Of a stretch of 64,000 bases of DNA, positions 1 to 64,000 are shown in pieces. The stretch covers positions 13,516,001 through 13,580,000 of the forward strand of contig JBHGNT010000011.1 of assembly GCA_043228905.1 (NCBI GenBank). Direction: 5' to 3'. The DNA comes from Azolla caroliniana. Its lineage: Eukaryota; Plantae; Polypodiophyta. How positions within the stretch are numbered: the first letter of the stretch is position 1; each line of letters starts with the position of its first letter. Under the pieces are notes generated by a model. That model was not told the origin of the DNA, searched no databases, and was given only the letters and a program-made list of their open reading frames with translations. Both the position numbers and the translations under genes were made by a program.

Positions 1-3
1 CCA

Positions 4-412
4 TGTAAAAGAATACGTGCAGAAACAATAGAAAACCGAACATAGAAAATAGCAGGTTTAATGGAGAGCTTAGGATATACACACAATATGCGGGAGAGAC
101 AGAGAGAGAGAGAGAGAACACACAGAAACTCAATTCAAAATAATACTCAATCTGTACATACACCGTCCTCAGTGAGCACCTTTTATACAAGCCCTAACAA
201 TAGGGCTGACACAAGTACTGACAGTACTTGACCGCTCATAAATGAGCCTACTACACTAACTCCCAAAATTATTCCTTATGAGGAATATCTTCCCAATGGC
301 CTCACGGTTTACGCACCGATACGGAAATGTTATGTGTACCAATTTACGCACCCAATCTACGCACTGGTTTACACATCGTATTACGCACGAATGTTGAGCT
401 TGTCTCTCAACA
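4..412 (-). mobile_element. 5' LTR of a Copia family-A element (A0); element continues off the left edge
   Basis: Minus strand starts TGTTGAGAGACAAGCTCAACA (same start as the LTR at 19389) and ends ...TCTTTTACA, followed by TGG (start of the tRNA-iMet PBS) at 3..1. It interrupts the gag of element B3. Confidence 0.85.
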
Positions 413-1017
413 AGATTCGACTCCGTTTGGGACAAGACTCCTTTGTCTTTCCTCCTTGCCTCCTCGTTTAGGATGCTTGTCTTTACCGTCTGTAAAGAAA
501 ACTTCTCTTCTTGACAGGAGGTGCTGAGAGTAACCACCAAGTTCTCCCAGCTTTCCGGCAGCATACACATAAGCAAGATGGCCTACATTGCATCATCCAG
601 GGGAAACTTGGTCGTAGCAAGTTGATTTACATACCCCATAAATGTGTTGATGTGTTTGACGATGCTCTCACCGTCTCTGTATTTCAGTCGTATGATTTTA
701 CACATTAGCGAGGTTTTGTTTAGCACGTTCTTCCTCTCGTACAGACCCGACAACTTCTGCCACATCTCGTGGGCATTCGTGTCATTCGCCACATGCTGAA
801 GGACACTTACATTGACACATTGTCGGATTGTGGCCACTGCCTTCCTATTCAGAAGCTTCCAGTCCGACTCCAATACCCCCCTGGGTATTTTTGCTCTATC
901 GACTGGCTCGTACAGGTCTTTAAATATAAGAAGATCTTCCATCTTTATCTTCTAGTCTGCATAGTTCTGTGACTTCAGAACTATCATACCTGGGAAACCG
1001 CTAACACCTCCTTCCAT
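413..1017 (-). pseudogene. Copia gag N-terminal fragment (B3), with stops
   Basis: MEGGVSGFPGMIVL..MEDLLIFKDLYEP..LMCMLPESWENLVVTLS..SILNEEARR matches the B1/B2 gag; cut by the A0 LTR. Confidence 0.85.
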
Positions 1018-1592
1018 GCTTGCACCTCAAGCTCTGATACTAGTTGGTCGAGAAATCGTTGCGGAATATAAATCACAATGAACAGACAATGCTGAAATAC
1101 GAATCAGACCCAAATGCGAGAAAGACAACATAGACGACTATAAACATAGATTTACGTGGAAACCCTAAAACGGGGAAAACCACGGGTGAACAGAATTTCT
1201 TCCCTATACGAAGTGGATATACAATACAAAGATGAATACAATACTCTGTCGAGTGTATCAACCGCATAGGGCTCTTCGTGTCTGCTGTTACTCACACAGC
1301 TATGGCGCGGCTCACACTTCTCTCTCTCACACACTCTCTGCACAAAGTTTTCAACTACTTCTGTTCCTACATCTCTCATAACATGTTTGCCCTAGTTGCA
1401 TATATACTTACGCAACTTTCTGGTTATTTACATACGTAGCCCTCATGAGGCGCACACTAAGGCTATTTACAAATATAGTCTCCCGAGTTGGCTATATACA
1501 CATAGCCCTCATCAAATCGGCTCCTGTTTTTCGACCGTCGGCCTTTCCGAACAATCGGATCTTCCTCCCACTGAAGGGACAAATTCCCAACA
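413..1592 (-). mobile_element. 5' part of an older Copia family-B element (B3): LTR 1045-1592, PBS 1031-1042, gag fragment
   Basis: LTR TGTTGGGAATTTG...CA; PBS TAGTATCAGAGC (one mismatch to TGGTATCAGAGC); gag protein nearly colinear with that of B1 (20288). Confidence 0.85.
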
Positions 1593-1749
1593 GATATTAA
1601 GCTAATCTAAAATACTATCTTCACTGTTATTGTTTCATGTCTTGTGTGAAGAACCACACTCAATTTTGTACATTCCATGCAATTTTCACACCATTGCCGA
1701 AAATCTTCACAATAGCGGGCGGGGTTGGGGGGTCATAACTTGGTACTCG

Positions 1750-4470
1750 CGAGAGACGTCGAGGTAGAGGTCTAACTCTCGTATGTCGTCAACCTCGAGA
1801 TCGGTGGGCTAGTTGAATGTTGCACATTCGATACTGAATATGTGGGTATGAACCAATGAAACCCTAAAGGGGGAACGTAGGCAGTAGCGCTCTCTAGCAG
1901 GCCGGGGGTGAGGGTGTCGGCGGTTCAGTGTAAGCGAACCAATGTGGTGAAGATTTGGGCCAACTAGTCGTCGTTGACTTGCATCATGACATCGGAAGGG
2001 TAAGCGAAACACATCGTGTCAGGGATGTCTAAGTCTGGGGTGATGGCGGTATGGAGGTAGGCCATGCCTTCGAGAAACAAAACAGGGAGGTGTTGGGGGA
2101 AGAGGTCGTTTGCCGGTGGTGGGGGTTCGTCGGTGACTTCCGGGTACAACATAAAGAGTGTGAGGGCATGGTTGTCTTTTGCAAGTACTTGAACGAACGT
2201 CGTCCGATCGGGTGGGTCGTCTCGTCAAAGAACACGCGACGTGTAGCGGCTAACGACTGAAGTATACACGTGACCTGGGCAAGAAGGTTGCGTGGTGTAC
2301 ATGGTATAGTGAAGAGTTCGGAGAGTTGGGATGTCGAGGTCACATACACCGAGAGCGCCTAAATCATATTCAGAGTAACATGCGGAGTAGGGGGGGGTCT
2401 ACACGGTGGAGGCGCCAGTCGTGCCCGGGCTGAGGGCGTGCTTGAGGACAGCTTTGGTTGTACGGAGTTGGGTGATGTCCTTCTCGAGTTCGGCGCACCG
2501 GCGGCAGTGTTTGATGAGGAGGCATCGATTCCGCTTGTTTGCGACCTCCACTTGTTGGACCATAGCATCATGTTCAGCTTTGAGCGTTGTGATCTAGTTC
2601 ATGGGTATGTGATTTGCAACCGTGGAGTTGGCCAGGACCTCAAACTATGTAGAGAGGTCAATAGTCATCGCGGTGAGTTGTGTTTTCGTCTGTTGGTGTT
2701 GTCTGGTGAGGCGTACGTACTCGGCAGAGAGTTCGGTGTGTGTTTGCACTGCTCATTCTTGGTCGTGGCGCCATGTTGTTTGGGCTCTATGGAACTTGTC
2801 GGTGAGTTTGTGGCATCGGGTTTGTTCAACGAGCAGTTCCTTCTTGAGGAGGTCGTAAGCGGCGGCTTGGCATGCGTTGGTATGGTGGGCGTACCTCACT
2901 TCGGTGGCCAAGACCTCGTTCCTTGTGGAGGCCTCTTGCTGGTCGTTGGCAGTCTGTTGGGCTTGTGCATTGACTTGGAGTAGGCGTCGATTCACGACGA
3001 AAGTCATCTTGAGGATGTCTGTCACCATGTCAGCTAAGGGTTTGGGGGTGGTGGAGGGTGTTGGGGGAGGGCGGGCGGTTGTAGTAGTGGTTGGCGTAGG
3101 GCTGAGAACAAGGGCTGGTAGGGGTTCTGGTGGGGTGGTCATCATGGTGGTATCAGGGTTGGATTGGGAGGGAATAACCAGGCTTGGAGATGGTGGTGGG
3201 TTAGGGTTCTCAAGAGGGGGAAGGGGGTTTCGACCTCTAGGGCGTCGATGGGTGGTGGGTTGTGGCGGGCTAGTTTACAGGGTCAACATTGCGGGGTGTT
3301 GTCGATAAGCATGGGGGGTGGTGGTTGGGTGGTCATGCAAGGGGAGGCTAGCAGGGTTTCACCGAGGAGAGAGGTTGGCGAGGGTGGAAGGGCTACCGGG
3401 TTCCATAGGTCACGAAGGGTCGACGTTGCGGGGTATCGTCGATAAGCATGGGGGGTGGTGGTTGGGTGGTTGTGCAAGGGGACGCTGGCAGGGTTTCACC
3501 GAGGAGAGAGGTTAGCGAGGGTGGAAGGGGTGGGGCCACCGGGTTCCGCAGGTCGCGAAGGATCGATTCGATGGTGCAACTGCGAGTACGAGGGATCGTG
3601 GTCATGGTCTGATGGGACACGTAATAGAATGTGGTAGACAATTCTTGGATTTCCGCGGGGGTGAATTCACGTGTCTGGAATTCTTTTACGTGATGGGTGA
3701 TTTCCTCGGGTGTATCGAGGGTATCCTCGGCCACCACATGGGTGATTTGGGGTTGTTTGTGCGTTGGTGGGCGTTCACATTCGCCTTGGTGGACTTGCCT
3801 TAAGAAGTCATGTTCGTGAATGCGGAGATGCTCGGGTTGACCTGGTACGGTTATCTTGCGGTGTCATTCCTAGTAGCGTATGTAAGGAGGAGCTGGAGGG
3901 ACAATGTTGAACTTTCTGCACATGTAACGCATGAGGAACCATGCGAAATTGGCTACCAATTTGGGGCGTGTCTACCATTCCTTCACTCGTCGAACAAGTT
4001 CGTGGTCCCACTGGACCGGTTGAGGATCGCGTGCCCACATGAGGAACTCACTGGTGATATGGGCGATGGCATCTGTGGAGGTGGTGTCACTGATCTGAGC
4101 GATGGCGCTACAACGATCGTGGAGGTGAGGGGGGATTTCGGTGAAACGCCAACCTTCACGTCTGGAATACTCGATGTAGACAGCGGGGGGGGTGGTTCGA
4201 AGAGTACCGTGAGGGGATGCAATGAGGCCGTGAGTGAAACAGCCAGATGTGACCGCCAGCGACAAGAGGGCGGCAAAAATGACGTTGTAGTCGTCATGGC
4301 CGCCACATGAGGTGGGTACGCTTGTGGCGTTGGTGGGGGGGGGGGGGGTGGGGGGGAGTGAGAGAGCGCAGGAAGAAAGAGCAAAAAAAACAGATTTTTT
4401 GACGTACCCGAGGAGGAGGCGGTGGCGAGAAGCAACGCTTGGAAGGCAAGGAGGAGAGCGATGAAACACA
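1750..4470 (-). pseudogene. Extra 3' ORF of G1 (unknown function; Pro/Thr-rich linker and long coiled coil), decayed
   Basis: Chain of minus-strand ORF pieces (3972-4469, 3393-3737, 2753-3145, 2029-2349, 1964-2152) joined by single stops and frameshifts; heptad-like QVNAQAQQTANDQQEA...DLLKKELLVEQTRCHKL. Ends are approximate. Confidence 0.6.
3288..3565. repeat. About 137-bp tandem duplication inside the extra ORF
   Basis: GTCGATAAGCATGGGGGGTGGTGGTTGGGTGG...GGGTTTCACCGAGGAGAGAGGTT occurs at about 3301 and about 3438. Confidence 0.85.
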
Positions 4471-5011
4471 AAATGAGGGTAGAGTGCAACACGAGAGGGG
4501 CTGGAGCACAGTCACAGAGGGAGGAGGAAGAGCGGTGAGGGAGAAGAAAGAGTCGTGAGGGGGAAAGAGGAGTGGGGAAAGGAGGGAAAAAGAAAGAGTC
4601 ATGAAGGGGGAAGAGGAGTGGGGAAAGGAGGTCAAAAGAGAGAGGACCTAAAAATACCATGAAAAATAATATGTAAAAGAACGAGACGAACAAAAATAGA
4701 TAGACCACGAGTAGAAATAATCGGCCGAGGGGTCCCTAAAAATAAAGGGTAACTCTTATATTGTAAATACTAATAAATATACCGAAAAAGACAAATTTGC
4801 GGGCAAGGATGGTACGAGTAATGAATAAATAAATTATTGTCTAATGGGGACGGTAACAAAGGTCAGGGGAGAAGACAGGCCGAGTAGTTGATGAGCGAAG
4901 TGACATAAGGTATGGTGACGGGTTAAAAGGGTGTGGGGTGGGCCAAGGTTTATGTGCGGACGGTAGAGTTGGACAGGAATCCACCGAGGGTTTCATGAGA
5001 GTTTGGGAAAT

Positions 5012-6055
5012 TTAGGGGTTTTTGTGTGGGGTTAAGGTGGCGAGTGTGGGGGGTGCGTTGTTCGAGTGTTGGGGTGCGTTTTTGTGTGGGGTTAAGGTGG
5101 CAAGTGTGGGGTTAAGGACCCAAACCCGTGACGTCCTTTCAAGGGGGAAAAGGGGGGCCTGTGAGGTAGTTCTATGGGGAATTCGACCTCCCAATAGTTG
5201 AGTCCAATCGAGGTCTATGGCCTTAACCTAGGCGGGGTATTTGGCCGATGTGTGCATTTGTCGAGTGTCCCGTGCAGTCGTGGTATGGTTGCAGGTGGGA
5301 AGTCGGCTTCGTTTCGGGACCCAGAAGTGAGTGGCACCTTTGTGTCAGCCTTGGGCGTTTGTGAGTTCTTTTCTTACTCGCCAAGTAGCATGTTCTCCGT
5401 GGCGTGGTCCTTCGGCGACAATCGCTAGGACATTCACCCATTTGCGTGGCATGGATGTCCTTGTTCTGATGTTAGCGTTACTCTAGCCTTGGGTGGCCGG
5501 TGGTTGTGTGAGTTCCTTTTGGTTGGGTGGTTTCACGCTCTGGAGTTCGTCGAGATTGGTGGGACGTGGTTCAAGTGTTGTTGCAACGAGTTTCTCGAAC
5601 CTCACACCATTTGCAATTTGGAATGAGACAATGTTCTTGCTTGGTGACAGGAGACATTCGCTTATGTGACACCAATCCAAACCGAGGAGGCATGGGGTGT
5701 ACAACACTTTCAGTGGGAGGACCTGAACTCGAATTGAGTGGTTGTTGTATTTTGTCTTGATATTACACACAAAGGTTCTGAGGCAGCATGATGTGGAACC
5801 ATCGAAACCAAGGAAGTTATCATTGCACACTTCGAGGTCCGGGAAACCTAGATGTCCCCATGTTTCGAAGGAGAAAAGGTTTAGTGATGCTCCGGTGCCG
5901 ATTACTGCCATTAAAGGTACATCATCAGCGAAGCATGGTAGGTGCGTCATCACGTCATTAGAGTCTATCAACTTAGCCATAGCCGCAAGGTGGGTGTCCC
6001 CTTGTCTTTTCAGTTTCGCTTGCACATTGCGAAGGTCGGTTTCTAGTCGGGCCAT
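5012..6055 (-). pseudogene. C-terminal extension of G1 pol carrying a second retropepsin-like aspartic protease domain
   Basis: LPCFADDVPLMAVIGTGASLNLFS...FLGFDGS...CLLGLDWC; in frame with the integrase GPY/F tail across a single TGA. Confidence 0.7.
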
Positions 6056-9000
6056 TCAGCCTTCGGATGCCTTAAGTTTGGCTTCCACTTCTCGTTGTCG
6101 AGCCGTGACTAGGGCTTCGAGGGTGAGGGGTCCGTAGTAACGTTTGAGCTTGCTCCCATTGATGAATCCTGGGATGTCGAGTCCTTCAAGCGTGCATATT
6201 CGACATGCTCCTGTCTTGGTTATCTTTGAGACTACATAGGGGCCTTCGCCTCGTAATTTCAGCTTCTTTTGTGTCGTTGAGAGGAGAATTTGAGAGCCAT
6301 GTCCCCTTCAACTTGGTCTTTATCTCTTACTTTTTTGTCATGCCATGCTTTTCTATTGGCTTTCTCTATCAAGAGTGCTTGGAATGCGAGAAGATGAGTT
6401 TCGGTCAACCGTTCTAGGTTGTGTAGGTGTGATGGGAGGGGGTTCCCATCCCATCGTTCTTGGATGGCTATCCTGAGGCTAGGGACGAGGAACTTGATGG
6501 GCAGTACCGCTTCTTGTCCATATACTAGTTTGGATGGTGTGTGGTGAGTTGCTACTTTCTAGGAGGTGCAGAAGGCCGACAATGTGGCTTGGAGTTTGGT
6601 GCTCCAATCGGACCGCGAAGCTGCAATTATTTTCGTGAGTACTGCACATAACACCTTATTAGTGTTTTACGCTTGTCTGTTGCACTAGGGGTAATAAGGG
6701 GAGCTCTTGCGGTGCGTCACCATAAACTCGCCTAGTAGGTGTGTTATCACTTCGTTGAGGAAATGGGAGCCTTGGTCGCAAATGATCTCGAGCGGACATC
6801 CAAACCGTGTGATGACATTTTTGTATAGGAATTTGGCGGTGCTACATGCATTAGCATTAACGCAAGCTTTGGCTTCCGTCCACTTGGTAGCATAGTCAGT
6901 GGCAGTGATTATGTATCGATTGAAGTTGAAAGTTGGGCTAATTGGGCCGATAAAGTCGTTACCCCATTTCTCGAACGGTTGCCAAGCCACTACCGGGTTT
7001 AATGGGATGAAATCCGCCTTTAACGGGTGTTTAAAACGCTGGCACTCGTCACACCGGCGTACATATTCGTATGTGTCTTTAATTAGTGTTGGCCACCATA
7101 GGCCGGATTGGAGGATCTTGCGTGCGGTGACCTCGTGATTGAAATGACCACTTCCGCCTCTGCAATGAGCTTGTTCGAGGACGGCGACAACATCATGGTC
7201 TGTTACACGCCTCTGAAGTACATCGTTGTTGCCTCTTTGATACAAGTTTCCTCTGAGCATCGTGAAGGGGCCACATTTTCTTAACAAGACATGTGCTTAT
7301 GCCCGACTTAGTTGTTTTAGGAAGGATGCTCCTTCGGTTAAGACACGAACGATGCCTAATGCCCATGATGGTACGGTGTCGATCGTGAATAATGTTGCAT
7401 CTGGCGTTTCATCGTCGACTCCAGTAGCTTCTTCTCCATTTAGCATTCATGAGAAATGATCGGCGAGTACATGGTCTTTTCCTTTTCTCACCACCACCTT
7501 GAAGTCAAACTCGAGTATAGTTACGATGCATCGTGATATGTGTCCCCTGGCGTGAGTCTTGTTTACCAAGTAGAGGAGGGCTTGATGATCTACGAAAAAC
7601 GAGAAACGTGATGCCAAGAGATAATATCGGAACTTTTTCACACTGTAAACCATTGCTAAAGCTTCTCATTCCGTTGTGGAGTAATTTTGTTCCGTAAAGT
7701 TCAGCTAACAACTGGCAAAGGTGATCAATAGGTCGAGTGCTCCTTCGCCAGGTTGAGCGAGTACCACACCAATCACGAAGGCGGAAGCATCGGTGTGAAC
7801 GTGGAATTCTTTGTTCCAGTCTGGGGATCGGAGGATGGGGGCCTTAGTTAAGCACTCCTTCAAGAGCTTGAACGAGCGGGGGCACTCTTCCGTCCAGGTG
7901 TACTGCTTTAGTAAGGCGTAGGGTGGTCTTGCCTTGTCTGCGAACATCTTAATGAAGCATCTATAGTAACCCGCGTACCCCATGAACCCTTATAGTTGTT
8001 TCTCATTCACAGGAGGTGGCATGTCAAGGATGAGCTTTACTTTTGCCTCATCAGTCGAGATCCCATGTTGGGACACAACATGACCTAATGTGAGTCCGTG
8101 TTTGACCCCGAATTAACACTTGAAGGGGTTGAGGGAGAGTTGATAGTCCCTGCACTTTTCGAACGGCAAGTGGAATAGTGCCAAGTGGTCATGCCATTTC
8201 AAATGGCAGCATAAATCGTCGACATAGGACTCCACCCCTTGTCGTAACCTTGCCACAAAGATGTGGTTCACTGCCCTTTGATAGGTGCTCAGGGCACTTG
8301 TGAGCCTGAAAGACATCTGTTTATATGCGAACGTACCAAATTCGGTGGCAAAGGCCGTCTTTTGTTGATCCTTGGGCACCACCGAGATTTGGTTGTACCC
8401 CGAGAACCCATCGATGAAGTTATAGGCGTTTGCTCCCGCAATTCTTTCGAGTAAGTGTTCGATCTAGGGTACCAGGTAGTTGTCTTTGATGGTGGCTTTG
8501 TTGACTTGGCGGTAGGCTACACATGTGCGGATTTGGCCATTCTTCTTCGGGATGACTATGATCAGGGGGACCCAAGTTGTTCGTTCAATCGGGTAGATGA
8601 TGCCCGCGTCCAACATTTTATTGATTTCGACATTTACTTGTTGAGCGTAGTTATGGTTCATTAGGCGCGGTCTTTGTCAGATTGGGCGGTTGTCGGCTCG
8701 CATGGGGATGCAATGGGTGACGAGTTCAGCCGGTACACCTTTCATATCTACATACGACCATGCGAACACATCTCTAAATTCTGTAAGGAGGTCGATCAAC
8801 GACGTCTCCTCGTCCAACTGTAGATCCGTGGCGATGAACACTGGTTTGGGGTCCACCCCATTTCCGAGATTGATTTCTTTAACTCTCGCCGGTCCGTCAC
8901 ATGCCTCGCCTAGGATGTTAGGGGTGTGTTGTGATCTCTTACAAGCCACCTCCCTACTCCCTTTTTCATAGAGTTTGAATTGCTCTGGGAAGTCTACCTC

Positions 9001-9163
9001 TGTCGAGGTCTTCCGAGTGATCGCATCCTCTTCTTAGCGTGTGATTTGTTGTGCTAGGTCCTCGTCTTTTACGTCCACCTGTTTTCGCTGGGGTACGAGA
9101 CTGGTGACATTAAAACACGAGATCGTGTCTCCATCCTCATCGCGACACTTTGTACCAATGGAG
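6056..9163 (-). pseudogene. G1 pol: reverse transcriptase, RNase H, integrase (degraded)
   Basis: KEINLG..DVFAWS; DGFSGYNQI; YVDDL; HTDASAFVIGVVLAQ; DHQAL; HHCC zinc finger (GHFNHEVTARKILQSGLWWP..CDECQ); core DFIGP..DQGSHF..SSPYYP; GEGPYVV..INGSKLKRYY. Confidence 0.92.
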
Positions 9164-9167
9164 TATA

Positions 9168-12100
9168 AACACCGAGTCATTTGAAACAGGTAATATGTCG
9201 CATTTTGAGAACTGTCCATCAAAAAATAACACAAATTAGGGTGATTCACAAAAAGGGGTGTCGCATGCGTAAAGGAATTTTAAAAATGACCCAAAAATAT
9301 ATTGATTTTTAACATGTACGGAAATTTAGGTGTTCAAAAAAATGCCTAAATAATGGACATGCCAAACTTACAAATGAATGTCCAAAATGACTAACCCCAA
9401 TATTTATAGAAATTCTAAATCCAAATCTTGATGTGCAATACAATATTTATAGTTAACGTATCAGGACAATCATTTTTCAAGTTTATGTCATCATCTTCAT
9501 ACCCATTAGATGAACTAGTACGAGTTTATGAGGTCTCATCCTCATCATCAATGGCAACTAATGCATTGTGTTGATCCAATTGCAATCCAACCTCATCGCG
9601 TTTATGAGTCATGCTTCTTGTTTGTCTTTGTGTTGTGTCTGAAGCCACATTCCAGATCCTCTTTTAGTATCTTCATTGTGGTCTGTCACAGATAACTTGT
9701 TTTGGTCAAAGATAAGTCATACACTAATATATAAACATTATCCAATGTAAGAGTAGATGTGCTTGATGCATCTTTCCTCCTCACTTTTTGGTTATGATAT
9801 TTCATTATGTACTTTCCATTTACAAGATTAGATTATGTGAGAGAAGCTTTCTACCAAAATCATTAGAATCTAAAAAATGTCTTAAAGATGTTTTCCATTT
9901 TTCTTAGATTCTCATAGTAAGCCTTTGATGTCATACAGAAATCTGATTCATTCCATCTAGATTTGACGCAACATGTCGAATTTTACTCTATACATCTAGA
10001 ATTGGATATAATGCATCAAATTCCTGTAAGTCTTGGAATTTTTTTTAAAATTTCCATTAAAAAAATACTGTTGCATTTTAATGCATTGCATTGAATTCTA
10101 GCTACATAGACTAAAATATGATACATTGCATGGATTTCCCGAAAATACATAAATAAATACAAATTGAAAAAATAAAACATTTTCCCATAAATAAATAAAT
10201 AAACATTTTTTATTTTACTCGTAAATAAATAAATAAAAATTGAAAAATTAGATTTCAATGGAAATCCAATTTCGTGCATCGGATTCAATTGAAAATCCAA
10301 TTTCTCTTATTTGTTTGAAAATTTTATTATTTTTTGAATTGTTTTTGAATTTGTTTTTATTTTTCCCATAAATAAATAAATAAAAATTGAAAAAATGGAT
10401 TTTAAACGGAAATCCAATGCACTGCATCGGATTTCCGTAGAAAATCCACTTTTTCTTATTTTTTTCCAAATTTTCAGAGTTTTTAGAATTTTTTTGGTAT
10501 TTTGTTTGTCTATTTTCTCATAAAAAACTATATAGAAATTGAAAAAATCAATTTTCAAAGGAAATCCGATGCATTGCATCGGATTCAATGCATCGGATTT
10601 CTATTGAAAGTCCACTTTTTGCTATTTGTTACCAAATTTTCATATTTTAAAATATTTTTTTGTATTTTTTTCATTTTTTTTCATTTTTTCCCATAAATAA
10701 ATAAATAAAAATTGCAAAAAATGGGTTTTCAACAGAAATCTGATGCACTACATCGGATTTCTATTAAAAATCCATTTTGTCTTATTTGTTTCCAATTTTT
10801 CAGATATTTTGAATTGTTTTTGTTTTTATCATAAATAAATATATAGGAATTGAAACAAATGGATTTTCAACGGAAATCCGATGCACTGCATCGGATTTCC
10901 ATTGAAAGTCCACTTTTTCTTGTTTGTTTACAAATTTTCTTATTTGTTTATATTTTTCTCTAAAAAAGTGTTAAAAATAAACAAATTGTGATTTTCTCCA
11001 TTTAAAATGATGTGGTTGAAAACAGATCATTTTCAACAGGATTTTCAATGGAAATCCGATGCACTGCATCGGATTTCCATTCAAAATCACTGAGTTTCAA
11101 CAGAAATCCGATGCACTGCATCGGATTTCCGTTGAAAGTCCAATATTTTTCTTATGTTTTTTCATAAAACATTAATTTGCAATTGAAATCCGACTCAATG
11201 GTTCAGATTTTGTTGAAAATGTAATATTTTTTTATTATCTCATTGTTTTATGAAAAACCTAAAAGAAATTTGGATTTGTAATTCAAATTCGATGTAGTGC
11301 ATTAGATTTCGGTTGGAAATCCACTTTTTTAATATATTTTTATTTATTTTTTGAAAAAATGAAAAACAATTGAAAAGAAAGAGGATTGCCAGCTAAAATC
11401 TGATGCAATGCATCAATGTGTCTAGCTGTATAGACTACGATCTGATGTAGTGTATCGGATTTCAATTGAAAAGCCGTTTATTACTTTTTTATATGGAAAA
11501 TAAATAAATAAATAACATTGGAAAAAGAAAAAAGAAAAATGGATTTTCGACTCTAATCCAACGCATTGCATTAGATTCTAGCTATATATACTAAAATATA
11601 ATGTAGTGCATAGTATTTTAGCTAAAAATCCATTTTTTATTTTTTAATGGAAAAAAATTTAAAAATTACAAAAAAAAAAACTTGGATTTTCAACTGAAAT
11701 CTAGTGCATCGCATTGGATTCCAATTAAAAATCCAAGATTTTTTATTTTTTCAAATTTTATTGTTTCAAATTTTCAATGGGTTTTAGATTAGTTTTCTGA
11801 CACAGGTATATAATATAAAACTTACATCAATTTAGATTAATGTTATATTCTATTCTTCAGTTTGATGTTACCTGTGCAATTTCATTCTACTGTCATGTAC
11901 TACTAAAACATACGCCTTAAAGATTATCAGGAACTCTGTTGCATTAGAGAAGGACCCTTGAGCAAGTTAATGTCATCAAAATGAGGATCCAAGGTATCTG
12001 GGGTTGTCCTGATCAAGACCAAGAAGTTGGGGCAAAGCATATCAATAAAACTTAGATGTTCCAGATGACTTTTAGAAAACTTGTGGAACTATAGATGAAG

Positions 12101-12917
12101 ACGTAGGGCAACTTGTTGAATTAGAAGACGTTTCAGAGTCTGAACATACTAACAATTCAACTTAGTGTACTGACGAAGCCAATGAGGAAAATCCTGATGA
12201 AAGAGCTAATCCTGAGTAGACGGCTTTACCAGACTTATTATTCTATTGAATGGTTATGGCTTATTGTAAATTTTGAACAATATGAATTGTTAAATTTTGA
12301 CGTAATATATAAGTTGAGCTTACTTATAATTTTCGTGTATCAATCATTGAACTTAGAAATTAAGTATACTTGTATGTGTACATGTTATCTAAACTCTCCT
12401 TTATCATTTGGGGTATATCGGAGATAAGTTTATACTCTATCATTTACTCGTATGATTGGAATGTTATTGTAGACTAGTTTATTTATACATTGACAGTGTC
12501 ATGTATCACGTGTCAATGGAAATTTTCTCTTGACATAGTAGTATCTCTTAATTGCAAGGTTCACAATTTGCTTTAAGATGTATTATATTTAAATATACAC
12601 ACATAATTAGAAGAAGTCACTTATTCAATGGGGCATGCTTTTTAGAATATGCACAAGGACCCATGTTACTATTATACTTGTGTTGACAAATACACCCCTG
12701 TCTAAGATTTGGAAAAAAACATGGTAGATAGAATATACGTCGGATGATTTTGTTGACATGATATTAGTTAGTTCTTTTTTTCGCTATGTTTTCATAAACC
12801 ACATACACATGCGTCGTGCCTTGTTGAAATTCTGCTTAAATAAGGCATTTTTTAACATCTCACTAAGAAATGAAAAAGAGAATGCGACATATTACCTGTT
12901 TCAAATGACCTGGTGTT
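9168..12917. mobile_element. Non-autonomous TIR DNA transposon, 37-bp TIRs, probable TATA target duplication; superfamily unassigned
   Basis: 9168-9204 AACACCGAGTCATTTGAAACAGGTAATATGTCGCATT is the reverse complement of 12881-12917 with 2 mismatches. TATA lies at 9164-9167 and 12918-12921. Removing the element and one TATA restores the G1 pol frame (...HALSTNDAIYSIGTKC...). Confidence 0.88.
10010..11740. repeat. Array of about 12 imperfect palindromes (core AAATCCGATGCA-C-TGCATCGGATTT) separated by AT-rich spacers
   Basis: Clear copies at about 10400, 10555, 10730, 10861, 11040, 11095; more degenerate copies at 10255, 11185, 11275, 11390, 11545, 11690. Confidence 0.9.
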
Positions 12918-12921
12918 TATA

Positions 12922-13728
12922 TTGCATCGTTCGTGGAGAGAGCGTGCACCCAATTCATCTCTGACGCATCAAAAGCTACGGATTGGTCTTCTCTCGCATT
13001 CTTTGCCCTAGGATTAGTTGATTTTTGGGGAAACGGTTGACCCCTTGCCAAGATTTGAATTGTCTTTGTGGGGTTACATGCTAGGAGGTTGGTCTCGAAC
13101 TCGGTGGTTTCTGACCAGTCGTCCATGAGAGGGTTGCCTTCTTGTTCGTGCACTTTTTGTGTGTATGCTTTGATGCGGAAGGTTTTGTTGTTTTTACGCA
13201 TATAGATTGTATCATTCCCAAAATCCATCACAAAGAGGCTTACACGTAGGAATGGTCTCCCTAGTAAACACTCGTAAGCCACATGATTGGATGATCTTGT
13301 GATGACGAAGGTGAGATTGAACTTGACCTCGTGGATAGTGAAGTGGTGTGTAGGGATCATGCCTTTTGGCCGTTGGATAGACCCATTTGCCATTCGGAGT
13401 TTGATGTCCGAAGGAAACATTTTTGGGCTCCCCCACTTACACCAACATTCATAGCTAACTATACTTACCCCTGCTCCGGTGTCGATGATCGTGTCACACA
13501 TCGTGCCGTTGACGCAGACGGGGAGAGTGAAATTAGTATCGTCTCTCTCGAAGTGAGCTTCGCATATATTTACCAGTGTTCCTTCGGGTTTTTTGGGGAT
13601 TGTGGTCATATGAGGGATGTGGGTGTGTATCTTTTCTCCATAACCTACTGACAAGCCTCCATTGAGGCGGCGAAGGATGTCATGCCATGGTTGGATGTCC
13701 AGTTTGAGCAGCTCTTCAAGTGTAAACT
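12922..13728 (-). pseudogene. G1 canonical aspartic protease region
   Basis: LPVCVNGTMCDTIIDTGAGVSIVS...LRMANGS...YECLLGRPFL, upstream of RT on the same strand. Confidence 0.9.
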
Positions 13729-14246
13729 TGTTGAGCAACAAGCTCAACCGGATCCAGATCGGCTGAATAACCCTGAGCCGGATCGGCATTCGGAAGGATG
13801 AGCTAGATCAGTGAGACGGTGAGCAAGTGGGCCAGTGAGTTGGGGAGCCGGTTAGCCGGATCCAACAATAATCGGAAGCTTAGTGATAGCCTAGGCTACT
13901 AGGTAGTTAATGTCTCATAGTTAGTGTCAGATGCTCGTGTGAGCATTGAAGTACACCGTACTTCTGTCAGTCCGTATGGACTTGTATAAAAGTGTTCATT
14001 GAACACAAACAATGTACAGACTAAGTAATATTTTAGATTGAGTTTCTGTGTGCTCTCTCTCTCTCTGTCTCTCCCACATATTGTGTATACTCTAAGCTCT
14101 CCATTAAACCTGCGTTTTCGGTTTTCGGTTTTCTATTGCTTCTGCACAACGTATTCTTTTACATGGTATCAGAGCGCGAGGGTTGAGAACCTCTGCAACC
14201 AACATAGCTTGAAAGGAAAACAAACCAAGAAGAACAGGTAAAACCG

Positions 14247-17200
14247 ATGGACAAAGGAATGGCTAGCTCGCTCCTGGTGGAGAAGCTCGATAGATCCAAC
14301 TACACATCTTGGTCATACAAGATGCACCAGTACCTAGGTACTAGAGCTATGTCGACGGAACTAACGACACAACACCTGATGCGACACACAAGGACTTCCC
14401 AGTGTGGGAACAAGCGGCAAGCAGAGTGATGTACTTCTTCGCGTCCAGTGTCGGAGACCAGCTGCTAAGCCATATCCAAGATGCCAAGACGCCAAAAGAA
14501 GCTTGGGGAAACCTGAAGAAGGTTTTCGCCACAAGCACAACAGCCAAGAAGTTGCAGCTCAGGCAGGAGCTCAGCAATGGATAGAGGCATGGCAAGCTCA
14601 CTTCCAACAGAGAAGCTCGACAGAACCAACTACGCGTCTTGGTCCTACAAGATGCACCAGTACCTGCTCGGGCACGGCTACTGGAGTTATGTCGAAGGAG
14701 CTAATGACGCGGCACCCGAATCGACACACAGAGACTTCCCGTCGTGGGAGCAATCGGCGAGCAGGGTATTGTACTGCTTCGCGTCGTTGTGGGCGAACAA
14801 CTATTGAGCTATGTTCAGGATGCAAAGATGCCAAAGGGTGTGTGGGAAAATCTAAAGAAGATTTTCGCCGCGAGCACCACAGCCAGGAAGCTTCAACTCC
14901 GACAGGAGTTGAGCAACCTACGACAACACGACTTGTCGGTGGCGGACTATACCTCGAAGATCAAGGATATCTGCGACTCCCTCGCCTCCATAGAGGTGAA
15001 CATCGAGGAGAGCGAGATGGTCCAGATCTGTCTCGGAGGTTTGGCGTCGAAGTTTGGAGCGTTCCGAACGGCTGTGTGTACCTGGGAGAATACGTTGTCC
15101 TTCTTTGACTTACAGTCAATGCTCCTAGTAGAGGAGAACCACGCGGGTGCATCTACAAGCACGCACACCAATAGCAGAATGTTGTACACGGAGGGAGATA
15201 GGCCCCGTGGACGTGGAGGACGAGGCGAGTTGGCACGCAATGGAGGCGGCCGACGAGATTAGGGAAGAAGGCACCGAAGTGATGCCGACAGCAACTCCGG
15301 ACCCTTCGGAAACAGGGGGAGTCGAAGCGATGAGAACCGGCAAGGGAAGTCCATCGCGGAGTGTTGGTACTGTGGCAAGAAAGGCCACAGGGAAAGTGAG
15401 TGCTGGAAGAAGCGCGCCGATTCGGAGAGAACTGGTTCCGGGAACGGCTCCAAACATACCGACAAGGGAAATCGGCAGCGATCGCACTACACCGAAGACT
15501 CCGGGAGAGCCGGAGAAGGGACTGCCTTCGTGAGGAGACACGAAGCAAACTCAATGAAACAGACCACCCCGAGATCGGACGAGGTGTTGTACGTAGACTC
15601 CGGCGCGTCAAACCACATAACGAGCCATAAGGAGTGGTTCTCGTACCTTGAAAAACCGATACAACTTGGAGTAGTCACAACTGGAGACGACACTCCGCAT
15701 CCAATCGCGAATGTCGGAGAAGTTCCCCTTAGCCATGTCGGGAAGAAAGGGAAACTCATGAACATGCTGCACGTCCCGACAATCACGAAAAACTTGGTCT
15801 CGATCGGACAGATCGTGGACTAAGGGATGGAGGTTCGGTTTACACACATCGGGTGCTTCATTCAGGAAGAAGGCCGAGTGATTGCGCAAGGGCGCAGAGA
15901 CGGGAGGATGTTCATCCTCGACTCCACTGACGGCGGCACCGCAATGTTCGCGAAGGGACAAAAGACCGAGTCAGACATCGACTTGTGGCACAAGCGGATA
16001 GGCCACATCAACCACCAACGGCTTCAAGATCTGCAATCGAAACAAGTAGTATTCGGATTGCCCAAATTTAGTGGCCGAAAGGCACAAATTTGTGAAGCCT
16101 GCCAGCTCGGGAAGCAACACCGACTTCCTTTCCCAAACGAGCAAAACCGGAGCCGGAATAAGCTCGACCTTATACACTCCGATGTATGGGGGCTGACACA
16201 AAACGTTAGTCTTGGCGGGAGCTAATATTTCGTCTCCTTCATCGACGACCACACGCGGCACACGTGGATCTACCTCATTGAGAGGAAGAGCGAAGTCTTC
16301 GACTGCTTTCGGGACCTCAAAGGGTTCGTGGAAACGGAAACGGGACGAAAGATCAAGTGCCTGCGGTCGGATGGCGGGAAAGAGTACTTCTCCGGTCAAT
16401 TCAACGATTATCTACAACAAATGGGAATTCGGCGCGAATTCAGTTGTAGATACACGCCGGAGCAGAACGGCGTGGCCAAGAGAAAGAACCGGTCAATTGT
16501 GGAAGCAACACGGGCAATGCTGGAGGAGAAGAGCTTGCCCAAGTTCTACTGGGCCGAGGCGGTAAGAACCGCGGTATACATCCAAAACCAGATCGGAGAC
16601 AAAGTGTTGGCGCACGAGCTATATTTTGGAACGAAGCCGAACTTGCGACACTTGAGGGTGTTCGGTAGCATTGCATATGTGCATGTACCGAAGGAGAAAA
16701 GGAGGAAGTTGGACGCAAAGGCCGAGAAATGCATCTTGGTCAGTTACTCGAACGAGCAGAAGGGTTATAAGTGCTATAACCCTCGCACCAAACAAGCGCG
16801 TGTCAGCCGCGATGTTGTGTTTGACGAGTCCGTTCTTGGTACCAGCCCCCGACTCCAATCCGAGCTCTGACGATGAGGTCAGAGAGGCCGAGATGGCTCC
16901 GGATGAGCCCGAAATCGAGACCCGCGACGAGAGCCCGATTTCACTCTGGTTAAGTGGACCGATTGGACGACTGAGTCGGTACAACCAGTCCGATGAAGAG
17001 CCGGCGAGTAGTGGAGACTCGGTCGTGCATTCCCCACGCAGGAAGCCGAGGAGACGGCTTACGCGCAAAGAGAAAGGGAAGAAGAAGGTGTCGGATTCCG
17101 GCACGGATAGGAACGAGTCAAACCGACACGAGTCGACTCCGAGGGAACCGGTGACGGGTCTTTAAAGGTGAAGACCGCGTTGACCGAGAAGGCCTCGACA

Positions 17201-19394
17201 TCGGCTAATGTGAGATTACGCCGATCTACCCGCCAGAAGAACCCTGTTTTGCGGTTCGGATACAACGAGTACATGGCACATCATTATGCGTACATGACCC
17301 GTGTAGCGGAAGTCCGTGAGCCGGAGAGCTACGTAGAAGCGGCTAAAGACGCGAATTGGCGTGTCGCGATGGAGGAAGAGATGCACGCATTGGTGGAGAA
17401 CGAGACCTGGGACCTGGTTGACACACCAACAGGGGTAAAACCGATCGGGTGTAGGTGGGTGTATAAGGTCAAGTACAACACCGATGGCTCCTTTAACCGG
17501 TACAAGGCTCGGCTAGTGGCAAAGGGCTACGCGGAGAAACACGGTATCGACTACGATGAGACGTTTGCCGGTCGCGAAAATGACGACCGTCCGTGTTTTG
17601 CTCGCAATTGCTGTGGCAAAGGGGTGGCACTTACATTAGATGGATGTAAAGAATGCGTTCCTGCAAGGTGACCTTGAGGAACAGGTGTACATGGTACAGC
17701 CCCCCGGATTTCACTCCGGAACGAACTCCTCGGCAGTATGCCGACTGAAGAAGTCCCTTTACGGACTCAAACAAGCCCCGTGTGCCTGGAACGCGAAGAT
17801 CACGCAACAACTGCGTCGGATGGGCTTCATCACGACAAAATCAGACTCTTCCTTGTTCATCCGGAAAGGTCGACTCGGACCGGTTAGTATTTTACTATAT
17901 GTTGATGACTTGGTCATCACCGGCGCGGACCTAGGTGAAATCGACCGCGTGAAGCTCCAGCTTGCGGCATCGTTCGACATGAAGGATCTGGGGGACCTTC
18001 ATTACTTCCTCGGGATCGAAGTGATCCATACCCCCGAAGGCATATTGATCAGCCAACGACATTACGTGCTGGGTATGCTCTTCAAACTCGGGATGGCCGA
18101 CTGTAAGTCCGTCTCGACTCCTCTGGACAGAACCATCAAGCTTCGTCCCGATACGGGAAAGGTATGCGACCCGACGAGGTTCCGCCAAATTGTCGGAAGC
18201 CTCATATACTAGACCATCACCCGACCCGACCTCAGTTATCCGGTTGGGGTGATCAGTCAGTTCATGGCGCGACCTACCGAGGAGCACCTTCAGTGTGTGC
18301 AACGCATACTTCGGTATGTCAACAACACTAAGGACCGGGGACTGCTATATCGGACTGGTGCAGCCGCGCAGTTAGTCGGCTACACCGATGTTGATTGGGC
18401 TGGCAACGCCGCCGATCGCCAATCCACGTCTTGATACGCGTTCTCCCTCAGGAGTGCCGCGATCGCGTGGAGCAGTAAGAAGCAGCCGACAGTTGCACTG
18501 TCGAGCACCGAAGCTGAGTACCGAGGAGCGGTTGTCGCGACATGCGAAGCCATATGTTTGAAGCGGCTACTTAAGGACCTGCAAGAGGAGGTGTCAGATC
18601 CGACGACGATCTACTGTGACAACCTCAACAGCATCCAGCTCGCGAAAAACCCCGTTTTCCACGCACGGACCAAGCACATTGAGGTGCACTACCATTTCGT
18701 CTGTGAGCGTGTCCTTTCCGGTGAAGTCGACCTTCAGTACGTGCCGACAGATCGGCAGATTGACGACATCTTCACCAAGCCTCTTGGTCTGGACAAGTTG
18801 CGGCAATTCTCCGGTGCGCTCGGATTGCGTCACCTCGACGTGCCAAACTTGAGGGGGAGAACAGTCCCGAACGACCAAGCAAGGCAGCAGGAAAGGAGCG
18901 GAGACCGCGACACCACCGAGTCGGTTGACTCGTTTGTCGAGTTCGACTACTTTGGATTGGCTGAAGAAGCCGAGGGCGGACCCGCGGAAAAGTTCGGAAG
19001 AGGACAAAAGGGGAGCAGCCGAAGGAGAGAGCCGAAGCCAACCATGCATGGGGGAGATGACGCCATCGAGGGCGAGAAGACCGAAGACGAGTTGGAGACA
19101 GCCAACTCGGATGAGAGCGAAAACCGATCGGAGGTAGCCGAGTCGGTTCGGATGTTTGATTTAGATACGCTGAATCAACCGAGGCCCAAGCGGAAGAAAA
19201 GGCAGCAGGAAAAGCGTCAACACCACAACAATAGAAGAGCTGATAAGGGCCACATGAGCAAACAAGCCGACCGGAAGGGTCGAAGCGTGCGGAGTCGAAT
19301 AGGTCGAGGAGCGCAAGCGAGGCGAGAAGCCAGGAGGAACCGGTGCTGTGAAGATCCCGAAGAGCCTCAAGTTGAGCTTGAGGGGGAGTGTTGA
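14247..19394 (+). pseudogene. Copia A gag-pol (gag start duplicated; CCHC, PR, INT, RT, RH, charged C-terminal extension), with stops and frameshifts
   Basis: KLDRTNYASWSYKM; CWYCGKKGH; YVDSGASNH; WHKRIGH..CEACQLGK; LRSDGGKEY; MDVKNAFLQG; LLYVDDLVI; HARTKHIEVHYHF. Confidence 0.93.
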
Positions 19395-19619
19395 GAGACA
19401 AGCTCAACATCGGCCAGATCGGCTGAAGAAGCCGAGGACCGGATCGGTTGGGACCGATCGGTTAGGCCGAGTGCGTAAACCGGGAGGTCGTTAGGAAAGA
19501 TATTCCGTGAGGAATATATTTGGGAGTTAGTGTAGGAGCTCTTGATGAGCATTGAAGTATTGTCAGTACTTCGGTCAGTCCTTCTGGGACTTGTATAAAA
19601 GTGTTCACTGAGCACGTCT

Positions 19620-22600
19620 TGTTGGGATTTCGGTCCCTCCGGATGGGATGTCCGGAGATGAATGACGGAAAGTCCGGAGGCTGTTACGGAACCGGAGGAT
19701 GAAGAGTACCCGGCATGAAGCCGGATGAAGACCCCGGCTACGGAGCCGGATGACGAAGAGAAGACCCGGCTACGGAGCCGGATGATGAATGTACCCGGAG
19801 AGAGATCCGGATGCGGGGACATAGTTGTGAATATGTTTGCCAAGGGCCCTTGTGGCTACATTTGTAAATAGCCCGAAAAGTCATATGTGTATAAATATGA
19901 CTTAGGGCAAACAGTTCAGTCGTTGTTGCTTATTTTTCTGTTTTCACTTAGAGAGAGTGAAGTGAGCAGCCGGAGAGAGAGAGAGAGAGAGACGAAGAGG
20001 TCGTTGCCTCTGTGTATTGCCGCCGCCTGTGGCGAAGATAGTGAGCTCAAGGTTGTTGCCTTGAAGCTTCACCATTGTACATCCCTGTTCATAGTGATAG
20101 TTGGAGTTTGAGGACTCCCGTGGTTTTTCCCATTTAGGGTTTTCCACGTAAAATATCCTGTGTACTCTTCTCTCTATAGTCTTCGTGTACTTTGTATTTC
20201 CTATTTTCTGTGAGTTGATCCTATTCCGTGGTTGTGGCCGAGCACCGTTTGCAACAAAGTGGTATCAGAGCGACGGTAACACAGAAAATGGAAGGCGGCA
20301 GCAGCGGGCAGCCGGGGATGATGGTGCTGAATGCGCAGAACTACGCCGACTGGAAGATAAAGATGGAGGATCTGCTCATTGTTCGGGACCTGTATGAACC
20401 GATTGACAGGTCGGAAATACCGAAAGGGGTACTTGAGTCGGAGTGGAAGCTCCTGAACCGGAAAGCCGTAGCGACGATCCGACAATATGTCGATGTAAGC
20501 GTCCTACAACATGTGGCGAACGACACCAACGCATATGAGATGTGGAAGAAGCTGTCGGGCCTCTACGAGAGGAAGAATGCGTTGAACCGGACCTCCCTGA
20601 TGAGGAAGATAGTGAACCTCAAGTACCGGGACGGCGAGAGTATGGTCGAACACGTAAGCACGTTCATGGGATTCGTGAATCAGCTTGCGGCGATCAAGTT
20701 CCCGTTGGAGGATGCAATGCAAGCCATCATCCTGATGTGTACATTGCCGGACAGCTGGGAGAACTTGGTGGTGACTCTCAGCACTTCCTGTACAGAAGAT
20801 AACTTGTCCCTACAAACGGTAAAGACAAGTATTTTGAACGAAGAAGCGCGTCGGAGAGACAAAGAACCGGCCTCCGACTCGAAGGCGCTGCTTACCGAAT
20901 CGGAACGGGGAAGACAATGGAACCGGAGTCCGCAAAGACGGGAGAAGTCGGGGACCCGGTCGCAGTCAAGAGGAAGACCCACATGTTTCCACTGTGGGAA
21001 GCCGGGGCACTTCCGGAAGAATTGCCGGCATTACCAAAAAGACAACGGAGGCGACGACACCGATTCGAAGAAGTCACCGGAGAGAAACGGTGCATACCGG
21101 GGAGCTACGGACCGGAGAGGTCCGGATCGGCGAGGGCAGGACCGGAAAGGAACGACGGCACTCGCGGCAAGTGAAGAGGAGATAATGCTCATTACCGAAG
21201 AGAGGGAGCTGAACCTTGCCGGTGAAGAGATGACCTGGGTGGTCGATTCCGGAGCGTCGTTCCACCTGACCCCGGAGAAGAAATACTTCTCATCCTACAC
21301 AGCCGGTGAGCATGGCTGTGTCCGGATGGGAAATGAAGGTACATGCCGGATTGCCGGCATAGGAGACGTGTGGCTGATGACATCAACCGGATGCAAGATG
21401 CTGCTGAAGGATGTCCGACACGTTCCGGAGGTTCGACTGAACCTGATTTCGGCCGGGAGGCTAGACGATGAAGGCTACACGGGTAGCATCCGGAACGGTG
21501 TCATGAAGTTCAGCAAGGGGAGCCTGATAGTGGCTCGGGCCCGGAAGGTCAACACACTGTACCTGATGAATTCCCGGCTATGTCCGGGAGAGCTGAATGT
21601 GGCAGCCGACACTGCCGGTGAGCTGTGGCACAAAAGACTGTGCCACATGAGTGAGAAGGGGATGAAGAGGCTTGCAGAAGACAACCTCATTCCAGTGAAG
21701 CATGTGCACCTGGAGAAGTGCACTGATTGCCTGGCCGGTAAGCAGAACCGAACCTCCTTCCACTCAAGGCCACCGACGAGACGTAGCGCACCATTGGAGT
21801 TGGTGCACACTGATGTGTGTCAAGTAGAAACGAAGTCACATGGCGGAGCCCAGTACTTCGTGACATTCATTGATGACCACAGCCGGAAGCTGTGGACGGC
21901 GCCGTTGAAGACAAAGGACCAAGTGTTGTCCGTCTTCAAAGAACTCCACGCGAGAGTGGAAAGAGAATCCGGCAAGAAGCTGAAAGCGATACGAGCGGAT
22001 AACGGAGGGGAATACCGGGGGCAGTTCGAGGAGTACTGTCGCTCGAAGGGAATCCGGCTCGAGTTCACTGTGCCGAAGACGCCGGAACTGAACGGGCTGG
22101 CCGAGAGGATGAACCGGACCATAATGGAGAGGGTCCGGAGTATGCCGGCGCATGCGAAATTACCCAAGGGGTTTTGGGCTGAGGCGATGTCGACGGCGAC
22201 ATATGTGATAAATAGATCACCCTCAGTACCTTTGGACGGAGACACGCCGCAGAAAGTGTGGACCGGTAAGGAAGTGTCCTACCGGCATCTGAAGGTGTTC
22301 GGGTGTCTCGCATACGTGCATGTGGCGAAGGACCGGAGAGGAAAGCTAGATCCGAAGACCCGGCCATGCATATTCCTCGGTTACGGCGACGACGAGTTCG
22401 GCTACCGAGTATGGGACCCGGTCGACAAGAAGATATTTAGGAGTCGAGACATCATCTTCATGGAGGACAAGACACTCGCCGACTGGGAGTCGGAGAAGAA
22501 GGTGAAGAGCTCCAAGTCGACCGGTGAGGATCAACTCTACAAGGAGCAGTCCCGACCGGCAAGGGACCGGTTAACACTCGAGGATCCGGCCGAAGACGAT

Positions 22601-25008
22601 GAAGAAACCGAACCGGCCGAAGAAGATGAAAACGATACCGGAACCGGCCCCGATCCCGAAATGGATTCGGATGAAGAAGAATCGGAAGAACCGGTTACCG
22701 AAGCTCCGGAACGGAGATATCCTCTAAGAGAGAGAAGGGCCCCCCGGAGATTTCCGGAACCAGAGCACGTGCTGCTAACCGACGAGGGGGAGCCGGAGAG
22801 CTTTGAAGAAGCAAAACATGACACCCAGAGCCGCAGGTGGTTGAGTGCCATGCAGGACGAGATGGATTCCCTGCATGAGAATCACACATATGAACTTGTG
22901 GAGCTGCCGAAAGGAAAACGGGCACTCCGTAACAAGTGGGTGTTCAAGCTGAAACCGGGAGATGCCGGAAACCCCCCGAGATACAAAGCCAGGATCGTGG
23001 TGAAGGGGTTTCAGCAGAAGAAGGGCGTCGACTTCGACGAGATATTTGCCCCGGTAGTGAAGATGACCTCCATCCGGACGGTGCTGAGCATAGCGGCAAG
23101 CATGGACCTCGAGATAGAACAGATGGACGTGAAGACGGCATTCCTTCACGGTGACCTCGATGAAGAGATCTACATGCAGCAACCGGAAGGATTCGAGAAG
23201 AAAGGGAAGGAGCACCTGGTATGCCGATTGAAGAAGAGCCTTTACGGACTGAAGCAGGCTCCCCGGCAATGGTACTGGAAGTTCGACTCCTTCATGACCG
23301 ACGAAGGGTACCTCAAAACGCAGTCCGACCACTGCGTGTTTGTGAAGAAGTTCGAAGGAGGAGACTTCCTAATACTCCTCCTGTACGTGGACGACATGTT
23401 GATCGTCGGACGGGACCAGGTCAAGATACGGATGCTGAAGAAGGCTCTTCACCGAACCTTCTCAATGAAGGACCTGGGTCCGGCGAGGCAAATACTAGGG
23501 ATGCACATCATCCGGAACCGGAAGAAGAAGCAGTTGTGGCTGTCACAAGAGAAGTACGTGACGAAGGTGCTTCACCGGTTCAACATGTCGGAAGCAAGAC
23601 CGGTCGGATCGACCCTCCCGGCAAACTGCAAGCTGTCCAGCAAGCAAAGTCCCAAGACAAAGGCTGAAAAGGAGGATATGATGAAAGTGCCGTATGCCTC
23701 AGCCGTCGGGAGCTTGATGTACGCCATGGTGTGTACGAGACCGGACATCGGATATGCAGTCGGAGTGGTGAGCCGGTACATGAGCAATCCCGGCAAAGAG
23801 CATTGGAACGCGGCCAAGTGGATACTCCGATACCTGAAGGGCACGGCAAACGTGTGCCTCCGATTCGGCTCCGGTAAGCCCGAACTCGACGGCTTCACCG
23901 ATTCGGATATGTCGGCTGATGCAGATACCAGCCGGTCCACATCAGGGTATGTGATGACGTATGCAGGGGGAGCCGTTTCGTGGCAGTCGAGGCTGCAGAA
24001 GACGGTTGCGTTGTCAACCACGGAGGCGGAGTACATGGCGGCTGTTGAAGCCGGTAAGGAAATAATATGGATGAAGAACTTCATTAGAGAGCTCGGTATC
24101 CGGCAGGAGGAGTACCAGCTCTACTGCGATAGTCAGAGTGCCATCCACCTTGCGAAGAACGCGGCCTACCATTCCTGGACAAAACACATCCAGCGCAGAT
24201 ATCACTGGATCCGGGAAAGGATAGAAGACAAGGAGTTCGTGCTGACGAAGATCCACACGGACGAGAACGGGTCGGATATGCTGACCAAGGTGCTTACACC
24301 CGACAAGCTGGAAGCATGCCGGAAGAGGATCGGGTTGGAGAGACATCCCATGCCGAAGTGAAGGGGGAGTTTGTTGGGATTTCGGTCCCTCCGGATGGGA
24401 TGTCCGGAGATGAATGACGGAAAGTCCGGAGGCTGTTACGGAACCGGAGGATGAAGAGTACCCGGCATGAAGCCGGATGAAGACCCCGGCTACGGAGCCG
24501 GATGACGAAGAGAAGACCCGGCTACGGAGCCGGATGATGAATGTACCCGGAGAGAGATCCGGATGCGGGGACATAGTTGTGAATATGTTTGCCAAGGGCC
24601 CTTGTGGCTACATTTGTAAATAGCCCGAAAAGTCATATGTGTATAAATATGACTTAGGGCAAACAGTTCAGTCGTTGTTGCTTATTTTTCTGTTTTCACT
24701 TAGAGAGAGTGAAGTGAGCAGCCGGAGAGAGAGAGAGAGAGAGACGAAGAGGTCGTTGCCTCTGTGTATTGCCGCCGCCTGTGGCGAAGATAGTGAGCTC
24801 AAGGTTGTTGCCTTGAAGCTTCACCATTGTACATCCCTGTTCATAGTGATAGTTGGAGTTTGAGGACTCCCGTGGTTTTTCCCATTTAGGGTTTTCCACG
24901 TAAAATATCCTGTGTACTCTTCTCTCTATAGTCTTCGTGTACTTTGTATTTCCTATTTTCTGTGAGTTGATCCTATTCCGTGGTTGTGGCCGAGCACCGT
25001 TTGCAACA
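19620..25008 (+). mobile_element. Full-length young Copia family-B element (B1, Tnt1/Tork-like): LTRs 19620-20256 and 24372-25008 (637 bp), PBS 20260-20271, PPT about 24360-24369, TSD CGTCT
   Basis: LTRs appear identical by eye; CGTCT at 19615-19619 and 25009-25013; single uninterrupted ORF. Confidence 0.97.
20288..24361 (+). CDS. Copia gag-pol polyprotein (1357 aa from ATG 20288)
   Basis: CFHCGKPGHFRKNC; WVVDSGASFH; LWHKRLCH..CTDC; IRADNGGEY; MDVKTAFLHG; LLYVDDMLIVG; KVPYASAVGSLMYAM; YCDSQSAIHL. Motifs resemble the Tnt1 polyprotein. Confidence 0.96.
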   Translation: MEGGSSGQPGMMVLNAQNYADWKIKMEDLLIVRDLYEPIDRSEIPKGVLESEWKLLNRKAVATIRQYVDVSVLQHVANDTNAYEMWKKLSGLYERKNALNRTSLMRKIVNLKYRDGESMVEHVSTFMGFVNQLAAIKFPLEDAMQAIILMCTLPDSWENLVVTLSTSCTEDNLSLQTVKTSILNEEARRRDKEPASDSKALLTESERGRQWNRSPQRREKSGTRSQSRGRPTCFHCGKPGHFRKNCRHYQKDNGGDDTDSKKSPERNGAYRGATDRRGPDRRGQDRKGTTALAASEEEIMLITEERELNLAGEEMTWVVDSGASFHLTPEKKYFSSYTAGEHGCVRMGNEGTCRIAGIGDVWLMTSTGCKMLLKDVRHVPEVRLNLISAGRLDDEGYTGSIRNGVMKFSKGSLIVARARKVNTLYLMNSRLCPGELNVAADTAGELWHKRLCHMSEKGMKRLAEDNLIPVKHVHLEKCTDCLAGKQNRTSFHSRPPTRRSAPLELVHTDVCQVETKSHGGAQYFVTFIDDHSRKLWTAPLKTKDQVLSVFKELHARVERESGKKLKAIRADNGGEYRGQFEEYCRSKGIRLEFTVPKTPELNGLAERMNRTIMERVRSMPAHAKLPKGFWAEAMSTATYVINRSPSVPLDGDTPQKVWTGKEVSYRHLKVFGCLAYVHVAKDRRGKLDPKTRPCIFLGYGDDEFGYRVWDPVDKKIFRSRDIIFMEDKTLADWESEKKVKSSKSTGEDQLYKEQSRPARDRLTLEDPAEDDEETEPAEEDENDTGTGPDPEMDSDEEESEEPVTEAPERRYPLRERRAPRRFPEPEHVLLTDEGEPESFEEAKHDTQSRRWLSAMQDEMDSLHENHTYELVELPKGKRALRNKWVFKLKPGDAGNPPRYKARIVVKGFQQKKGVDFDEIFAPVVKMTSIRTVLSIAASMDLEIEQMDVKTAFLHGDLDEEIYMQQPEGFEKKGKEHLVCRLKKSLYGLKQAPRQWYWKFDSFMTDEGYLKTQSDHCVFVKKFEGGDFLILLLYVDDMLIVGRDQVKIRMLKKALHRTFSMKDLGPARQILGMHIIRNRKKKQLWLSQEKYVTKVLHRFNMSEARPVGSTLPANCKLSSKQSPKTKAEKEDMMKVPYASAVGSLMYAMVCTRPDIGYAVGVVSRYMSNPGKEHWNAAKWILRYLKGTANVCLRFGSGKPELDGFTDSDMSADADTSRSTSGYVMTYAGGAVSWQSRLQKTVALSTTEAEYMAAVEAGKEIIWMKNFIRELGIRQEEYQLYCDSQSAIHLAKNAAYHSWTKHIQRRYHWIRERIEDKEFVLTKIHTDENGSDMLTKVLTPDKLEACRKRIGLERHPMPK

Positions 25009-25174
25009 CGTCTTATGTACAGACTGAGTATTATTGTTGAATATATTTTTTGTGTCTTCTCTCACTCTCTCTGTCTCTCCTGCGTATACCGTGTAAGCTC
25101 AAGCCCTCCATTGAACCTAAGTTTCCTTCCTTCTGTTCGGTCTTCATACCTGCTTCCGCACGCTACTTTCTACA

Positions 25175-26370
25175 CTTCATTTGGGTTATTGCCCGTTGTG
25201 CTCGAATGCGGTGCGGGGCTGGGCTCACGGTCTCGATGGTGCATATGTGATGACGCTTCTAGGAGGTTAAGTTTTTGTTGCACTCACGTGAACATGTCTT
25301 TCCTTTCTGCCAAAGTGACTTCAATATCTCGGGTGATGATTTTCGGTTGTCCCCCTTTCGCGAGTTGCATCGGCCATATATTCATTTCTTGTTCTATCAC
25401 ATGTAATTCTTGCACAGCATCCCGTATGTGTCGCTCTACATTGAGCGGGTCTGCCATTGGGCTCTCCTGTAGTGGGGGTGTGTTGAGAGGTGCTTTGGTT
25501 GCCGGGCTGAATGGGAGGTTCATGTTTGGTAGCATCCCTAGGGTTAACCACCCTCCGTGGTATCGAGTCAGGTTAGATGGGTCAGCACCATGTGTTTGGT
25601 TGGTTTGTGTGAACTACTCCTGGTGTGTGGGTTGTGTTTTGAACATCCCCGTCCATGAGAATCCAACCATGTTCTCTTTTCAAGCTTTGTGGGTTCGCGA
25701 AAGATGATCTTTCGTCGAACTTTGTGGGTTTGGCAAACTTTAATCTTTCGTCGAAAGATGTGGGTTTGGCAGACTTTAATCTTTCGTCAAAAGATATGGG
25801 TTTGGCAAACTTTGATCTTTTGTCCAAGGATGTGGGTTCGGCAAACTTTGATCTTTCGTCGACGGGTGCTCCCCTTATCGAACTTTGATCTTTCGATGAA
25901 GGATGATCTTCTGTTGAAACATATTCTCTTGTCAAGTTTTATGAGTTTTTCGAAAGATGTGGGTTTGGCAAACTTTGATCTTTCGTCGAAGGATGCTTCT
26001 CTTATCGAACTCTAATCTTTCGATGAAGGATGCTCTTTCATCGAAAGATATTCTCTTGTCAAATTTTACGAGTTTGTCAAAGATGTGGGTTTGGCAAACT
26101 TTGATCTTTTGTTGAAAACTTTAATCTTTCATCAAAGGATGTGGGTTTGGCGAACTTTGATCTTTCGTCGAAGGATGTTTCCCTTATCGAACTCTGATCT
26201 TTCAACGAAGGATGATCTTGTGTAGAAAGATGGTCTCTTGTTGAACTTTGAGCGGGAAATTTGAATTTTATTTGGCACCAACGGCCATTTCATGTCCCAT
26301 AGGATGATCGTAATTAGTGAGAATTGCGGTGATTATCCTTGCCCTACAACGGCTAAATCTTAACAATGCT
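25175..26370 (-). pseudogene. Probable gag / gag-pol linker fragment of G1
   Basis: Minus-strand ORF pieces 25284-25535 and 25582-25935 lie where sequence upstream of the G1 protease is expected; no diagnostic motif. Confidence 0.5.
25690..26250. repeat. 36-bp minisatellite with higher-order repetition
   Basis: Unit about TTCGTCGAAGGATGTGGGTTTGGCAAACTTTGATCT; reads KFAKPTSFDERS on the minus strand. Confidence 0.88.
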
Positions 26371-26374
26371 TAGC

Positions 26375-29300
26375 ATTACAAAAATTTCTTTGTGCATACA
26401 ATGTGCTCAACAGCACTATTTATACAAGTCCTTAGAAGGATTGACAGAAGTACAGTGTACTTCAATGCTCACACGAACGTCTAACACTAACTACGAGACA
26501 ATGATTACCTAGTAGTCTAGGCTACTACTAGGCTTCCGGTTACCGCTCTGACCCGGTTACCTAGTAGTCTAGGTGTCCGCTTGGCCTTTAGTTGATTTGG
26601 TTCGTCCGAATCCAACTGTTGAACCAAATCGGCTGTCTCCGATCCGTTCCCGCTCTTGTCTGAATCAGTTGCTCCCGATTTGTTCCAACTCTTGTCAGAG
26701 TCGATGTTCTCCAACTCGTCTTGCGGTTTCAGGCCCTTCACCACATCAGACCATGTCCAGGTCTTGGCCTTCTCATACCGGTCAGCTTTGTCCTTCTTGA
26801 CTCTGTCGCCGTTGCCGCTCGTTCCAACTTGTTCGGATGTGCCGACTTCCTTCATCGACTCAGCTTCCTTTTTCCCTCTGTCTCCCCCTTTGTTGGTTCT
26901 TTCTTCCTCTCCGGCTCCTTGTCTGATGCCATCCGTTCCCTTTCCTTTTCTCCCCCTCAAGTGTGGCACGTCGAGATGTTGAACACCAAGCATTTCGGTG
27001 AAGTGTTGCAACTTGTCCGATCCGAGTGGTTTGGTGAAGATATTGGCAACTTGCCGATCCGTCTGAACATACCGAAGTTCGACTTCACCACTCATGACCC
27101 ACTCACGCACGAAGTGATAATGCACTTCTATGTGCTTCGTTCGAGCATGGAATACGGAGTTCTTGGCGAGCTGAATGCATCACCGGCCCAATCGGCATCT
27201 GTATATCCAACTAGCTCTTCGGTTATACCATGTCGGTATAACAGTCCTCGTTCCTTCGTGCCACTCACATACCGCAATACTCGATACACGCATTGAAGGT
27301 GCTCCACGATTGGCTTCTGCATGAACTGGTTGATCACTCCGACCGGGTAACAGAGGTCGGGTCGAGTGATTGTCAGGTATATGAGGCTTTCGACAATTTG
27401 TCAGAACCGTTTCTCATCGCAAGACGGTCCAGAGTTGGGACAGAACTTCTGGTTTTGGTCTAGGGGTGTGGACACAAGTCGGCATTTCGTCATGCCGAAC
27501 TTGTACAGCATATTCAACACATAGTGTCATTGTGAGAGCAATATGTCGTCAAGGGTTCGGATCACCTCGATCCCAAGAAAATAATGAAGGTCCCCCAGGT
27601 CCTTCATTTCAAATGCGTCCGACAACTAGGACTTTACTCGGCCGATTTCATTGAGTCCAAGTCCGGTGATGACCAAATCATCTACATAAAACAAAATGCA
27701 AACCGGATTGTCCGAACCTTGCCGGATGAACAAGGATGAGTCGGATTTAGAGGTCACAAACCCCATCTTACACAATCGATGCGTGATCTTCGCATTCCAA
27801 GCTCGGGGGGCTTGTTTCAAATCGTAAAGCGACTTCTTGAGCCGGCACACCGCCGACTTGTTCATCTCCAACTGAAAACCGGGAGGTTGGATCATATAGA
27901 CCCGTTCATCAAGGTCACCTTGAAGAAACGCATTCTTCACGTCCATCTGGTGAAGATGCCACCCCCTTTTTGCAGCAACCGCCAGTACCACACGAACCGT
28001 CGTCATCTTCGCTACCAGAGCGAAGGTCTCATCATAGTCGATTCCATGGGTCTGTGCGTATCCCTTCGCCACTAATTGGGCCATGTACCAGTTAACCAAA
28101 CCGTCGGCATTGTACTTTACCTTGTACCCCCATTTGCAACCAATCGGTTTACAGTGTCGGGGAGGGTCAACGAGGTCCCATGTGTCGTCGGCATCGAGTG
28201 CCTGCATTTCTTCCTCCATAGCGGCACGCCAATTTGCGTCCTTTGCCGCTTCTACATAGCTCTCCGGCTCACGCACTTTCGCCGCTTTGGTCATGTACGC
28301 ATAATGATGCGCAATGTACTCATTGTACCCATACCGCGTAATGGGGTTCTTCTGGCGGGAAGACCGGCGTAACTTGTCATCACCCGGTTTGGGGCCCTTC
28401 TTGGCTGGTTCGGACTTCATTCCCGAAGATCCGCCTTCATCCTTTTCAGAGTCGGATGCACTCCAATCCAACTCAACATTGCCGGCTTCGTATTCCGGCA
28501 TCTTCTTCTTCCCCTTCTCTTTGCGCGTGAACCGTCTCTTTGGTTCCTTGCGCGGGGAGAGCACGGCAGAGTCTCCACTACTCGTCGGTTCTTCATCCGA
28601 CTAGTCACTTTGACCTAGTCGCTCGTTCGGTCCGCTCAACCGAAACGATTCTGGACTCTCTTCTAGAGTCTCCAGCTCTTCGTCTTCTATATGGACCTCC
28701 TCGGGCTCACTAGCCTCATCTTCCAGAATCGGGTCTTCGTTGGGAGTTGGAGTCGATAAGGAGTACCATGATGTTGTCTCATCGAACTGAACATCTCGGC
28801 TTACTAGGACCTGCTTAGTTTGGGGATTATAGCACTTATACCCCTTTTGCTCATGCGAGTAGCCGACTAGGATGCACTTCTCCGACTTCAAATCCAGCTT
28901 CCTCCGCTTCTCATCTGGTACATGCACATATGCTATGTTGCCGAATATCTAAAGGTGTCTCAAATTCGGCTTGTGCCCAAAATATAGCTCGTGTGCTGAC
29001 ACCTTGTCACCGATCTGGTTTTGGATGTAGACAGTCATCTGGACCGCCTCAGCCGAGTAGAAATGGGGTATGCTCTTCTCCTCCTGCATTGCCCTTGCCG
29101 CGTTGACAATCGACCGGTTCTTCCTTTCAGCCACACCGTTTTGCTCCGGCGTGTATCTGCAGCTGAATTCTCTCCGAATTCCATTATGCTGCAGATAATT
29201 GTTGAATTGGCTAGAAAAGTATTCTTTCCCGCCATCCGACCGCAGGCACTTGATCTTCCTCTCCGTTTCCCATTCAACCAAGCTTTGAAGGTTCTGGAAA

Positions 29301-31512
29301 CACTCAAAGACTTCGCTCTTCCTCTCGATGAGGTAGATCCACGTGTGTCGGCTATAGTCATCGATGAAGGAGACGAAATACCGACTCCCACTAAGACTAA
29401 CGTTTTGTGTCGGTCCCCATACATCCGAATGGATTAAATCAAGCTTGTTATGGCTCTAGTTTTGTTTGGTGGGGAATGGAAGCCGGTATTTCTTCCCGAG
29501 TTGGCAAGCTTCACATATTTGGACCTTCCGACCACTGAATTTCGGCAATCTGAACACAACTTGTTTCGATTGCAGGTCTTGAAGCCTCCGGTAATTGACG
29601 TGGCCGATCCACTTGTGCCAAAGATTGATGTTCGATTCAATCTTCTGTCCTTTGGCAAACATGGCGGTGCCGACGTCATTGGTGTTGACGATGAACATCC
29701 TCCTTTCTCTGCGCCCTTGTGCAATTATCCGGTCTTCTTCCTCGATGAAGCACCCTAGGTGCGTAAACTGCACCTGCATCCCCTGGTCGACGATTTTTCC
29801 AACTGACACCAGGCTCTTTGTGATTGTCGGAATGTGTAGTACGTTCATTAGCTTCCCCTTTTGTCTAACATGGCTTAAAGGGATTTCTCCAACATGCACA
29901 ATTGGGTGAGGGGTGTCGTCTCCGGTTTCGACAATCCCCGGTTGTTCCGGCTTCTCCAAAAAAGAGAACCACTCTTCATGGCTCGTCATGTGGTTGGACG
30001 CTCCGAAATCAACGTACCATACTTCCTCCAATTTGGAAGTAGTCTTCTTCATCGAGTTAGCCTTGTGCTTCATCACGAAGGCTAGCCCTTTACCGGTTTT
30101 CCCGATTCCGGATCCTTCCAATCCTTCCGCGTAGTGAGAGCTTTGCCGGTTCTCCCGACTAGTTTTGCCGGATCCGGATTTGTCCAAATCGGCGCGCTTG
30201 TTCCAGCACTCGCTTTCCCTGTGGCCCTTTTTGCCACAATACCAGCATTCTGTGTCGGCCTTTCCTTGCCGGTTCTCGTCGCCGCTTTGACTCCCCCTGC
30301 TTGTGGAGGGTTTGGAACTGTTGTCGGCACCACCTCTGTGCCTCCGGTCCTGCTCTTGCCAGCCGCCTCCATTGCGTGCCGACCCACCTCGTCCACCACG
30401 TCCATGGGGCCGATCTGTCTCCGTGTACAGCATCCGGTCGTCCGATTGAGTGGTCCTTGACCCACTCCCATGGTTTTCTTTGACCATCAGCATCGACTGC
30501 AAGTCGAAGAAAGACAGTGGTTTCTCCCCTAAACCCTAAACCTTTGCGCTAGACCACCGAGGCAGATTTGTGCCATCTCGTCTTCATCCACCATCACATT
30601 GATGGACCCGAGCACGTCGCAGATCTCCTTTATCTTGGTGGTGTAATCCGTAACCGACATGTCTCTTTGTCGGATGTTGTTTAGCTCTTGTCGGAGCTAC
30701 AACTTACGGGTTGTGGTACTCGCGGTGAAAATCTTTCGTAGATTTTCCCAGGCCTCCTTCGACGTCTTTGCATGCTTGATGTAGCTGAGCATCTAGTCGT
30801 GCACACAGGACGCGAGGCAGCACAATACTTGGCTCGCTCCTTACTCCCATATCGGGAAATCCTTGTGTGACGGCTCCGGTGCTACTTCATTTGTTCCTTC
30901 CACGAAGCTCCAATATCCATGCCTCAACAGGTACTGGTGCATTTTATATGACCAGGACGCGTAGTTGCTCCGGTCCAACTTCTCCGTTGGAAGTGAACTT
31001 GCCATTCTTCTGTCCATATCTTCTCTCTATCTATTGTTACCAGGTGCTAGGGTTCGTCTTCAAAGGCGTCTGTCGGTTGCAGAGGTTCTCAACCCTCGTG
31101 CTCTAATACCATGAAAACATCAAAGTGTGGAAGCGTTTGATCAATACCGGCTCATCCGGATAGCAAGAGAGAGTGTGTGAGAGAGAGAGAGATAGATTAA
31201 CAATGAGTACACAGGAGAGACACGGAGAGAGCAGACAACGGTTCTTCTATTACAAAAAATTCTCTGTGCATACAACGTGCTCAAAAGCACTATTTATACA
31301 AGTCCTTAGAAGGACTGACAGAAGTATAGTGTACTTCAATGCTCACATGAGCGTCTGACACTAACTACGAGACAATGATTACCTAGTAGTCTAGGCTACT
31401 ACTAGGCTTCCAGTTACCGCTCTAACCTAGCTCACCGGCTCACCAATCCGTCTCGCTCACTAGCTCAGGCTTATTCAGCCGATCTGGATCCGGTTGAGCT
31501 TGCCGCTCAACA
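26375..31512 (-). mobile_element. Copia family-A element (A3): 5' LTR 31112-31512, PBS 31100-31111, only the middle of the 3' LTR left (26375-26572)
   Basis: TGTTGAGCGGCAAGCTCAAC...CA plus TGGTATTAGAGC; 26375-26550 aligns with about 31249-31425; PPT and both ends of the 3' LTR are missing. Confidence 0.9.
26573..31017 (-). pseudogene. Copia A gag-pol (A3), degraded, with an internal deletion in RNase H
   Basis: ECWYCGKKGHRESECW; WYVDFGASNH; LRSDGGKEYF; MDVKNAFLQG; FYVDDLVI; YTDADWAGDA joined directly to IQLAKNSVFHARTKH near 27178. Confidence 0.92.
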
Positions 31513-34021
31513 GTATGGTTAAGTGCAAACAACCCACCTTAAGTATAATAGACACCTTGCTTGTTGGGATGAACACCTTGTTGTATAATGGGAAACATTA
31601 GAATAAATTCTAGTGCGATACCTCACTTTAGTCAATGAATTTCCTCCCTTAAGAGCATAGGAGGTGACACCTCCCTTTGCAATCAATTTGCGGTAATTGC
31701 CTTGAGCGCACTATGGTTAATATAGTTTGTCACTAATTTCTCCATTGTTGTTGCTTCGTGATAATAAATAGAAAAAATTAATGTGTTTTTAATAACATGA
31801 TTGTTCATGCATTCTTGTACTTCCACAAAATTTAACACTCCAATTAGGATGCCAATCACGTAGTTTAAATTTGAAGTGTTATTGATTGGATTGGAATTAG
31901 ACACATTAGAATGGGAATTGAGTTTTGTTTTTCATGTGATTCTTGTTCTTGTAGCTAGGGCAAGAATTCATCAACTTAGATGGATTTTGACATGAAAAAG
32001 CCCAAAAAAGCTATTTACACAAGTGTAAACATATAGATCCTGAAAAACAATGTTCGATGTGACCCGGACAAAGTATGATTCTCTCGCTTTTAATGGGAAT
32101 CATGATGGCCTTCAAAATATCCCAAATGCTAGTGAAACAATTTAAGCATGAATACCTTCACAAATGTTAGTGAATGTAATCTAGGATGTTTTTTTTAACA
32201 TTAGGAATGTCATGAACCACGGCCATTTGAAGGGAGTGCAATCAATTGTGCAATGTCAAGGCAAGGAACTGATTTTCTAGATCAATATGTTGCAAATCAT
32301 CAAAACCTTGCAATATGACATTCAAGAGTTGAATCTAAGATTCATAATACATATATAAAATTTATGGCATCTTGTTGTGAAGAAGTAGGTGACGTTAGGT
32401 GGGGCCAATTTGTTACCATCACGCTTTTCGTGTTGGGGCCATACCCAACCAACCCTTAATCTATTGTCCATATCTGTCATTTTGGAACCATCCTACAAAT
32501 GCGCACATGGGGATTTATGGTTCTCCCCTCAATTTTTATTTCCTACATTTTTGTGTATGACTATATACTATGTGGACGATACATACATTATGCTTATTTG
32601 TGCTGCCAATAGTCAAATTACTAAGTATTTATTCCCATAAAGTGGTATTATTTGCTTTTAGAAGCCTTTAGCTTTAAATGCCACTCTGGAAAATAGATAA
32701 CCTCGCCTTTTTAGTGAAAACTTAGTTGGGAATTTTATATAGCATTTGAGTTTGTTTTTTTTAACACTTTCCTAGTTGCACATAGTTCGTCTATGTTTTT
32801 TTTTTACCCCATGGAAATGATGATGTTACCCCCTCGTAACAAGAGGAGATATTATTGCCACCATTTGTCCTTTCAAAAATATGACTTTGTGCCCTTGATA
32901 TGGGACAAAGTAGATGCTTAAAAACTTGCTCTAATCTTTTACGAATCATTCCCCCACAAAATCAATCATCATAATGGGGATGATTAATCAAAATGCTAGT
33001 TCGCATTACAATTCTATTGATTTGGGGTAATCTTGGTTTTCCCCTTATTTATGTATTGCTAAGTTCTGGCATGTTCCTCTTTTCTTGTATATAATTCATT
33101 GGTACATTTGAAAACATTACGAGGAAACACCTCATGCTTTGTTATAATACATTGTCTTATTGGTGTTGGTGTTATTATCATAAATATATTAGCAAGCCCT
33201 TCAAGCTTGATAAGCTTTATTACATTTAAGAAAATCTGCAAGTTCTTTTTCTTAACAAGTGGGCTAGCCTCAATGCAAGTCCATAGATTAATATATTGAC
33301 AATTTCCATGTGTTTTGAATAGAAGGATACCATAAAGCCGGTGTTGGTTGAGACATTTTTTAATCTTGAAATTTGCCATCTAAGTTGTAACTCTTATGAT
33401 GAAGACATAAAAACTAGTCTTACTGAAGTCGAAGTTAAAGGGGAAGAATCATGCAAGTGCTATATTAACATATCAAACCAAAATATTAACACTTGTAATG
33501 CCCATGGGACATCTACATAGGGAAGATGTCAACCATAAGCATATGAAAGTTCGAGAAAGGAATAGCACGAAAAAGGAGATGTGATGTTCATGTGTACGTA
33601 ATAAATGATGGTATGATACTATATTATGATGCATTTGTCAATGCCCATCATAAAAATAGAGAATTTAAATAAATGAATGAATAACCCCAATCTCAACCAT
33701 TTGTTATACTGACCTCATAGCTTTTGGAAGAAAGTTGTACTGACATAGTGATGTTGCATACATGGTTCTTGTTCGTAGCTTTGCAAAGGATAAATAAAAT
33801 CATAATGTTGAATAACATTTTGGCCCCGAGATAAATTGCACATGTGTGATATATACATATATAAAATAGGACGTGGTGAGGCAGAAAATGTTTGTTTTTC
33901 CGATGCGAGTGAGCCCTTTTGGAATGGTAGAGTCGTGTTGGACCACAAACTTGCGTGCATCAAAGAACATGGCAAGTTGCAATGTAGAGAGAGGAGGGGG
34001 GGTGGCTATGCTCCAAACATC

Positions 34022-34513
34022 GGGGAAATGGTATATGGCTTACGGTAATAACAAATGGACTCTAGAGCATAAGAAAAGGTGTCTTTCGAGATCTAAATGT
34101 AGTAGAAAAGAGAGGTAGAGACGTGAAGTAAAAAACCGAGACTCGAGTGATGTTGTGTGCGGATGACCTGAGGGCGAATGAACGAGAAGTGAGAGTGATT
34201 TGTCAATCCACGCGATCAAAAGAGACCTAGAAGAGACCCCTAAGAAGAAAGATTAGTTGGGCATTTTGGGGGAAATGGTATATGGCTTACGATAATAACA
34301 AATGGACTCTGGAGCATAAGAAAAGGTGTATTTCGAGATCTAAATGTAGTAGAAAAGAGAGGCAGAGACGAGAAGTAAAAAACCGAGACTTGAGTGATGT
34401 TTTGTGTGGATGACCTGAGGGCGAATGAACGAGAAGTGAGAGTGATTTGTCAATCCACGTGATCAAAAGAGAACTACAAGAGACCCCAAAGAAGAAAGAT
34501 TGGTTGGGCATTT
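34022..34513. repeat. 247-bp tandem duplication about 1 kb upstream of the bHLH gene
   Basis: GGGGAAATGGTATATGGCTTACG...AAGAAGAAAGATTRGTTGGGCATT starts at 34022 and 34269, with scattered substitutions. Confidence 0.93.
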
Positions 34514-34900
34514 ATTTATTTGTTGTTTTTTGTTTTATTTTGTTTTGGGGAAGGGGACAGGGACGAGGGTAGACATTGGAAATAAGGAAAGCCCCCCCCC
34601 CAAAAAAATATATTATTATTGCGGGATTGAGCCCTCCCTCCCTTTAAAACAAAAAGAGAAAGAAACATTTCGAGGAATTCACTGCGAATTTGGACACGAG
34701 GCAGATAATACAAGCCAAGAAAGAAAAGAAAAAGAAAAAGAAATCTATAATATAAAAAAATGGAATAAAATAAAAAAATAAACAAAAAAAGTACTATACA
34801 TACAACATAAATTTTGTTATTTATTTATTTATTTATTTCTAAAAGCTTTTTTGTTTTATTGTTTCGGGGAGAGGTGGATAAGGTGTGGCGAAGGGGAGGC

Positions 34901-35140
34901 TGACGCGTGGCCACGTGCGAGAGAGTACATAGACAGAAAGGACGCGTTCCCACACAGCGACACTTTTTCTATTCCTATTTTTTTTTGTTTGGGCGCGTCT
35001 CTAAAAATTACCACACTTGGGGGAGAGGGGGGCTTCGGCCAGTGGGGGTGCGACAGCTGGCGGGGCCCACAGGGCCACGTGGACCCCGTTCTGCCACGTC
35101 GGCCCCCCCCCCCCCCCCCCGCCCCGGGCCGGCCCACACA
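34901..35140 (+). promoter_or_regulatory. Putative proximal promoter cluster: CE3/ABRE-like, G-boxes, TCP-like sites
   Basis: ACGCGTGGC 34903-34911; CACGTG 34912-34917 and 35076-35081; GCCACGTC 35093-35100; GGGCCCAC 35063-35070; GTGGACCC 35079-35086; GGCCCAC 35131-35137. Confidence 0.5.
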
Positions 35141-35424
35141 CACACATAGAAAACAAAAGAAAGAATGCCTTCCCACAATGATGGAGCCCCGACGGGCGGG
35201 CGGACGGACGGGACGGGCGGCGAACGGGAAAAGCATCGAAATCTCTCTCAATACAACCAAAACTAAAACACACACACACACACACACACAAAATACATGT
35301 AATTACAAATTTTACGATATATATACACATAGAGATTGTGTGTGTGTGTGTTATGTATGGCCAACAGGAAGGAAGAAGCTTGTGTAGCCTGTTGTAATTA
35401 TTCTTCGCACTAAACCCCTTCCAT

Positions 35425-36918
35425 ATGGCCGCTGCCCATACACCCCCTCCCCCTCCCCCTCCCTCTCCCCCTGCTGCTGCTACTGCTAGTGCTAATAACA
35501 ACTGCGCCATGCCTCATCAGGACCACCCGGGTTCGATCCCCACCGATCATGATCGCGACCTTATTACCATCCATTCCATGCCCCACTACATCTACCACGA
35601 TCTTCCTAACCCTAACCCTAACCCTAACCCTAACCCTAACGCCATCTCCTCCGACGACCTCGACCTCCTCCAGACACTGGAGCAGGAGTGCGACCTCTTC
35701 CTCGTCCCCCCCATCCACATGCCCGACCTCTCCTCGGAATCGAGCAGCCACCACAAGTTCAATATCGAGGAGGACCACATCTGCAATGCCGCCGCCCATT
35801 GGGAGGGTGCCCATGCTCTGCAGGCCGGGATGAATCGGTTGCCCCTGCTGCTGCCTCCTCCTCCTCCTCCTGGCCCCCATGGACACAACCTCATCAACGA
35901 TCATAGCGAAGGCGGAGGAGACCGGAGTCTCATGGATTTGGACTCCATTTGGAAGCCGGCCAATGATCCTGACCTCTTTGGTCAATCCCTGGAGGATATA
36001 AACCTGCTTCACAACATTGGGCATGGTGGGATGAGCACACCTACTGCAGATCATCACCATCACCATCACCATCCTCCTCCTCATGACATGCAATTCCTAT
36101 ACAATCCTTCTTGTAGCGAGCAACGAGCAAAGGCAGTGGAGGATAAGGAAGAAGAATTAGTAGAGGTGGGTGATGCTTATCACAATAAGGCCACCACCAC
36201 ATTGAGCTGGTACAATGATAGCAACATTGGTACTAGGCCTCTAAGCCTAGAGCACATGGGTCATCTTTCTCTCACTATCCCTAGTCATGATCATCATTCC
36301 CTGAATTACAATTATGTAACCTATAATGGTGATCATCATCACCATCATCATCATCACGATAATGCAGCCTTCCAATATGACATGGCAGGCTCATCTCTTT
36401 CGCCAATGCCGCCTTCGGATGGTCACCTTATCTCAAAATTCACGGGTTGCGAGAAATCATCGGTCATGAATAGAGGCTCGGAAGAAGACGCCCGAACTAT
36501 TACGATGACGGGAGTAGGGCTGCCCGAAACCATGGTGGAGAGAGCTCATTTGGGCCATAATGCACATGTCTTAGTTAAGCCCAACGTTAAATCGTGTGGC
36601 TCTCGTAGTGACCTCCTCATCCCTAAAGGGACTCAATACAACTCTTGCGACGATCTTAGCGATACCAATCACCAACATCATGAGGATGATGATCATGATT
36701 GGGACAATCACTTGCACTACACGGATGACACCACCACTAACACCACCATCACCACCACCACCAACAACAATGCTAGTAGTAGTAATTGTAGTAGTATGTC
36801 CGCAAAGTACCCCGTGACTACCTCGACATCCAAGAACTTGGTCTCGGAACGTCGGAGACGAAAGAACCTTAATGAGAGGCTTTACTCCTTGAGAGCAATT
36901 GTACCCAAGATTAGCAAG
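35425..36918 (+). CDS. bHLH-ACT transcription factor (subfamily III, FIT/bHLH35/ICE1/AMS-like), exon 1
   Basis: Long His/Pro/Asn-rich N-terminus, then SKNLVSERRRRKNLNERLYSLRAIVPKISK; donor AAG|GT at 36918/36919. The start codon is the first in-frame ATG and is unverified. Confidence 0.9.
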
Positions 36919-37085
36919 GTAGACTTAAAATTATAAATGTAAATGAATTTGCTCTAATGTTGTGATGTACATAAGAATCCATGCCTAGCTAGTGTTATCG
37001 TCTATACACACACACACACACCCCTTGGATTGTTTATTTTAGAGATATGATCCATGGTGTCCACTTCCATTTTATTTCATGCTAG

Positions 37086-37307
37086 ATGGATAAGGCTTCG
37101 ATTGTGGGTGATGCAATTAGCTACCTCCAAGAACTCCAAAAGCAAGTGGTAGATATGCAAACCGACATTCGGAACTTACAAACATCAAAGACAGATCCCG
37201 AAGTCCAAGACCAATCTACAAGTAGTTGTGAGGAGAATAACAATGTAGATTGTGATCATGTCAATATCTCCCATCGTGAGAATTTTGTAGAGCACAAGAT
37301 TTTGCAG
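37086..37307 (+). CDS. bHLH-ACT exon 2 (helix 2 and linker)
   Basis: Acceptor CTAG|ATG; MDKASIVGDAISYLQELQKQV; donor CAG|GTAAT; 222 nt, phase 0. Confidence 0.92.
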
Positions 37308-37502
37308 GTAATCTTAATATATGACTCATTGGAACTAGCCTTTATAGATACAAATAAATTTAGTAAGGGCATGTCCGGAAATCATCAAATTGCACTAACT
37401 ATAGCTCTGGATTCATCAATCTCTTGCGATTTCTTTGCTTTACATTGATTAATATCATTTAAAATTGATTAGCTTTAAATTTTTACGGATGTGTGTGTGT
37501 AG

Positions 37503-37673
37503 TTAGATGTTTGTACCATGGAGAACAATACATATCACCTTATGATACATTGCAAGAAGGCCCGTGGAGTGCTAGTTCAACTAACGAGGGCATTGGAAGC
37601 CTTGAATTTTGAGATCGTCAACGCCAATCTTAGTGCAATCAGCGATCATATTCTCAACACAATTGTCATCAAG
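37503..37673 (+). CDS. bHLH-ACT exon 3 (ACT-like domain)
   Basis: Acceptor GTAG|TTA; LDVCTMENNTYHLMIHCKKARGVLVQLTRALEALNFEIVNANLSAISDHILNTIVIK; donor AAG|GTATG; 171 nt. Confidence 0.9.
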
Positions 37674-38168
37674 GTATGTATCATGTAGTTATTGCATTAT
37701 ATTATAACTAGTGAAAATATATGTCATATTCTTACTTTCCTCATGGTTAAAAAATGTTTACGCATGGTGGTTTCACCAATTCTAGGACCACTATGCTTCG
37801 TTGCTCATTTGTCTAGTATGGTCTTGTTGTTCACGCTCAAAGAAAATAGAAATACGCATATCTTATTTTCAACACAACTGTCGAGGTATATATTATTATA
37901 GCTACTTTCAACTTGGCAATAGAGTGCCATTTTAAAGTGTTTAGTATTTGCATAGTTTTCACTATATTGGTCTAATTATACAGCCCAAGGATAGCTATGT
38001 AGGACTAGTGACCTTCTAACATATGGCCTACATCAATGAAAGAGCAAAATGTCACTAAAGCATGCTATGTTTAACACCACCCTAAGTTGCAAAAAGTAGT
38101 CTCGTACATTCAACCGTAAGATGGAAAAAGGTCCAATAATATATATATTTATCTTGCATTATGTGTAG

Positions 38169-38252
38169 GTAAGCAAGGACGACGTGTTGAAGCCTGAAGA
38201 GCTGAAGGAGATGGTGCTAGGGATCGTTCCCATGTTTGGATTATATGTATGA
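38169..38252 (+). CDS. bHLH-ACT exon 4 (terminal)
   Basis: Acceptor GTAG|GTA; VSKDDVLKPEELKEMVLGIVPMFGLYV*, the usual final helix of bHLH ACT-like domains. Total protein about 656 aa. Confidence 0.8.
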   Translation, partial: VSKDDVLKPEELKEMVLGIVPMFGLYV

Positions 38253-38407
38253 CACATCCCGTGAAGCTCTAATGTGAGCCTTGATAATTAACAAGGTTCA
38301 CGAGCATCTCATCTTTGATGAAATTAGAAACTATCGTAACACAAAAGGTGTGTAACCTTAGTTGGTTCTTGAATCCATCTCCAATCCGACGTGAAATTAT
38401 TGTATCC

Positions 38408-41400
38408 CAATAATTGTATTTGACTTCCATTCTTTGTATAAATTGAGATGTTCACGAAGAGGTTTACGTTTTGTTCAATTGTATAAGCAATATTCCTGAC
38501 AATGTGAGCCTACCATAGGTGATTTCTCACGTACCCATGAAATCTTGAGAAATCATGAATCTTTCCCATAGGTATGTGATAATGACGTATTGATGGTTAA
38601 AAGACATAATTAATGATTACGTCAATGCCACAATATTATGTGGTTCCCGAATTTGGAACTATTTTATGTGGGAAAGATAAGAGTGTATGAAGTGTAATCT
38701 TCCACCTTCCCAATTTGTACAACAAAAGTATGTGTAAAGTTTGTTACTGTTATGGAGTGACGTGTGTATTGTATAGAAATTAGACAACAAAGTTGTTTCT
38801 AAATGTAGTACATAAGCAACCGAACAATTATTATATGAAAAGTTGTGATTCATTAAGTGCACCCCTCAATGTTTTACACCTATCAATCTTTGTACAACCA
38901 CTACTCAATTGTTACATGAACTCAATTTTTACATGGTAGTACACTTGGTATAGGGACAAAAAAGCAATCAACTCCCACTTAGAGAGATTCTTGACTCATC
39001 AAGGGGTTGGTACAACTTTTTGCACATACAAAATGTTTGAGAGAAATTGCATGCCATATCCCCATGTAACTCATGTTGGAAAATTATCATCTTTCAATTG
39101 TCAATGGCACTGACCAAATAATGCCCAATCTTGTTGACCCAATGCCAATAAGCAACCTTCTTGATGGCATTCTTCGCCGTTTGGAACCCTTCATGTCCAT
39201 TCAAGGATACATAAAAACAAGTTTATTATATGCACAAGAAACAAGCGGCTCACTCCCACTTCCATTACATAGGCAAAGACGTTGGTGACCAAGGTCATGA
39301 CTCATAAAATAGAAGGGGACAAAGAATATGAAAACCAAAAAAAGCCCCAGAACAATGAAAAAAAGTCTCACTATTGACCCTTTTTGACAATTCTTGATCT
39401 TCTTGCTATAAACCTACAAGTAGTAAGTATCCCATCACAAGAGCTTGGACTGAATTGTCTCAAGTTATCATGTATTGCTTGATTGTTTACATGTTGATTA
39501 AAGGTAGAAATTGACTTGTTTCAAATATATAGTTTTAAGTTTTTAACTAGTATGGAGTTCAAAAACTATTAAGTATAACGTATAACTCAATAACGGTAAT
39601 TGGTTTAGGAAAAGTTTCACCATGATACCTAGCCACTAGGTACACATTGGTTTAGGCTTTCCCAACAATCATGTGGATGAAAGACTTTAGTAGTTGTGAA
39701 GTGTATTTGAAATAAACTCCGAAGTTAACACACATCCTTGACCAATGTCGATGGGGACTAAGACTAACCTCCAAGAAATCGGTAGACTTTGAGTAAACTC
39801 CTATCAGGTGAGTTGTAGAATTGTTAGAAGATTGGAAGCTTGACAAGAAGATATAATGTTGAGTATATGTCCACAATACGTATAGAATCTCAAGATGAAG
39901 CAACAAGACATGAGACAAAGAGAAAATATTCAAACGCTAAACATGCAATCGGGATCAAACGAGGCACAAATGTCCTCATTTAAACAAACATTGGACCCAA
40001 TATTGCAAAGCGTTTGTCCTACATCACCCACAAAATTGTAGAAAAGCGCCCATTATTGGGAGTGGAGACTGTCAGAGGTGAAACAAGCACAACATCATAG
40101 TATCAGGAAACACAAATGGTGTTGTTTAACAGAAGAATTGGATAAACAAATTGAAGTATTCAAGAAGCAACTGATAGAGATCAAGATCAACAATGGAGAG
40201 AGACAGGGAGAGAAGAAGGCACCAAGAGGCATGAACAAAATAAATGTATTATTCAAACATTACAATACTAGAAGAGGCTTCAATAATTGTATTTGACTTC
40301 CATTCTTTGTATAAATTGAGATGTTCACGAAGAGGCTTACGTTTTGTTCAATTGTATAAGCAATATTCCTGACAATGTGAGCCTACCATAGGTGATTTCT
40401 CACGTACCCATGAAATCTTGAGAAATCATGAATCTTTCCCATAGGTATGTGATAATGACATATTGATGGTTAAAAGACATAATTAATGATTATGTCAATG
40501 CCACAATATTATGTGGTTCTCGAATTTGGAACTATTTTATGTGGGAAAGATAGAGTGTATGAAGTGTAATCTTCCACCTTCCCAATTTGTACAACAAAAG
40601 TATGTGTAAAGTTTGTTAGTGTTATGGAGTGGCATGTGTATTGTATAGAAATTAGACAACAAAGTTGTTCCTACATGTAGTACACAACTAACCAAACAAT
40701 TATTATATGAAAAGTTGTGATTCATTAAGTGCACCCCTCAATGTTTTACACCCGTCAATCTTTGTACAACCACTAGTCAATTTTTACATGAACTCAATTT
40801 TTACAGGGTAGTACACTTGGTCTTGGGACAAAAAAGTAATCAACTCCCACTTAGAGAGATTCTTGACTCATCAAGCTATGTTCGTTTTGATGGTTAAACA
40901 TGGTTAAGAAGGGGTTGGTACAACTTTTTGCACATACAAAATGTTTGAGAGAAATTGCATGCCATATCCCCATGTAACTCATGTTGGAAAATTATCATCT
41001 TTCAATTGTCAATGGCACTGACCAAATAATGCCCAATCTTGTTGACCCAATGCCAATAAGCAACCTTCTTGATGGCATTCTTCGCCATTTGGAACCCTTC
41101 CTGTCCATTCAAGGATACATAACAACAAGAAGTTTATTATATGCACAAAAAACAAGTGGCTCACACACACTTCCATTACATAGGCAAAGACGTTGGTGAC
41201 CAAGGTCATGACTCATAAAATAGAAGGGGACAAAGAATATGAAAACCAAAAAAAGCCCAAGAACAACGATAAAAAGACTCACTATTGACCCTTTTTGACA
41301 ATTCTTGATCTTCTTGCTATAAACCTCTTAAAGTAGTAAGTATCCCATCGCAAGAGCTTGGACTAAATTGTCTCAAGTTATCATGTATTGCTTGATTGTT

Positions 41401-42172
41401 TACATGTTGATTAAAGGTAGAAATTGACTTGTTTCAAATATATAGTTTTAAGTTTTTAACTAGTCTGGAGTTCAAAAACTATTAAGTATAACTTATAACT
41501 CAATAACCGTAATTGGCTTAGGAAAATTTTGACCATGATACTTAGCTACTAGGTACACATCGGGTTAGGCTTTCCCAACAATCATGTGGATGAAAGACTT
41601 TAGTAGTTGTGAAGTGTATTTGAAAGTAACTCTGAAGTTATCACACATCCTTGAGACTAAGACTAACCTCCAAGAAATCAGTAGACTTTGAGTAAACTCC
41701 TATCAAGTGAGTTGTAGAATTGTTAGAAGATTGGAAGCTTGACGAGAAGATATAACGTTGTGTGTATGTCCACAATACGTATAGAATCTCAAGATGAAGC
41801 AACAAGACATGAGACAAAGAGAAAATATTCAAACGCTAAACATGCAATCGGGATCAAACGAGGCACAAATGTCCTCATTTAAACAAACATTGGACCCAAT
41901 ATTGCAAAGCGTTTGTCCTACATCGCCCACAAAATTGTAGAAAAGCGCCCATTGTTGGGAGTGGAGACTGTTAGAGGTGAAACAAGCACAACATCATAGT
42001 ATCAGGAAACACAAATGGTGTTGTTTAACAGAAGAATGGGATAAACAAATTGAAGTATTCAAGAAGCAACTGATAGAGATCAAGATCAACAATGGAGAGA
42101 GACAGGGAGAGAAGAAGGCACCAAGAGGCATGAACAGAGTAAATATATTATTCAAACATTACAATACTAGAA
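38408..42172. repeat. About 1.87-kb tandem duplication immediately downstream of the bHLH gene
   Basis: Copy 1 38408-40273 and copy 2 40281-42172 both begin CAATAATTGTATTTGACTTCC and end CATTACAATACTAGAA; they differ by substitutions and small indels. Confidence 0.95.
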
Positions 42173-45034
42173 TGACACTATCCACTACTAAAGAACTAGG
42201 TTACAAAGCCAGTTATATACTAATTGGGCTAGGGAAACTACCCTTTGACATATTTACATAATTGTCCTAAACCTAGTTTGTCCAATGGGATAGTGTGAAT
42301 ACGTCCATTATACGCCCGTATTCGACACCCATGAGGTGGTGTTGCAAAGTTACGTGCATGCTTGTGAACGGAAGCAAGACCATTAGGGACTTAAACTAGA
42401 GAGGACAGGTTGCAGATTAGAACTATTGTGTTGATGATTTCATGATACCTATTGACATTTGGTTTAGTGGCTAGAGGTTTGTTTTATTCTTAAGATTTAT
42501 TTGTAAGAGATCCAACACTCAATAATAGTTATGCTATTTGTAAATATAAATCTTCTAACTCTATAGGTGCAAGGTTTGAATCTTACCTTACATGAATACT
42601 CTATGTGGCACACTAGGCCTACACACTCATACTGTTATTTTATTCCCTGTTTGGTGGTTAAAGGAGGAGGAGAAGGTTTGGAGACCCTCAAGGCAAAATC
42701 TTCATGTTGGCACAATGAGGTTTCCTAAACGACAATTTGAGTTTCATCTTTCGTTGATTAAGCTCCAAAATCATGTAACTTTGCATCCCGAGCTCAGAAA
42801 TTTGAGCCAAATAGTCCAACACATTCCTCGTTTGATCGTGATTAGTTTCACAATAAATAATTTAATATAAATATTAGAATTAGAAATTTCACGAATTGAG
42901 TATATATAAGTGAGTTTATCTTAAGTCTGTTACATAGAGTGACTTGAAAGGGAAATAGATTATGAAAATAGAGGTATAAGATTTGACGGTGGATTTTAAG
43001 AGGGATATCCTCGGGTTTTAGTTCAGTGGAGCGATGTGATGGTTTCATTGCCTCTTGTCTTTGGTGGACTTGAGAACCCTCTTTATTCGCTACTCCAAGC
43101 TCGTAAATTGACCCTTTGCAATGAGTTTCATTCTCCCTTTTATAAGCCTCATGAGCACTTCATGCAAATAAAAATAACAACTCTCTTTTTTAGTATGTAC
43201 CTTGCTTTTCATTTTTGCATGCACTCCTTTCGTTGAGCCCATAGTGCAAGAAAAATATTAATACCCATGTCCATCCCATTGAGGTGCACTTGATGTTCTA
43301 TAGTCCAAACATAACTTTGACCCTTGACCTTTTGTGCTTGGAATAAGCTTTTGTCAATTACGCTATACATCTTTGTTATGTTTTATTTATCTTGTTGCAT
43401 ATATACTTTTGTTCTATCCTTCAACCTTCTATATATATCTAGTTTGACTTAGTTCAAACCAATATCTTTACTCAAGTACCCTATGTCAGTACCTAGACCC
43501 ATGGGACTCCTACTACTATCATTCTTTTCGACGCAACCGCCATCTCCAAAAATTTGAGCAAGACTTTTTGAGCCGGAGTTTCAAAACTCACGCGAGACTC
43601 AAGTTCAAGGGATGGGGCAAAAGGTCAACCTTATGCCTACAATGAGATTTAAGAAGAGTATGAGTCGTGACAATATTATGAAGAATCCTTATCTCAATTT
43701 GATGAAGTAGATGCGAATATTTGCGCAACATATATACTTCATGATGGAGATACACACGATATAATACTTTTTCGTGGTTCATAACTAGGTTCCCACATGG
43801 TGAGTGATTGTTTGACATGATTATGAAACCACAACACCAATGGTCAATATTACCAGTTGTTGAGAATCAAGCTCAAGTTGTGTGAACATGTGCTTATGAA
43901 GAAAAGGACGATGTGTGAAAAAGTGTGTGAGCACACTTTATTGTAATCCGTGTAGTTGTGGAGTGTTAGTGTGGTCAAAGAATATTAGATATTCTTATGA
44001 CAAAATCATACATCTTGGTTAGATTCCACCAACACATTTAATAGGGCAATCACTTGAGGACTTGTATATAAAACCCCCTTTGGCCATTTAGTTTAGTTGA
44101 TGATCTTTGGATAATTAATATAGCTCTCTTAAGTGCATAGGCTGTCATCCCCCTATTGTGTGTTTTCTTATTTTTCTGGTTATTCTCTGTAATTCCTTCT
44201 CTTGCTTATACATTCACTCGCTCTCTCTCTCTCACACACACACACTATGCTTCTGAATACTAAACTCTACTAGAGTTAGATTCTTTACATGGTATCAGAG
44301 CGTGAGGATTAGAGATCCTTCACTGAGCTCTACCATTGAAACTGTGGGAGCAGCTAGAGACGTTGTTTTAAAACCTGCTATCGTCGCTGCAGTTTTGCAC
44401 AGCAAGAGGCTCACGTTAACAGGATCATACGAATCAAGTTAAATCAGAAATATGAATGCACAGATGGGTAGCGCACTTCCAACAAAGAAGTTGGACAAGC
44501 ACAACTACGTATCTTGGGAATATAAGATGCATCAATACCTAGTTGGGCAAGGGTATTGGAGTTATATCGAGGGAGCTCAAGAAACAACCCCCGATAGTAC
44601 AAATCCCAACTACCCCACATGGCAACAAGGCGCCAGTAGGGTGATGTATTGTTTGGCAACATGTGTGCAAGATCACATGTTAAGCTATATTCGTGATGCG
44701 AAATCCCCAACAAAAGCGTGGAAAAAATTGAAGAAGATTTTCGTGGCTTCAACTACATTGAGAAAACTTCAACTCCGGTAGGAGTTGAACAATATTCGGC
44801 AGGGGGATATGTTTGTGACAGACTATACCCTCCGGATCAAAGACTTATGCGATTCAATTGGCTCTGTCAATGTCGCAGTTGATGATGACGAGATGGTGCA
44901 TATCTGCCTTGGCAGCCTCGCACAAAAATATGGCTCATTTCGAACTGTCAGGAATAGTACTAAAGTAGTAAGAGAATTAGTACTAAAGAAGAGAAGTACT
45001 ATTAGTACTAAGAGGACGGGGCTGCGTAAGATTC

Positions 45035-45073
<39 letters not shown>

Positions 45074-45339
45074 AGAGAGAGATAGCGAGTATGAGAGAGA
45101 GAGAGATGATGATAACAACTAATATATTATGTGAAGGATAAGTACAAAATGGCTAAGAGGCTTAAGACTGGCGTTGAACCAATTTGGTTCAACATAATGC
45201 CTAGTGCCTTCTTTTATAGTGTTCTCAGGAGTAATCCCGAAGCTTCTAGAATGTTCCAGAGAAATCTAGAATATACATTAATTTCCTATAATAAAACTTA
45301 AATGAACTATCTCCCCCTTAATGTGACGAGTGGAATGAG

Positions 45340-46598
45340 TCGGCATTGATTGCGGACCGGGTTTGTCCTGATATTTTCAATGGAACTCAACAAGAAGATC
45401 TTGAGCATTGGCGACATGCTCGACGGGTTCCCAAGTACGTTCACTCGGACTATAGCCAAGCCAATCGACCAAATAATAAAGTTTGTTGCGAACAAATTTG
45501 GAGTCGAGGATGGCAGCAACTTCATACTCTGGGCCAACGTCTAACTCAAGCGGGGGCGATAGTGGTGTAACACGATCGAGAAGAGTGTTTGTTTTATAAG
45601 GTTCAAGAAGAGAATTATGGAAGACCGGATGTATCCGAAGATGCAGAGGAAGATCAAGGCAGAATGTGACATCATTAACCTTACCAGTAATACGGAAAGG
45701 ACCGAGTCGGCGATAATCCAACTTGTTGCACGGTCAAGTAGTCTTGATGTGACGACGTAAAAGCCATACCCGATCTCCGATGGAAAAAGAGGAGGGAAGC
45801 CGATGACGGTCTGCGTAAGTCTTCTGTGTCTGTTGAGCATGACGAAGATGAGTAGAGAGATCCATCTGGATCTTACGTAGTCTCTCCAAATGATCCTTGG
45901 CACGAGGATTGGTAGGTAGCTCTAGGGTGTTGATCACCGACCAACGAGGATGAGAACCGGTATAAGCGTAAAATGGGGAGACTCAAGTCGAGGAGTGAAC
46001 ATCATTATTATACGCAAACTCCGGAAAGTGGAGAATCTCGGCCCAATCATCTTGTTGATAACTCAAAAAACACCGGAGATATTGCTCCAACGTTTGGTTT
46101 GTTCATTCCGCTTGCCCATCGATTTGAGGATGGTAGCCGGAGGAGAGGTTGCAAGAGACCTTGAGCATCTTGAAGAGATGCTACCAAAATTTGGAGACAA
46201 ATTTTGGTCCTCGGTCACTGATGATACTGTCTAGGAGGCCATGATGCCGAAATACCTCACGCATGACAAGGGCAACAATTTCCTCGCTAGTGATGGCCTT
46301 AGTACACGGCACAAAATGTGCCATCTTTGTATATCGATCGACGACAGTTAAGATAGTATCGAACCCCTTCGAGACCGGCAGATCTGTGATAAAGTCAAGA
46401 CAAATAGACTCCCACGGCTTACTTGGAATCGGTAAGGGTTCCAACAAGCCATATGGATGGTGTCGTGGCATCTTTGCTCGGCAGCAAGCATCACAGGTTC
46501 GAACGTAGTCGTCGACAAAACGTCGCATATGGGGCCACCAAAAGGATCGTTGAACTAGATCCAACGTCTTAGTACTACCGCAATGTCCCGCCATATGG
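45340..46598 (-). pseudogene. C1 integrase core and chromodomain
   Basis: AGHCGSTKT..FWWP..CDACCRAK; LDFITDLP; ISDRGPKF; GPFRI..IHPVFH; EYEVAAILDSK..YYLVDWLGYSPSERTWEP. Confidence 0.92.
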
Positions 46599-49500
46599 TG
46601 TTGGAATTACGGTCCCTTTCGGATGGGATGGTCGGATGTCAATGCCGACGAGCCCGGTTTCGGTTTCGGATCCGGATGATGAAGACCCCGGCTTCGGTGC
46701 CGGATGACGGATGTACCCAGAGAGCGTTCCGGATGCAGGGACATATCCGTGAATATGTTCGCTATGGGCCCCTGAGGCTATAGTTGTAAATAGCCCAAAG
46801 TCATATAAGTATAAATATGACTTAGGGCAAATAGTTTTAGAGTTGCTGCTTATTTTTCTGTTTTTCCACTCAAGGGGAGTGAAGCGAGAGCAGCCGCGAG
46901 AGAGAGAGAGAGAGATAGAGCGCGAGAGACGAAGAGGTAGACGCCTCTGTGTATTTCCGCCGCCTGTGGCGAGGACAACGAGCTCAAGGTCGTCGCCTTG
47001 CAGCTCGCCATTGTATACTTCTCTGTATAGTGTTTGGTTTGGAGTCTTGTACTCCCGTGGTTTTTCCCGTCTAGGGTTTTCCACGTTAATCCCTGTGTAC
47101 TCGCGTTTTATTTTGTTTCTACGTGTGGTTCCTATTTTCTGCTCCATTGACCCGCGATTAATCGGTTGTGGCCGACTGAAGAAGGTGAATAGAAGGTTCG
47201 ATTCCCAACAAACTGGTATCAGAGCGAGCTGTTGCAGAAAATGGAAGGCGGCGGCAGCGGGCAGCCGGGAATGATGGTGCTGAATGCGCTGAATTACGCC
47301 GACTGGAAGATCAAGATGGAGGATCTTCTGATTGTTCGGGACCTGTACGAACCGATTGACAGGTCGGAAATACCGAAAGGGGTACTTGAGTCGGAGTGGA
47401 AGCTCCTGAACCGGAAAGCCGTAGCGACGATCCGACAATATGTCGATGTGAGTGTCCTACAACATGTGGCGAACGACACCAACGCATATGAGATGTGGAA
47501 GAAGCTGTCGGGCCTCTACGAGAGGAAGAATGCCTTGAACCGGACCTCCCTGATGAGGAAGATAGTGAATCTCAAGTACCGGGATGGCGAGAGTATGGTG
47601 GAACACGTAAGCACGTTCATGGGATTCGTGAACCAGCTTGCGGCGATTAAGTTCCCGTTGGAGGATGCAATGCAAGCCATCATCCTGATGTGTACATTGC
47701 CGGAAAGCTAGGAGAACTTGGTGGTGACTCTCAGCACCTCGTGCACCGAAGATAACTTGTCCTTACAAACGGTAAAGACAAGTATTTTGAACGAAGAAGC
47801 GCGTCGGAGAGATAAAGAACCGGCCTCCGACACGAAGGCGCTGCTTACCGAATCGGATCGGGGAAGACAATGGAACCGGAGTCCGCAAAGACGGGAGAAG
47901 TCGGGGACCCGGTCGCAGTCAAGAGGAAGGCCTACATGCTTCCACTGTGGGAAGCCGGGGCACTTCCGAAAGAATTGCCGGCATTACCGAAAAGACAACG
48001 GAGCCGACGACACCGACTCGAAGAAGTCACCGGAGAGAAACGGTGCATACCGGGGAGCCACGGACCGGAGAGGTTCGGATCGGCGAGGGCAGGATCGGAA
48101 AGGAACAACGGCACTCGCGGCAAGTGAGGAAGAAATCATGCTCATCACCGAAGAAGGTGAGCTAAACGTTGCCGGCGATGAGACGACCTGGGTGGTCGAT
48201 TCCGGAGCATCGTTCCACCTGACCCCGGAGAGAAGATACTTCTCATCCTACACAGCCGGTGAGCATGGCTGTGTTCGGATGGGAAATGAAGGTACGTGCC
48301 GGATTGCCGGCATAGGAGACGTGTGGTTGACAACCCCGACCGGATGCAAAATGCTGCTGAAGGATGTCCGACACGTTCCGGAGGTTCGATTGAACCTGAT
48401 TTCGGCCGGGAGGCTAGACGATGAAGGCTACACTGGTAGCATCCGGAACGGCGTAATGAAGTTCAGCAAGGGGAGCCTGATAGTGGCTCGGGCCCGGAAA
48501 GACAACACACTGTACCTGATGAATGCCCGGTTATGTCCGGAAGAGCTGAATGTGGCAACCGACACTGTCGGTGAGCTGTGGCACAAGAGACTGTGCCACA
48601 TGAGTGAGAAGGGGATGAAGAGGCTTGCAGAAGACAACCTCATCCCAGTGAAGCATGTGCACCTGGAGAAGTGCACCGATTGCCTGGCCGGTAAGCAGAA
48701 CCGAACCTCCTTCCACTCAAGGCCACCGACGAGACGTAGCGCACCATTGGAGTTGGTGCACACTGACGTGTGTCAGGTAGAGACGAAGTCACATGGCGGA
48801 GCCCAGTACTTCGTAACATTCATAGATGACCATAGCCGGAAGCTGTGGACGGCACCGTTGAAGACAAAGGACCAAGTATTGTCTGTCTTCAAAGAACTCC
48901 ACGCGAGAGTGGAAAGGGAATCCGGCAAGAAGCTGAAAGCGATACGAGCGGATAACGGAGGGGAATACCGGGGGCAGTTCCAGGAGTACTGTCGCTCGAA
49001 GGGAATCCGGCTCGAGTTTACTGTGCCGAAGACGCCGGAACTGAACGGGCTGGCCGAGAGGATGAACCGGACCATAATGGAGAGGGTCCGGAGTATGCTG
49101 GCGCATGCGAAATTACCCAAGGGGTTTTGGGCTGAGGCAATGTCGACGGCGACATACGTGATAAACAGATCACCCTCAGTACCTCTGGACGGAGACACGC
49201 CGCAGAAAGTGTGGACCGGTAAGGAAGTGTCCTACCGGCATCTGAAGGTGTTCGGGTGTCTCGCATACGTGCATGTGGCAAAGGACCGGAGAGGAAAGCT
49301 AGATCCAAAGACCCGGCCATGCATATTCCTCGGTTACGGCGACGACGAGTTCGGCTACCGAGTATGGGACCCGGTCGACAAGAAGATATTCAGGAGTCGA
49401 GACATCATCTTCATGGAGGACAAGACACTCGCCGACTGGGAGTCGGAGAAGAAGATGAAGAGCTCCAAGTCGACCGGTGAGGATCAACTCTACGAGGAGC

Positions 49501-51936
49501 AGTCCCGACCGGCAAGGGACCGGTTAGCACTCGAGGATCCGGCCGAAGACGGTGTAGAAACAGAACCGGCCGAAGAAGATGAAAATGATACCGGAACCGG
49601 CCCCGATCCCGAAATGGATTCGGATGAAGAAGAATCAGAAGAACCGGTTACCGAAGCTCCGGAACGGAGATATCCTCTAAGAGAGAGAAGGGCCCCCCGG
49701 AGATTTCCGGAACCAGAGCACGTGCTGCTAACCGACGAGGGGGAGCCGGAGAGCTTTGAAGAAGCAAAACATGACACCCAGAGCCGCAGGTGGTTGAGTG
49801 CCATGCAGGACGAGATGGATTCCCTGCATGAGAACCACACATATGAACTTGTGGAGTTGCCGAAAGGAAAGCGGGCACTTCGAAACAAGTGGGTGTTCAA
49901 GCTGAAACCGGGAGATGCCGGAAACCCCCCGAGATACAAAGCCAGGATCGTGGTGAAGGGGTTTCAGCAGAAGAAGGGCGTCGACTTCGACGAGATATTT
50001 GCCCCGGTAGTGAAGATGACCTCCATCCGGACGGTGCTGAGCATAGCGGCAAGCATGGACCTCGAGGTAGAACAGATGGACGTGAAGACGGCATTCCTTC
50101 ACGGTGACCTCGATGAAGAGATCTACATGCAGCAACCGGAAGGATTCGAGAAGAAAGGGAAGGAGCACCTGGTATGCCGGTTGAAGAAGAGCCTTTATGG
50201 ACTGAAGCAGGCTCCCCGGCAATGGTACCGGAAGTTCGACTCCTTCATGACCGACGAAGGGTACCTCAAAACGCAGTCCGACCACTGCGTGTTTGTGAAG
50301 AAGTTCGAAGGAGGAGACTTTCTAATACTCCTCCTGTACGTGGACGACATGTTGATCGTCGGACGGGACCAGGTCAAGATACGGATGCTGAAGAAGGCTC
50401 TTTACCGAACCTTCTCAATGAAGGACTTGGGTCCGGCGAGACAGATACTAGGGATGCACATCATCCGGGACCGGAAGAAGAAGCGGTTGTGGTTGTCACA
50501 GGAGAAGTACGTGACAAAGGTGCTTCACCGGTTCAACATGTCGGAAGCAAGACCGGTCGGATCGACCCTCCCGGCAAACTGCAAGCTGTCCAGCAAGCAA
50601 AGTCCCAAGACAAAGGCTGAAAAGGAGGATATGATGAAAGTGCCGTATGCCTCAGCCGTCGGGAGCTTGATGTACGCCATGGTGTGTACGAGACCGGACA
50701 TAGGATATGCAGTCGGAGTGGTGAGCCGGTACATGAGCAATCCCGGCAAAGAGCATTGGAACGCGGCCAAGTGGATACTCCGATACCTGAAAGGCACGGC
50801 AAACGTGTGCCTCCGATTCGGCTCCGGTAAGCCCGAACTCGACGGCTTCACCGATTCGGATATGTCGGCTGATGCAGATACCAGCCGGTCCACATCAGGG
50901 TATGTGATGACGTATGTAGGGGGAGCCGTTTTGTGGCAGTCGAGGCTGCAGAAGACGGTTGCATTGTCAACCACGGAGGCGGAGTACATGGCAGCTGTTG
51001 AAGCCGGCAAGGAAATAATATGGATGAAGGACTTCATCAGAGAGCTCGGTATCCAGCAGGAGGAGTACCGACTCTACTGCGACAGTCAGAGTGCAATCCA
51101 CCTTGCGAAGAACGCGGCCTATCACTCCCGGACGAAGCACATCCAGCGAAGATATCACTGGATCCGGGAAAGGATAGAAGACAAGGAGTTCGTGCTGACA
51201 AAGATCCACACGGACGAGAACGGGTCGGATATGCTGACCAAGGTCCTCACACCCGACAAGCTGGAAGCATGCCGGAAGAGGATCGGATTGGAAAGACATC
51301 CCATGCCGAAGTGAAGGGGGAGTTTGTTGGAATTACGGTCCCTTTCGGATGGGATGGTCGGATGTCAATGCCGACGAGCCCGGTTTCGGTTTCGGATCCG
51401 GATGATGAAGACCCCGGCTTCGGTGCCGGATGACGGATGTACCCAGAGAGCGTTCCGGATGCAGGGACATATCCGTGAATATGTTCGCTATGGGCCCCTG
51501 AGGCTATAGTTGTAAATAGCCCAAAGTCATATAAGTATAAATATGACTTAGGGCAAATAGTTTTAGAGTTGCTGCTTATTTTTCTGTTTTTCCACTCAAG
51601 GGGAGTGAAGCGAGAGCAGCCGCGAGAGAGAGAGAGAGAGATAGAGCGCGAGAGACGAAGAGGTAGACGCCTCTGTGTATTTCCGCCGCCTGTGGCGAGG
51701 ACAGCGAGCTCAAGGTCGTCGCCTTGCAGCTCGCCATTGTATACTTCTCTGTATAGTGTTTGGTTTGGAGTCTTGTACTCCCGTGGTTTTTCCCGTCTAG
51801 GGTTTTCCACGTTAATCCCTGTGTACTCGCGTTTTATTTTGTTTCTACGTGTGGTTCCTATTTTCTGCTCCATTGACCCGCGATTAATCGGTTGTGGCCG
51901 ACTGAAGAAGGTGAATAGAAGGTTCGATTCCCAACA
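46599..51936 (+). mobile_element. Full-length young Copia family-B element (B2): LTRs 46599-47210 and 51325-51936 (612 bp), PBS 47214-47225, TSD TATGG
   Basis: TATGG at 46594-46598 and 51937-51941; LTRs differ at one position seen by eye (GACAACG versus GACAGCG). Confidence 0.97.
47241..51314 (+). pseudogene. Copia gag-pol with one premature stop (TGG to TAG at 47709-47711)
   Basis: Colinear with the B1 ORF; LPES*ENL here versus LPDSWENL in B1. Confidence 0.93.
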
Positions 51937-51941
51937 TATGG

Positions 51942-54238
51942 GTGTCGTGACAACTTTGGACGATTTGAAGGCGATAGGAGCAATTGGGGACATATACAAG
52001 CTTTTTAAAGAATAACAAACCATCATGATATTCGAATTGTCGGTAGTCCATACCTGGTTGCTGAGACTGAGAACAGGATGCCCGAGAGGTATCAATGTGC
52101 GCCAGAATGTCTTGAGCAAAATTGTCCGTCTTCAAATTCGCACGTATGGTGTCGATAATCTAGGAATCCATTGGGGTGTGAAAAATCCGCGTTGTGTGCA
52201 ATCGTGTTGGTCCCAAGATTACTTGCTTTTGATTATCGAACACGGGATCACCAGGACGAGGTGCAAGATATGAACGCCGTTATAGTGCATTTGCCTTTCC
52301 TTGCTGCTTCTCTGCTCGATATGCGATTTTGAAATCAAAACGTGTGAGGAATTGAGCCCACCTAGCTTGCCGTCGATTTAGCACACGAGCGTTCTGGAAA
52401 TAAGAAAGATTCTTGTGATCACTGAAGATGATGACCTGATGTGGAGAGCCCTCCAAAAAATGCCGCCATTGCACAAATGAATCCACGATGGCTAATAACT
52501 CCTTGTCATGTATTTCGTAGTTTATTTCCGTAGCATTGAATTTGCACGAATGGAAAGCCACAGGATGTAACTCTTCTTTATCTCCTTGTTGAGAAAGGAT
52601 GCTACCGAGGGCGAAATCTGATGCGTCGGCCTCCATGATGAATGGTTTGCTTGTATCCACATGGGCTAGAATAGGTGCTAATGTAAAGGCTTTCTTAAGA
52701 TGCCGAAAAGCCATGTCCGCTTCATTGGACCAAAGAAATGCTTGTCCCTTCTTCGTAAGTTGTGTGAGAGGTAAAATAATCTTCGAGTAATCCTGTATAA
52801 ACTTGAAGTAGAAGTTAGCAAAACCTAGAAAACATTGTACATCTCGTACTGACCGTGGAATTTGCCACTCTAGCACAATTTGGACTTTAGCTAGATCCAT
52901 GGAGATGCCCTTTGAGAAGATAACGTAGCCTAGAAATTCCACTTGCTTGCAGTCAAAGCTACATTTTTCTAGCTTGGCATAAAGACCATTCTCGCGGAGT
53001 CGGTTTAGTACTAATAGTACATGAGAATCGTGCTCTTCCTGGGTCTTCGAATAAATCAATAGATCATCCAGATAGATGATCAAATAGATATCCAAGAGGT
53101 CTCTGAATATATCATTTGCCATGTGTTGGAAGACTGCAGGTGCATTGGTTAGACCGAACGACATAACAATATATTCGAAATGCCCATACCGCGTGCGAAA
53201 GGCAGTCTTCCATTCATCTCCCGGTCGGATCCACACGAGGTTATACGCTCCTCGTAAATCGATTTTTGTAAAAAACTTGGCACCATTAACTTGCTCTAAA
53301 AGACTTGATATAAGAGGAAGTGCATACCTATTCCGGATGGTGACCTTATTTAAGCTGCGGTAATCAACGACAAGACGAAGTGAGCCATCTTTCTTCTTGA
53401 CAAAGAAGATGGGTGCTCTGGCCGGAGATTTCGAATGACAAATAAACCTGCTTGCCAAGTTCTCCTCTATGTAGGCTCGAAGGACTTCTAACTCGGTGGG
53501 TGACAAGTTGTAGATTGGTCCCCATGGTGGCTCTGCTCCTGGTTGTAAATCGATGGGACAATTGTAGGGACGATGATGAGGAAGAGTACCGGCTTTTACC
53601 TTGTCAAATACGTTGGCATAAGGATGATATTTCGCCGGAAGTTGCACTAAGGATTCCTCCTTAATATTGTTGGAAGGATGTACTGATATGGCAAATAGGA
53701 ACATTGCCTCCTTCTGTCCTTCTTCACGTAGTTGACGTAATGAAATGGTCGAAACTCGATGAGTAGATTCTTGGGGTTGTCGATATCAGACTTCTCTTGT
53801 TCTCCAATCTATGTCTGGATTATGTAGTTCAAACCAAGTTAATCCTAGGACAATGGGATGCTCTGGACTACTAATTATATTAAATGATACTACACACACA
53901 AAACTACCTAGGACAACTTGAATGGGTTCGAACTCTTCTACAATATTCCCGGAAACAATGGGATGACCATCAATGACTACTACAAATGCGGGGCAAGGAA
54001 GTTTTCTTAAGGATATCTAAGAAGCTTGGGCAAAATTTCGATCCATGAAACAGGATTTGGCTCCGGAATCTAAAAGTGCTAGGACTTGTGCTGGGGGAGT
54101 ACTTTTAGTACTAACCATGACTTGGGCTAGGAACACATTGCTAACTTTCTTGGAGGGAATGGAACCACTAATGGGCTGTACAGATCTAGGGCTGTCCAAC
54201 CAAATGGCTCCTATTTTGACTGGACTAAATCGTTTAAC
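51942..54238 (-). pseudogene. C1 pol: protease, RT, RNase H, start of integrase
   Basis: ALLDSGAKSCF; IDLRGAYNL; YLDDLLIYS; [15 protein letters not shown]; [12 protein letters not shown]; SDHKNL. Confidence 0.93.
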
Positions 54239-55116
54239 TCTTCATCTAATTGACTAAGGATTTCAAATTTGTTTGAGATACTTGGGCTATTAGTACTATT
54301 AATACTATCAGACACTCTATTAGTACTATTAATACTATCAGATACTCCTAAGGGAAAAATTGACTCGGGTTTAGTACATGCTACGATTTGATTTACCTAT
54401 CTTCTTGGGCTATGGGGACAATTGATTGCGATATGCCCTGGTCCACCGCAATAAAGACATAATCGATTTGCACGGCGTCGTTGCTTTTCTTCTTCCGATA
54501 ACGGGCCACATCGACGCATGGCGTCGATCTCCATCAGTGTCGAAGTATTTGCTTGAGGTACGTTACGTGTGAACGCTTTAGCCGCGACTGAGGCGTATGT
54601 GGGCTCCGGCCTAGAGCGTGGTATTTGTAATTGACGTTCGGAATGCTGTTCGAAAAGGCGGTTGTCACATTGGACCGCTCGACTGATTGCCTCCGTAAGA
54701 GATTTTGGTTCTTCGAGGAAGGTTAAAAATAAATCTTTTACATCGTTTCGCAGGCCGTAGCGAAACTGCTCCATTAGTGCTTGACCATCCCAGGGAATAT
54801 CGGAGGTGAGTAGACGGAAATCCGTTGCATAGGCAGAGGCTGGACAATCGCCTTGACGCAATTGTTGGATCTTGTTGATCATCATCCTGATGCTGTCGGT
54901 GTCTCCAAAGCAGGATTTAAACTCACTAATAAAATCTTCAAAGTTATTAAGCAAGGACGATTGTTTTTCTAGAAGCGGAGCAAACCATGCTAAGGCTGAG
55001 CCGCTAAGCAACGTGCCTATTAGGCCGACTCGGGATGCATCAGTGGGGTATCGGGAAGGATGCATTTGGATAACTAATTGTACCTGATTAAGGAATCCCT
55101 TGAATTGCGATCGCGT

Positions 55117-55858
55117 TGTTGTGCCTTTCGGCTCCGGATCGTTGCGTGAGTCGGGTGGGAACCGCTGGGGTTTTGGACTAGGAGGAAAGAAAATTCTAAG
55201 GCAATTAAGAATATGAAATTATTGTAAGAAAGAAAGATATGAAAAACTCGTGAATCCCATGAGTATAGTGTATTAGTGAGTACTCAAATTAAGAGAGAAA
55301 AATAGTTAGCAAACTCGTGGATCCCACGATTATATTATATTAATCAACCCTTGTAAAATAATCAACAACCTCTATACATCTTTCTCTCTTCCTTATATAG
55401 TGTTGGAAGAGTCTAAGTTTATCACATGCAAGCATCATGCTTTTCCTATCTTTAGTTTCATGCACACTACATGTGCATGATTAGCTTTCTATCTCATCTT
55501 TTCTTTTAACTCAAGTGTCTATGCATGAATAACTTTTTGTACTATGCATGTCTAGAATATTTACATGGGATAAAGTTTAGTATAACTTTGAAATTCATAA
55601 TATGCTAGTATAATGGTAAGGCTTAAAAATCGTTAACATGGAGGTATAAGGTTTGAATCCTGCCCTATGAATGTAACAATCTTTTCTTCTATTTACAAAT
55701 TTGTCTCTTCATCCGGTTCTCACCGGTTCTTCCTTACCGATTCCTCCTTCCAGTTCTCACCGGTGTCGTCCTTACCGGTTCCGAATCGTTGTGTGAATCG
55801 GGTGGGAACCACCGAGACTTTGGTACGTTTCACGTAGTGTGTGATTCACACTACGACA
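55117..55858 (-). mobile_element. Solo LTR-like insertion (742 bp, TG...CA) with 4-bp TSD GCGT
   Basis: GCGT at 55113-55116 and 55859-55862; removing it restores FDGTRSQF in the C1 gag. Orientation is inferred from TATATAAG on the minus strand near 55392-55399. Confidence 0.85.
55606..55665 (+). promoter_or_regulatory. tRNA-like Pol III A box / B box in the solo LTR
   Basis: TAGTATAATGG at 55606 and GTTTGAATCC at 55651 (45 nt apart, as T8 and G53 in tRNA). Confidence 0.55.
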
Positions 55859-56292
55859 GCGTTCCATCAAATTTCATAGGAAGTCCAATCTTTGACTCTT
55901 TATGAAATCCTTGGAGACTTGATCCTTGTTGTTGCAATGCTGCTTCGAGTTGTTGTACCCGTAATGCTAACTCCCCATGTTGTTGCTACGTTTGTTGTTT
56001 TTCTAGAGCGATTTGTTGCAGATCCCCTATGAGCCGTTGGTTTTCTTGTTCAAGGGCAACAAATTTTTCTTTTAGGCACTGTAGCTCGGAGAAAACGGAT
56101 TGATATTCTTGGGCGCTAACAGTAGCCATAGTATAGGGAAAAGGGTAGGAGGATGAGGGAGAACGACAAGTAGACTGGAGGAGAAATTTGGTTCAAACTG
56201 TCAAGAATAGTACTAAAGCATAGAGAGAATTAGTACTAAAGAAGAGAAGTACTATTAGTACTAAGAGGACGGGATCGCGTAAGATTCCTGAC

Positions 56293-56343
<51 letters not shown>

Positions 56344-56565
56344 GATAACAACTAATATATTATGTGAAGGATAAGTACAAAACGGCTAAGAGGCTTAAGA
56401 CTGGAGTTGAACCAATTTGGTTCAACATAATGCCTAGTGCCTTCTTTTATAGTGTTCTCAGGAGTAATCCTGAAGCTTCTAGAATGTTCCAGAGAAATCT
56501 AGAATATACATTAATTTCCTATAATAAAACTTAAATGAAAATAATATTCTACGTATTACAATAGA

Positions 56566-56623
56566 TGGTATAATGGTCAAGAGCTCGACCTATATAACAT
56601 AAGGTCATGGGTTCGAGTCTTGC
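56566..56623 (+). promoter_or_regulatory. tRNA-like Pol III A box / B box in the C1 5' LTR (antisense to the element)
   Basis: TGGTATAATGG at 56566 and GTTCGAGTC at 56611 (45 nt apart), with AGGTC before the T-arm. Confidence 0.6.
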
Positions 56624-56956
56624 TATATCATGACACGAACCGCCATAACAACAAGGGAGAACCCCCCAAGCTTTTTCGAATTGCAATCCATGCTAATGGT
56701 TGAGGAGCCATACACGGTCGAAAAGCACGACATCTGATGGGCAGGTGCTATATACACATGATGATCTCGGTTGAGGTCACGATCATGGTCGTGGAAATCG
56801 GAGGAGGAATGGCCGAGGAAGAGGTGGACGTCGTCCACAACAGTTTAATTCCAAGCAACAAGAAGGTCGAAACAGCCCAGGGAATTCCGGTATCGTGAAG
56901 ATTCTGGGCCATGGTGAGAAACCGGGGAATATCAGAAGAATAGGCGGGGTGGAGCA

Positions 56957-58916
56957 TGTCCACTCACCCTTGTACAAATGGTGTAGGTAATATGGGTGCC
57001 TTTATGGTGTTGAGTAGGAGTTAAGTCGGGACAGAGAATCCCATGTAATAAGGGATTTATCCCACATTGTAACGCCTCCCTCTCCTTGTTCTACAAATGA
57101 AAGGGAGGGTCCCTTGTAGAGGGGTTGCCCATTTTGAGTTAGGAAGGTATACCACTTAGGTCTAGGGTTTGGTAGTGTTCTTCCTCTTGATCTTATTCTT
57201 GTTCCCTTAGGGTTTCTACTTTTGTCTTTTCACTCTATTTCGTTTTAGGGTTTTACTTTGGTCTTCTTCATTGTCTCGTGGTTTGGTTCATTCTTTGAAC
57301 GGAGGTTAGTACTCCGTTTAGGTTCTTCTTCTTGTGAGAGTTTGTGAGAGTTAGGGTTTATGCATTTGGGGTCTTAAGGTGTTAGTCTCTTTCTTCGTGT
57401 GAGAGTTTGGACTATTTTGGGGATTCAACAACAACGGCTTTTGGCATTCTGGTGGCGGCTCTTGGAGGTTCGGGATGGAGAGTGTTTCCCATGGCAGTTG
57501 GTTCAAGAAGGGAGGGCGAAGTGGCACGGGAACATTCCACTGTCTTCGGGGCATGACCAAGGGTGGACGTCGCGGTCTCGGCGGCCCACTTGACTCGCCG
57601 TCGCCGGTCCCCATTCTTCTCTTGATGTTTTGTAATAGCCACCAGGTTCGGGGCATGTAAACGTCTTGTTGTAAAATTATTGTTATATATATTCATGTTA
57701 GCTTATATCTATCTTCCTTGTAACATATTTGAGTTGGGTCCATATTTTGCGGTGAACTGTCTTTTTGTGAAACCCTACATTCGTTGGAGCCGGAAGCCGA
57801 TCCCGGACCGAAGCCCACAAAGCTTAAGGACTCCACCATCTGTGTCCCTAGTCCAAGACCCCCATGGTCCCGCCTAAGATCCTACACGTACCCGCGGAAA
57901 ACCGCGACATCTTTAGTGAACCCGATGTGAACGATGGCAAGGGAGAATGGAGGTGGATTAAGAAGGCTTCATGGTGAAGGCAATGTCGAAGGCAATGATG
58001 AACATACACGGAAGAAGGGTGGACAAGAAATGGTTTGGAAGCCGTCGAGGGTGCAGTCGAAGAAGTTGACCATTGAAGTGGGGACGGGGTCCCAAAAATT
58101 TTAAATCCCACGATGCTCGGATTGAGAGGCAATGAGGAGATGTATGAGAGGCAACGAGGCTAAATTGTTTGTCGGGTGGTGGTAGCCGTATGGCATGAAG
58201 AGGACAAAGAGCTTCAAGAAGGTCACGGTTTGGGGTCCTTTGAGGGAGTTATCAAAGATGCACGGGCATGGATGGTCGAAGAGGCAAATAGAGGTCGAGA
58301 AGGAAGCCGCCTTCTCGACGAATGCTGAATAATGAGGAGACCGTGAGGGGTCCGGATTCGGTACGATGGTGCCATTACGGGGAAGGTGTGGGACAAGTCA
58401 CCTTTTCAACTTGCGGAGGAATACGCCTCCCTACACGCAGAGGACGGGGCCTATGCGGAGGCCAGAAGAGCATGCGATGGTAATGTGGGAGAGGGTGCGG
58501 AGCTAGCGACCCTCTCGTCTACCGGAAAAGGGACGGCCATGGATGAGGCCGGTGACTACGGAGCAGGGAGCGCCACTTCGAGAGTGGGCGGAGGGTTCGG
58601 AACATGGTGGCCTGAAACATCAAGCGGGGAGAAGACGAGCGGCAGTGCCGGGACCTTACCCACATTGGTTTTGGAGACTCCGGCATCTGGACTGAGAGCT
58701 AGTGTGAAACCTAGAGTGACGAATGGTGGCGGCGGCAAGGCGGGCAACCAAGACGATGGCAAGGAGAAGGAGGAACAAAGACCGGTCTTGTGGGTCACCT
58801 CACACCACGCTAGAGACTTCGGCGGTCGGCATCGGATTCGACGTAAGACCAAGATATTGACGATGGCGGTAGGAGAATGGGACCTGGTAATCCAGAGAGT
58901 GACGGACGGACTGGGA
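56957..58916. mobile_element. Unclassified, probably retroelement-derived segment (LTR-like part about 56982-57779 and a GC-rich degenerate coding-like part)
   Basis: Abruptly replaces the A4 gag; TGTAGG...CCTACA bracket; several TAGGGTTT motifs and T-rich tracts; no TSD, PBS or domain recognised. Confidence 0.35.
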
Positions 58917-59133
58917 CGACCACTCCTCGGAATCGAGCAGCCACCACAAGTTCAATATCGAGGACCACATCTGCAATGCCGCCGCCCATTGGGAGGGTGC
59001 CCATGCTCTGTAGGCCGGGATGAATCAGTTGCCCCTACTGCTGCCTCCACCTCTTCCTCCTGGCCCCCATGGCACCAATTGCGCCCATGGACACAACATC
59101 ATCGACGATCATGGTGAAGGCGGAGGAGACCGG
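58917..59133 (+). pseudogene. Fragment of a paralog of the bHLH gene (matches exon 1, about 35724-35925)
   Basis: CTCCTCGGAATCGAGCAGCCACCACAAGTTCAATATCGAGG...GGCGGAGGAGACCGG is shared; it has CAG to TAG, a 3-bp deletion and an 18-bp insertion; cut by the C2 LTR. Confidence 0.9.
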
Positions 59134-59589
59134 TGTCACGACCCAAGCTTCGAAGACGAGGTCAATTTGGAAGAAAAGAAGATAATAACAAATGAAAAGA
59201 CGTTTACAAGACAAAAATACAAGAATTTCTATTACCGGAAACCGAGATTACAAGGTTGTTGAAGACTGGTGTTGAACCGGAATGGTTCAACACTAAGCAA
59301 ATCTTCGACTTATATACTGTACATCAGAATGTGCATGATTGCCATTTGGCATACATGTTGTGCGCTACTTGGCGTACAGGGTGCATGCCATTTGGTGGTA
59401 ATCTAATGTGTCTAGTGCTCTAGAGTTCTTGAATAATAATAATATGACAATGTATTTATTAATGAAAAGTGTAAGATCATTGTTTGAAGGTCACAAGTTC
59501 AAACCTTGATATTCACATTTTGTGATGTCATCCCCTCCTTTGACGACGAGTTCCATGAGTTGCAATGCATGAACTAGGTTTTGGTTTAT

Positions 59590-62500
59590 GGGGATAACGA
59601 AGATGAAACTCGTGTATAAGTTCAGAGGCATTAGTGACATTCATTGCAGGTTCCCATGTCTAATCCGCAGGCGTGTATCCAAGCCAATCTATTAGATAAT
59701 ATAACTTATTGCGGATGACCTTAGAGTCCAAAATAGCTTCTACTTCATATTCAGGTCCTTCAGCAAGTTGAACCGGAGGTGGTGGTGGGATAACCCGATT
59801 TGGATTAGAACTTGATATCCATGGTTCTAATAATGAAACATGAAATACTTGATGAAGACGCATATGTGAAGGTAGGTCCAGACGAAATGCAACATCGTTG
59901 ACTTGAGAGATTACAAATGAACCTAGACGTTGGAAATCCAATTTGGCACTTGGTCGAGTAGTTTTCACATTACGACTCAATAACCAGACACGGTCAACAA
60001 CTTTAAACTTAGGGTCTTCAAGCGAAGAATCTAAGCGATGTTTATCCGCCACCTTCTTGTACTTGGCTTGAGCATGAAGAAAATTATGAGAAAGGTTGGT
60101 TTGAATTTCTTTGAGTTTTTCTAGACGATCTTTGACCGTGGGATTGTTTGAGACTTTTGGACATTCAAGCATCATCCATCGAGGATGATATCCTGTGTTT
60201 GCAAAGAATGGAGTGAATCCCGTAAAAGAATGGATTGAATTATTGTAAGCAAATTCTGCCATATGTAAGAAATCCATCCAATCATCTTGTTGATAGTTGA
60301 TAAAGCAACGGAGATATTGTTCTAATGTTTGATTTGTGCATTCTGTTTGACCATCGGTTTGAGGATGGTAGCTTGAAGATAGTTTACGAGAAATTCCAAG
60401 GCTCTCAAGTACGTGTGTCCAAAACTTTGCAATAAATTGTGGTCCACGATCACTAATGATTTCATCTGGAAGGCCATGGTGCTTGAAAACTTCTCGCATA
60501 ACAAGACTTGTCAATTCTTGACTAGTAAAAGTTTTTCTACATGGAAGAAAATGTGCCATTTTCGTAAAGCGATCCACCACTGTAAGAATTGCATCATAGC
60601 CTTGGGAAGATGGGAGATCTGTGATGAAATCGATAGAAATGGATTTCCACAGACTATCTGGAATGGGCAATGGGTGCAACAAACCATATGGCCGATGTTG
60701 AGGCATCTTTGATCGACAACATACATCACAAGTAGAAACATAGTCTATGACAAATTGACGAACCTGAGGCCACTAATAGTTTCAGGTAACTAGCTCTAAT
60801 GTTTTCAAAACTCCGAAATGTCCAGCTAGCGGTGAATCATGGTAGTGATGCAAGACTTCAAGTTGAAAAGGTCCATCAAGAATATAAGTACGGTTGTTTT
60901 GAAAAAGCAACCCATCATGCCAACTGAAGTTCCCATAATCCATGTGAGAAAACTTGGAGAGTGAAGAAGAAGCACGATCTGGAACAAGGTGGTCTAAAAT
61001 ATCTTGTGCAAAATCATTTGAACCAATGCCCGAGGGAATAGAATCGAGAAATTTTGAATCCAAAGTTGTCTCAACAACATTTGTCACCATTAATCGTAGA
61101 GGACTAGGGCTTAGAAGGACTTGTTCTTGATTGTCATAAGTTGGGTCCCTCGGTTTTGGTGCAAAATAAGAGTGTCTTGATAAGGCATTAGCTTTACCTT
61201 GTTGTGTTCCTGGTCGATATGTTATCACAAAGTTGAACCATGTTAGAAATTGTGCCCACCAAGCTTGTCATCGATTTAGAACTCGAGCATTTTGAAAGTA
61301 TGTGAGGTTTTTATGATCGTTGTAAACAATAATTTGGTGGGGAGAACCTTCCAAGAAGTGACGCCATTGTTCGAAAGAATCAACAATTGCCAACAATTCT
61401 TTGTCATGGATTTCATAATTTATTTCTGCAGGTTCAAACTTTCTTGAATGAAATGCAACTGGATGTAATTTCTCATCATCCGCACTTGCGATAGAACACT
61501 TCCTAGTGCAAAATCAGATGCATTTGCTTCTATGATAAACAACTTTTTAAGGTCAACGTGGACCAAAATGGGAGCAGATGTAAATGCTTGCTTCAAACTA
61601 TCAAATGCATCAGGTGCGCTTGATGTCCATACAAATGGTCGGTTCTTCTGTGTTAGTTCCGTGAGGGGCAAAACAACTTTTGAGTAACTCTTGATGAACT
61701 TGCGGTAGAAATTTGCAAATCCCAAGAAACATTGCAGATCATGAACTGAGCCTGGTGTCTTCCAATCTAGAATTGTTTATACTTTCTTTGGATCCATAAA
61801 AATACCTTCTGGTGAGACCATATACCCTAGAAACTCGACTTGATTGTGGTCAAAGCAACACTTCTCTAGTTTGGCATAAAGACCAAATTCCCGTAATCGT
61901 TGTAGAACTTGTCGAACATGATTATTATGCTCCTCTTGTGTCTTTGAGTAGATAAATATGTCATCCAAGTAAATTATCGTGAAGATATCGAGGAAATCTC
62001 AAAAGATATCATTTGCCATATGTTGGAAAACTACTGGAGCATTTGTAAGCCCGAATGGCATTATTGTGTACTCGAAGTGACCATATCGTGTGTGAAAAGC
62101 AGTTTTCCATTCATCAACAGGTCGAATATGAACAAGGTTTTAAGCTCCTCGTAAGTCTAGCCTTGTGAAGTATTTGGCCCCATTGAGACATTCCAAGAGA
62201 TTTGGAATCAATGGCAGAGCATATCGATTTTGAATCATAACCTTGTTCAAACCTCGATAGTCTATGACCAAACATAAAGAGCCATCTTTCAGCAGGAGAT
62301 CGGGAATGTCGAATAAAGCCATTTGCAAGATTCTCATCAATATATTCTCGAAGAACTTTCAATTCTGACGGCGAAAGGTTATAAATTGGTCCCCATGGTG
62401 GTTCCTTCTCAGCATGCAAATCAATGGGACAATCATATGGGTGATGATCAGGAAGTGTTGTGGCCTTTACCTTATCAAACACATCAGAAAATTCTTGATA

Positions 62501-63145
62501 CTTTGATGGCAAATGGACCTCTGAATCTTGTGGGTTTGATAATGGGGTTATGACCACTACGAACACAAACATATCTTCTATTGTAGCTTCTTTATGTAAT
62601 CTTTTGAGAGAGATAGTTGATATATGTCTTGGTGTTAGCTTTGAGGTTGATGTGGTGATGAGCCTTAAAGTGTTGTCTCATGAGTCTATGATTTCCCATT
62701 TCTTCCAATCAATCTTTGGATTATGAAGTTCAAACCATGGCAACCCAAGAACAATTGGATGTTCAGGACTGCTTATGATATTAAAAGATATTACAGTAGC
62801 TAAATTACCAAGAACTACACGAATAGGCTCTGATTCTTCAGTAATATCTCCTGATGCAATAGAACGTCCATCAGTTACTGCTACTGATGCTAGACGAGGA
62901 AGCTTATAGAGTAGAATTTCTTGTGTTGTGGCAAAATCCCAATCCATGAAACATGAGTTGGCTCCTAAATACAAGAGCACAGATGCAAGAACTTGATGAC
63001 ATCTTGATGTGCTGAGTTGAACTTGCGTTGTGAAAACTTCACTAACTCGGTTCAATGAAATGGAACCTAAGCTCGGAACAAGTTCTATATTCTTTGATTG
63101 GTCCAACCAAATGGCTCCGATTTTGGCTAGACTTACTCGCTTAAC
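59590..63145 (-). pseudogene. C2 pol (PR, RT, RH, INT, chromodomain), degraded
   Basis: VLLYLGANSCF..IVLGLPWF; LDLRGA; LDDIFIYS; [10 protein letters not shown]; IDFITDLP; ISDRGPQF; YHPQTDGQTE; EYEVEAILDSK..YLIDWLGY. Confidence 0.92.
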
Positions 63146-63282
63146 AACTCATCTAGTTGGCTTAGAACATCAAAACTATTGGATTGAGGGTTGTTGACAA
63201 GAGTTCTTGGTTTATTGGCTTTGACTGGAGAAGATGAATCAAAATTCTCAATAGCACTTACTTGATTTACTTGTCTCTTTGG

Positions 63283-64000
63283 TCAATGTGAACAATGTAT
63301 TGCTATATGTCCTGGACCACCACAGTATAGGCAAAGTCGATTTGCTCGATGTCGTTGTTTCTCGGCTTCGGACAATGGACCTCGACGACGTGCTGCATCA
63401 ATCTCCATTGGAGTAGGTCCATTAAAAGAATTAGGATTAGGAACTTGCATTGATCCTAAAGGTGGTGAGGCTAATGCTGAAGCATATGTTTGCTCAGATC
63501 TAAGGTGTGTCGACGTTTGTTGGCGCTCAAAACGTCTTTCGAACAAACGATTGTCACATCGAACTGCGCGGCTAATAGCTTCTGTCAGTGATTTGGGTTC
63601 ATCATGAAATATTAAGAGCAAGACTTTAACATCATTACGCAAACCATGCCGAAACAAGTCCATCATCGCTGCTTCATCCCAAGGGATATCACAAGCAAGA
63701 AGACGAAAATCAGCTATGTAAGCTGATGTTGGCCGATCTCCTTGGCGCAACCTACGTATCTTGTTTATTGTTGTTCTTACACTATCAGTATCACCAAAAC
63801 TAGCTTGGAATTCGTTGATAAAGGTATCAAAGTTTTCTTGTATTGGGGATTTCTTCTCTAGCAATGGTGCAAACCATGCTAGTGCGGTTCCTGTCAATAA
63901 TGTTCCAACTAACCCCACTCGAGCTACGTCAGTTGGATATCGGTTGGGATGCATATGAATTATAAGGCGTACCTGATTTAAGAATCCTCAGAATTGAGAC
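63283..64000 (-). pseudogene. C2 gag (partial)
   Basis: HPNRYPTDVARVGLVGTLLTGTALAWF..PTPMEID..CLYCGGPGHIAIHC. Confidence 0.9.

Follow-up and report, generated by a model that had tools for sequence, protein, structure and literature searches.

The window analysed here, a stretch of 64,000 nucleotides from Azolla caroliniana, carries a degraded Ty3/Gypsy element with a second aspartic protease domain (PR2) behind its integrase (INT). A lineage of Athila-like Ty3/Gypsy elements, likely from ferns, encodes Gag, the ordinary protease (PR1), reverse transcriptase (RT), RNase H (RH), INT, a helix, PR2 and a tail in one frame. This domain order, the open frame and the D[ST]G motif in both proteases occur in two distant families, and PR2 has a retropepsin fold. 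PR2 is probably an active accessory enzyme of the aspartic protease type and would release itself, together with the Trp-motif tail, from INT, with PR1 as the main processing enzyme. In descriptions of LTR retrotransposons, a single protease processes the whole polyprotein; a second retropepsin after INT in a Ty3/Gypsy polyprotein is apparently undescribed.

The element is seen as a decayed non-chromovirus Ty3/Gypsy pol on the minus strand, from about 9250 to 4850, with RT, RNase H and the zinc finger and core of INT (Table 1). The preliminary description of this DNA, made from its letters, reported that the INT tail runs on through a helical linker into a protease-like domain. The translation of the window bears this out: all motifs quoted there lie on the minus strand, in a single frame from GEGPYVV (6250-6230) to HFWVPK (5329-5312), and the only stop between INT tail and PR2 is that in the linker. 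The INT tail also includes INGSKLKRYYGP (6163-6128). Within PR2, which starts with VMTHLPC (5953), the D(T/S)GA-type loop (VIGTGAS) and the LLGxDW motif (CLLGLDWC) follow each other in the order reported. Gly stands in VIGTGAS at the position where relatives show Asp. The WxPK-like tail was likewise recovered, with HFWVPK in it. An upstream protease of normal type and different sequence is also present; its motifs begin at 13489 (IIDTGAG) and 13270 (CLLGRPFL), and PR1 and PR2 of the window are 27-28% identical.

The window element is a dead copy, with stops, a frame break between INT core and INT tail, insertions and the lost Asp. Two of the stops lie in the tail. A 3.75-kb insertion splits PR1 from RT, and the start of Gag lies past a nest of Copia elements. 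LTRs, primer-binding site (PBS) and polypurine tract (PPT) of this copy were not found in the window, the element ends being cut by Copia insertions. A purine run at 5141-5159 was considered as its PPT and rejected, since it lies on the opposite strand.

Table 1. Features of the Ty3/Gypsy element and of its later insertions in the window
Feature	Position	Strand	Remarks
Extra 3' ORF region behind pol, decayed	1780..4300 (approximate limits)	-	Same strand as pol; no Pfam match
C-terminal tail behind PR2	4850..5575	-	Trp motif W..(AQG[WY])..W.PK at 5312-5443; 2 stops in window copy
PR2, second retropepsin-fold aspartic protease domain	5576..5953	-	Catalytic loop 5885-5905, Asp lost here; LLGLDW 5669-5692
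INT-PR2 linker, charged, predicted helical	5954..6127	-	Hydrophobic end junction, may be cleavage site; copy-specific stop 6056-6058
Integrase C-terminal GPY / SH3-like tail	6128..6304	-	Frame break to INT core near 6265
Integrase zinc finger (H2C2) and core	6305..7185	-	Pfam PF17921, PF00665
Reverse transcriptase and RNase H, without additional (archaeal-type) RNase H	7507..8850	-	Limits mapped from P0115
Later insertion between PR1 and RT, DNA-transposon-like	9168..12917	.	Inverted ends, TATA both sides
PR1, ordinary protease before RT	13175..13531	-	IIDTGAG, CLLGRPFL; PF13975 E 4.5e-8
Nested Copia elements between PR1 and Gag start	13730..25172	+	Gag residues 159-857 of the family protein absent from the window
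Gag N-terminus, same family; may be window copy or a second copy	25173..25646	-	75% identical to P0115 residues 1-158

Eight close relatives of the window PR2 ORF were identified among 57 candidates. Two of these eight are open from the INT tail across the linker and on into PR2, and DTG is present in three. The search for longer proteins, limited to about 2000-2100 aa, yielded a single one, P0009 (1981 aa). Its cluster has 22 members; eight of the 15 listed were read, including P0115 and P0116 (both 2553 aa) and P0118 (2454 aa). These relatives of 2454-2553 aa have the order Gag-PR1-RT-RH-INT-linker-PR2-tail in one frame and DTG in both proteases, which confirms the Gag-PR-RT-RH-INT order of a Ty3/Gypsy element for this family. 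Two retropepsin stretches (PF13975/PF13650) per one-frame polyprotein were detected in P0009, P0115 and P0118, and the INT-linker-PR2 order recurs in six uninterrupted family ORFs (P0009, P0115, P0116, P0118, P0113, and P0123). The long family ORFs are short-read assemblies that may merge repeat copies, and thus show the layout of the family and no single intact insertion. The dual-protease architecture and the open INT-PR2 frame with DTG, put forward for the family in the preliminary description, are therefore found in P0115, P0116 and P0118, and other copies carry the segment with Asp.

The stop in the linker had been taken for plausible decay, and the Gly codon at the catalytic position noted as one change from Asp. 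In contigs of three DNA runs, the best of which may be the window's own sample, the catalytic codon of PR2 reads Asp in 98-100% of contig depth and the linker-stop codon reads as sense in 92-95%. Accordingly, both defects are specific to the window copy. A fourth run from another organism (X11) yielded no cover, from which absence cannot be concluded. Contig depth summed over PR2 came out close to the sums for INT and RT; depth cannot rank the parts of the element and was not counted as evidence.

Nested elements abound in the window, and the segment could be a chance in-frame remnant of one of them. We regard this as exceedingly improbable. Uninterrupted ORFs of both close and distant families contain the same junction, which refutes a chance remnant, and there are divergent contigs that span the passage from INT tail to PR2 (run X5 record 20, positions 5846-6160, with 52 differing letters). 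The protease tree described below lacks a single clade of all PR2 domains, as a remnant might lead one to expect, but one PR2 clade is not rejected by the AU test (p-AU 0.14).

The PR2 ORF of the window itself matched nothing in Pfam or in a PDB sequence search. Close relatives, however, match the retropepsin profile PF13975 (P0001, E 2.6e-6, 28.4 bits; P0003, E 2.7e-6, 28.3 bits; cut-off 28.2), so that the retropepsin assignment of the preliminary description holds at the family level. A profile built from 27 PR2-type proteins (A2) matches DDI2, DDI1 and ASPRV1 (best E 1.5e-7); 14 of its 27 members match PF13975, and one gave a weak match to PF24626 (SH3_Tf2-1) in its INT tail. The D[ST]G loop and the LLG.xW motif are present in the window family and in distant families, with Gly for Asp in the window copy. 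In a search of a protein atlas, PR2 alone led to retropepsin clusters at 0.96, and the whole piece of INT tail, PR2 and tail scored below 0.8.

The structural model of the window PR2 reached a pLDDT of 92.8 when the alignment had 40 rows, 12 of them ordinary Gypsy proteases; with nine close relatives alone, pLDDT was 32.7 and there was no fold. The model is most similar to the protease domains of Ddi1 (Foldseek E 5.9e-8), followed by retroviral proteases, and superposes on 7d66_B with a VIA Z of 16.1 and an rmsd of 1.9 A over 113 aligned residues. As modelled, PR2 is a retropepsin-fold aspartic protease domain. Ddi1/Ddi2 and ASPRV1 (PDB 7d66, 4rgh, 3s8i, 27jk), its best structure and profile matches, share the fold and the catalytic loop, but they are cellular genes at 14-17% identity, and no Gypsy protease structure was ranked, so that the match speaks for fold and not for descent.

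PR2 is predicted to form a homodimer with contact between the catalytic Asp residues. PR2 of P0003, run without an alignment, scored 0.69 against 0.00 for the best control, with Asp24-Asp24 and Thr25-Thr25 contacts, a result that may reflect likeness to solved retropepsin dimers. Contact agreement between runs was at least 75% and pLDDT at least 81. Among solved microbial structures, 21 of 30 homodimers and none of 23 monomers attained the homodimer mark used; for eukaryotes the figures are 17/29 and 0/30.

A search of 1.84 billion representatives with a query spanning INT tail, linker, PR2 and tail returned 103 matches; since the query included the protease, the set is biased toward proteins that keep it. 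The INT-tail motif was present in 44 of the 103. In 17 of these 44, a catalytic-loop motif lies 50-125 aa downstream, with Asp in 16 and the full D[ST]G in nine (DSG, 5; DTG, 4). The other eight loops (DLG, 4; DFG, NSG, DTR and DPR, 1 each) are read as probable decay in dead copies. Another 26 of the 44 stop within 89 aa of the motif, and in P0066, the single longer exception, LDTG occurs at a greater distance. Seven more matches display a protease with the Trp tail, six of them with D[ST]G. Among seven metagenome loci, five have DSG at PR2; the motif is not shown by L006 and L007.

One distant relative is the metagenome locus L002. Its open frame of 2383 aa encodes PR1 (LDSGA), RT, RH, two integrase zinc-finger stretches, INT, a helix, PR2 (LDSGA..ILGRSW), and repeats of the Trp motif. 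The order Gag-PR1-RT-RH-INT-PR2 is the same as in the window family, with DSG in both proteases. L002 and P0115 are 59% identical in RT, 34% in PR1, and 23% in PR2. Of 28 proteins looked up, four bore names: two entries of Adiantum nelumboides, one of Adiantum capillus-veneris and one labelled Enterobacter, which we infer to be plant contamination. No relatives were found among viral contigs or prokaryote genomes.

Ten PR2 domains from separate families share 16-44% identity (median 26%) and keep D[ST]G. A pseudo-protease or a nested remnant is unlikely because the domains have diverged this far across families yet retain the motif. The preliminary description left two options, a second processing enzyme or a pseudo-protease used for dimerisation or targeting. 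That D[ST]G and LLG.xW have both survived in families sharing only about 26% identity in this domain favours the former, an active second enzyme. A non-catalytic module that dimerises or targets INT would fit the position of PR2 in the slot of targeting domains, its lasting fusion in the ORF and the predicted dimer; the Asp in 98-100% of the family contig depth and the D[ST]G held between families make it very unlikely.

Constraint on PR2 was assessed by comparing P0115 and P0118. Identity is high in PR1 (116/119, 97%), RT (192/200), RH (128/130) and INT core (162/165), and lower in PR2 (105/122, 86%), linker (49/58), and spacers (363/466). The Trp motif is invariant between these subfamilies (45/45). 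PR2 thus changes faster than PR1 (p 0.002), and the margin by which it is better conserved than the spacers is slight (p 0.058), which also fits relaxed selection. Of 19 mid-frequency contig variants in PR2, 10 are synonymous, where 23-31% would be expected (p 0.005-0.04; 40 of 101 places, each change taken alone). These two lines together indicate that PR2 is under selection that is weaker than in the core enzymes, with the catalytic motif held over deep divergence. Purifying selection, raised in the preliminary description as a point to check, would be in keeping with the synonymous excess.

The same rates bear on a different role for an active PR2. Released with the Trp-motif tail, it would be a host-directed counter-defence protease cutting silencing or restriction factors. 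In favour of this, PR2 retains its catalytic motif although its rate of change is about five times that of PR1. The Trp motif of the tail, identical in both subfamilies and present as repeats in some families, resembles in this what might be expected of a docking motif. Counter-defence roles are on record for accessory proteases of viruses in the accessible part of a published account (PMC6357015). The faster change also fits weaker constraint, however, and a literature search for a partner of the tail Trp motif gave nothing, which leaves the host-directed role a tentative suggestion. One may picture a broad fern Gypsy lineage with a dedicated second protease, self-freed from INT and guided by the Trp motif, that would cleave host defence proteins; this too we consider rather doubtful.

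The origin of PR2 was addressed with a protease tree (68 rows, 127 columns). Twenty-one PR2 rows group next to PR1 (87/83), and the nine rows from the window's family stand apart. With 11 of the 68 rows dropped, AU tests rejected neither one PR2 clade (p-AU 0.14) nor a clade of PR1 and PR2 (p-AU 0.43). The latter result, the homology of the two domains (28%) and the similar junction ahead of each are compatible with a redundant or back-up processing enzyme, or a PR1/PR2 heterodimer, that has no distinct substrate. Pure redundancy would hardly explain why families that share 59% identity in RT have kept both domains, and PR1 stays strongly conserved, so that we judge this reading unlikely.

For the accessory enzyme that we prefer, the following course is proposed. 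As Gag and PR2 belong to a single ORF, they would be produced in equal numbers, and PR2 would be packed in the particle and could pair there. The dimer would then cut itself and the Trp-motif tail off INT. The cut site may be a hydrophobic stretch some 30-35 residues ahead of the catalytic Asp, mirroring the junction before PR1. Hydrophobic-then-acidic stretches occur at this distance from the PR2 Asp (ILAV..NEEDE, IAMV..KDEDD, IMAV..AEHED, and LTLS..SEDEE), and the stretch before PR1 is likewise placed (IEVCEAHFESDD). The junction before PR2 in the window family (HPVAIAKLID) fits this pattern less well than those of distant families. PR1 would remain the main processing enzyme, and PR2 would act on fewer or other substrates, of which the INT/PR2 junction and further proteins of the particle are the simplest candidates.

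Judged from its domain layout, the element probably works like Athila. As far as the accessible part of the REXdb paper goes, Athila (non-chromovirus/OTA/Athila) has a single ORF GAG-PROT-RT-RH-INT without additional RNase H (aRH) or chromodomain and a long 3' region with a same-strand ORF, as is the case here (Neumann et al., 2019; PMC6317226). The difference lies behind INT: that source assigns Athila no additional domain in the polyprotein, and the extra-ORF matches it tabulates include no protease, whereas a second protease and the Trp tail follow INT here. The extra domains it names are aRH and chromodomains only, with none for Athila, Phygy and Selgy. TatIII elements, with aRH after INT, and chromoviruses, with CHD/CHDCR after INT, resemble the present element in having an extra C-terminal domain, which here is a retropepsin instead (PMC6317226, in the same part). 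Pfam scans of P0115, P0118 and L002 detected neither a chromodomain after INT nor aRH. The comparison with the chromodomain slot made in the preliminary description thus stands as to position; the element is a non-chromovirus of Athila-like type, and no chromodomain has been replaced. Plant (+)RNA viruses offer a functional analogy in their accessory self-releasing proteases, likewise a second protease in a polyprotein, but these differ in fold and virus group and, in the accessible part of the account, are usually N-terminal leaders (PMC6357015).

The full-text literature searched, with most subscription journals, Repbase and GyDB outside its scope, holds no description of an LTR retrotransposon with a protease behind INT, in agreement with the novelty suspected earlier. 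The word fern is absent from the main text of Neumann et al. (2019; PMC6317226), which may be why PR2 was missed; further supplements to that paper may contain such elements unremarked. For ferns, only RT fragments of Athila-like type appear in the accessible part of Novikova et al. (2010; PMC2864245). A conserved, catalytically intact second retropepsin after INT would mark an old lineage and provide a clean marker for classifying fern elements. It also opens the question of why a retroelement keeps two proteases; split processing, regulated release of INT and attack on host silencing factors are conceivable answers.

Both the window and L002 have same-strand ORF regions downstream of pol, which are unrelated by tblastx; the 3' ORF of neither gave a PF03078 match. 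In L002, a PPT and a TG..CA LTR were identified, and a PBS-like site, TGGCGCCG, which may be of the tRNA-Asp type, follows the LTR.

The transposon insertions in and around the decayed Gypsy copy, together with the regions flanking its coding part, are listed below. In the Copia nest, the outer two LTRs are only ~80% alike and lack a target-site duplication, and the middle of gag is missing from the Gypsy copy at this place. Together, these features suggest that two Copia insertions recombined with each other. The two young Copia copies are 91% alike, with LTR pair identities of 100% (19619-25008) and 99.8% (46599-51936).

Features of the window
Feature	Position	Strand	Details
Extra ORF region after pol, decayed	1780-4300	minus	~800 codons
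C-terminal tail motif	5312-5443	minus	W..(LL.AQG[YW])..G....W.PK
DNA-transposon-like insertion	9168-12917		inverted ends, TATA at both flanks
Array within this insertion	10240-11740		~12 palindromic subterminal repeats
Nested Copia elements	13730-25172
Young Copia copy	19619-25008
Young Copia copy	46599-51936
Repeat array upstream of Gypsy gag start	25660-26250		~36-bp repeats

The ~36-bp repeat array is probably the 5' untranslated region. One part of the extra ORF region is Pro/Thr-rich and another is coiled-coil-like; a Pfam scan of this region gave no match, and no likeness was seen to the 3' ORF of the distantly related metagenome locus L002. The Trp motif of the tail is identical in two subfamilies and occurs in up to 4 repeats in other families. 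No description of it was found in a literature search.

The integrase zinc-finger/tether region is single in the window's family, whereas it is tandemly duplicated in the distant relatives L002 (4400-4900), L001, L004, and L006; the Pfam scan of L002 revealed two PF17921 stretches.

Seven unnamed proteins (P0042, P0043, P0077, P0096, P0110, P0093, and P0100) carry a tandem retropepsin pair without RT. Their first and second domains fall mostly into separate groups in the protease tree. Protein P0016, whose record is titled Enterobacter integrase, is a fragment of the window's plant element type (integrase, helix, and PR2, the second retropepsin); its source is likely a contaminant contig.

What the first reader, a model, noticed from the sequence alone, without database searches (positions are those of the whole stretch)
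19620..25008. Extreme CCGG enrichment across the young Copia B family
Seen (hand counts): 12 CCGG in the first 200 bp of the B1 LTR and 21 in 660 bp of coding sequence (20881-21540), against about one each of GGCC, GCGC and CGCG in that same coding stretch. Roughly 3-4 would be expected from base composition. The bias spans U3 and all pol domains, so protein constraint does not explain it; B2 shows it too. Three non-synonymous B1/B2 differences are CCGG/CTGG switches, in both directions (MPAH/MLAH, WYWK/WYRK, HSWTK/HSRTK). From memory of moss methylome work (not verified here): CG methylation in CCG/CGG contexts depends on MET1-CMT interplay, and CCGG is comparatively under-methylated in early-diverging plants. 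Inference: the family places its CGs in a methylation-resistant context, as a possible silencing-evasion strategy, or a context-specific mutation/repair bias drives it.
Basis: partly seen in the sequence, partly recalled or inferred. Interest (0 to 1): 0.75.

Follow-up and report, generated by a model that had tools for sequence, protein, structure and literature searches.

The report
Plant retrotransposon packs CGs into CCGG
A young, very abundant plant jumping-gene family carries three to four times more of the word CCGG than chance along its promoter and genes, without carrying more CG overall, most likely because its host's methylation-linked mutation and repair rules favour CG pairs flanked by C and G; escape from silencing remains an untested alternative.

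Summary
B1 (19620-25008) is an intact Ty1/copia element with identical LTRs. It holds 104 CCGG against 28 expected; the ORF holds 78 against 45.5 under synonymous shuffles (z 7.8), while total CG is normal (o/e 1.0). B2 and 10 of 11 close relatives share the bias; distant relatives and two of the window's gypsy stretches do not.

CCGG is not a special word. CGs in a one-strand CCG/CGG context are favoured 1.6- to 3.9-fold in all seven close Copia sets tested, and CCGG matches the product of the two strand effects (B1: predicted 8.7, seen 8.4).

Passive protection from methyl-C decay explains the rank order but not the size, because CCGG exceeds the non-CG baseline three- to tenfold in this clade. 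Evidence that CCGG mutates less is mixed: supportive in two tests, absent in a third.

I favour a host methylation-linked substitution or fixation bias (0.45) over selection for silencing evasion (0.3). No methylation data or host genome was available, and the recalled moss CCGG hypomethylation could not be verified in print.

The parts
19620..20256 (+). B1 5' LTR, 637 bp, TG...CA, identical to the 3' LTR
   Evidence: 0 differences in 637
19620..19829 (+). U3 block of short, partly palindromic repeats; 12 CCGG; 18 of 19 CGs lie in CCG/CGG context
   Evidence: tandem units of 25 and 32 bp; RNA fold z -2.4, 3 of 200 shuffles as good
20260..20271 (+). primer-binding site (initiator-Met type, assignment recalled)
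   Evidence: sequence
20288..24361 (+). single gag-pol ORF, 1357 aa, order gag, zinc knuckle, protease, integrase, RT; 78 CCGG spread over all three codon phases (26/17/35)
24360..24369 (+). polypurine tract
   Evidence: sequence
24372..25008 (+). B1 3' LTR
19615..19619 (+). 5-bp target-site duplication, repeated at 25009-25013; the target is an LTR of the other (A) Copia lineage
   Evidence: flank similarity
46599..51936 (+). B2, second copy: LTRs differ at 1 of 612 bases, 5-bp target duplication, one stop in gag, 84 CCGG
413..1305 (-). decayed gag-side fragment of a sister family (76% aa identity to B1); 1 CCGG against 1.1 expected in its coding part
13712..19619 (+). A1, Copia of a distant lineage (32% aa identity); weak version of the bias (35 vs 26)
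   Evidence: boundaries approximate
26375..31427 (-). A2, same distant lineage; intermediate bias (36 vs 17.3)

Best explanation
The B family shows a whole-element excess of CCGG that equals the product of a CCG/CGG preference on each strand, and this preference is likely a substitution bias set by how the host methylates and repairs CCG/CGG duplexes rather than a motif with a function of its own. Shown: CGs with a flanking C on one strand are over-retained at synonymous sites in the close Copia sets, and CCGG gets the effect twice. Inferred step 1: such CGs lose C to T more slowly in the replicating lineage because they are less fully methylated; this accounts for the rank order CCGG > CCG/CGG > other CG and suffices for the low-GC sister family. 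Inferred step 2: in the GC-rich B clade an additional bias towards C/G in this context (mismatch repair or copy-to-copy conversion among very many copies; enzyme unknown) lifts CCGG above the non-CG baseline. The U3 cluster has been amplified further by local tandem duplication.
For: At synonymous third positions, one-strand CCG/CGG versus other CG has odds ratio 3.88 (B1), 2.36 (L001), 2.03 (L002+L015), 1.56 (L014+L018, p 0.07), 2.02 (L003+L022), 2.17 (A1) and 2.26 (A2), but 0.88, 1.16 and 0.67 in three sets of distant relatives. Multiplicative prediction versus observed CCGG odds: 8.73/8.41, 2.50/2.97, 2.69/3.44, 1.45/1.96, 0.69/0.64, 2.74/2.25; A1 misses at 3.15/1.71. The effect is shared with a lineage only 32% identical in the same window, which points to the host. 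There is no fixed spacing and no consistent flanking base at synonymous opportunities. Family-wide variants of 3% or more in run X3 over 21240-21540: inner C of CCGG 1 of 20, other CG 7 of 24 (p 0.054; 1 of 18 vs 7 of 16, p 0.014, after trimming 30 bp ends). CG kept between B1 and L001: 56 of 73 in CCGG, 124 of 222 elsewhere (p 0.0015). In a two-state model on fourfold sites, B1 versus L001 pol, 12 of 65 differ; a gain bias expects 15.9, symmetric selection 7.0, a pure cold spot 3.4. Lower CCG than CAG/CTG methylation and MET1 dependence of mCCG are published (PMC5221884, passages).
Against: Counting each site once and stratifying by synonymous status, the inner C of CCGG is not protected in seven sister-subfamily copies (9 of 50 sites hit; odds ratio 0.87 vs other CG, p 0.93); the apparent gradient was pseudoreplicated. 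Polarised recent gains of CCGG are not raised (3 of 63 vs 37 of 1123; 0 of 22 vs 5 of 385). CCGG also beats its transversion neighbour (C:G 16:3 vs 43:41 in B1, p 0.01), and switch paths have a background transition share (63:22 vs 88:32), so a simple T:G over-repair does not suffice. Two gypsy stretches of the same window are depleted of CCGG (ratios 0.49 and 0.23), so the host rule is not universal. PMC5221884 finds CG methylation largely context-independent in four angiosperms. The two-state test assumes equilibrium and rests on few sites. No enzyme is known to me for step 2.
Confidence: 0.45

Rival explanations
1. Selection among copies: elements that place C and G in CCGG are silenced less or are read positively by a host factor, and so transpose more.
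For: Occupancy exceeds the non-CG baseline (43 of 45 vs 441 of 654 in B1, odds ratio 10.4; 3.2 in L001; 3.7 in L002+L015), by transversion as well as transition routes, which is how a fixation bias behaves. Dead or decaying copies lose CCGG like other CG, so the excess is a property of the replicating line. U3 CGs are mostly in CCG/CGG context in B1 (18 of 19), B2, L003, L022 and A1. The family is young and very abundant.
Against: Total CG is not reduced. The one Physcomitrella precedent I read concerns CG/CHG-depleted elements (bioRxiv 2020.03.04.971267, passages). Symmetric selection under-predicts differing sites in all five comparisons (p 0.01-0.19). It needs a scaled advantage near 1.9 at each of about 80 coding sites. 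No extended motif or spacing. The sister family's U3 uses CCGA and no CCGG.
Confidence: 0.3
2. Passive cold spot only: CGs in CCG/CGG are under-methylated, decay slowly, and nothing else acts.
For: Fits the low-GC sister family, where CCGG sits near the non-CG baseline (odds ratio 0.63, p 0.14) and other CGs far below it (0.18); fits.
Against: Protection cannot lift a CG above unmethylated cytosines, yet the B clade shows 3- to 10-fold. It expects 3.4 differing sites where 12 of 65 are seen (p 0.0001). No protection is seen.
Confidence: 0.12
3. A by-product of other forces: a family-specific reverse-transcriptase error spectrum, avoidance of CAG (splice-acceptor-like) on the sense strand, or selection for RNA structure.
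For: Sense-strand CA|G is depleted in B1 (10 of 87 vs 42 of 133, p 0.0006) while CT|G is not, and several routes to CCGG start from CAG. The ORF folds more stably than synonymous shuffles (z -5.0). The strength differs by family.
Against: With A set aside, C still dominates before GG (16 of 19 vs 43 of 91). The folding excess persists with CCGG fixed (z -3.0 in B1, -4.8 in L001) and occurs in seven CCGG-poor relatives (z -2.0 to -4.9). The other G/C palindromes are not enriched. The effect is shared with an RT lineage 32% identical. RT error spectra were not testable.
Confidence: 0.13

Closest known systems
Ty1/copia retrotransposons of the Tnt1 (Tork) type
   Same: Single gag-pol ORF, integrase before RT, TG...CA LTRs, 5-bp target duplication; named hits 'TNT 1-94' at about 52-57% identity.
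   Different: Distant relatives show uniform CG depletion, CCGG included (odds 0.22 vs non-CG). B1 has GC3 0.69, CG o/e 1.0 and 26% of coding CGs in CCGG.
Maize Sirevirus LTR palindromes (Ji, Opie; PMC4728375, passages read)
   Same: Multiple short palindromes containing CCGG in the upstream half of the LTR, prone to duplication and hairpins.
   Different: There the motif is a 17-bp LTR consensus and the elements are about 95% CG-methylated. Here the excess is a bare 4-mer that also runs through the whole coding region; B1 has short LTRs and no room for an env-like gene.
Subcontext methylation rules: lower mCCG than mCAG/mCTG, MET1 dependence of mCCG (PMC5221884, passages read)
   Same: Singles out the CCG/CGG duplex, the unit that explains the pattern here. 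CAG/CTG cytosines also change most in the sister copies (odds 2.9 vs CHH, p 0.0009).
   Different: That paper concerns the outer C, finds inner CG methylation nearly context-free in angiosperms, and in the passages seen reports no compositional footprint in transposons.
VANC anti-silencing system of Arabidopsis VANDAL transposons (PMC5735166, abstract and outline)
   Same: Element-specific short motifs multiplied by tandem repeats.
   Different: VANC targets are non-coding and read by an element-encoded protein; B1 has one sense-strand gag-pol ORF and its bias is mostly in coding DNA.
Dcm/Vsr very-short-patch repair footprint in E. coli (recalled)
   Same: A repair bias that leaves an oligonucleotide excess.
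   Different: Vsr acts through T:G mismatches only. Here routes include transversions at the background share and conserved residues are not preferentially altered (3 of 49 vs 41 of 431).

Membership tests
Ty1/copia LTR retrotransposon | domain order gag, protease, integrase, RT | tested here: met
   Pfam positions 27-193, 317-397, 500-599, 865-1106
Ty1/copia LTR retrotransposon | paired LTRs TG...CA, primer-binding site, polypurine tract, target-site duplication | tested here: met
Tork/Tnt1 lineage | placement with curated lineage references | tested here: inconclusive
   named hits are 'TNT 1-94'-like; no curated lineage set was available and the lineage name is recalled
Sirevirus | env-like region after pol and long LTRs with the 17-bp palindrome | tested here: not met
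   the ORF ends at the polypurine tract and the LTR is 637 bp; the Ji/Opie consensus is not visible in U3 by eye, no pattern search was run
VANC-type anti-silencing system | element-encoded anti-silencing protein | tested here: inconclusive
   no second ATG-led gene is evident; four antisense and one alternative-frame stop-to-stop ORFs of 152-197 aa inside B1 were not scanned
VANC-type anti-silencing system | motifs confined to non-coding DNA | tested here: not met
   78 of 104 CCGG are in the ORF
Vsr-type repair footprint | gain only through T:G transitions, altering conserved residues | tested here: not met
   63:22 vs 88:32 transitions to transversions; 3 of 49 vs 41 of 431
Methylation-evading composition | lower measured methylation at the favoured context | not testable with these tools
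   no bisulfite or long-read run among the 22 listed, library not on record; indirect mutation tests disagree

The most novel reading that the evidence does not exclude
A plant retrotransposon clade has been selected, codon by codon across its whole genome, to move its CGs into CCGG because that context escapes or reverses the host's MET1/CMT silencing loop: silencing evasion written in synonymous sites, with no anti-silencing protein.
Probability: 0.2. Interest if true: 0.8.

Novelty: new variant of a known kind. Interest (0 to 1): 0.5.

Why it matters
Transposon composition is usually read as plain CG loss. Here CG is kept but re-sorted by context, in a graded and multiplicative way shared by unrelated Copia lineages of one host group and absent from distant relatives. 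If it is mutational, transposon sequence alone reports a host's CCG/CGG methylation rules, and the excess above baseline implies an undescribed repair or conversion bias. If it is selective, it is a new route of silencing evasion. One methylome of this host would separate much of this. Practically, HpaII/MspI-based assays would over-sample this family.

Tried and rejected
No host genome is held, so genome-wide family-by-age analysis was impossible; viral and prokaryote collections gave no relatives.

Host identity is unresolved. The only host gene found is a bHLH (exon 1 at about 35398-36919); its 5 named hits of 21 are one lycophyte and four fern proteins at E 7e-6 or weaker. Searches gave no closer name (Streptophyta only).

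No RNA holder was listed; this says nothing on expression.

Insertion scars of the TA-CCGG-TA kind: 0 in B1. Fixed spacing or a longer motif: none. RNA structure and CAG avoidance: insufficient. General avoidance of CAG/CTG: not seen at fourfold sites (occupancy 0.34 vs 0.29).

Private-change counts (5 of 81 vs 30 of 306, p 0.39) and in the low-GC family (2 of 34) were too thin. One search's gradient (4.8/9.2/13.5%) was dropped as pseudoreplicated, which also left out aa 730-860 as unsafely aligned. Duplications within the window hold 1 CCGG site, too few to use. One search showed only 40 of 882 variant rows and was not used for context rates. The maximum-likelihood tree timed out; FastTree was used with no clade test.

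Literature: 10 searches listed no report of CCGG enrichment across a retrotransposon; most subscription papers are not held, and three papers sought by recalled identifiers were not available. One search returned an irrelevant paper. No supplements were read; those of the two moss methylome papers may hold subcontext data.

Full report
The element. B1 spans 19620-25008: two identical 637-bp LTRs, a 5-bp target duplication, a primer-binding site and a polypurine tract, and one 1357-aa gag-pol ORF in copia order. It sits inside an LTR of another Copia lineage. B2 (46599-51936) differs at 149 substitutions in the ORF, has one stop in gag, and its LTRs differ at 1 of 612 bases. Named homologues are Tnt1-like. 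The family is very abundant: 33,702 to 97,206 contigs of each of four runs, from four differently coded organisms, lay on it. No host genome is held. The host is a land plant whose lineage I could not name.

The observation. B1 has 104 CCGG against 28 expected. The ORF has 78 against 45.5 +/- 4.2 under synonymous shuffles and 28.8 under a third-position null, while total CG is as expected. Every coding domain carries 13-33 per kb and U3 57 per kb, against about 5 expected; the rest of the LTR has 2.3. Where a synonymous choice can make CCGG it usually does: Pro before G 26 of 33 (13 of 26 otherwise), NCC before GG 17 of 26 (24 of 94 before GH), CGG-Arg after C 35 of 50 (10 of 55 otherwise). 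It is not a property of all GC-rich DNA here: ratios are 3.67 (B1), 2.92 (B2), 2.08 (A2), 1.35 (A1), 1.35 (51937-59500), 0.49 (gypsy-like 1500-9000), 0.73 (gene region) and 0.23 (59500-64000).

Relatives. Of 76 metagenome loci, 10 of the 11 at 77% or more protein identity have at least twice the expected CCGG; L014 (1.35) is the exception. Of 51 loci under 60% identity, 4 reach that ratio, each on 5 or fewer sites. Integrase and RNase H trees group B1/B2 with the enriched L001 subfamily (support 0.90 and 0.95), with L014 and the low-GC L003/L022 family outside (FastTree, no clade test). Sites turn over: B1 72, L001 59, shared 42. L018 matches the decayed copy at the window's left end at 89-92%, so at least some close loci come from this host or a near one.

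What the pattern is. At synonymous third positions I compared how often C (or G on the other strand) is kept against its transition partner. A CG with a flanking C on one strand is favoured over other CGs in all seven close sets (odds 1.56-3.88; six significant), including A1 and A2 at 32% identity, and in none of three distant sets (0.67-1.16). CCGG is close to the product of the two one-strand effects in six of the seven. There is no fixed spacing and no consistent longer motif at synonymous opportunities. U3 regions follow the same rule: 18 of 19 CGs in B1's U3 are in CCG/CGG context, and the sister family's U3 is built on CCGA with no CCGG. The unit is therefore the CCG/CGG duplex, which is known to be treated differently by plant methylation (PMC5221884, passages).

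Is CCGG protected? The evidence is mixed. For: among family-wide variants at 3% or more in one 301-bp stretch chosen beforehand on context counts, 1 of 20 inner CCGG cytosines varies against 7 of 24 other CG cytosines (p 0.054; synonymous only 0 of 7 vs 4 of 9, p 0.09); this is one run and contig depths are rough. B1 and L001 keep 77% of CCGG CGs and 56% of others, although high occupancy alone raises retention. Against: in seven copies of the L001 subfamily, counted once per site and stratified, there is no protection (odds 0.87, p 0.93), and synonymous CCGG losses are 27 of 287 against 55 of 545 for other CG.

Is protection enough? Not for this clade. CCGG exceeds non-CG cytosines 10.4-fold in B1 and 3.2- to 3.7-fold in the L001 subfamily, whereas it is at 0.63 in the low-GC family and 0.22 in distant relatives. 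It also beats its transversion neighbour. In a two-state model a pure cold spot is rejected (3.4 expected, 12 of 65 seen, p 0.0001), a gain bias fits (15.9) and symmetric selection is marginal (7.0, p 0.04); the model assumes equilibrium. Yet recent polarised gains are not raised, routes are not confined to transitions and conserved residues are not pushed. The extra force may have acted mainly on the stem of the clade.

Verdict on mechanism. Shown: a graded, multiplicative CCG/CGG preference shared by two Copia lineages of this host group and extreme in the B clade. Inferred: it stems from host methylation and repair rules, with an added bias towards C/G in this context (0.45). Selection for evasion or for a host reader stays open (0.3), because a fixation bias and selection leave similar traces; it is weakened by the unreduced CG content and by the precedent of CG/CHG-depleted Copia-2 in Physcomitrella (bioRxiv 2020.03.04.971267, abstract end and passages). 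Pure protection (0.12) and side effects of RT errors, CAG avoidance or RNA folding (0.13) are less likely.

Relation to what is known. CCGG-containing LTR palindromes are described for maize Sireviruses (PMC4728375, passages), and motif-based anti-silencing for VANDAL elements (PMC5735166, abstract); neither covers a coding-wide synonymous bias. PMC6739443 (passages) shows bryophyte rDNA cut by both HpaII and MspI, but also unmethylated at CCWGG, so it is not context-specific support. My searches for a published CCGG excess in retrotransposons listed none, within a library that lacks most subscription papers. I rate it a new variant of a known kind, interest 0.5: a solid, clade-wide and easily tested pattern whose cause is undecided.

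Noticed in passing
window 20288-24361: Sense-strand CA|G across codon boundaries is depleted (10 of 87 vs 42 of 133) while CT|G is not; also low in A1 and A2, reversed in six distant relatives. Possible avoidance of splice-acceptor-like sites.
   Followed up: partly
L003, L005, L006, L022, start of the 3' LTR: The low-GC sister family has a U3 built on CCGA/TCGG repeats with no CCGG, so U3 motifs differ by family but share the CCG/CGG core.
   Followed up: partly
L001, gag part: L001's gag is on a very long branch while its pol groups with B1; possibly a recombinant.
   Followed up: no
L031 coding region: A distant relative (44% identity) has a 2.5-fold share of CCGA/TCGG without CCGG excess.
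   Followed up: no
window 35398-38250: Host bHLH gene with a long His/Pro-rich first exon and an ACT-like tail; closest named hits are lycophyte and fern proteins.
   Followed up: partly
window 38408-42172: Tandem duplication of about 1.9 kb at 94% identity just downstream of the bHLH gene.
   Followed up: no
window 10180-11780: Very AT-rich (GC 0.22-0.29) array of 140- to 170-bp repeats with inverted copies, perhaps a non-autonomous DNA transposon end.
   Followed up: no
window 52283-55218 and 59663-63987, minus strand: Two gypsy elements, the second with a chromodomain; the second is CG-poor with 1 CCGG among 79 coding CGs.
   Followed up: partly
window 20288-23287 and nine relatives: All ten Copia coding regions tested fold more stably as RNA than synonymous shuffles (z -2.0 to -5.0), whatever their CCGG content.
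   Followed up: partly
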